Assembly: GCA_002269645.1 (NCBI GenBank)
Contig: NIVC01002718.1
Coordinates: 82,995-146,994, forward strand
Reading direction: 5' to 3'
Length of the DNA: 64,000 bases
Origin: Macrostomum lignano
Lineage: Eukaryota
Shown here: positions 1 through 64,000 of the stretch, in pieces
Layout of the letters: each line of letters starts with the position of its first letter
How positions within the stretch are numbered: the first letter of the stretch is position 1
The notes under the pieces: generated by a model
The model's database searches: none
Told to the model about the DNA's origin: nothing
Seen by the model: the letters and a program-made list of their open reading frames with translations, nothing else
Program-made: the position numbers and the translations under genes

Positions 1-89
1 CCCCACTGGCGCCGCTGCCCGCGTCGGCTCTGGACGCCGCCTTCTCGTTGCCAGAGCAGCGGCCGGGAGGGGCCGGACAGCAGAAATGA

Positions 90-1022
90 TGGTGGACACT
101 GCAGAGATGGTAGTGGACACTGCAGAGATGGTAGTGGACACTGCAGAGATGGTAGTGGACACTGCAGAGATGGCAGTGGACACTGCAGAGATGGCAGTGG
201 ACACTGCAGAGATGGCAGTGGACACTGCAGAGATGGCAGTGGACACTGCAGAGATGGTAGTGGACACTGCAGAGATGGTAGTGGACACTGCAGAGATGGC
301 AGTGGACACTGCAGAGATGGTAGTGGACACTGCAGAGATGGTAGTGGACACTGCAGAGATGGTAGTGGACACTGCAGAGATGGTAGTGGACACTGCAGAG
401 ATGGCAGTGGACACTGCAGAGATGGCAGTGGACACTGCAGAGATGGCAGTGGACACTGCAGAGATGGTAGTGGACACTGCAGAGATGGTAGTGGACACTG
501 CAGAGATGGTAGTGGACACTGCAGAGATGGTAGTGGACACTGCAGAGATGGCAGTGGACACTGCAGAGATGGTAGTGGACACTGCAGAGATGGTAGTGGA
601 CACTGCAGAGATGGTAGTGGACACTGCAGAGATGGTAGTGGACACTGCAGAGATGGTAGTGGACACTGCAGAGATGGTAGTGGACACTGCAGAGATGGTA
701 GTGGACACTGCAGAGATGGTAGTGGACACTGCAGAGATGGTAGTGGACACTGCAGAGATGGTAGTGGACACTGCAGAGATGGTAGTGGACACTGCAGAGA
801 TGGTAGTGGACACTGCAGAGATGGTAGTGGACACTGCAGAGATGGTAGTGGACACTGCAGAGATGGTAGTGGACACTGCAGAGATGGTAGTGGACACTGC
901 AGAGATGGTAGTGGACACTGCAGAGATGGTAGTGGACACTGCAGAGATGGCAGTGGACACTGCAGAGATGGTAGTGGACACTGCAGAGATGGTAGTGGAC
1001 ACTGCAGAGATGGCAGTGGACA
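90..1022 (+). repeat. 21-bp minisatellite GTGGACACTGCAGAGATGGTA (about 44 copies)
   Basis: Tandem unit with a T/C variant; produces the spurious VVDTAEM ORF. Confidence 0.97.
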
Positions 1023-1657
1023 CTCTGATAGCATTCATCAGCAAATATTCAGGGGTGAAGCATATGATTTTATTTCAATTTTATTTATTTATCTTTTATC
1101 TGAAATGCATACTGTTATTCACAGTGTATTTTTCCCGGTGTATGGCGTTATTTAAATTCATATTGATGTATTTATAAAATTGTATTGTTGAAAGTAAAAG
1201 TGCTGTCTTTGAGTTTTTTCAGCTAGTACCTGTATAAATAATTTGAATATGCTTCACTTACTACTGCTACAGTCATTCCAATCTGATGCCAAGTCAATCT
1301 GACATTATCACCTCATTTTTTGTTTCTTTATATACAATAAAAATATAATTATTGAGCTTAGCGAGTTTTATATTTAAGTTAAAAAGTTGCAACTTCAACT
1401 AATTTGGTGTAAGAGAAAGCATTGCTTGAAAATTGAATCTGCTTCTGCTTTTAGCTTCAAATTAAAGTTTGTGTGCCATCTAAAACGGTTCAATTTGCTT
1501 AAGCATTTTTAAAATTTCCTCTGCTGACTTGACTGTCTTTAACTGTTTAAAATTGTAAATCTTGTTCTCCAGGTTTCGAATGTTTAATTTGTATTTTTTA
1601 AGGTTTCATATCTCCTAAATTTAGTACTTACCCACTGAGGAATCTAGGAGGCCAGGG

Positions 1658-1719
1658 TCTGTCTGTCTGTCCGTCTGTCTGGCTGGGTGCCTGTCCGTCT
1701 GTCTGTCTGTCTGTCTGTG

Positions 1720-1783
<64 letters not shown>

Positions 1784-1809
1784 CGTCCGTCCGTCTGTCT
1801 GTCTGTCTA

Positions 1810-1860
<51 letters not shown>

Positions 1861-1866
1861 ATGTAT
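1658..1866 (+). repeat. (TCTG)n microsatellite
   Basis: Directly visible. Confidence 0.95.
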
Positions 1867-1888
1867 GTATCTGAGACTATCAGTTATG

Positions 1889-2928
1889 CCAGGGGGATCA
1901 GGGAGGCCAGAGGGGGTCAGAGAGGCCAGAGGGATCAGAGAGGCCAGGGGGATCAGGGAGGCCAGAGGGGGTCAGAGAGGCCAGAGGGATCAGAGAGGCC
2001 AGGGGAGATCAGGGAGGCCAGGGGGATCAGGGAGGCCAGGAGGATCAAGGAGGCCAGGGGGATCAGGGAGGCCAGAGGGGGTCAGAGAGGCCAGGAGGAT
2101 CAGGAAGGCCAGGGGGGTCAGGGAGGCCAGGAGGATCAGGAAGGCCAGGGGGGATCAGGGAGGCCAGAGGGGGTCAGAGAGGCCAGGGGGGATCAGGGAG
2201 GCCAGGAGGATCAGGGAGGCCAGAGGGATCAGAGAGGCCAGAGAGGATCAGAGAGGCCAGAGAGGATCAGAGAGGCCAGGGCGATCAGGGAGGCCAGGGC
2301 GATCAGGGAGGCCAGGGGGATCAGGGAGGCCAGAGGGATCAGAGAGGCCAGGGCGATCAGGGAGGCCAGGAGGATCAGGAAGGCCAGGGGGATCAGGGAG
2401 GCCAGAGGGGGTCAGAGAGGCCAGGGGGATCAGGGAGGCCAGGAGGATCAGGAAGGCCAGGGGGGATCAGGGAGGCCAGAGGGGGTCAGAGAGGCCAGGA
2501 GGATCAGGGAGGCCAGAGGGATCAGAGAGGCCAGAGAGGATCAGAGAGGCCAGGGCGATCAGGGAGGCCAGGGCGATCAGGGAGGCCAGGGGGATCAGGG
2601 AGGCCAGAGGGATCAGGGAGGCCAGGGGGATCAGGGAGGCCAGAGGGATCAGGGAGGCCAGGGGGATCAGGGAGGCCAGAGGGATCAGAGAGGCCAGGAG
2701 GATCAGGGAGGCCAGAGGGATCAGAGAGGCCAGAGAGGATCAGAGAGGCCAGGGCGATCAGGGAGGCCAGGGCGATCAGGGAGGCCAGGGGGATCAGGGA
2801 GGCCAGAGGGATCAGGGAGGCCAGGGGGATCAGGGAGGCCAGAGGGGGGTTCAGAGAGGCCAGAGAGGATCAGGGAGGATCAGGGAGGCCAGGGGGATCA
2901 GGGAGGCCAGGAGGATCAGAGAGGCCAG
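1889..2928 (+). repeat. Degenerate 9/18-bp purine-rich minisatellite (GGATCAGGGAGGCCAGGG-like)
   Basis: Directly visible; lies upstream of the MIER exon. Confidence 0.93.
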
Positions 2929-2986
2929 AAGTGGCACATTCACAGTTCAGGCTCCAGTTTCCAGCAGCGCCTCATCCCCGCCATTC

Positions 2987-4162
2987 ATGCCAGTCTCCAC
3001 GTCGCCAAGCCCAACCAGCCCCGCCGGCGAGCATCAGCTGAGGCCGCGCCAGCGCCGCCAAGCCGCAGCGGCCTCTGGTGCAGCTACAGCCTCCGAGCCG
3101 GCGGTACGCGAGGACAGCGAGCAGAACAGCGGCGCCGAGGAGGACGGCGGCGGCGGCGAGCTGATGGACGAGGTTGTCAGCGACGCCAGCGCGCAGGACG
3201 AAGACGTCAGCGACGAAGAGGAGGAGGGCGAGCTGGTGGTGGACGCCGAGGCCGCCGCCTACGGAGAAGACGAGGATGGGGAAGAGAGCGGCGGCGGCGG
3301 GGAGGAGGGAGATGAGGAGGAGGACGGCAGTTCGAACGAGGCCGGGAACGGCCTGGGCGGGGGGGCTGATGGCGAAGACGAAGATGAAATCGAAGATGCT
3401 GAGGATGAGGAAGAGGAGGATGAGGAAGCAGCAGACGAAGCCGGTCAGCGTCGCCAAGGCGCAGCCGCCCCGTCGTCGCCCTTGACAACGCCGGCAGCAT
3501 CTGGCGGCGGCGTTGCCTGGCGTCGGGAGCCGCGCGTGGGCGCCGAATTCCAGGCTGCCGATTTGCCAGCGCCGAGCGCCAGGCAGGCCGCGGAGCCGCA
3601 GCCGGTGGACAGCCGTGCCGTCCTCCTGTGGGACCCCGGCCGCCTGCCAGAACCCGACGTTGTTGATTACCTTCGCCGAGCGCAGCCGGGCGTCAGCTTC
3701 CCGGCCGGCCGGGCCATCCCGGACAGCGAGCGCTGGCTGTTCGAGCTGCAGGCCTGCGGCTACTCGGCCACCGAGGCCCTCATGCGGGCCCGCGTCCGGC
3801 CGGACCTGCCGTGCCCGGACGTGCTGGCCATGTGGCCATCGGACGATGTTGATGCGTTCGAGAACGGCCTGCTGCACTACGGCAAGAATTTCTGGCTGGT
3901 GCAGTCGGAGCGGCTGCGCTGCCGGCCGGTTGGCCAGCTGGTGCATTTCTACTACCTGTGGAAGAAAACCGCCAGGCACGACGCTTTTGCCAGCCGTTTC
4001 CGGAGCCTCTGCCGGGCGGGCGGCGGCGGCGGTCACGGACAGCAGCAGCGGCAGCAGGCCACGGCGGCTGCTGCAGCGGCAACATCAGCTCCCAGGCCGC
4101 ATTCTCTTCTAGCTTCCTCACCGCCGCATCACCTGACCCAGCAGTACGCGGCCCGCAATTAG
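2987..4162 (+). CDS. MIER: MIER-family ELM2-SANT transcriptional corepressor (start may lie further upstream through splicing)
   Basis: Acidic N-terminal region, then ELM2 (WRREPRVGAEFQAADLP...LLWDPGRLPEPDVVDYL...FELQACGYSATEAL) and SANT (WPSDDVDAFENGLLHYGKNFWLVQSERLRCRPVGQLVHFYYLWKKT). This layout matches MIER1/2/3. ATG at 2987 is in frame with ORF 1865..4162, whose upstream part is repeat. Confidence 0.88.
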   Translation: MPVSTSPSPTSPAGEHQLRPRQRRQAAAASGAATASEPAVREDSEQNSGAEEDGGGGELMDEVVSDASAQDEDVSDEEEEGELVVDAEAAAYGEDEDGEESGGGGEEGDEEEDGSSNEAGNGLGGGADGEDEDEIEDAEDEEEEDEEAADEAGQRRQGAAAPSSPLTTPAASGGGVAWRREPRVGAEFQAADLPAPSARQAAEPQPVDSRAVLLWDPGRLPEPDVVDYLRRAQPGVSFPAGRAIPDSERWLFELQACGYSATEALMRARVRPDLPCPDVLAMWPSDDVDAFENGLLHYGKNFWLVQSERLRCRPVGQLVHFYYLWKKTARHDAFASRFRSLCRAGGGGGHGQQQRQQATAAAAAATSAPRPHSLLASSPPHHLTQQYAARN

Positions 4163-4231
4163 TTGTCCTGTGATCTGTACTTTTTTTGTTGCTGAGTGTA
4201 CAGTGAGATGCCTTCACGCTGTCCCACACCC

Positions 4232-4692
4232 CACCCACACCTGATCCTTCAGGCTGTCCCTCACCCCACCCACACCTGATCCTTCAGGCTGTCCCTCACC
4301 CCACCCACACCTGATCCTTCAGGCTGTCCCACACCCCACTCACACCTGATCCTTCAGGCTGTCCCACATCCCACCCACACCTGATCCTTCAGGCTGTCCC
4401 ACACCTGATCCTTCAGGCTGTCCCTCACCCCACCCACACCTGATCCTTCAGGCTGTCCCACACCCCACCCACACCTGATCCTTCAGGCTGTCCCTCACCC
4501 CACCCACACCTGATCTTTCAGGCTGTCCCTCACCCCACCCACACCTGATCCTTCAGGCTGTCCCACACCCCACCTACACCTGATCCTTCAGGCTGTCCCT
4601 CACCCCACCCACACCTGATCCTTCAGGCTGTCCCACACCTGATTCGCCGATCCTTCAGGCTGTCCCACAGCTGATTCGCCGATCCTTCAGTC
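4232..4692 (+). repeat. 35-bp minisatellite CTGATCCTTCAGGCTGTCCCTCACCCCACCCACAC
   Basis: Tandem copies with occasional deletions. Confidence 0.93.
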
Positions 4693-5931
4693 TGTCAAGA
4701 ACTCTTTAACCAGAGATCTTTGACTTTACCTTTACTTCTTTTTTAATAGTTTTAATTTTTAAGTTTCAAGCCGCGTTTTGCCATGGTTACAGAATTGTTT
4801 TGATCGGCAAGGCTACATGTTCGGCATTGCTTATGTCCGTTGTTAAAAATTCATGCCCGCATTATGCTACTAACGCAAGTATAAATAGCAAATTTCGTCT
4901 GCATGTATAAAGTAGATAATATTACCTGACTGTCCTGACACTGAGTTTGTTTTAATCGTTTATCAATTTGTTAATGAAATTTTGCTTTTCATCTTTGTAT
5001 CAAAAATCATTTGAAAATACACACCCTGTGTTTGAGATTAAAGTGTCTGTAACTGTGCCGAAAATCTACGACAACTTTTATTGGTGTTGTGGTTTTGCTA
5101 GTTTATTTCGACTTGCGTCACTGGGCTTAGCTGCTACGGGTATTGAAAAGCACAGCAATATGAGATGCACTTTAGGCGAGAGAAGGGAATATTCAAAAAT
5201 AAAACTATCAAACACAGAAAATTGAAGCTCGAAAACTGATTGAAGCAGATGCAGTCTGTTCTAGTAAAGGGAGAGACGAGCAACTTCTTTGCCTCGAGTT
5301 GTCTGTCTGTGCGAGTTAGTGGGCTGGCTACACAGCTGCATAGAGATTGGAATGTTCTGGTATCAAGGGCTTCTATTATAGACCTTGTTAGCAACACAGA
5401 TACTAAAATAACCAGATGGGCCACTCAGGCATACTTAGTAAAACAGCTTTCTACTTTAAGTTCAGTAGCAAAGAAGAATACATAAGCTATTTTATAAAAA
5501 TAAACGCGGCTGAAATGACTTTGATAAGTTAAGCAACCCAAGCTTGCAGGCGTAAACAGCTTGCTAATTAGTTCAGCAATAATGTACATTGGCCGCCGAA
5601 ATGTACATGGCAGATTTTAGACTGGAACAGCTAGCTAAACTAGTCGGTTCGGTGTGGAGTTCGAGGATTTAAGCTTGGGGAGCCAATAAATAAGCCTAAT
5701 TGTCTTAAAAATACATTAAAATGCTTCTGTTTAACTTACTACTGAACTGAAAGTAGCTCGCACGCTAATTTGCTAAGTGGCCCATCTAGTTATTCTAGTA
5801 TCTGTGGTTAGCAATTGTCTTATAGAAGCTTAAACTACAGATGTACTTTACTTAATCCAGGTAAAATTCTGGGGCAGCAGACATGCGCAGGCACTTGATT
5901 CATTTGAATTGGCGCCCGGTGCGCCTGTCTC

Positions 5932-8900
5932 TCAGCAGTTGTATTCGCAGAGGAACTCCTGGCAGAAGGCGTACACCAGGAATGCTACGTAGGTGCAGAA
6001 GAATGAGACACCGATTATCTTGCCCAGTCGGAACTTGGCAATGCTGATCACGGTGAACGCGAGCACGAGCAGGATGATCAGGATCACGCCGAACTTCACA
6101 TGCGGAATGAAGTTCATGTGACCTTCGCAGTAGCTTCTCTGCAATTCGGGCGATTTGGGGAAGTTTGGCCTCTGCTAAGCTCTTTTCGGTGTCTCGTATC
6201 CTAGCTCTCGTGTTTCCTTTCCGGTGCTATCCTCCCGGTGCTTCCTTTCCGGTGTTATACTCCCGGTGTTTCCTTTCCGGTGTTATACTCCCGGTGTTTC
6301 CTTTCCGGTGTTATCCTCCCGGTGTTTTCTTTCCGGTGTTATCCTCCCGGTGTTTCCTTTCCGGTGTTTCCTTTCCGGTGTTATCCTCCCGGTGTTTCCT
6401 TTCCGGTGTTTCCTTTCCGGTGTTATCACTCCGGTGTTTTATTCGGGTGTTATCCTCCCGGTGTTTCCTTTCCATTTCTCTCCTCCCGGTTTATCCTTTC
6501 TGGTGTTATCCTCCCACGGTGTTTCCTTTCCGGTGTAATTCAGGTATTTATTTTTCTGGTGTTACCCCCTAGCATATTTTCTAAGCTTTTTTACTGATAT
6601 TTTCTTCTTGGTGTTTTCCGTCTATCCGTCCGGAAAATATGTTTTTTGGCGTTTTCCTCCCTCTGTCTAGATCTTAAGTTTCCTAATTTTCCTCCATACT
6701 TTATCCTTCCCTGTGCTTCCCTTCCGGAGTTTTTTCTCTCGCTGTTTTAATTCCGGTGCTCTCCTACCCACTTAAGAGTCAAATTTCGCTCACCCTCTCG
6801 TCATCGCTGAACATGTCCAGCGGCTCAATTTTGTTGATGCACAGCCGGATAAAGAAGGGCAGGCCGAGGCCCATGTTGATGTCGAAAACGTTGGACCCGA
6901 TAGCGTTCGACACGGCCATGTCGCCGAATCCGTCTCGGGCCACGATGATGGAGCTGAGCAGGTCCTGGGAGAGGAACGGGGTAGATCCGCTTCCTGCTTG
7001 CTATTGTATACACCTTCACTCCACTCCGTCACTCTGGACTACTGTCACTCTATCCTGTCACTCTCGACTAACTGTCACTACCTCCCGTCACTCTGGACTA
7101 CTGTCACTCTATCCTGTCACTCTGGACTAACTGTCACTACCTCCCGTCACTCTGGACTGCTGTCACTCTATCCTGTCACTCTGGACTAACTGTCACTACC
7201 TCCCGTCACTCTGGACTACTGTCACTCTATCCTGTCACTCTGGACTAACTGTCACTACCTCCCGTCACTCTGGACTACTGTTACTCTATCCTGTCACTCT
7301 GGACTAACTGTCACTACCTCCCGTCACTCTGGACTGCTGTCACTCTATCCTGTCACTCTGGACTAACTGTCACTACCTCCCGTCACTCTGGACTGCTGTC
7401 ACTCTATCCTGTCACTCTGGACTAACTGTCACTACCTCCCGTCACTCTGGACTGCTGTCACTTTATCCTGTCACTCTGGACTAACTGTCACTCCACCCCG
7501 TCAATCTGGACTGCTGTCACTCCACCCCGTCACTCTGGACTACTGTCACTCCACCCCGTCACTCTGGACTGCTGTCACTCTATCCTGTCACTCTGGACTA
7601 CTGTCACTCCACCCCGTCACTCTGGACTACTGTCACTCTATCCTGTCACTCTGGACTACTGTCACTCTATCCTGTCACTCTGGACTACTTTAACTACCTC
7701 CCGTCACTCTGGACTGCTGTCACTCTATCCTGTCACTCTGGACTAACTGTCACTCCACCCCGTCCCTCTTGACTATCCCGTCACTCTACATAATCACTCC
7801 ACCCTGTCACTCCGCGCAACCCCGTAACTCACCGGAACGCTGGTTCCCGCTGCCAGCACAACCAACGACATCACGAAAGTGTCGACGCCCAGCAGGCAGC
7901 CCAAGCGAGCAACCACGGTGACCATGCCAAAGGAAAGCGCGGCGATCCACAGCACAGAGATCAAGAAGCTGACTATGAAGAATTTCCTGTCAGGACATGG
8001 ATTCAAATCTTGTAAAAATCGAATTGAAATTTGGTCACAGAAAAGCATGTTGGTGAAATTCTGGTCAGAGATAGTCGGGGGCATCAAACTGATAAAAACT
8101 GGTTGCCAAGGATGCTAAAATAGTTGCCGGGGGGGGGGGAAACAGGCTGTCCAGTTCGCTAAACTGGTTGCCTGCAACATGAGGTCGCTAGATTTGCTTG
8201 ACTGGTTTCCAGGGTCCCTAAACTGGTTGCTAGGGCTCTCAAACTTGGTGTCAGAAACGCTACAGCCCTGAGTGCCAGTGCGGGCGGGGCGGCTCACTTG
8301 AGGTGCTCCTTGGAACACTCGGGAACAGTCCAGCTGAAGAGGCACAGGAACGGGAACGCCAGCACAAAGACGATCCACTTCAGCACGTAGATGGCCCACT
8401 TGGCAGCCGTCATTGTCTCCGATTTCTTCGGCGGGGCGCCCCGGATGTCCGGGCAGCAGGCGCAGCAGGCGCAGCACGGAATCCTCGCGTCGTCGTCATC
8501 ATCATCGTCGTTCTCGCCTTCGCCTTCTCCATTGCCGTCGGCATCGTCGTCTTCGCTGGTTTGCTGGCTGCCTGGCTTTTTCTTCTTCTTCGTGTTGTCG
8601 TTTCCATTGGCAACGGCCCAGTCACCTCCGTTGCTGTTGGCGCCTGTGGAGTCTTCTTCTTTTAGCGTGGCCTGAAAGGTTCATAGTGAAAGCCAGTGTA
8701 CAGTGCTGGCAGTGTGGGGGTGCACTTCTGGTCCGTACAGTCTTCATTGTTGGTGAAGTGTCTGTTTGGTGAAGTGTCAGGTTGGTGAAGTGTCTGGTTG
8801 GTGAAGTGTCTGGTTGGTGAAGTGTCTAGTTGGTGAAGTGTCTAGTTGGTGAAGTGTCTGTTTGGTGAAGTGTCTGTTTGGTGAAGTGTCTGTTTGGTGA

Positions 8901-11900
8901 AGTGTCTGGTTGGTGAAGTGTCTGGTTGGTGAAGTGTCTGGTTGGTGAAGTGTCTGTTTGGTGAAGTGTCTGATTGGTGAAGTGTCAGGTTGGTGAAGTG
9001 TCTGGTTGGTGAAGTGTCTGGTTGGTGAAGTGTCTAGTTGGTGAAGTGTCTGGTTGGTGAAGTGTCTGGTTGGTGAAGTGTCTAGTTGGTGAAGTGTCTA
9101 GTTGGTGAAGTGTCTGGTTGGTGAAGTGTCTGGTTGGTGAAGTGTCTGGTTGGTGAAGTGTCTGGTTGGTGAAGTGTCTGGTTGGTGAAGTGTCTGGTTG
9201 GTGAAGTGTCGGTTTGTGAAGTTTGCGTTAAACCTCTGCTTAACTTGCATGGCAACCCCAGGTAAAGATTGCACAGAGTTAGAAGCGCACTTATTACAAT
9301 TAGTTTGGCAAGCCAGACATGAAATTAAGCAATTAGCATTTTGCTAAAATTGGCAACCTCCACTGGTCGCTTGCTGAGACGGCGCTGCTGTTGCTGCTGC
9401 AGTTGCGGCTGCTGCAGGTGGATCGGCGGCAGGGTGCTCAGCGGCAGTTGCTGCTGTTGCTGCAAGGTCGCCAGCATGGTGGACTCAGCGCTCAGCGGCG
9501 GCAGCGAGTGCCGACTCACCAGAGCTGGGCGATGCCTGCCGCCGGGTTCAGCAGCAGCGGGCGCCTCATCCTCGGCCTCGCCGCTTGGCAGCCCCTTCCG
9601 CCGCGGCCGCTCCCGCTGGTCGTCCGAAGAGCTGCTGTCGCCGGCAGCAGGCTCGGTCGATTCGGCCGAGGAAGGCCGGCAGGAGCCGCTGCCAACTCCG
9701 ACGCCGCTGTCGCGACGAACTGACTGTTTTGAAGCTGCCGCTGCAGCCTGTTAGTTTAAGGAGTTAAAATTCGCTACTCTCTACTAATATGTTAAAGTAA
9801 GTAGTATATACCGGTGTTATTACTAAAGTTTGCTATTTTAGAGCACGCGATTATTTTAGCAGTGTTAATTATGCTGTCAAGCGAAATTCAGTTTTTGGTT
9901 AGCCTCTCTCGTTGGCTCACTGTGGAACTATCGAAGTCCTGAAAGTTGAATTTGACTTCGTGCGTGCCCAGGTCAACATCTGCTGACTGCTTCTCCTCGG
10001 GAATGATGCAGGCCTCCGTCTTCAAGTCGTGCTGCAAGACGGGCTTTTGTATTCTGTTTATTGGCTCTTGGGGGCACGATGTACTTTTTCAGGGATGCGA
10101 AATCTGTCGGCTGATGGAAGCAGAGAGATAGCGGGCGGGGTGAGGTGACGGTAGAATGAATGTACAGTGCTAATGTACATTGGGGGGGTAGGAAAACAAG
10201 TGAAAGGGGGCCAATAAACAGCGGAAGGGGTGTCTGCGAGGAGATAACGATGCCTAATGATCCGGAGCAAAGTTATACCGGTGGAGGCTTAACTAGATTG
10301 ACCTAGTTAAAGGGCGCAGATTTCGCAGTTTTTTTAGTTCACCGAAGTCACGCGCCACATGAGCGCTATAAAGTGCAGGCGAGAATTAGTGGAAATGAAA
10401 ATTCAATGTAGCTACTCTGTGTGAAAGCAGATACAAATTCTTTGTTCTTATCGTTTTCTAATTAATTTTTTTCTTACAAATACGAGTAGATTATACTAGC
10501 AATTCATTCTAATCCTTTATCCATGATGCTGGCTAGATTAGCAATCCATTCTAATCCATCATTCATGATGCTGGCTAGATTAGCAATCCATTCTAATCCT
10601 TCATCCATGATGCAGGATAGATTAGCAATCCATTCTATTCCTTCATCTATGATGCAGGCTAGATTAGCAATCCATTCTAATCCTTCATCCATGATGCAGG
10701 CTAGATTAGCAATCCATTCTAATCCTTCATCCATGATGCAGGCTAGATTAGCAATCCATTCTATTCCTTCATCCATGATGCAGGCTAGATTAGCAATCCA
10801 TTCTAATCCATCATCCATGATGCAGGCTAGATTAGCAATCCATCATCCATGATGCAGGCTAGATTAGCAATCCATTCTAATCCTTCATCCATGATGCTGG
10901 CTAGATTAGCAATCCATTCTAATCCTTCATCCATGATGCAGTCTAGATTAGCAATCCATTCTATTCCTTCATCCATGATGCTGGCTAGATTAGCAATCCA
11001 TTCTAATTCTTTATCCATGATTTTGGCTAGATTAGCAATCCATTCTAATCCTTTATCCATGATTTTGGCTAGATTAGCAATCCATTCTAATCCTTTATCC
11101 ATGATTTTGGCTAGATTAGCAATCCATTCTATTCCTTCATCCATGATTTTGGCTAGATTAGCAATCCATTCTAATCCTTCATCCATGATTTTGGCTAGAT
11201 TAGCAATCCATTCTAATCCATCATCCATGATGCTGGCTAGATTAGCAATCCATTCTAATCCTTCATCCATGATGCAGGCTAGATTAGCAATCCATTCTAA
11301 TCCATCATCCATGATGCTGGCTAGATTAGCAATCCATTCTAATCCTTCATCCATGATGCAGGCTAGATTAGCAATCCATTCTAATCCATCATCCATGATG
11401 CTGGCTAGATTAGCAATCCATTCTATTCCTTCGCTGAGGTTTCCAAACTCCGGCGCCAATCCCAACGCGAAGACTCGAACCCGGGCCCTCACCGTGGACT
11501 GTCCAACGCTCTCCCGCCGCTCGGTGCGCAGTCCGGATGGCGAGCTGTGCAGGTTCAGCAGCACGGAGTTCCTGCGGTCGTGCCGGAAGTGCCGCCTCTC
11601 CTGGCTGTGAACGCTGGAGGCTGACATCACGGAGGCCTGCGGGACGGATGGAGCCAGCGGCAACTGAGCGCTACCGTAGCTCTCAGACGTCTCACCTGAC
11701 TACTGATACCAGCCTAAGTCTGTAGTCATCTTGAACACGAGCTGTCTTCCACCCCAGTCTCTCCCGCTGTATCCCGAATCCCACAGTCTGACCCGCCATC
11801 TCCTCCACTCCAACCTGTAGTCTCACCCGCTGTCTTCCCCTCCCGCCATGTAATTTCACCCGCCGTCTTCCCCTCCCCGCCATGCAGTCTCACCCGCCGT

Positions 11901-14900
11901 CTTCCCCTCCCCGCCATGCAGTCTCACCCGCCGTCTTCCCCTCCCCGCCATGCAGTCTCACCCGCCGTCTTCCCCTCCCCGCCATGCAGTCTCACCCGCC
12001 GTCCCGGCTCGGGCTGCGGTTCCTCGTCGCCCGCCTGTTGCTCCTCGTCCTCGGCGGGCTCCACCCGGCTGAAATGACGTCACGATTCGGATGAATGCTC
12101 GGCTTGAGTTCCGCGAGGACTTAAAAGAAGAGGAACCGAAACTCTATCCTCCTCTGTCCCCCGAGTCTCATCGTGCGGGACTCGGCATATTCAAACAGTA
12201 TCAGTTTAAAAGTACAAATTCTGGGCTTAGACCTTGTTTGTAACATTTTTGGTCAAGTTTGGATGACAGATTAGAGGGAGACAGGTAGCTAAGGATATTG
12301 ACGATAGGTCGTTAAGGAACTGGAAACGAAGGAGTGCGGCCTGCTTTAAGCGAGCCGGGGGATGGGGAAAACATTTTCCTATAAAGAGGCGGTCGGCGCG
12401 CGGGGTGAACTCGCGAGTACAGAGGGGACATTTCCTGGAAAGTCGCGGCAAAACTTTTCGAGGTTGTAAGTCGGGAGATAATTGGGGCTTCAAAGGGACG
12501 GATTGTTGGAGTGCGTCAGAATTCTTATTATTTGTATAGAAATTATAGGAGTAGTGACTCTATACATTAGGGAGTTAGCCACAGGTCGGCTTGGCAGTTA
12601 GAGGATTAGTCGCTTAGGTATTAGAGGATTAGTCGATTGTAGGTATTAGAGGACCAGTCGCTTATGTATTAGAGGATCAGTCGCTTAGGTATTAGAGGAT
12701 CAGTCGCTTAGGTATTAGAGGATTAGTCGCTTAGGTATTAGAGGACCAGTCACTTAGGTATTAGAGGATCAGTCGCTTAGGTATTAGAGGATCAGTCGCT
12801 TAGGTATTAGAGGATCAGTCGCTTGAGTATTAGAGGATCAGTCGCTTGGGTATTAGAGGATTAGTCGCTTAGATATTAGAGGATCAGTCGCTTGGGTATC
12901 AGAGGATTAGTCGCTTAGGTATTAGAAGATTAGTCGCTTAGATATTAGAGGATCAGTCGCTTGGGTATCAGAGGATTAGTCGCTTAGGTATTAGAAGATT
13001 AGTCGCTTAGATATTAGAGGATCAGTCGCTTAGGTATTAGAAGATTAGTCGCTTAGATATTAGAGGATCAGTCGCTTGGGTATCAGAGGATTAGTCGCTT
13101 AGGTATTAGAGGATCAGTCGCTTAGGTATTAGAGGATTAGTCGCTTAGATATTAGAGGATCAGTCGCTTGGGTATTAGAGGATTTGTCGCTTAGGTATTA
13201 GAAGATTAGTCGCTTAGGTATTAGAGGATCAGTCGCTTAGGTATTAGAGGATCAGTCGCTTGGGTATTAGAAGATTAGTCGCTTAGGTATTAGAGGATCA
13301 GTCGCTTAGGTAATAAAGCATTAGTTTAGGTATTAGGGATTAGAGTCCTAAGAACCTTAACAAACTGATTCTGCATTCTGCAGCAGAACATCTGTCTTCC
13401 AGAAGATAGGGCATTGCTACGCAGCTGTCAATCAAAAATTGGGCGTCACCAACCACTGGCAGCGGCACTTCTTCTCCAGCTCGGCCAGCTTGTTCATCAG
13501 CCTGGGGTTCAGGACCATCAGCACGATGTACACGATGTACAGAACCAGCAGGACCACAGCGTCCCAGATCTGCACTACCGAATCGTACATCATCACGATG
13601 AAGTAGATGATGGAGATCAGGTAAAAGATGGAGTCCCTGACTAGCGGTCTCCAGTCCAGGTGTAAAACCTGATGGTTGCGTGGGCGGTTGGAGATCTTTC
13701 TTAGCAGTTAGGGAATTTGGGATATTTAGTGTAATTTGGGATGTCTAAATGGTATTGGGGATATTTAGTGTAATTTGTAATGTCTAGATTGAATTGGGGA
13801 TATTTAGTGTAATTTGGGATGTCTAGATGGAACTGGGGATATTTAGTGTAATTTGAGATGTCTAGATGGAATTGGGGATATTTAGTGTAATTTGGGATGT
13901 CTAAATGGAATTAGGATATTTAGTGTAATTTGGTGTGTCCATATGGATTTGGGGATATTTTGATGCAATTGAAGAATATTTATTTATGCTCTATGTATTA
14001 TTTTGACGGAATCAAGGAATATTTCTGTGCAAATGAAAAAAAATTGAAAATTGGAGAAATAGCTCGTATATTAAGAATATTAGTTATGGGTAGGCTGCCT
14101 GGGTTGAAACGCGATTGAAACGCTCTACATTTGTCCGCCGTCACTGTCTATGGTTGAAGCATATTTCAATTATATTCAATTCATCACTTATAGCCACTGT
14201 ATATTTCACTGCCAACAAACAAAAGACCAAACACAACAGGAATCAAACACGAAGTAAACGAAATAATTCAGTAAATAACGCTTGGAAGCTCAAAATGATA
14301 TGTGGCTGGAGAGTTCATCAATAGTTACTTTAATAGTTACATCTGTCAGTTAGCGTGGTGTAATGTTGAATGTGCAATTCTCAAATTTGCATTTCTCAAA
14401 AACGCTCGCCTGGTTGGCACCAATCGATACGCCCTGGTTAGCTACAATTGACCCAGGCATGCCCAACGCAGTCGTATTTTGTGACAGTACGATGCATCCA
14501 GCAGTCGAACTTGCTCCCGCGTTGCTGGCGCTCTGACCAGCCGATGCCAGGGTTTGTTCCGCAGTGCCAGAGAGTCGCCCACTGATTGCTCGGGATAGGT
14601 TGACTTTTTTGGAGAACTTCAATCTCTTGTTGTAATGTTCAACGCTCTCCGCTCGTTTGTGACCGGTCACGGCTTGAATCTCGGAAACGCTGACGCCATC
14701 CTCCATCAAGTTGGTTACAACGGAGGCGCGTATGCAATGATTGGTGTGAGCACGATTGCTCAGTCCCGCCAGCTCACACAATTTCTTCATGAACTCATTA
14801 AGCCAGTGTTTGCCGAGTACAAGGCTCTTGTGATACCAGAAACCTTCCATGGAAAACCCTCGTTCCAGCGGTTTAGGCCACAGACAACCGACGTCATCTG

Positions 14901-17900
14901 GTATTTTTGCCAGGTACATCTCCATCGCACGAACCGGACACGTATTCGGGTCAGTCGGCGTTTCGGCCAAAATGATCGACTTTCGTGTGGTTGGGTCGTC
15001 CGCCGTTACTGTCTTCTCCACACCATCCTTCACCAAGTCGATATATCAAACTCCATCGCATTCGTCAATCCTCACGTCGGCCTTCGTCAATCCCCTCAGC
15101 CACTCACGGCCCCTGAAGCCGAATCCATACACGATTTTAAACAGAACCTCGAATTGTAGACGTGTCGGTGTCGTACGGTCGAAATACACACGCAGCCGAT
15201 GGAAGTCAGAGTCATCAATTGGACAGTACGTAGACGCATTGCCTATAGACGTTTTCTCCCTCAGAGCCGTCATCAGGCATGCCTTGTACGTCCGTTCAAA
15301 CGACAAAAATTCGGTGTTACCTATAATTCGCACGTTCCTTGTCTCCAGCACGTACCGATGAATAGACGCCCTGAAGCACACCAGACTTCGGACAGCGTAT
15401 GGCTTGCCTTCCTGAGTCCTCAGTGACACAAACCACAGCCGCATATAGGCACAAAGATAGCGGATCGGCATTGTTTCGATGTTGTCCGGCAGTTTCTGGT
15501 CCACCAGATATTTTTTGAAGCGCTTCACATGGAGAGCGGTTTGATCCGTGGTCGATTTGCGTTTGGCAGCCTCTTCGACGTCTTGCACAGCAGCTTCCTC
15601 TTCTTCCGTCAGTTCCCGCAGAAGCTCGGCATTATTCAGAATGCTTGGATTGGACAATTCTGCGTCAATCAACTCCTGCTGTCTTACGGTCACACCGGTC
15701 CACTGACTAACTTCTTCACCAGGATCACGATGGCAAAGTTGCTGCAGAAACTCAATCTCATTCATTTCTAAACCGCTAATATCTTCCTCTAGTATTGATT
15801 CCCAGTGAAACATGGCTAATTCCGAACCTTAAAGCTGTTTAAATCTTATTCTCTCTCCCACCCACCAAGAGAAGAATGGAGGAATCTAGCACGCTGACGA
15901 GTGCGTCAATGGCTGAAACACGAGTGCGCGTAGCGCACGAGGGTTTTTGCCATAGACGCACAAGTCAAAGTGCTTGATTCCCATTCTTATTTGATTCAAC
16001 ATGTGTGGCTAAAGTAGACAAGGGTGCAGCTGGGAGTGTGGAGTTAGACTTGAACCATAGAAAAAATATGCGCGAGCTAGTCTGAACATTCTTGCACGAT
16101 GGAAAGAAGACTATGCTTGTAGTCTATGGCTGTTATGCTAAATATAGAAACATTGCGCATTACATTCTTGCACGATTGACATTCCTGCACGGAGTGCACA
16201 TGCAAATTCAAGGTGCTTTTACCATAGACACTTGCATTTCTGCACGCATATGGCGACTTCCAAAGCATTCTTGCACGAGTGCGGGAATGACATCTGCACG
16301 AGTGCGCGCTAGCGCACGAGTGCACGATGTCCTTCACGCACGAGTGAACGTGAAGGAATTCCATTGTCGGATGATTCATCGTGCAGGAATGCACAAAACC
16401 GTGCAGGAATGCATTTCTGCGCCTAATGCTTTTTCAGTGAGATTTTACCATAGACATCCATTCCTGCACGCAAAAGAGTGCAAGAATGCCATTCTTGCAT
16501 GGAAAATCAGCCGACAATGCTTCAAACTCTATTTGGGTTTCAACCATAGACAGTCTCCGCGGACTGCGAAACCGCCACGAAGCATATAGCTAAAGCTTTT
16601 TCAACCATAGACAGTTTCTGTGGACGTGAAACCCATGGATGAATGAATAGAATGGATTGCTATTCTGGCTCTGGCTATTTTCGTTTTTGACTCTTTTGCA
16701 TCCGGTTCCCCCCGTGCCTTTTCATTGGTTGATGATTGCCATAGACAATTTTCGGCCTTCGCCCCTTTCTTTCGATGCACAAGCGCAAAGAACTGAGAAT
16801 TTCAACATCATCATCATATGGCAATCATCAACCAATGAAAAGGCACGGGGGGGGAACTGGATGCAAAAGAGTCAAAAACGAAAATAGCCAGAGCCAGAAT
16901 AGCAATCCATTCTATTCATTCATCCATGGTGAAACCGCGTTGTGCGTCCGCGCTTTAGCCTAACCCATAACGCGCCGAGGCTTTTCAGTTCATTTCAGTC
17001 CTCAGCAGCCAGTCTATATTAATATATTATGAATTGACCGTATTTTTTCTATATCTATGACTTTTGCGAGGATTTGAGACATATTTGCCTCGGAAGCACT
17101 GCAACTTCTTTATCGAAGTGGATTTTAACGAGAGACTCTTTCTTTATGGTCAAAATTTTCTAAGAAAGTTGCACTAATTAAAAATTCACCTTTCCCGCGA
17201 AAGCGGCAGTCAAAGAGATGATCACAAGCAGGTTGAAGACGGCGGAACTGAAATATTATAAAAATTCTCAGCAGATTAAAATAATTTGATTAAACTTTCT
17301 TGCCAACTGCCTGAGTCAGTCAAAGTCGAATCTGCATTTGATTACAACAGAGTAAATGAGGAATATGAGGGAGAGTTGATGAGGTAGATGGGGAGAGTAG
17401 ATGAGGGAGATGAAGGAGAGTAGATGATGGAGACGGGGAGAGTAGATGAGAAAGATGGAGGAGAGTAGATGGGAGAGATAGGGGAGAGTAGATGATGGAG
17501 ATAGGGAGAGTAGGTGAGGAAGACAGTGAGAGTAGATAAGGGAGACGGGGAGAGTAGATAAGGGAGACGGGGAGAGTAGATAAGGGAGACGGGGAGAGTA
17601 GATAAGGGAGACGGGGAGAGTAGATAAGGGAGACGGGGAGAGTAGATAAGGGAGACGGGGAGAGTAGATAAGGGAGACGGGGAGAGTAGATAAGGGAGAC
17701 GGGGAGAGTAGATAAGGGAGACGGGGAGAGTAGATAAGGGAGACGGGGAGAGTAGATAAGGGAGACGGGGAGAGTAGATAAGGGAGACGGGGAGAGTAGA
17801 TAAGGGAGACGGGAGAGTAGATAAGGGAGACGGGGAGAGTAGATAAGGGAGACAGTGAGAGTAGACGAAGGAGACAGTGAGAGTAGATGAGAGAGACGCA

Positions 17901-19942
17901 CCCAGCGATGGTGCCGACCCCGGCGTCAGAGTCGAAGGCCACGGCGGCCACTGAGCTGAACAGCTCGGGTGCTGAGCTGCCCGCCGCCATGAAGGTCGCG
18001 CCGGCCACGTCCTCCGAGAGGTTCAGCTTCTCCGAGATGATCTCCAGCGAGGGCACGAAGAAGTCGTCGCACACAATGGCCACGGCTGCGGGATGGGAGG
18101 AAAATCGGCTCTGGTGCACCTCTGACTGCACCTGTGACTGCACCTCTGACTGCACCTCTGACTGCACCTCTGACTGCACCTCTGACTGCACCTCTGACTG
18201 CACCTCTGACTGCACCTGTGACTGCACCTCTGACTGCACCTGTGACTGCACCTCTGACTGCACCTCTGACTGCACCTGTGACTGCACCTCTGACTGCACC
18301 TCTGACTGCACCTGTGACTGCACCTGTGACTGCACCTGTGACTGCACCTGTGACTGCACCTCTGACTGCACCTCTGACTGCACCTCTGACTGCACCTGTG
18401 ACTGCACCTCTGACTGCACCTCTGACTGCACCTCTGACTGCACCTCTGACTGCACCTCTGACTGCACCTGTGACTGCACCTCTGACTGCACCTCTGACTG
18501 CACCTCTGACTGCACCTCTGACTGCACCTCTGACTGCACCTCTGACTGCACCTGTGACTGCACCTCTGACTGCACCTCTGACTGCACCTGTGACTGCACC
18601 TCTCATCCACTAAATTAATCACCCATTGCCTTTTACACTTCTTTATTTCCTTCACCTAGAATCGCTGAAGTTAATCCCAATCTCAACCCGGCCTCAAGCA
18701 GACTGTTCGATAATCAATCCCCAAAAATTATCGCCCTTATATAATCATGAGAAGTGAAACTCTAGAACAACCGGTCAGGACCGCTGCTAACTGCAATTCT
18801 CAGATCGATTTAATCGGAAGCTCAGTGTTACATTTTTAGGCTAATCACTGTAAAGGAACTGCGCAAGAAGATAGCAGTATAATCCTGCATGAAATATAGC
18901 GTATTTTTCCTGGAAGCAGATTATGGCTCGCAGTTTATGGCCACGCCCTGTATGGGCATCACTTCCTGCACGATCGGCCACTTCCCGAAGTTCGCACAGG
19001 CAGAAGCGGCACACAGAGCCCCCCGCATAAAGTTTCATATTGCTTAATCTACCTTCGTAATCTTCTCTAATCCGCCTTGAGATAATCCCCTTAACTGCCG
19101 CCGTCTGCGGAGGCGCTCTTCATTGCACATCTACCCTCTGCCTAGCCCAAGAAACCTTAGAGGTCCTCTGTCAGATTTTCAGGAAATTTTCCTCCCTCGA
19201 TTTTCCGTTTTGCAGGCTGGTCTTGAGAGCTGAACCTCCTATAAAGTGAGACTCTGCAGGCTTGTCCACCGCCCAGCTACCCTCCCTTACAGCCTCGCGG
19301 TCGTCTTGACAACCTCGACAGAAAGAGGCTGCAATCAGTTTCCTATTTGAAAGATAGTTAGGAACTGTCTTCCCACCCCGCCTGCCTGAAGAGGCGGACA
19401 GACAGGCTAGAGAACTGCCTGCCCTTATTATTAGTAAAACCTCTTGGCCCCCGAGGGCCTTATAACGAGACAGTGCCGTTTAACCGGTAAATAAAGAAAT
19501 AGTTGCTATGCGTATATACATGTACAAGATTACTTTAACTTAGCGGCAGCTCAGGAAGGCAGCCCAGCCTACTCCAGCCTCGTGTTTAACGCCCAACCTC
19601 CTTCATCTCAAATGCCACTTAAAGGGAGGCTTGAACTGTAAGTTCCGCTTAGAGACGGAATCAAGTGGAATCAAGTGGAGAATAATCCTGTTTAATTAAG
19701 AGGCGTGTTGTAGAGGACTCAGAAGTGCGCAGCCTTCACTAAGGACTTCAAAGTCTCAGGCTAAATCGATGCTCGTGTACCTGTTAAATCTAGCATTTTT
19801 ATGCGCTGATGTACATCACTCACCGCTGAAGATGATGATGCTGCACACACACACTGATTTGTACCTCACTCACCGATGAATATCATGATGCTGCACACAC
19901 ATACTGATATGTACATCACTCACCGATGAAGATCATGATAGT

Positions 19943-20002
<60 letters not shown>

Positions 20003-21292
20003 ATATGTACATCACTCACCGATGAAGATGATGATGGTGCACACAATGTACAGCACAATCCAGCCGCCAAGATTTCCAGTCGCCTTCTCAGTGTCGCAGG
20101 TCTCCCAGGCCACTACGGCCTTGGTGCTGGAGTTCTTCCTCTCGCACTTGTAGTTGTAGTAGGTGGCGTTCGGGTCAGACGAAGATGATGAAGCCGAAAG
20201 CAGTCGCCGACTTCCCGGAGCAGCGGCGGCGGCGGCCGCCGCGGCAGCGACGGATGGCTGCCGTATCGACCTGCCAACTCCAATTTTAGCCATCTGGTCG
20301 TCGCCATGGAGACGGCGAAGAATGATGCCGGCAGTGGCTGCGGGTGCATTGGAGTTTCGAATAAAAATCTTATTGAAAACCGAGCACCCCGGCGGGGGGG
20401 GGGGCGGAGTGCTAGTCCATATACTAAATCGGTTAGGCTTGCTCAATCGCGCAAGCTATATTTAGACTGCTAGAAATAATTCCTTCGATAAAAGGGTGCG
20501 AATTAATTTCTTTTAGCAGAAGAATTATTTCTATAGGTAGAATATATGCTCAGGATTGAAGACTTTAACAAAGAGTGATTATTGCGACAAAACCTGCATA
20601 ACTGGGCTGTAGAAATATTGCCTACAGTTAGTAACCATGCCAATGGCGTTTCTAAAAAATCCGAAATGAAAAATCTATTTTAGTAATTAAATTCTTCTTA
20701 GGCGTAACAAAGTGGGCAAGTGGCGGAAAATTCACAAAATTCACTAACTTCGACTTATTTAATATATGAATGTTGTAAGCGTCACGTCAAACACCTTGTG
20801 GACTTTCACAGCTCACAGCCCAGATTTCAAAAGTCATACGGAGAGTCACGAGGGTCAAAGGCCCCCTCCCAACCTACATGTATAGAGGCTGCTTGGCCAG
20901 GCAGAAAGAGGAGGCAAAGCAGGTGCATAATTAGTTTAATTAAGCAATTCCCCTGCCCCACTCAGCCTCGCGATGCAGAGAAAATGATGAATGATGAAGC
21001 CTTTCTTAGCAAATTAATCCCTTAATAATTTAGTTCTTCCTCTGAATCGGTCAGCCCGGCAAGTATAAAAGTTCCCAAAGTACGGAATCCCATAATCTCA
21101 AATCCCAGTAAGTCACTCCAAAACAAACTTAACGCAGCACTCACCTGACCGGCTCGCCAGCCACAGGCAGGTGATGAGGCACATGCTGATGAGGCAGCAG
21201 ACCAGCGGCCTGGGCCGGGGTACCGCTTTGCCGTAGTCCAGGGCTCGATTCCACTGGCCCTTGCGCGCCGTGGCGCGAAACAGGCGCGCCAT
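5932..21292 (-). CDS. SLC24A: K+-dependent Na+/Ca2+ exchanger (SLC24/NCKX), 13 exons, about 803 aa
   Basis: Exons 21292-21145, 20337-20020, 18085-17902, 17247-17190, 13668-13454, 12068-11996, 11663-11493, 10031-9921, 9747-9520, 8671-8298, 7986-7833, 6964-6794, 6138-5932. All are GT-AG with matching phases and sum to 2412 nt. Alpha-1 repeat [19 protein letters not shown]...[15 protein letters not shown]; alpha-2 repeat [39 protein letters not shown]. Confidence 0.92.
6205..6540 (+). repeat. Degenerate TTCCGGTG-based repeat (NCKX intron 12)
   Basis: Directly visible. Confidence 0.88.
7015..7770 (+). repeat. 29/30-bp alternating minisatellite with CACTCTGGACT core (intron 11)
   Basis: Directly visible. 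Confidence 0.92.
8749..9212 (+). repeat. 16-bp minisatellite GGTTGGTGAAGTGTCT (intron 9)
   Basis: Directly visible. Confidence 0.95.
10499..11430 (+). repeat. 42-bp minisatellite GGCTAGATTAGCAATCCATTCTAATCCTTCATCCATGATGCA (about 22 copies, intron 7)
   Basis: Directly visible; the unit matches the foldback terminus at 16892-16933. Confidence 0.96.
11790..12000 (-). repeat. 34-bp minisatellite containing the exon 6 splice donor
   Basis: Unit (+ strand) CAGTCTCACCCGCCGTCTTCCCCTCCCCGCCATG. Confidence 0.9.
12598..13312 (+). repeat. 23-bp minisatellite TTAGGTATTAGAGGATCAGTCGC (intron 5)
   Basis: Directly visible. Confidence 0.94.
13714..13962 (+). repeat. 39-bp minisatellite GGGGATATTTAGTGTAATTTGGGATGTCTAGATGGAATT
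   Basis: About 6 degenerate copies. Confidence 0.88.
14143..15957 (-). mobile_element. Crypton-type tyrosine-recombinase DNA transposon (putative main unit) in NCKX intron 4
   Basis: Encloses the recombinase ORF and is bounded by ACTGTCTATGGTTGAA (14143-14158) and CCATAGAC (15950-15957). The right boundary could instead be 16554 or 16615, where the full 16-bp inverted repeat occurs. Confidence 0.72.
14350..15813 (-). pseudogene. Tyrosine recombinase (DUF3504/Crypton-like), 487 codons with one in-frame TGA
   Basis: ORFs 15046..15813 and 14350..15036 are in the same frame (…GAT GGA GTT TGA TAT ATC GAC TTG GTG…). Catalytic motifs are GFRGRE (R), TNHCIR (HxxR), VTGH (H) and SVEHY (Y); [10 protein letters not shown] is also present. 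The C-terminus is [13 protein letters not shown]. Confidence 0.85.
16633..16929. mobile_element. Foldback/MITE-like element with inverted arms of about 111 bp
   Basis: 16633-16743 and 16817-16929 are reverse complements apart from one substitution and a C/G-run length difference. The spacer is about 73 bp. Confidence 0.8.
17350..17890 (+). repeat. 22-bp purine-rich minisatellite GGGGAGAGTAGATAAGGGAGAC (intron 3)
   Basis: Directly visible. Confidence 0.94.
18114..18602 (+). repeat. 12-bp minisatellite T(C/G)TGACTGCACC (intron 2)
   Basis: About 40 copies; open in all six frames. Confidence 0.96.
19808..20045 (-). repeat. 50-bp tandem duplication of the exon 2 end and donor, with a (CA)n expansion
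   Basis: Four copies of ACTCACC (+ strand) at 19818, 19868, 19918 and 20014. Confidence 0.9.
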
Positions 21293-21499
21293 GCTGGGGG
21301 AACTGACGGGAGGAAAGGCGGTCAGTCCAGCTCAGCCGGAGGGAAGTCAGCTTGGGAAAGCGGGGATTCTGTGTTATGAATAAAGGACTCGAGTTCCCTA
21401 TGGGGAAGCCGCACTTCCGTGCTGTGTGGCCATTGGCTGATCGCAGTAGCCTCTTCTATGAGTGCGGCTTCCTCAGGGCTATCGTTCTCTGCCGCTCTT

Positions 21500-21577
21500 C
21501 TGTCCGTCTGCCTGCCTGCCTGCCTGGCTGCCTGCCTGTCTGTTAGTCTGTCCGTCTGTCTGGCTGGGTGCCTGTCC

Positions 21578-21648
<71 letters not shown>

Positions 21649-21657
21649 CGTCCGTCC

Positions 21658-21725
<68 letters not shown>

Positions 21726-21780
21726 TTCTTAGTGTCTAAGTGTCTGTCTGTCTGTCTGTGTCTGTGTGTCTGTTTGTCTG

Positions 21781-21825
<45 letters not shown>

Positions 21826-21826
21826 C
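21500..21826 (+). repeat. (TCTG)n microsatellite
   Basis: Directly visible. Confidence 0.95.
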
Positions 21827-22943
21827 ACTACATCTGCTGAGTTATCTGCATGCATGTCTGTTTCTTTGCCTCGAACGCCGTTAAAAGACAGACTCAAAAT
21901 CGAGTCCCTGCTGCAGCCGCATCACTATTAACTCTTCAATCAGCTGCCTCCGCGCAGCTGAGCTAGCAAAGCCGGGAAGCTCGCCCCCTCCCTCGAGAAA
22001 CTCGAACTTGATTTGAAACATAAAAAGGGAACGAATGCTGTTTGATTAAGGGGAGCAGCCAGCTGTCCGGGGGGTTGGGAGCAGCTGCGCTAGTTTGCAA
22101 AAAAAACGTAAAACTTCGAACGTGACCACGGGCAGGTCCCGAAACGCCCCGCTCCCACTTGAAGCAATCCTGCCTGACAAAGGAAGCGATCTATCGAGAA
22201 TACACAGCAAGAGGCAGCGCTTACCTGTAAAGTCGGTGCTGGGCTCCTGTGCTGCCCGTCCCCTGAACAAGATCGCGCGCTTCGCCTTAAAAATGAACAG
22301 GAGAAGGACAGACAGGCAGCAGATAGGGAGGGGGTTAAGTAGGGCAACAGACAATGTCGCCTATGGTGACAACAACTGGCCGCGCGTGCGTTTTAAGAAA
22401 ATGCACCAATCGGTGCGCCCAGCCTCTTTTCAGGAGAAAAAACTTACTCAAACCCACCCACCGGCTCAATAGTAAGCGGCCTCGGTGAAAAAACCTAATT
22501 CTAAAAGAAGTGTTTGCTTAGGTCTTGGTGCATCTTTTCTAGCTAAAAGATGGAGCCCCAACCCCTCCTTACCTGTCCGAGCACTTTCGGCACCGTTAAA
22601 GCCTCCTCGTCATCATCTCTGGCCCTCTGCCGCTGCAGCTGCAGCAATCTGTCTAAATTTAACCGGACAATTAGAGACTGGCGCAGAGCCCTCAACTCAA
22701 CCTACCTAGCTTTCCTAGCTCAAAAACTTGTTCGCAGCTCAACTGCAGAGCCAACAGTGATTTCTAAACTATATATGCTGTTGTGTGACGCGGTTCTCAT
22801 TTGCTTTATGCTGCTATGTTTGTTATAATGCATATAGCCCGCAATATTCGTATGGGTCATTGCTATAGCCTTTAATGGATCATTAATATGGTACTGTTGT
22901 TAATGTGCTTCCTTAGGCTTGCTTTGCTACAAAATAAATAGGA

Positions 22944-24004
22944 GATACAGCGGCTGGGGAAGGGAAGACAGCGGCTGGGGAAGGGGAGACAGCGGATGGG
23001 GAAGGGGAGACAGCGGATGGGGAAGGGGAGACAGCGGATGGGGAAGGGGAGACAGCGGATGGGAAAGGGGAGACAGCGGATGGGGAAGGGGAAGGGGAAA
23101 CAGCGGATGGGGAAGGGGAAGGGGAGACAGCAGATGGGGGAGGGAAGACAGCGGATGGGGAAGGGGAGACAGCAGATGGGAAAGGGAAGACAGCGACTGG
23201 GGAAGGGAAGACAGCGACTGGGGAAGGGGAGACAGCGACTGGGGAAGGGGAGACAGCGGCTGGGGAAGGGAAGACAGCGACTGGGGAAGGGGAGACAGCG
23301 GCTGGGGAAGGGAAGACAGCAGATGGGAAAGGGGAGACAGCGGCTGGGGAAGGGGAGACAGCAGATGGGAAAGGGGAGACAGCGGCTGGGGAAGGGAAGA
23401 CAGCGGCTGGGGAAGGGGAGACAGCGGCTGGGGAAGGGGAGACAGCAGATGGGGAAGGGGAGACAGCGGCTGGGGAAGGGGAGACAGCGGCAGGGGAAGG
23501 GGAGACAGCGGCTGGGGAAGGGGAGACAGCGGATGGGGAAGGGGAGACAGCAGATGGGGAAGGGGAGACAGCAGATGGGGGAGGGGAGACAGCGGATGGG
23601 GAAGGGGAGACAGCAGATGGGGAAGGGGAGACAGCAGATGGGAAAGGGGAGACAGCAGATGGGGGAGGGGAGACAGCGGATGGGGAAGGGAAGACAGCGG
23701 ATGGGGAAGGGGAGACAGCGGATGGGGAAGGGGAGACAGCAGATGGGGAAGGGGAGACAGCAGATGGGAAAGGGGAGACAGCAGATGGGGGAGGGGAGAC
23801 AGCGGCAGGGGAAGGGGAGACAGCAGATGGGGAAGGGAAGACAGCGGATGGGGAAGGGGAGACAGCAGATGGGGAAGGGGAGACAGCAGATGGGAAAGGG
23901 GAGACAGCAGATGGGGGAGGGGAGACAGCAGATGGGGAAGGGGAGACAGCGGCTGGGGAAGGGGAGACAGCAGATGGGGAAGGGGAGACAGCAGATGGGG
24001 AAGG
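22944..24004 (+). repeat. 21-bp G-rich minisatellite GGGGAAGGGGAGACAGC(A/G)GAT
   Basis: About 50 copies. Confidence 0.96.
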
Positions 24005-24364
24005 GATTTAAAGACAGGGAGTAGGGAGCGAGAGGGGGATATTTGGTAGTGTGCATACGATCGTATATTGCATTACAATGCCCTTATTTTTTGCGAATGA
24101 AATTAGATCATGGAATTTTATTTGCTTAGCCGTAAAGGCCACAAAAGTGCACGGCTGACGCGCTCGATTTGTGCCGCAGATGCAGCACGGCCGGAAAGCA
24201 TTTTTATTGGCGATCGAAGACCCTAAACAGCCATTGATTCTGCTATTATGGCCTTTGAGTGGCTGGGAGGCGAAGACTATACAAGAAAGCAGCACACAGG
24301 AATGCCTGCTGATTGTAGCAATTCAGGGATGAACTGGCGATCGCGTATTGCACATGCATATGTA

Positions 24365-24371
24365 ATCTGTT

Positions 24372-24402
<31 letters not shown>

Positions 24403-24482
24403 TTGTCTGTTTGGTTGTCTGCCTGTCTGTCTGTCTGTTTGTCTGTCTATCTATCTATCTGTCTATCAATCAATCAATCAAT

Positions 24483-24513
<31 letters not shown>
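24365..24513 (+). repeat. Compound (TCTG)/(TCTA)/(TCAA) microsatellite
   Basis: Directly visible. Confidence 0.92.
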
Positions 24514-24514
<1 letters not shown>

Positions 24515-24515
24515 A

Positions 24516-25870
24516 TGAAGTGCATGGCAAATGCACTTAATAATTGTAGCCCATACTCGTACTTTGCAAGTTTCGTCCCCTTTTTATTACGTGCTAACTG
24601 TAGTAGTCCCCATTCACTTCATGTCCCCATGTCAGCGACCTGCTGGTGGCCGGGGATGCAAAGTGACGTCGACGCATTCGTGAGGCAGTGCTCGGGTTGC
24701 AATCAACTTAGACCGAGATTTGCCAAGGCCCGGGATGTCTGGCACCCATTTCAGTGAATTCACATGGACTGGGCATACATCAAGGACGCCGCGAACGTTC
24801 TCATTATCGTGGACGCCTTCTCTGGGTGGATTGAAGCATTCCCCTGTCCCAGTCGGTCGGGCGAAAACGTCATCGCTTCTTTGTGCACTGTGTTCACTCG
24901 GTTTGGCGTATCCGAAACTGTGGTGTCAGACAACGCTCCAGAATTCACAGGCGATCCTGTTGGGACCTGGCTGAAAGCTAACGGCGTGACAAAACTAGAA
25001 TCCCCTCCATACTATCCTCAAGCGAACGGAGCAGCGGAACGAGCGGTTCAAACCGTGAAGGCTGCACTGCGCTCCTGGACTGAGCGCATCACCCGTCTGC
25101 CGTTCATCCCTTTTCTGCAGAAGGTACTGATGCATCACCGCAACTCTGCCATGAGTCGAGGAAAAAGCCCGGCCGAGTTGGTTTTTGGACGAAAACTGCG
25201 GGTTCCCGTGGTTTCAGCGTTTGACCAAGGCGAGTCTGTGCTGTACAAACCATCCGATGCAGTTGGGCAGCCCGCGAAATTCCTGATGACCGCGGGACGC
25301 AACACAGCCTGGGTTTTGGCGAATGGCCGCCTACAGTTTGCTAGCACCAACCAAATCGCTCCATACCATGGTGCTGACATCGACGATGGCGAGGAGGAAG
25401 AGGATGATGCTACACCGGCAACGACCCTGGATGACGATGGACAGCATCCAACGTCTACGCTGAGACGAAGCTCACGCATTAGGCAGCAACCTAACAGATT
25501 TGCGCCATAAACTCGCAAACTAGCTAAGATTGACACTAGTTGGCGTGCGTTTACTATTTACTGACATATTTAAACTGTTTTGTTATGCTTGTCCAATGTT
25601 CCCATTTGGAGGGGGACATGAAGTGCATGGCAAATGCACTTAATAATTGTAGCCCATACTCGTACTTTGCAAGTTTCGTCCCCTTTTTATTACGTGCTAA
25701 CTGTAGTAGTCCCCATTCAATTATGTCTATGACCACGACCTTAAAACCCTCGTATTGCCTCCCCCGAGCGCGTCTTCTCTCTAAGTTTTTCTTCGGCCCA
25801 AAGCTTTCGTAATCGCATGACAAATAAAAAGCAATATCAACCATAAGAGATAATCTGCAACAAGACAAAT
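24516..25870 (+). mobile_element. Internally deleted Ty3/Gypsy element (partial 5' LTR, integrase, PPT, 3' LTR)
   Basis: 101-bp direct repeat at 24516-24616 and 25619-25719 beginning TG. Integrase CWWPGM…CSGC…F-Q-*-IHMDW…IIVDAFSGWIEA…VSDNAPEF…ANGAAERAVQTVK ends at 25510. PPT GGAGGGGGACA lies before 25619. The LTR 3' end is approximate. Confidence 0.85.
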
Positions 25871-25924
25871 ACATCAGTTACCAGACACAACACAATAAAC
25901 CGACGCCAATTGATTGGCTGGTTT

Positions 25925-26011
25925 TTTTGATTGATTGTCTATTGATTGTCAATATAGATAAATAGATAGATAGACAAACAGATAGGCAGACAAACAGATA
26001 GGCAGACAAAC

Positions 26012-26060
<49 letters not shown>

Positions 26061-26127
26061 GGCAGACAGACAGACAGGCAGACAAACAGATAGACAGACA
26101 AATAGACAAACAGGCAGACAAACAGAT

Positions 26128-26164
<37 letters not shown>

Positions 26165-26247
26165 AACAGATAGGCAGACAAACAGACAGACAAACAGACA
26201 GGCAGACAAACAGATAGACAGACAAACAGATAGGCAGACAAACAGAT

Positions 26248-26278
<31 letters not shown>

Positions 26279-26597
26279 TAGACAGACAAACAGGCAGACA
26301 AACAGATAGACAGACAAACAGGCAGACAAACAGATAGACAGACAAACAGGCAGACAAACAGATAGACAAACAGATAGACAGACAGACAAATAGACAGACA
26401 AACAGATAGGCAGACAGACAGACAAACAGACAGGCAGACAAACAGATAGACAGACAAACAGATAGACAGACAGACAGACAGGCAGACAAACAGATAGGCA
26501 GACAAACAGATAGGCAGACAAACAGATAGACAGACAGACAGACAGGCAGACAAACAGATAGACAGACTAACAGACAGACAAACAGATAGACAGACAA

Positions 26598-26628
<31 letters not shown>

Positions 26629-26645
26629 AACAGATAGGCAGACAA

Positions 26646-26676
<31 letters not shown>

Positions 26677-26902
26677 AACAGATAGACAGACAAACAGACA
26701 GACAAACAGATAGGCAGACAAACAGATAGGCAGACAAACAGATAGGCAGACAAACAGACAGACAAACAGATAGACAGACAAACAGACAGACAAACAGATA
26801 GGCAGACAAACAGACAGACAGACAGACAGACAAACAGATAGGCAGACAAACAGATAGGCAGACAAACAGACAGACAAACAGATAGGCAGACAAACAGATA
26901 GG
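25925..26902 (-). repeat. Compound (TTGA)/(TAGA)/(CAGA/CAAA) microsatellite
   Basis: Directly visible. Confidence 0.94.
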
Positions 26903-27254
26903 CACCAATTAATTAGTATGCCAATATAAAAGACTGCCTACCCCGACCATTCAGTACACTGTTGTTTTGCCGCACATTCCATATTGAATATTCAGAAGAA
27001 TCGAAGACTTTATGAAGTCGGCGGCAGTTGCGCACACAGAATTGCTTCATTGTTAGTCTGTAAGCGTCTCAATATATAGTATAGTTCAGTTATATTTTTG
27101 TTTCAGTTATTACAGAATCTCTTTGATTACAGCTGAATATTAGATGATTCACGAGCATTAATTAACAGCAAAACAGCATGGAGGTGCGACTGCATTGCTC
27201 AACATCAGAGCAAAAATTTGATTCCGCCTTTGTAATTGAAAGAAAGGGCGGGTG

Positions 27255-27570
27255 CAAGGAGATGGGGTGATGAAAGGGAGACAGGGGGGATGTAGGGAGA
27301 AAGTGAGATTTAAGGAGACAGGGAAATGTACAGAGACAAGGAAGATGTAGGGAAATGTGGGATGTAGGGAGATGTAGGGAGATAGGGGTTGTAGGGAGAT
27401 GGGGATGTAGGGAGATGAAGGGATGTAGGGAGATGGGAGATGTAGGGAGATGAAGGGATGTAGGGAGATGGGAGATGTAGGGAGATGAAGGGATGTAGGG
27501 AGACAGGGAGATGTAGGGAGACAGGGAGATGTAGGGAGACAGGGGAGATTTAGGGAGACGGGAGATGTAG
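27255..27570 (+). repeat. GA-rich degenerate repeat (GATGTAGGGAGA core)
   Basis: Directly visible. Confidence 0.85.
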
Positions 27571-28227
27571 TCAGTTAGATAGGCAAAGCTTACCTTAGGT
27601 GCAAGTCGAAAATGATGCCAACAGAGCAAAAATAATATCAATGCTAATCTGCATGAAAATAAGTCAATATATCAAGAGCCAAAAAAGTAGATGGAAATGA
27701 GAAAAACGGTGAAACTGCTGGAGAGGAAATGAGGCGACTTGAGATATTACAGACGGCGCAGACAGCCAAGCCCAATATTGGTCTGTCAATCAAAACGCAG
27801 TTGAAATTGAAAAGCCAAATGGACTATTAACATGAGCGAGGATGTAAAAGTGCAAATATAATTGTCATGCTCGATTAAAGATTTTGTGGGGCAAGCAGAT
27901 TGCGCAACACAACGGGGCACTAGAGAGATGCAGGGGTTCCGGTTAAGCTGTTCGTCCGGCGCCACGACAGAGCAGTTCGGTGTGTACATTGGGCACAGGT
28001 GTGCGTGATTAATGGCCCGGTGAGGATCTCAGGACAGCTGACAGAGTTTCACCTGCTTGCATGCTGAGGGAGCTCTGGATTAAGAGTTTAAGGCAGGCTT
28101 GCAATTAGAGAGAGCGCAGCGCCCTGGGGGGAATGGCAGATTGAAGAGAGGCACAGATACATCCGGCCCATATGGACACGCGGACAGATAGAAGTCTGTC
28201 GGACAATAAAACAGTAAGTCACAAGAC

Positions 28228-28285
28228 TGACAGACAAACAGACACACAGACACAGACAGACAGACAGATAGACAGACAGACAGAC

Positions 28286-28366
<81 letters not shown>

Positions 28367-28389
28367 GGCAGGCAGACAGACAGAAACTA

Positions 28390-28462
<73 letters not shown>

Positions 28463-28545
28463 CTAAGACAGACAAACAGACAGACAGGCAGACAGGCAGA
28501 CAAACAGACAGACAGACAGACAGAGAGACAGACAGACACACAGAC
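28228..28545 (-). repeat. (CAGA)n microsatellite downstream of Rab21
   Basis: Directly visible. Confidence 0.94.
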
Positions 28546-28573
28546 GCGGACGGGCACATACACTGTGGCGCTG

Positions 28574-29262
28574 CTAGCAGCAGGCCTTGGACTGTCCACC
28601 GCCGCTGCCAGCCGGATCATCATCCAGCACGATGCCCGAAGTTCTGGCGCTATCGGCAGCCGGAGGCGCGGCCGCAGCAGTCTGCTGGTGTCGCTCCAGC
28701 ATGCGCCGCGCCACACCCAGGAAGGCCTCTTCTACGCCGCGGTTCAGCTTCGCCGAGGTCAGGCAGTGCGCGGCCCCGACCGATTCAGCGAATGCGGCGA
28801 CTTCGTCTGGCGACACCCGGCGCTCCCGTTCGGCGAGGTCGATCTTGTTGCCGACGATGCACAGGCACACCTGGTCGCCGCAGATTTTGCGAAGCTCCTT
28901 CACCCAGCTGCACACCTGAACAAGAATAAAAGTAGAAATAGTAGCAGTAGTAGTACTAGTAGTATTCTTAGGGAATTTCCGAATTTTTCTTAAAATTTGG
29001 AAATTTACGTTGAAAAGAACCACTAGTGGTTTCCTACAAAACGGCATTCAAACTCGTTCCTTGCCTACTTAAATCCCTTGCTGCAACAGTAGACTATAGT
29101 GAGCATAACTTTTTACTTCGCGAATTTTTTTCATTCGCTCATCATTATCATCATCTAACTAGCTCACTAACTAGCTAGCTAACTAACCAACCAACTAACC
29201 AACTATTTAACTAACTAACTAAGTACTGTAACTAACTAACTAACTAACTGACTAACTAACTG

Positions 29263-29299
<37 letters not shown>

Positions 29300-29300
29300 A

Positions 29301-29346
<46 letters not shown>

Positions 29347-29935
29347 GCTAACTAACTAACTAGCTAACTAACTAACTAACTAACTAGCTAACTAACTAAC
29401 TAGCTAACTAACTAACTAGCTAGCTAACTAACTAACTGGCCAACTAACTAACGAACTAATTAACTGAATTAATAGACTAGCTAATAAACTCATTACTAAA
29501 CGCGTTTTAGAAAAAAAATTTTGCATTAAAAATTTGCTAAACAAAAACAGTGAAACATAAGTAGATCCATCATAAACACAAAAACCCAGCATTGCTACTC
29601 AAAGCAGTAGAGCAGTGCGCTACCAAGCCATCTTAAACCTTGTGAAACGAAGACTCATCGCTGACGTCATACACCAGCAGAGCGCCTTGGCTGTCCCTGT
29701 AGTAGATGGGGCCCAGCGCGTGGAAGCGCTCCTGACCGGCCGTGTCCCAGATGTTCAGCGTCACCCTGGTGCCGCCCAAATTCAGCCGCTTGGTCAGAAA
29801 CGAAGCCTGCAGAGTCGTCACGTGCTTGCCGCTGAACTTGCCCTCGGCGTAGCGCAGTACCAGAGAAGTTTTGCCAACGCAGCCCTCGCCGAGTAGCACC
29901 AACTTGAAGCTGGCCGTGTCGGCGCCTATAGACAT
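28574..29935 (-). CDS. RAB21: Rab21 small GTPase, 2 exons, 212 aa
   Basis: Exons 29935-29639 and 28915-28574, phase 0. Motifs [54 protein letters not shown] and TSAK, with a C-terminal CC prenylation motif. Confidence 0.95.
29155..29480 (+). repeat. (AACT)n microsatellite in the Rab21 intron
   Basis: Directly visible. Confidence 0.93.
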
Positions 29936-30064
29936 GCCTGACTGGTGACCGATCGCTGCAGGGTCAGCGGGGGAGAGCTGGGGCACCGCTGCACTGACTC
30001 TATAGACCTGCGCCTGCTAGCGTTTCTAACCTTTACTTTTGAGCGAGAGAGATAGAGCCCCCGC

Positions 30065-30462
30065 CTCTCACTGCCTACCCCCGCCTTCCGCCTCCTCTCC
30101 CTGCCTTCCTTCCCCCGCCTCTCCCTGCCTTCCTTCTCCCACCTCTCCCTGCCTTCCTTCCCCCGCCTCTCCCTGCCTTCCTTCTCCCACCTCTCCCTGC
30201 CTTCCTTCCCCCGCCTCTCCCTGCCTTCCTTTTCCCGCCTCTCCCTGCCTTCCTTCTCCCGCCTCTCCCTGCCTTCCTTCTCCCGCCTCTCCCTGCCTTC
30301 CTTCCCCGCCTCTCCCTCCCTGCCATCCCCACCTCTCCCTGCCTTCCTTCCCCCGCCTCTCCCTCCCTGCCATCCCCACCTCTCCCTGCCTTTCTTCTCC
30401 CACCTCTCCCTGCCTTCCTTCCCCGCCTCTCCCTGCCTTCCTTCCCCCACCTCTCCCTGCCT
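30065..30462 (+). repeat. Pyrimidine-rich minisatellite of about 24 bp, CCTCTCCCTGCCTTCCTTCCCCG-like
   Basis: Directly visible. Confidence 0.9.
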
Positions 30463-30862
30463 CAAGATGAAAACTAAATAAAAGCAAAAAATTAAAATCA
30501 ACAAAACAAAAAGTTGAAAGGAGAACAGATAAAAACTTTCATTTATAGTTTTACTATTCAACAGGAAAACAGATACGTTTGTTTTCCCTATCTTGGGGAT
30601 TTCAAAGATACATACAATAGTACACACGATATAACATAGTAGATAGCGCTGCACTGTAGCCAGCACTAGATATAAACTCTTGAGAACTATTAAACAATGT
30701 CATAGTCTGGAAAATTGGACAAAAAACTGTTTGATAAGGGCGCTGTTCTTTGCAGATTATAAATTAGCCAGATATCCATTTATTGTAAAACTCAAAAACT
30801 TTTACTGGTCACAAAGCAGAAACATTTCGGACGCGTTCGAGAGGTCTCCGAGATGTTCAAGT

Positions 30863-46397
<15,535 letters not shown>

Positions 46398-47537
46398 TGC
46401 CAGCTGTATTTTATTAGTGCAATTTACTGAAATAGAATTGCAACAGATAGATTAGATTGGCGAGAAATAGATTAATCAGTTATTAAATACTACTGACTTG
46501 AGTAGCACAGGATGTATCTGTACGCATCTTTACTAAAAAGAAACAATTTAGCCCGAGATACCCCGAGAGGTTAAGACCCTGACGTCTGGGCCAGAGGGAG
46601 CTGTTAGTTGCTACTAGCCCAAGCCTATGGACTAAAGACACCGCCAAGCCAAAAGTGGAATCAGAGACGGTGCTAGGGCCGAGTCCACCCAGGCCACCAC
46701 CCAGCAGACAAGTCCCGGGAGTGCGCGAAAAAAGAATATTAGAATTGAAAAATGTTTGGGATACTACTGATAAGCGGTCTGAGAGCGGGGAAACCCAGAG
46801 TCTCGGAAATGGCTTAGTTTTGGAGCGAGTCTGGAAGGCTTGTTTCCGAGGGCGAGTCTCCTATCAGGCCAACTGCAAAATCCTATAGGGCTGCAAGCCA
46901 CAAGGGTGTCACCTATCCAGCTCTATATTGGAGGCCAGGCCAAGGGTCGGGAAGGGGCACAAGGAGCAAGAGGACCCGGACTCAGCCGGTATCCCCGATT
47001 CGGGACGAACATCCAACCCAGGACTCCAGTCCACTGTCAGGATGAGAGCCGAGACACAAGGACAGGGAGACAACCAGAGGAGCCAGCAGGTGGACCAAGG
47101 ACAGAGCAGGATGGACCGGGCAGGGAGGGCAGAGCTCAAAACTCTAGTAGTAGTAATACAGGGTCGGGAAATGTTAGTAGTACTAGTAGGGATAGCCAAG
47201 GAGTTTGGGAGTTTCTATACAAGTAAACGAAGTTCTGCTTCGTCTTTGGGATTTTAAACCTGACAATTCTAATACATTTCGATTAAAAATGATAAATTTT
47301 GGAAGACTCCGGTACAAAGATATAACTAACCAATTGAACTTTATTTACCAGCACACAAATGCAAACCATTGATGGTAGGCAATTAACAAATTCGCACCAA
47401 AAATAGGGAGCATCTGAATGTGTTTACCTTGATTAAAATTATTATAACAAATTGTTCCGAACTAAATTAAAAAAGCCATAAAATGCACTAATATTTCTGT
47501 TGATCAAAGAAGACTCAATCGATTTTCTTTAAAACAT

Positions 47538-49420
47538 TCATCGAGCCGATCGACTGGCAGGCGAGAATTCCTGCCACAGCCGCTCGAATTCTCGTCGAAA
47601 AGCTTCGACAACTTTGACATCGTCTAGCGCCACAACATTCTCCCAATTGCCCAGGGTGCCCTGGCCAGTCCAGTTCAGACTGCCTGTCAGCACTAAGGAG
47701 CGATCAATCACGCAGAACTTGTGATGCATAAAATAGGAAGTTGAATCCGCCCGAATCGGCAAGCCGGCCGAACGCAGTTTGGCTATGGCGCTGCCAAGAG
47801 AGTGCAGCTGCTCCGAGTCGCATATGACGCGAACCTGCGGTGCATTCATTGGTTTTTGGTCCAGTGTACACAATGTAAACTTGACAAGGATTGGTTGGCT
47901 TCTATGGTCGAGCTTCTATGGCCGAATGTACATAGAGAATGAAGTTTCTATGGCCGAGTGTACATAGAAAATGAAGCTTCTATGGCCGAGTGTACATAGA
48001 GAATGAAGTTTCTATGGCCGGGTGTACATAGGTGGTGAAGCTTCTATGGTCGGGTGTACATAGAGAATGAAGTTTCTATGGCCGAGTGTACACAGAAAAT
48101 GAAGTTTCTATGGCCAGGTGTACATAGAAAATGAAGTTTCTATGGCCGAGTGTACATACAAAAAAAAAGCTTCTATGGCCGGGTGTAGATAGAAAATGAA
48201 GCTTCTATGGCCGAGTGTAGATAGAAAATGAAGCTTCTATGGCCGGGTGTACATAGAAAATGAAGCTTCTATGGCCGGGTGTACACAGAAAATGAAGCTT
48301 CTATGGCCGGGTGCCGGGTGTACATAGAAAATGAAGCTTCTATGGCCGAGTGTACATAGAAAATGAAGCTTCTATGGCCGGGTGTAGATAGAAAATGAAG
48401 CTTCTATGGCCGATTGTAGATAGAAAATGAAGCTTCTATGGCCGAGTGTACATAGAAAATGAAGCTTCTATGGCCGGGTGTACACAGAAAATGAAGCTTC
48501 TATGGCCGGGTGCCGGGTGTACATAGAAAATGAAGCTTCTATGGCCGAGTGTACATAGAAAATGAAGCTTCTATGGCCGGGTGTAGATAGAAAATGAAGC
48601 TTCTATGGCCGAGTGTACATAGAAAATGAAGCTTCTATGGCCGGGTGTACATAGGTGGTGAAGCTTCTATGGCCGGGTGTACATAGAGAATAAAGCTTCT
48701 ATGACCGGGTGTACATAGGTGGTGAAGCTTCTATGGCCGGGTGTACATAGGTGGTGAAGCTTCTATGGCCGGGTGTACACAGAAAATGAAGCTTCTATGG
48801 CCGAGTGTACATAGAAACTGAAGCTTCTATGGCCGAGTGTACATAGAAAATGAAGCTTCTATGGCCGGGTGTACATAGAGAATGAAGTTTCTATGGCCGG
48901 GTGTACATAGAAAATAAAGTTTCTATGGCCGAGTGTACATAGAAAATGAAGCTTCTATGGCCGTGACACCACAGCCACATGCTTGCACACAGCTACTCAC
49001 CCGCACAGGCCTCGGTTTTCGCTGACTGAGCGCCAGCAACAGAGCAGATAAGTCTGGGCTACTCAAAGTGTACATACACAAGTCCAGACTGCGGACGGCC
49101 GAAGCCAGCTGCCTAATCAGCTGGAAGTACGGATGCTGGCTGCTGTGGCTCAGTCTGCAGTCGGACGGGTCCGGACAAAACACGGCTGGATCGTTGGACG
49201 AGGAGGCAGCGGCGGCCAAGGCCTGGCTAGCGGCTTGGCACGGCGGAAGCAAGCTGCCGCCAGAAAAGAAGATGCAATCAAATTGGCGACGGCAACGGCC
49301 GCGGCTTTGGCGACGATTGATAAGAAATTTGAGTAGGCGTTCGAGCAGAGGACCGGCGGCTAGGCAGGCCAGCCCCGCGCCAGCCAGTAGGAGATAGCGC
49401 TGTGCAACTGAGAGACTCAT
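47538..49420 (-). CDS. PLD6: Mitochondrial cardiolipin hydrolase / piRNA endonuclease PLD6 (zucchini), 2 exons, 238 aa
   Basis: Exons 49420-49001 and 47834-47538, phase 0. N-terminal hydrophobic anchor, SLDLCMYTLS, VRVICD, and a single HKD motif MHHKFCVID…LTGSLNWT…N.EN. Confidence 0.92.
47897..48962 (+). repeat. 32-bp minisatellite GCTTCTATGGCCGAGTGTACATAGAAAATGAA (PLD6 intron)
   Basis: About 33 copies; each unit contains an internal inverted repeat. Confidence 0.95.
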
Positions 49421-52062
49421 AAAGTGTTGTAGAGTATATTTTTAAATTATGTTGCTTTATAGCACTGAGATCACATTGGATACCTAATTAGGAATAATAC
49501 CTAGATAATGGGATCTTTACTATCCCAGAAAATAAATGTTTTAGAGAAAATGAGATCTCTAATTAGGGATTATTACCTAGATAATGAGATCTCTAATAAG
49601 AGATTAATACAATACTAAGACTATAGATTAATATCTAGTTTTAACTTATTTCAATACTATAGAATTTCTGCTACTTAGGAAACCTTTTATTATATAGGCC
49701 TCATGTTATTAAAATTCATTATTCAATAAATAATTTGGAAACCAATGAAATATGACTTATATACTATTAAGGTCATATGTGCGCAACCTGGCCAATCTAG
49801 CCACTATAAATTGTGGTGGACTAGGGGTAAGTCACAAAAATTCCTACCTAAAAGAATAAACATAGTAATAATTAGATGGCAAGGCATTTAGCCTTAATAA
49901 GCCAGTCACAGTTACACCTTCTATTTACTCAAAATTGAGTTATTTTTTTGCAATAGGGTTTCTTTCATAGACAAGTTGCATTTTTGGTCAAAAAGTAAGT
50001 CCTATGGCTAGTATAAATCAGGGATATGGCATATGTATGATTAAGGTGATAATTAAAAGTTTTGGAGCAAAGTTAACAACTTGTGTTTTAGTAGATTTAA
50101 ATCATTAGTTTGGTTAGGAAAATATATTATGTTTCTCTTAATAAAAATAGTTATAATTAGTACAAAATAAGCAAAATATTTAAACAATATAAAATCTTTA
50201 TATCATTATAAAACAAGAGCCCGTTTACTTTTAGACCATAAAGTCAGATCATTTAATTTTAGAAAATAAATTATAAAAAATATAGTTTTGTAGATTTGTG
50301 CTATATTTCTTAAATTTAAAACCAAAAGGTAAAATCATAAATTTCTTATATACAAACAAAAAATAGAAAAAATTAGATACCAACAAACCATTTTTAGTAT
50401 ATTTAGATATTATTATCAATAAGCATTAGAAATGTTTCAAAACAGTTTTTGGAGTTTCTAAGTGCAGATTACAATTTAAAAAAAAATTAGAAATCAAAAT
50501 TTCAAAAAAGTCTAGTTCTAGCATCTTTTTAATTTTATATTTTTAAAGAATTTTATTGTTGTCTAATAAAATTATTTACAAGACAATTTTTCAAAAGTAT
50601 TTAGATTTGGTAAAACTATTTTGTAGTATTTTTTGGAATTGTAAATTAATATAATTTTATTATAATAAACAATTATATTCATATATCTTCATGAAAAAAT
50701 TATAAACATAATAAAATTATACTAGGCCTAACTCATTAAAAACCCAAAGCAAAATTTTATAAATAGACTACAAAAAACAACCTAAATTTGTGAATATTTA
50801 ACCTTCCTTGTTAATATGTTGATTATTTTTGTTTAAGTAATATGCACAAGTATCAAAGCCTAAGAATTCAAGAAAATTAATAACCATATCAAAATAGCCT
50901 AACTTAATAAGATATCTATAGGCCTATTCTATCTAAGAAACTATATATAAAGTAAGACATAAAGTTGGCTTTTAGTTAAAGTTGCTCGCTTAGCAAGTAA
51001 GATCAATAGGATTATAAGAAAGCAAAAATCAACATTAGCCTAAATCAAGTTATTGATCAATGTTCATTTGACTCCAAACTGCAGATACTTGAAGCACTGT
51101 ACATTAAAGTGCATTCCCCCCAACTTGAACACTCAACTCCAATACAATAATATAGGGTCACATGTTTTCCGTGTGTTCTAAGGGAAGAGGTACTAGATGT
51201 ACATTATTTACTTCTAACTATATCGCTAGGCCTATCATTCCATCCCTGGATTTTGCCTCTTGTCTTTTGGACCAACAAACATGTACTTTAAATATTTATT
51301 GAATTTATACCCTAAAATTTTGTATTTATTTACTGCCAATCTTAGGCCACTCGTTTCTTTTGCTCAAAAATAGGCCTAAACCTAAAGATGCACAGTATTA
51401 TGCGAAATGCATCATTCAATTAAATTTATTTAATGTTAAAGTTTGCTTTTAGATTGAGTTGTGCCTTTATTTCTATTATCAATGCTTAGTAATTCAATAA
51501 TTCTTCATTAGCATTTATTTTAGGCCTAGTATAATAGATTAGGCCTACATTTGATTTAGGTAAGGTAGCTATTACTTAGCTATTACCCCTCATCAGCAGC
51601 AGGGGGTTGGCCTAACCTAATCTTGTCCTGCAAGTTGCAATTGCAACTCGTTCTCTTAGCAAAGCAAAGTGAGAGAACCTGTCAGAATGTGGGAAACTAG
51701 GATTAGGCCTATGCTAAAATTGCCTATCACTCATAGGCCTATACTGAGGACTTGGAAGGTGCTAGGAATTGCATATAAGAGGGATATTTTAGGGCTTAAT
51801 TTTGAGCTGATCTGATTTGGGCTTATTTAGCCCAACCCAACCCAAGAAATTGGGCCAATCTGCCCCCTACTTTAGTTTAAAATTCCTAGATCCACATCCG
51901 CCACTGGCTTGTTTGGAAACAAAAAAGAACTAACTTTTGATATTATTAATCATAATGGAAGCATTAGAGAAACATCATTGGTGTTGCTTAAGGCAGAGGT
52001 TGGCGAAGCATTAATTAGGCTTATTAAATGGTAATATGGTGATTAAAATTCCTCTATTATAC

Positions 52063-52441
52063 GGGTCTCCCTAAAACACGCCCCGCACCGCCCTGCAGCG
52101 CTACACATTAAAACAAATTGGACTATAACTGAAGACACTTCAAAATGCGTTTTCTGTTAAGCTTCAAAGTTTTATTAAATTAAGTTTGTTTACTATGAAA
52201 TATGAAATTCGGTGAAAAATAAGTGATATTATTAATAATTTTAATAAAAAATTAATAATATAATTTTATAATGAAAACGAGAATATAAAAAATAATAACA
52301 ATATTTATAATAATAATTAAAGATATTTATTCCATTACTCGTACAACAAATAGTTTTCTTTGCAATCAAATACTGCATTGACAAAAAATGTTATAATGTG
52401 TAGCGGTTCGGGGCGGTGCGGTGCGTGTTTTAGGGAGACCC
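52063..52441. mobile_element. MITE with 52-bp TIRs and 9-bp TSD (Mutator/MULE-like, or Merlin)
   Basis: TIRs 52063-52114 and 52390-52441 match at 47 of 52 positions and start GGGTCTCCCTAAAA. CTATTATAC is duplicated exactly at 52054-52062 and 52442-52450. Confidence 0.88.
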
Positions 52442-55400
52442 CTATTATACTGTTTTGAAGTTTCAAAGAAAACGAATTTAAAAAATCAAACTTGCGCGAG
52501 AAAATGAGATTGGTTCGTTTTACCTTGCGAACTTTCTTCAACCATATAAATTTTGTTTACTCTAGACGGAAATTCTAACTATAGGAGCGAGCTATAGGGA
52601 GAAAAGCGACTGTTGTCAATAACACTGAAAACGAAAAAATTAAAGCGATTTTTTGTTGCAGAAAGTAGTGTTCCCAGGGAGATCAGAAGTGGGAGTCTGG
52701 TGTTCCTGGACTTGGCTCTTCTGAAGGATACTCAAGGACTACTAGACGAAGTGTTCCTAGTGGTCCTTAAGGATACTATAAATAAGTCGCCCCGGCCATC
52801 ATTCTCGACTCCCCACATGACTTGAGCTACGTTATTTGCAGTGATGATTTTCCAGTTAGTAAGATGACAATTCTTTGTGGAAGTTTTGAGCTGGGGTTCT
52901 GAATGGTTAAAGAAATCTGATAAGTTTAATTGCAATCGGGCAATTCAATGCTTATTTTCATTCGCAACAGGCATTCCGCCATTCCGTCAGGGAAATCTGT
53001 GTGTCCTGTCCTGCAGCGTCTGCTATCCGACGTGGTGGAACTACTGGACCGCCTAAAATCTAAAACGGCTTGCTGAGACGTGCGTCTGCTGCATGGTTTG
53101 GGTAGACATGCAGAAACTGAACTATGCAGCGTATATCTTCCACTAGTAGTAGCAGCTGAATAAGTAGAGTCTGGACGGAGTTGCATGCAGAAGAGAATGC
53201 GACTCAGGCCCGGTGTTGCCAGATTTCATCTAGTCGTATTCATGATGGACGCGCCAAAGTTATTTATGGTGTCAAGTGCTTTAATGCGCTGTCCACGGGT
53301 GCGACAAATGTTAAATCAGCAGAACCTATACATGTACATGTAGCCAGCAGCCTCAGATGCTGTGTCTTGAGTGCCACTATATAAAAGTAACACCTTGCGC
53401 GTGTAGGCGCAGATTGGAAAGACGACAACATTCGGTGTGAAGCCAGCGCGGCAATTCTACTACTTTGGTATTAGTAGAATAAGTTCCCAGCTGAAGTTGT
53501 TAGGTTTGATTTCGTTGTTGAGCTCTAGTAAAAGATCCCCATATTTTTATAGCGATCCCAATTGTATATACTGCACCAGTTGTGCAAGGGCCCTGTCAAG
53601 TGGGGGCGCACTCACGCAGCTGCCAAAGACTAGAGACTAACATTCCAGTGGTCCTTGCATGTAACTGTTCGGCTCACCCAAGCCGGGTTGGAGTGCAGGT
53701 TCGTGACTATGTGCTGTCATTTAGTCGTACCCGATTTATTTGCAATACTAGGAAAACCACCGCCGATAAAATGCAGTCAACCCGGATTAACGAAGATCTT
53801 TTCAACTAGTCGACGCTCTGAATGTTTCGATCCGCATCCGAGGGGCACGGTACAGAGACCGCCATGGGGGGGGGGCTTGCGTGACCTTGGTCATCACATT
53901 GGGGGCCAAGAGCTGAAGCCTGGTTGCTTAATTGTAACGGTCCAATGGTGCTCCCCGACGTTCCACGTGAGACGTACGCACAGTATTTTAACTTTCTGTC
54001 GTCGTCTTTCTTCTGGCTGCCAACGTCGCGCCATTAGATGAAGTGGAGCGCACACAAACCAAATTGCGACACTACGCGCACCGTCTTGAACCGTTGTACT
54101 GGAGGTAGGCTCTGACGTACAATGTGCTCACACCTGCTCACGACCTGCTCACAAAGTCGTTGACAGGCCGGTAGAAAGGCTGCGTGGCTGAGAAGCCGCT
54201 GGACGTATGATACACTTGTACAATCCTTTTTATTACAGATCGTGAGGGGCAATGTATCACTTTCCTGGGTGCAGTTGGCTTTTAGACGCTTGCAAAGCGA
54301 GCTCATAAAAGACAACAAGCGTGCAAACGATCGCAACGCGCCGACGAGCAACCAGGTAGACCTATTCATGATAGACTTAACTGTTATCGCTTTGATCAAC
54401 TATAGCCCATGGCCCATTTCCGTGAAGCTGATAACAACAATTGCACGCATGTAATTAGTTGGCATTTAGCTAACACGCTACGGGCAGACCAGCCCGTTTT
54501 ACGCCCTTCATCATGTCGAATAGGGTGTTCTTGCATGGAACCCGCGTAGACAATTACCCTCAGTCAACTCCGTCGTTTTAGAGTCGCAGACAATAAAACA
54601 GCGACTCTTTGAGGACTTCTTCCCGACTTGTACTGCGACATCTCGTCGTTATTAAAGTTGTATTAGAGTCCTATTTTCCAATTTTACCTTTTGTCATCCG
54701 CAACGACTCTGAAGCGACTCTGGAGCGACGCAAAATGACACTGGTACGCTTCTTGGCCTTTGGCACCGTTTTTATCGGTTTAACTGCAGTTACTAATGCA
54801 GATATTTTTCAAAACCTGCAGGCCCCTCCTTTTTATATTCGCCCCAAAACAACTAAAATACTGTCTTGCGTTTTTGACAAATCGCTGTGACACTTGTTGC
54901 TTTATCAAAGACTGTGTATTAAAGTCCAAGAAGAACGCAGAGGCCGTCTTTAAAGCGAGTACGTCTGTCTAAAACACAGATCCTAAAATTGTGGTCTGTG
55001 GTCTAAAGGCCGGATTGATTTCATATGGTGTCTCAACTATAGACATAAAATTGAGTTATTTTTAACACGAGTAATTGGACCAATGCATGTTTATGAAACC
55101 AAAATCGTTGACCGTAAGATCCCGATAATCTAAACGGCTGACGCGCGCAAACTTGTTAAGGAGGAGACCAACAACCGTAATTGTTATACTGACCTCGTCC
55201 GCTTGCCAAGATACCACGATTCACAAATACCATAGGTGTTTTAAAACGGTTTAGTTTTTTGAAAGTGGAATAACGGTGGCTATAAATACTACTAAGAGCA
55301 ATACCAAGGAAGTAGAAGAACGAAACAATTTTAAAGAGATGGGGAAAGAACCCGTCACAACTTGTTGTCTGTCAGCTGTAAAGCTAAAATTTTTAAATTA

Positions 55401-55719
55401 ACCCTTGTTAAATTATCTATTAATGTACAATTATAATTTTCTTTAACATTCTCATTTCTTGACCACAATGTTAGTTACACCTTAAAAGTATCAAATTAAT
55501 AAATTAGAAAATAATTAATTGACAGTCGTGCACTCTTTTCCATTTTTTTAATTTTATTGTTGCAAAAGCAAAATTCAAAGCAAATACCATTTCAGTCAAT
55601 CAATTCAAGCATGGGTGTTCACCGTTCACAGCACACATAGCTAACACACGTAGTGTAGTGTTGGATCCAGTACATAATTCTTCTACTCGTACTAAAAGTA
55701 GGGCCTGTTGTATATGATA

Positions 55720-58700
55720 CAATAGGCAGATACAAGAGGCAGAAGGCCCAGAAGAGGTCATGATTCATTTGGCGTTAGTCGCTGGCATGCACTGTCCCAC
55801 AACACAGCAAAAGGTTCTAGAAGCTATGCAGATCAAGGAGCTGGCGGTCGAGGAAATCGTAGATTTTGTTGCCCAGATCAAGCAAGTGAAATAGTTCGTG
55901 TCCAAACAAGCCTCCATGCCGTTCACGACCTCCCCACCAAAGGAAACTGTTCCGGAGATTCACCATGGCTCTTTGGCTACAAAGAACAACTTTACCACTC
56001 GCAAGATTGGACCACGCACGGGACAGTGTGGTTACTGCGGCCAAGTCCATGTTGCTGGAAAGTGCCCAGCGTTTGGAAAAACCTGCAGCAAATGCTCAAA
56101 ACCAAACCCCTTTGCATCGGTATGTCGATCCTCCCGACCACGCCAGCTCCACAACGTCGAGGAGCTCTCAAACGCAGACACGCCGCAACCAGATACCACG
56201 TCCCTTCTTCACCTTAGGGACGCGGACACGATTCACGCTATCGACTCGACACTGGAAAACATAGTAATCAATGGTGCTCAAATCCCAATGCAAGTAGACA
56301 CCGGTGCTGCGGTGAGCGTCATTTCAAGCACTCTCTGGGAGTCACTCTGCCGCCCGGCCCTCCAGAGGTGTCATCGCCGTCTTCAAACCTACGATGGCCA
56401 CATGCTTAAAGTCCTCGGCAAGTTATAAACCGCCATTGAGCTTCGCGGCAAGTTTCACCCTGCTGAACTGATCGTTGTACAGGCCTCTAAGGCATTCGGT
56501 CTGTTAGGCTGTGACTTATTGGACTCAGCGCAAGTCCACAGCACATGCTCCACTAGCATCGGTAACAGCGTGGATGCCCTACCCGTGATTAAAGGCATCA
56601 AGGCCAAAATGGAGACCATCGCTGGTGCCAATCCGAGGTTTTGCCGTGCGCGTCCCGTGCCTGTCGCCCTGGAATCCTCCATCAACGCTGAATTGGACAG
56701 GCTGCAGCAGTTGGGCGTGATAGAACCAGTTGACGGCCCGGTGAGCAATGCTTCTCCTGTCGTCTGGGTCAAAAAGAAAGATGGAACCCTAAGGATGTGC
56801 GCTGACTACAGCGTTTACGTCAACGCAAAGATCAAGTCAGAGGACCATCCCATCCCTAGCGTGGAGCACCTATTTTCCAAACTAAAAAACGCCAAGAAGT
56901 TTGCCAAAGTAGACCTGAGGTCGGCCTACTGGCAGATCGAATTGGACGAGGCTGCTCAGGATCTCTCAATAATTAACACATCCAAAGGATTATTTCGCGT
57001 GAAAAGACTTCAGATGGGGATGAAGAATGCATCTTTTATTTTTGAGCGCGCGATGGAAAGTATTCTGTCAGACCTAAAGGGCGTTCTCATCTACCAAGAC
57101 GACGTATTAGTTTTCGCCGAAAACAGTGATTCACTACAGAAAAGACTTCGTGCTGTGAAGACTAGGCTGGCAGAAAAGCATGTCACCATCAACGAAAGCA
57201 AATGCATCGAGGCGACTGATGAAATATCATTTCTGGGATTTAAAATTTCTGCTGCTGGCATCCAACCCGATGATCGATTGGTTGAGAAAATCCGCAGCAT
57301 CGCACAACCCAAAGACAAGAAGGAGCTGGAACGATTCGTTGGTCTAATAAACTTCTTCGGAAGGCTAGTACCCAACTTCTCTGGAAAGATTCAGCCGCTA
57401 AATCGACTGAGCAGAGCGGACGCCGACTTTCAATGGACAGCTGAGTGTGACCGAGCCTTCAGACAACTCAAGACGGAGATTGCCTCTCAACCCATAGTCC
57501 AGCCATACTCATTAGAAAAGGAACTCACTCTTACCACAGATGCCTCCAAGGGAGCGCTTGCAGGAGTGGTCACGCAGGATGGCCATCCTGTGATCTATAT
57601 TTCTCGGTGTCTTTCCACTGCGGAACAAAACTATTCGAACATAGAGCGAGAAGCCCTTGCCGTTTTTTGGGCAGTCAGCCGGCTGAAGCACTATTTACTG
57701 GGCCGCCACTTCACAATACAGACGGATCATAAGCCTCTCGAACAGCTCTTCGGCCAGTCTCGCGGGTGCCGCTGAACACCTCCGCTCGCATTAGCAGATG
57801 GGCACTCGCGATGATGCACCTTGACTACACCATACGCTATATACCAGGAGAGAAGATTCCACATGCCGACGCGCTTTCTCGTCTACGCTTCACTGACTTA
57901 TCTAACGATTCTAACGATTCGGCGGAAGTCTGCGAAGCCATTGATTGCGTTGCCTTCGAGCCGTCTGTCATTTCCAGGTACCGGGTTGCCGCAGAGCTAG
58001 AGTTGGATGAGCTCATAAAAAAGTGATGCACCGAATTCGCTCGGGAAACTGGGCTGGCTGTTCTCAGGCTGAGAAACCATTCCAGGCCGTATCGCAATGC
58101 CTAACTATCGAGGACGGCTTACTGTTCAAGGGTTGCCAGGTCTACATTCCGCCAAGACTGCGGAAAGAAGCTTTTCGTGCAGCGCATGGCACTCACTCTG
58201 GGTCTCTGGCGACACTCAACTTCATTAGCTTGTCCTGCTGGTGGCCTGGAATGCGCGCTGACATCAAGCGATTTGTCAGCCAGTGTGATGTATGCAACAG
58301 GCTGCGGCCCAGATTGGGGAAGACCAGAGACACCTGGCCATCGACTGAATACCCGTTTCAAAAGCTTCACGTTGACTGGGCGTACGTAAAGAATGTTGGA
58401 AACATCCTGATAGCAGTCGACTCTCACTCTGGTTGGATCGAGGCCTTTCCCTGTAAAGATCGATCCACAGATCAGATCATTAAATGCCTCAGAACTGTTT
58501 TCACACGCTTTGGCGTGCCTGAACTTTTAGTTTCGGACAATGCTCCGGAGTTCGTCAGCGATTCACTGAGGAGCTGGCTGCACCAAAATGGCATAAAGAA
58601 GATGGAATCCCCAACTTATTATCCCCAGGCCAATGGATCGGCTGAGCGAGCAGTCCAGACAGTCAAACGAGCTCTGCGGGCCTGGAACGAACGAACCTCC

Positions 58701-59488
58701 CAAGCTGAATTTGTTCCCTATCTACAGCGATTGCTGTTTCATCACCGAAACTCATCCACGAGTAGGGGCAAGACGCCAGCTGAGATTGTTTTCGGACGCC
58801 AACTACGCGCTCCTGTAGTCTCCACGCTCAACCAAGGCGAGCACGTTCTGTATCAGCCAACTTCGGACGTTCCACCCTCCACTGTCGAATACGGGATGAA
58901 CCGAGGCCGCAACACAGCCTTCGTGTTGGACGGGAGCGAACTGCGTTTGGCAAGCGACAACCAACTCGCTCCACTGCCACACGACGATGAAGAATCAATA
59001 GCAGGAGATCCCGCAGACACGGAGGCAGGGAACGCCAGCGACAATTCGACCCAAGGCGCGCAAGTACAAGAAGCAGGTGGAATTCGCCGTAGCACCCGGA
59101 TGCGTCGCCAACCAGACCGCTACTCCTCATGACTGCTAAAAAACCGCATTAGCTACACATTACGAACCAAAATGAAACCTGACACGCTGAATTTGAATTA
59201 GTTATCTGTTAAGTTCCTAACATAAAGTTTACATTGTTCGGAAACATAGTTCAACTCTTTCCTTCTGGAGGGACACATGACATACGCTCGTGCAATAGTC
59301 TATGGCCGCTGCGCCCAAATGCCGCCTCCCTCATCCCTTCCTAATATATAAGTGTTTATAAATTAATCTTGTTCGTAATCTTGTTACAAGCCACGCTATC
59401 ATTAATGTGGTCCTAAAGCCAAATAAACAAGCAAAGCAAGATACGAGCTTCGTTATTCAAGCACTAGAGTTGCCATCTGAGCATCACA
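55720..59488 (+). mobile_element. 5'-truncated Ty3/Gypsy LTR retrotransposon (gag-PR-RT-RH-INT, PPT, 3' LTR), inactivated
   Basis: CCHC knuckles CGYCGQVH…C and protease VDTGAAVSVI. RT has YQDD; RNase H has TDAS…NYSNIEREALA…TDHKPL; integrase has HHCC and DDE regions to 59132. In-frame stops at 55892 and 56426, frameshifts near 57766 and 58023. PPT GGAGGGACACA is followed by a putative LTR TG(59278)…CA(59488). No 5' LTR seen. Confidence 0.92.
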
Positions 59489-60444
59489 GATACCTTGATT
59501 AAGTATAGGCCTAGTAAACTACCAGTACTACATGTAGTCCTAAGCCATATAAGAATGTCACTAATCAGGTTTAGGTCTAGTCTAGTATATTGTAAATTGT
59601 GTATGCCTAGCTAATTTTGTAGTCCAGTACATCCGTTACCTGTGAAGCATTGTTGAAGAGTTATATTAAATACGCTCATAAAGTTAAATAAGGATGAACA
59701 GGCTCAAATAGAGGTGAATACGGACAATAAATAATGAAATAGCATTAATCAAGACTCTATTACGAGCGTATGAATGCCAAATCCCGGCATCTCGGGATTA
59801 GCAGAAAATTTCAAAAAAATTCTCTATCTAAAGTTTAAATTACATTCCGCAACGTTGCACAGTACGCTTATCTTATTGAAGCAGATTTTATTGCTGCAGA
59901 AAGCTTGCCCCAGTTACAGCGAAAATTGCGAAATGGATCTATGAGCAATTAAACAAATAATTTATTGATATTAGCTTAGAGCTATTATGCATAAATTTAA
60001 AGCGATTCTTTCCGGAACCTTTAAAAATAATCGCTACGATATCTGGTGATTTATTTTAATAAATAATACTTATTATTTTTTTGATGCCACTGAGCTTGCA
60101 ATTTTTAGTGGATTAGTATACCTGCGTACGAGTAATATGTGGAATTCGCTGTCGAGACTGTATTGTGCAATGAAATTTAAGCATGAAGTCCGCGTACTTG
60201 ACGATTTCTATTGACCAAAAAGACCTTACTGACGGCAAAAATAAACTGCACACAGACAGATGAAGATCATTAGCAACATCGGGACAGGATTACGCCAGGA
60301 ACACATACTGTCTCTTGGTTAAAGCAATTTGTGCAGATTCTCGAGAGCTATAATAATAGCTTCTGTGCCCAGTAATCAAATCCAATGCGGTTTTCAATTA
60401 ACATAAAATTTACAGGTGTTTTCTATATTAGTGAGTGTCCTTGA

Positions 60445-60621
<177 letters not shown>

Positions 60622-60749
60622 TAGAGATAGGGGGGTAGAGAGGCCTGGGGACTTGGCTTTAAGTGACAAGATCCAAGACAGGAAGTAACCAACCTGTGCA
60701 CCTCTAAAAACAAAATATGGTGAAAGAGGCCAGTGAGGATTAAAAGAGG

Positions 60750-61063
60750 AGAGAAGAGCCATAAAAAAACCAAAAAAGAGAGAAAAAGAGCAATAAAAAC
60801 GCCATCAACCTGAAGCTGCCTGAAGAAAAGAACCCCGGACCAAGGAGCGAAACCCAGAAGAAAGCCAGATCAGAAAGAAGGAAGAGGAAAGGCAATGAAA
60901 AACGAAAAGCAAGAACAAAAACGAGACTTATAACAGCAAGAAGGAAATGGCAAGAGGAGAAAGTAAAAATTGAGACATGGAATGCCCAAAGAGCGAACAT
61001 CGGAGCCGGACGTTTCGGACAAATGGTTAAGTTCGCACTGGAACGCTACACTTCACTGAACTG
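60750..61063 (+). mobile_element. Possible 5' fragment of an APE-endonuclease LINE
   Basis: Basic open frame ending EKVKIETWNAQR…, which resembles the I-x-TWN start of APE domains. It is truncated where Gypsy gag sequence begins. Confidence 0.35.
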
Positions 61064-61076
61064 AACACCGCGTCAA

Positions 61077-62712
61077 ATGGAATCAGAAGATACCACCACA
61101 AAAATCACCGGCTGCAGTTCAGAGCAGCTTCGCCGCAAGCTGCTAGCGATCGACAATGTCGACCTGGAGCAGGCGCTTCGGGTGTCCAAAGCAATGGAAA
61201 CAGCAGAGACTCAGGCAAGCCACATGGAATCTAACGAGGCGGCGGTACAGCGACTTTGGCTTCGAGACACTGGTGCAGCGGCCTCATCGGCAGAGCGCCT
61301 AGTCAAGGGACCAGCCAGGTAAGCAAGCCACGTGCATCAGATGCGGAGTCCCGGGCATCGCAAATGCAACGCAGCAGAGGTAAGACGTGCGAGCGCTGCG
61401 GCAAGCGAACTCACCTGGCGAGGGCCTGTCTCTCCCGGCCGTTGGAAGCCGTCCGTGCCCTGCAGGCCGACAGCGAACAGCTCAGAGCCGGAGGACAGCA
61501 TCTTCTGTCTGACCGTGGCGGCCACCATGACGGCTACAGCCGGCGTCCGCACAACAGTGCTCGTCGACTCAACGCAGCTGGAAGTCCTGGTCGACAGCGG
61601 GGCCGATTGCAATATCTTGACAGAGAGAGCCTGGTGGAAACTTCCGCGACCCCCGCCGCTGCAGACAACTCGCACAAAGGTATTCGCCTTCCGCTCTTCA
61701 GAACCACTCAGCATCCTGGGAGCCTGCAGCCTGCAGGTGACAACCGGCCAGGACAGCCAGGAGGTTCGCTTCATGGTCGTCCCCGGCGACGGCGTCAACA
61801 TCCTGGGACGAGAGACATCGACCTCACTCCGCCTTCTGAGATTGGGGCCTCAGGTTCGCGCGATTGCAGCAGCCGAGACGGAGAACGCAGAGACCCTGGC
61901 TGGCCAAGCGATTTCCGGAGCTCTTCAAAGGCCTCGGCAAGGTCAAGGGTTTTAGTTCAGATTGGTACGAGCTCGTATCAAGCCCGACGCTAGGCCCGTC
62001 TGTCATCCGCCCTCTCGAATATACCAGTACATCTCAGGGAGGCGCTGGACCGCGAGCTGGACGAGCAAGAGCGCATGCAGATCATCCAGCCAGTAGAAGG
62101 CCCCACGCCATGGGTCAGTCGCATCGTCGTGGTACCGAAAGAGGACGGGAAGACCTTGAGGATCATCCAGGATCTGCGAGACGTTAACAAGGCGTCCCTG
62201 AGGCAGCGACACCAAATCCCGACTTTTGAAGAAGCTACCAGTGACATGACGGGGTCGACAATCTTCACCAAGCTCGATATCTTCAAGGCGTTTCATCAAA
62301 TTGAGATCAGTGAGGACAGCCGCAAGTACTTGGTCTTCTCAATGCCCCGAGGGATGCGTCAGCTGACACGCCTGAGCATGGGATTCGCCTCCGCCTTGCA
62401 GATCCTGCAGCGTGTCATGCAGCAAGTGCTGGAAGGCCTCACTGGTGTTAAGTGGATCCACGACGACATCATCATCCAGTCAGGGCCCTGAAGTTCACCA
62501 AGAACACGTGGCAGCCTGCCTGACCAGACTGCGTGACAATGGCATCACCCTGAATACCAGCAAGTGCCACTGGGGCATCGGCAAGGCCAAGTTCATGGCT
62601 ATGACGCTCTCCAAGTTCGGCATCCAGCCATCAGAAGAGAAAATCGCGGAGCTGCAAGCATTCAAGGATCCACAGTCTGCCAAGGAAGTCCGGTCGTTCC
62701 TCGGCCTGGCCA
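61077..62712 (+). mobile_element. Decayed Ty3/Gypsy fragment (gag-PR-RT), frameshifted
   Basis: gag GCSSEQLRRKLL; knuckle CERCGKRTHLARAC; protease LVDSGADCNIL; RT WVSRIVVVPK…DLRDVNKA…FTKLDIFKAFHQI…IHDDIII. It is cut off by a LINE 3' end at about 62713. Confidence 0.88.
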
Positions 62713-64000
62713 ACTTGACTTACTTGACTTAGCTGCAGGGTGGTCCGTAGACACAGCGGGGAGGCGAGGGTCGCCCATTCCGCTAGCCCCTGAAGGCCCG
62801 CAGACAGGCAGAGGCGTGGGGCCGGTCAGGGTGGTCCGCCGGTCCGTCCTGCAGCGTGATCTTCCGTTGGGAAGAAACTGGCTCGTCTAGTCGCCCGAAG
62901 GAACTGGATGAGCCGTGGATGCTGTCGGGCTGGCAGACCTCGTCAATGGACGGGTTCGGCCCGAGGTAGCGTAGCCGGTCTCTGTTAAAGAAAGGGCAGT
63001 GACAGACAAAGTGCTGAGCATCTTCTTTGTCGCACTCGCAAAAGGGGCAAATTTCGCTCTCGAGGTCGCCTCGGAGGAAGCAGTGCCTGGCGAGGTAGCC
63101 ATGGCCGGTAAGGGTCATGACAAGGGCTCGAATATCCTTCCGATTCTGGTTCAGAAGGATGTTTCTGAGCCTGTGAGACGGGCAAGGAACCGCGGCACGA
63201 GATTGCCGGCAGTTTTGGGTGCCCGCCCATCTGTCCTGTGGAGGGAGTCAGCCCAGTCGTCGATCTGACGATTGATGACTGTCAAGGGCATAGGGACCAG
63301 GGGGGCAGGGCCGAAGAAAGAGCCAGAGCCGCCCCTCTTGGCGAGGGTGTCTGCCAGCTCGTTCCCCGGAAACCCTGCGTGCCCTGGGATCCACTTCAGC
63401 CTGACAGTATTGCTTCTGGCCAGGAGGTTGAGCTGCCGGGCGCAGTCGGCGACTGTCCGGGAGTTCGTTGTGGTGTGGCAAAGGGCCTGTAAGGCCGCTT
63501 GGCTGTCAGAGTGGATGACAATAGTCTTTCCTCTCGTAACCTTGGCGTTCAGCTCTGCAGCGCAAGAGCTGATGGCAAGGACTTCGTTCTGGAAGACTGT
63601 GGAGAGTCTACCAGTGTGCTGGGCATGCGTGGCAATTACGCGGCCGTTGATGATGATGCAGACCCCAAAGCCGGCGCGACCGTCTTTGATGGATCCGTCC
63701 GTGTAGCAATGGACCTCCTGGAAATTCCAGTGGTCATTGGCAGCATCCCTAGAGGGGATGGTGACCTTGTAGCGCTGAAAGAGGTTGAGAGTGCGGGGTT
63801 CGCCGTCAGATAGGACGTGGAGCCCGCCGCTGTCTCTCAAGTCCTTGAGGCAGAGGTCAGCGTGGGGCAGAAGCTTGCGCTTAGCCATGGCCCTATGGGG
63901 CTGGATTCGAATGCCAGCGTCAGCTAGACGGCGGGCAGTCTTAGCCGCTTCCCTGCGGACAAAGATGTCCAGCGAGAATGTTGAGGAAGGCGTTGAGGCC
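62713..64000 (-). mobile_element. 3' end of an RNase H-containing non-LTR retrotransposon (I-group-like); continues beyond the window
   Basis: RNase H motifs YTDGS…TVFQNEVLAI…SDSQAAL…WIPGHAGFPGNELADTLAK and C-terminal LTGHG…CPFCECDKEDAQHFVCHC. A frameshift lies between the two ORFs. The tail is a short tandem repeat (TAAGTCAAG)x2. Confidence 0.88.

What the first reader, a model, noticed from the sequence alone, without database searches (positions are those of the whole stretch)
10499..16933. A 42-bp minisatellite unit is the terminal segment of a foldback element beside the Crypton recombinase
Seen: the array variant GGCTAGATTAGCAATCCATTCTATTCCTTCATCCATGATGCA aligns without gaps to 16892-16933 (AGCCAGAATAGCAATCCATTCTATTCATTCATCCATGGTGAA) at 36 of 42 positions. 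That stretch is the outer end of the foldback's right arm plus 4 nt. The array (about 22 copies, intron 7) and the element (intron 4) lie 5.5 kb apart in the same gene. Known: TE ends can seed satellites, and tyrosine recombinases excise circles. Inference: the end of a non-autonomous, possibly Crypton-mobilised element was amplified head-to-tail, perhaps through a minicircle and rolling-circle step. If general, this could help explain the private intronic minisatellites of this genome.
Basis: partly seen in the sequence, partly recalled or inferred. Interest (0 to 1): 0.75.

Follow-up and report, generated by a model that had tools for sequence, protein, structure and literature searches.

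The report
Minisatellite built from a foldback end
A 42-bp intronic minisatellite in a flatworm ion-exchanger gene is built from the outermost ~37-40 bp of a small foldback mobile element that lies 5 kb away beside a Crypton recombinase gene; this is a clean example of a known route from transposon end to tandem repeat, not a new mechanism.

Summary
The array (10497-11432, 22.5 x 42 bp) matches the outer end of both foldback arms. Ungapped 42-mer scores are 36 and 33, against 25 for the next best site in the window. An 18-mer is found only in the array and the two arms.

The foldback proper is 16634-16928 (arms 110/112 nt, one mismatch and one 2-nt indel). It is flanked by an 8-bp direct repeat, GTGAAACC, that occurs nowhere else in the 64 kb. 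It therefore looks like an insertion, lying 8 bp outside a repeated Crypton end motif.

A mobile-element end giving rise to a minisatellite is a known kind of event (Tetris/TIR-220, Xmix/Xstir).

Not supported:
- Minicircle or rolling-circle origin. Array variants are spatially clustered, and one unit carries a slippage-type 10-bp deletion.
- More element sequence at the array ends.
- Generality. None of the 24 other minisatellites in the window matches any non-array sequence.

Unresolved: which enzyme moved the foldback. An 8-bp duplication with long inverted arms fits a cut-and-paste MITE. However, five distinct Crypton relatives from metagenomes carry a ~100-nt palindrome upstream of their recombinase gene. 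In four of them it directly abuts an inverted end motif, the position the foldback occupies here.

The source genome (a macrostomid-like flatworm) could not be searched.

The parts
10497..11432 (+). 42-bp minisatellite, 22.5 units. Each unit is about 37-40 nt homologous to the outer end of the foldback arm (internal to terminal reads left to right on the + strand), followed by 2-5 nt of filler (ATG / ATGCW).
10825..10856 (+). Short (32-bp) unit lacking 10 bp between two ATCCAT subrepeats, a slippage-type deletion inside the array.
   Evidence: TRF 32-bp period at 10805-10875
16634..16928 (.). Foldback element proper (295 bp): CATGGATGAATG...CATTCATCCATG. Non-coding, single copy in the window.
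16634..16743 (+). Left arm (110 nt). Its first 37 nt (16634-16670) are the reverse-complement match to the array unit.
16744..16816 (.). Unpaired centre (73 nt). The Crypton signature motif CCATAGACA (16739-16747) straddles the arm/centre boundary.
16817..16928 (+). Right arm (112 nt). Its last 37 nt (16892-16928) are the direct match to the array unit.
16626..16633 (+). GTGAAACC, left copy of the 8-bp flanking direct repeat (target-site duplication or crossover core).
   Evidence: exact 8-mer occurs only at these two places in 64 kb
16929..16936 (+). GTGAAACC, right copy of the flanking direct repeat.
14350..15813 (-). Crypton tyrosine-recombinase reading frame (488 codons) with one in-frame TGA at 15046-15048. 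Pfam Phage_integrase plus a sub-threshold match to DUF3504.
16600..16625 (+). Crypton end motif X (TTCAACCATAGACAGTTTCTGTGGAC), 8 bp from the foldback. A tandem second copy lies at 16539-16564.
14133..14158 (+). X', the inverted copy of X at the 3' end of the Crypton (85-88% complementary). The closest relative L021 carries the same motif downstream of its recombinase gene.
16296..16326 (.). Crypton's own small palindrome (GAGTGCGC-GCTA-GCGCACGAG), homologous to the centres of the ~100-nt palindromes of related Cryptons.
16362..16519 (.). Second, imperfect palindrome in the Crypton 5' region (arms 80-89% complementary, z = -5.6).

Best explanation
The 42-bp minisatellite is a head-to-tail amplification of the outermost ~37-40 bp of one arm of a small foldback mobile element. 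The element at 16634-16928 is a young copy of that family: 295 bp, near-perfect arms of 110/112 nt, flanked by an 8-bp duplication GTGAAACC.

Shown:
- The homology and its extent.
- Homology ends at the element terminus.
- The flanking duplication.
- The foldback sits inside the terminal region of a Crypton.
- Array variation is spatially structured.

Inferred:
- An end fragment of another, more diverged copy of the family was left in or brought to the intron. The unit differs from this copy at 4-7 of 37 positions, whereas this copy's arms differ by one mismatch and one indel.
- A first duplication took in the end plus 2-5 nt of neighbouring sequence.
- The array then grew by ordinary replication slippage and unequal exchange. 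The same processes evidently fill 23% of this window with unrelated minisatellites.

The enzyme that moves the foldback is not settled. A cut-and-paste (DDE) transposase acting on a MITE and the tyrosine recombinase of the Crypton lineage are about equally compatible with what can be seen in one window.
For: - Homology: (scores 36 and 33 against a background maximum of 25; exclusive 18-mer).
- Insertion status: GTGAAACC occurs exactly twice in 64 kb, at the two edges. The Crypton's 3' inverted end has no foldback at the matching position.
- Young copy: arms differ by 1 mismatch and a 2-nt indel.
- Local turnover in the array: mean differences between units rise from 2.05 at lag 1 to 3.6 at lag 5, five adjacent units share TT, and there is one slippage deletion.
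- Known precedent for arrays derived from inverted-repeat or MITE ends: PMC4079207, PMC9659126, PMC12628747.
- Classical MITEs with target-site duplications exist in this genome: 52063-52441 has a 9-bp duplication.
Against: - The array flanks hold no further element sequence, so an in-situ origin from an element inserted at that spot is not demonstrated.
- Only one foldback copy and one array are available. Family status, copy number and direction of descent rest on inference.
- The outer 5 nt of the unit match the foldback's flank at 3/5. This is chance level, but it does not exclude descent from this very copy.
- The genome could not be searched. External DNA scans returned only 21-nt chance hits, array peptides found nothing, and no window protein is on record.
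Confidence: 0.6

Rival explanations
1. The foldback is a palindromic module of the Crypton lineage, moved or integrated by the tyrosine recombinase. On this reading a circle carrying an 8-bp core GTGAAACC recombined into the same core next to the Crypton's end motif. The array is then an amplified recombinase-recognised end, possibly made through a circular intermediate.
For: - Five distinct related Cryptons from metagenome contigs carry a 90-110-nt near-perfect palindrome upstream of the recombinase gene. In four of them it directly abuts a motif X whose inverted copy X' is the 3' terminus.
- Three identical copies of one of these elements show that the palindrome is the 5' end of the element.
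- Two contigs hold different units in direct tandem, the second starting exactly at the first's 3' end.
- In the window the foldback lies 8 bp outside X (16600-16625), the same relative position.
- CCATAGAC occurs 8 times within 14146-16746, once inside the foldback, against 1.7 expected in the whole window.
- The foldback shares more 8-10-mers with the Crypton non-coding DNA than about 96% of control segments.
- In the circle the two arms would flank an 8-bp spacer, the general layout of tyrosine-recombinase sites (PMC3212892).
Against: - The foldback termini are absent from the Crypton, and Smith-Waterman similarity is at shuffle level. Known non-autonomous Cryptons share both ends with their parent, and animal Cryptons are reported without terminal repeats.
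- The relatives' palindromes have 4-nt GTTA loops and 45-55-nt arms, with no 8-bp flanking repeats. Their sequence counterpart in the window is 16296-16326, not the foldback.
- The target flanks do not resemble the foldback ends.
- Nothing in the array points to a circle: units are 42 bp, not the 303 bp of element plus core, and variation is locally clustered.
- My probabilities: Crypton-related foldback about 0.35-0.4; the full chain including rolling circle about 0.1.
Confidence: 0.12
2. The satellite came first. A pre-existing 42-bp tandem repeat family supplied one unit that was captured at the end of a sequence later duplicated in inverted orientation to make the foldback.
For: MITEs that captured pre-existing tandem repeats have been proposed (miDNA4 of Xenopus; PMC12628747). 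The genome makes minisatellites at a very high rate.
Against: - Each arm holds less than one unit and no partial neighbouring unit.
- The homology ends at the element terminus, next to the flanking duplication.
- The terminal bases are those a mobile element needs for recognition.
- Both arms carry the segment identically.
- No second array of this unit is in the window.
Confidence: 0.1
3. The similarity is coincidental. In a window with 25 minisatellites, one unit happens to resemble some unique sequence.
For: There are many arrays, so many chances.
Against: The unit scores 36 and 33 of 42 against a background maximum of 25 over about 98,000 positions. An exact 18-mer is shared. BLAST E = 1e-6 for the 29-nt core. 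The match falls exactly on the terminus of both arms.
Confidence: 0.01

Closest known systems
Tetris foldback transposon and its TIR-220 satellite in Drosophila virilis (PMC4079207)
   Same: A non-autonomous foldback element whose inverted-repeat sequence is also found as stand-alone tandem arrays. Element to satellite is the inferred direction.
   Different: In Tetris the repeats are ~220 bp, lie inside the arms as internal tandem repeats, and form kb-size arrays in heterochromatin. Here the unit is 42 bp and is the extreme outer end of the arm. The arm itself has no internal tandem repeat, and the single array is in an intron.
Xmix MITE / Xstir tandem repeats of Xenopus, and other MITE-derived satellites listed in PMC9659126 and PMC12628747
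   Same: Part of a MITE is amplified head to tail. MITE, array and composites coexist in one genome.
   Different: No composite (element plus array) form is seen here, and the array flanks lack element sequence. Family-wide data are missing.
Cut-and-paste MITEs with 8-bp target-site duplications (hAT or P-type)
   Same: Small, non-coding, long terminal inverted repeats, 8-bp flanking duplication. The terminus CATGGATGAATGAATAG resembles the 17-nt P-element end CATGATGAAATAACATA (string seen in PMC2895639) at 12 of 17 positions with one gap. This is a lead only.
   Different: No transposase partner and no second copy are available. The terminus does not fit the usual hAT end consensus as I recall it. 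The arms are unusually long (110 nt of 295).
Non-autonomous Cryptons (CryptonI-1N1_RPro, CryptonA-1N1_OL; PMC3212892)
   Same: Lies next to a Crypton recombinase gene and contains one copy of that Crypton's repeated motif.
   Different: Known derivatives share several hundred bp of both ends with the parent and have no inverted or direct terminal repeats. This foldback shares neither end with the adjacent Crypton and has both kinds of repeat.

Membership tests
MITE (non-autonomous cut-and-paste DNA transposon) | Terminal inverted repeats | tested here: met
   Arms 110/112 nt, 1 mismatch and a 2-nt indel
MITE (non-autonomous cut-and-paste DNA transposon) | Target-site duplication of fixed length flanking the element | tested here: met
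   GTGAAACC on both sides, the only two exact copies in 64 kb. The boundary is ambiguous between 6 and 8 bp because the terminal C/G could belong to either. A recombinase crossover core would look the same.
MITE (non-autonomous cut-and-paste DNA transposon) | Small and without coding capacity | tested here: met
   295 bp. Only short spurious ORFs up to 76 aa cross it. No Rfam family.
MITE (non-autonomous cut-and-paste DNA transposon) | Many copies at unrelated sites, each with its own duplication, and an autonomous partner with the same ends | not testable with these tools
   Single copy in the window. The source genome is absent from every searchable collection.
Non-autonomous Crypton | Shares its 5' and 3' terminal sequences with an autonomous Crypton | tested here: not met
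   No similarity of the foldback ends to 13960-17100 outside the foldback. Best local alignment is at shuffle level, 63-68 of 300 shuffles. Only the adjacent Crypton could be tested.
Non-autonomous Crypton | No terminal inverted repeats in animal Cryptons (PMC3212892) | tested here: not met
   The foldback is almost entirely inverted repeat. However, relatives of this Crypton do carry terminal palindromes, so the published rule may not hold for this lineage.
TE-derived tandem repeat (Tetris/TIR-220, Xmix/Xstir type) | Array unit homologous to a defined part of a mobile element | tested here: met
   37-40 of 42 nt match the arm terminus
TE-derived tandem repeat (Tetris/TIR-220, Xmix/Xstir type) | Intermediate forms: arrays attached to element sequence, or short repeats inside elements | tested here: not met
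   Array flanks 10350-10496 and 11433-11580 show no foldback similarity above shuffles. The arms hold no internal 42-bp periodicity. One locus only.
Drosophila-type Foldback (FB) elements | Long arms built of tandem subrepeats; 9-bp duplication | tested here: not met
   TRF finds no tandem repeat in 16634-16928. The flanking repeat is 8 bp. The family features are from my own knowledge.
Crypton (the adjacent gene) | Tyrosine recombinase of the Crypton / DUF3504 type as the only enzyme | tested here: met
   Phage_integrase E = 7e-9. DUF3504 matched only below the curated cut-off (17.9 bits against 29.7, E = 0.0035). Homologues carry PF00589, PF12012 and QRICH1. This copy has one in-frame stop.

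The most novel reading that the evidence does not exclude
The foldback is the first example of a palindromic, non-coding element moved by a Crypton tyrosine recombinase. On this reading the lineage uses a terminal hairpin-forming palindrome next to an inverted end motif as its recombination substrate. The foldback integrated by recombination at the 8-bp core GTGAAACC beside that motif. The 42-bp array is then an amplified recombinase-recognised end. The sub-claim that the array arose through a circle or rolling-circle step is much less likely, about 0.05.
Probability: 0.25. Interest if true: 0.75.

Novelty: new member of a known kind. Interest (0 to 1): 0.38.

Why it matters
As it stands, this is a tidy, datable example of a mobile-element terminus becoming an intronic minisatellite, in a flatworm genome where about a quarter of this window is minisatellite. 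It shows that element ends are one seed among many in this window, not a general source of its arrays.

The more interesting by-product concerns Cryptons, whose ends and recombination sites are poorly defined. A lineage of Crypton relatives shows a consistent layout: a terminal ~100-nt palindrome, an adjacent motif X, the recombinase gene, then the inverted X' at the 3' end. Different units also insert in tandem. The window's foldback sits in the palindrome's position. If the foldback proves to be a recombinase substrate, it would give a minimal cis element for studying Crypton transposition.

Tried and rejected
- **Exact-pattern scans.** I scanned metagenome, prokaryotic-genome and viral collections with AWTAGAATGGATTGCTAWTCT. 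The 16 hits were 21-nt matches in Saprospiraceae/Chitinophagales-type contigs that do not extend. Chance.
- **Array peptide search.** I searched the array's two open frames as peptides against the protein collection, to find other arrays called as ORFs. No hit. Uninformative, because the organism is not represented.
- **Exact look-up of window ORFs.** A Crypton ORF and two retroelement ORFs were looked up to find the source assembly. None is on record.
- **Array flanks against the foldback.** Nothing above shuffles. A 16-nt patch, TGCAGGCGAGAATTAG (10374-10389), resembles the unit junction (7/500 shuffles, uncorrected) and was left as unexplained.
- **Rfam on 10000-17500.** No family.
- **Foldback as an integral part of the Crypton.** Rejected as least likely. 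The arms are far more perfect than the Crypton's own palindromes and X/X' pair. The 8-bp repeat flanks it. The sequence homologue of the relatives' palindrome is elsewhere (16296-16326).
- **Assembly artefact.** Rejected. The foldback is short, internal to the contig and flanked by a duplication.
- In one search my joined 'empty site' removed 2 nt too many. One search uses the correct join and gives the same picture.
- **P-element-like terminus.** Kept only as a lead, not as evidence.
Full report
**The observation**

Tandem Repeats Finder reports an array at 10497-11432 with period 42, 22.5 copies and 92% matches. The 18-mer TAGCAATCCATTCTATTC, allowing two mismatches, occurs at 22 places in the array and once in each arm of the foldback and nowhere else, with none expected by chance. 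I scored the unit without gaps against every non-array position of the window on both strands. The two arm ends score 36 and 33 and the next best site scores 25. BLAST gives E = 1e-6 for the 29-nt core. The similarity is real.

Inside the element it covers 37 nt without gaps (30-33/37 per unit), or 39 nt with one gap.

**The foldback**

- The inverted repeat spans 16633-16929.
- The arms are 110 and 112 nt and differ by one mismatch and a 2-nt indel. The centre is 73 nt.
- As single-stranded DNA it folds at -142 kcal/mol, z = -31.
- It is bracketed by GTGAAACC at 16626-16633 and 16929-16936. This 8-mer occurs exactly twice in the 64 kb.
- Taking the 8-bp repeat as flank, the element proper is 16634-16928, CATGGATGAATG...CATTCATCCATG. 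Six or seven bp are possible readings, because the terminal C/G can be assigned either way.
- There is no other copy in the window, no coding capacity and no Rfam match.

**Context**

Both features lie in introns of one minus-strand gene for a K+-dependent Na+/Ca2+ exchanger. Its exons map at 18086-17901, 17246-17187, 13677-13438, 11636-11484, 8659-8303, 8018-7833, 6964-6794 and 6153-5935. The closest named proteins are from Macrostomum lignano, 66-87% identical over individual exons where the match is good, so the window probably comes from a macrostomid-like flatworm. For M. lignano, simple and tandem repeats are reported as 15% of the genome (PMC5730564). In this window, arrays with period >= 12 occupy 23.4%.

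The foldback lies in the non-coding 5' region of a Crypton. This is a 488-codon tyrosine-recombinase frame at 15813-14350 with one in-frame TGA. It matches Phage_integrase (E = 7e-9) and, below the curated cut-off, DUF3504 (17.9 bits against 29.7).

The Crypton has a 26-nt motif X (TTCAACCATAGACAGT...GGAC) at 16539-16564 and 16600-16625, and its inverted copy X' at 14133-14158. Its core CCATAGAC occurs 8 times between 14146 and 16746, against 1.7 expected in the whole window. With the foldback and one GTGAAACC removed, the right end aligns with the inverted left end across the insertion point. The closest relative, L021, shares the X'-type motif downstream of its gene. The foldback is therefore an insertion into the Crypton's terminal region, 8 bp outside X.

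(a) More element sequence at the array ends: none. The flanks 10350-10496 and 11433-11580 align to the foldback no better than shuffles.

(b) Generality: I searched doubled consensus units of 25 minisatellites against the array-masked window. Only the 42-bp unit hit distant non-array sequence. One other hit is a decayed unit adjacent to its own array.

(c) Mode of amplification:
- Unit variants are spatially clustered. Mean pairwise differences are 2.05 at lag 1 and 3.6 at lag 5.
- Five adjacent units share a private TT.
- The last five units alternate in an 84-bp pattern.
- One unit lacks 10 bp between two ATCCAT subrepeats.

This is the signature of slippage and unequal exchange. It does not exclude a different founding event, but nothing requires a circle. 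A rolling circle on the element would give 303-bp units, not 42-bp units.

(d) Descent from this copy: the unit differs from the arm at 4-7 of 37 positions while the two arms are almost identical. The array therefore descends from another, more diverged copy or relative of the family.

**Who moves the foldback?**

On its face it is a MITE: long inverted arms, an 8-bp flanking duplication and no genes. The window holds a second classical MITE (52063-52441) with a perfect 9-bp duplication CTATTATAC, so such elements are active in this genome. The foldback termini are absent from the Crypton, and local alignment is at shuffle level. Known non-autonomous Cryptons share both ends with their parent, and animal Cryptons are described as lacking terminal repeats (PMC3212892).

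Fetching the Crypton's relatives changed the balance. The protein search gave eight homologues at 37-55% identity, and their contigs were retrieved.
- Five distinct elements carry a 90-110-nt near-perfect palindrome upstream of the recombinase gene: L017 units 1 and 2, L018 unit 1, L018 unit 2 (= L019 = L020, with a variant in L022), and L023. DNA hairpins have z = -12 to -14.
- In four of the five, the centre is stem-GTTA-stem, and the stem sequences differ in a compensatory way.
- Three identical copies at different sites show that one such element begins exactly at the outer edge of the palindrome and ends at ...GCGTGAGAAT.
- In four elements the 16-18 nt directly after the palindrome are the reverse complement of the 3' terminus, 17/17 to 18/18 in three of them and 16/17 in L018 unit 1. 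In a circular form the palindrome would therefore be extended by X' and X.
- L017 and L018 each hold two different units in direct tandem. In L018 the second unit starts where the first ends.

In the window, the sequence homologue of the relatives' palindrome centre is at 16296-16326 (16/18 to L018 unit 1). A second imperfect palindrome lies at 16362-16519. The foldback is a third. It lies 8 bp outside a full X copy, the same relative position as the palindromes of the relatives. It also contains CCATAGACA once and shares more 8-10-mers with the Crypton's non-coding DNA than about 96% of control segments.

Against a recombinase origin:
- The relatives' palindromes have no 8-bp flanking repeats.
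- Their arms and loops are much shorter.
- The target flanks do not resemble the foldback ends.

I therefore regard the DDE-MITE reading and the Crypton-related reading as roughly equally probable (about 45% and 35-40%). The version in which the foldback is an integral part of this Crypton copy is the least likely.

**Comparison with what is known**

Mobile-element inverted repeats and MITEs are documented sources of tandem repeats: Tetris/TIR-220, Xmix/Xstir and others (PMC4079207, PMC9659126, PMC12628747). This case differs in three details. The unit is the extreme outer end of the arm rather than an internal repeat. It is only 42 bp. No composite forms are visible. It is a new member of a known kind.

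**Limits**

The source genome could not be reached. External DNA scans gave only chance hits. The array's open frames found no proteins. Exact look-ups of window ORFs found nothing. Copy number, other termini, other arrays and empty sites therefore remain untested. These are the decisive data.

**Verdict**

The core inference, that an element end seeded the minisatellite, is likely. The rolling-circle origin and the general role for this genome's minisatellites are unsupported. Crypton mobilisation is open, with new circumstantial support from the relatives. Interest is moderate to low for the array itself. It is higher for the palindrome-X...X' layout of this Crypton lineage, which I could not find described in the Crypton survey I read.

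Noticed in passing
L017:225-345 and 2078-2095; L018:129-232, 2053-2191, 3968-3984; L019:152-274; L020:121-243; L023:100-219 and 2027-2044: Crypton relatives from metagenome contigs (GC ~37%) share one layout. A ~100-nt terminal palindrome, with a stem-GTTA-stem centre and compensatory stem changes in four of five elements, is directly followed by a 16-18-nt motif whose inverted copy is the 3' terminus. Two contigs hold different units in direct tandem. The Crypton survey PMC3212892 reports no terminal repeats in animal Cryptons.
   Followed up: partly
window 14146-16746: The 8-mer CCATAGAC occurs 8 times in and around the Crypton's non-coding DNA (12 in the window, 1.7 expected). Other repeated motifs are GCACGAGTGCRCG (6 copies) and CATTCTTGCACGA / CGTGCAGGAATG. 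These are candidate recombinase-binding sites.
   Followed up: partly
window 41287-41455: A second, gene-less cluster of Crypton-type motifs. A 20-nt inverted pair has CCATAGAC in each arm (41287-41306 / 41357-41376). It is followed by ACCACAGACAGTCTCGGCGGGCGTGAAATACC, which resembles X plus the GTGAAACC target. It may be a remnant or non-autonomous relative of the Crypton, and it has no foldback.
   Followed up: partly
window 52054-52450: A 379-bp MITE-like element (52063-52441) in an AT-rich stretch. Its terminal inverted repeats begin GGGTCTCCCTAAAACACGC, and it has a perfect 9-bp target-site duplication CTATTATAC.
   Followed up: partly
window 17369-18603: The NCKX exon at 17901-18086 is hemmed in by two minisatellites, 22 bp x 24 ending at 17898 and 12 bp x 41 starting at 18115. 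Arrays come within a few bases of splice sites. Overall 25 arrays of period >= 12 fill 23.4% of the window, and many are open in several reading frames.
   Followed up: no
window 10374-10389: TGCAGGCGAGAATTAG, about 110 bp upstream of the array, resembles the unit-to-unit junction TGCAGGCTAGATTAG (7 of 500 shuffles score as well). It may be a relic of the founding duplication or chance.
   Followed up: no
L023:1878-1935: Inside a related Crypton, a 21-bp x 2.8 tandem repeat (CGGGCCGGTAAATGAGATTTC) shares a 13-mer (TAAATGAAATTTC) plus CGGGC with the inner arm of that element's terminal palindrome. This is a small-scale parallel to 'palindrome-arm sequence repeated in tandem'.
   Followed up: partly
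window 24248-25727 and 55898-59132; 63151-63888: LTR-retrotransposon material. A full pol region (protease/RT at 56519-57775, integrase at 58023-59132) lies with a gag-like ORF at 55898-56428. A second integrase fragment (24764-25510) is flanked by 111-nt direct repeats (24515-24625 / 25618-25727, 98%). An RNase H-like ORF lies on the minus strand at 63151-63888.
   Followed up: no
window 50001-52000: A sharp drop in G+C to 28.6% over about 2 kb, in a window that otherwise runs at 42-68%.
   Followed up: no
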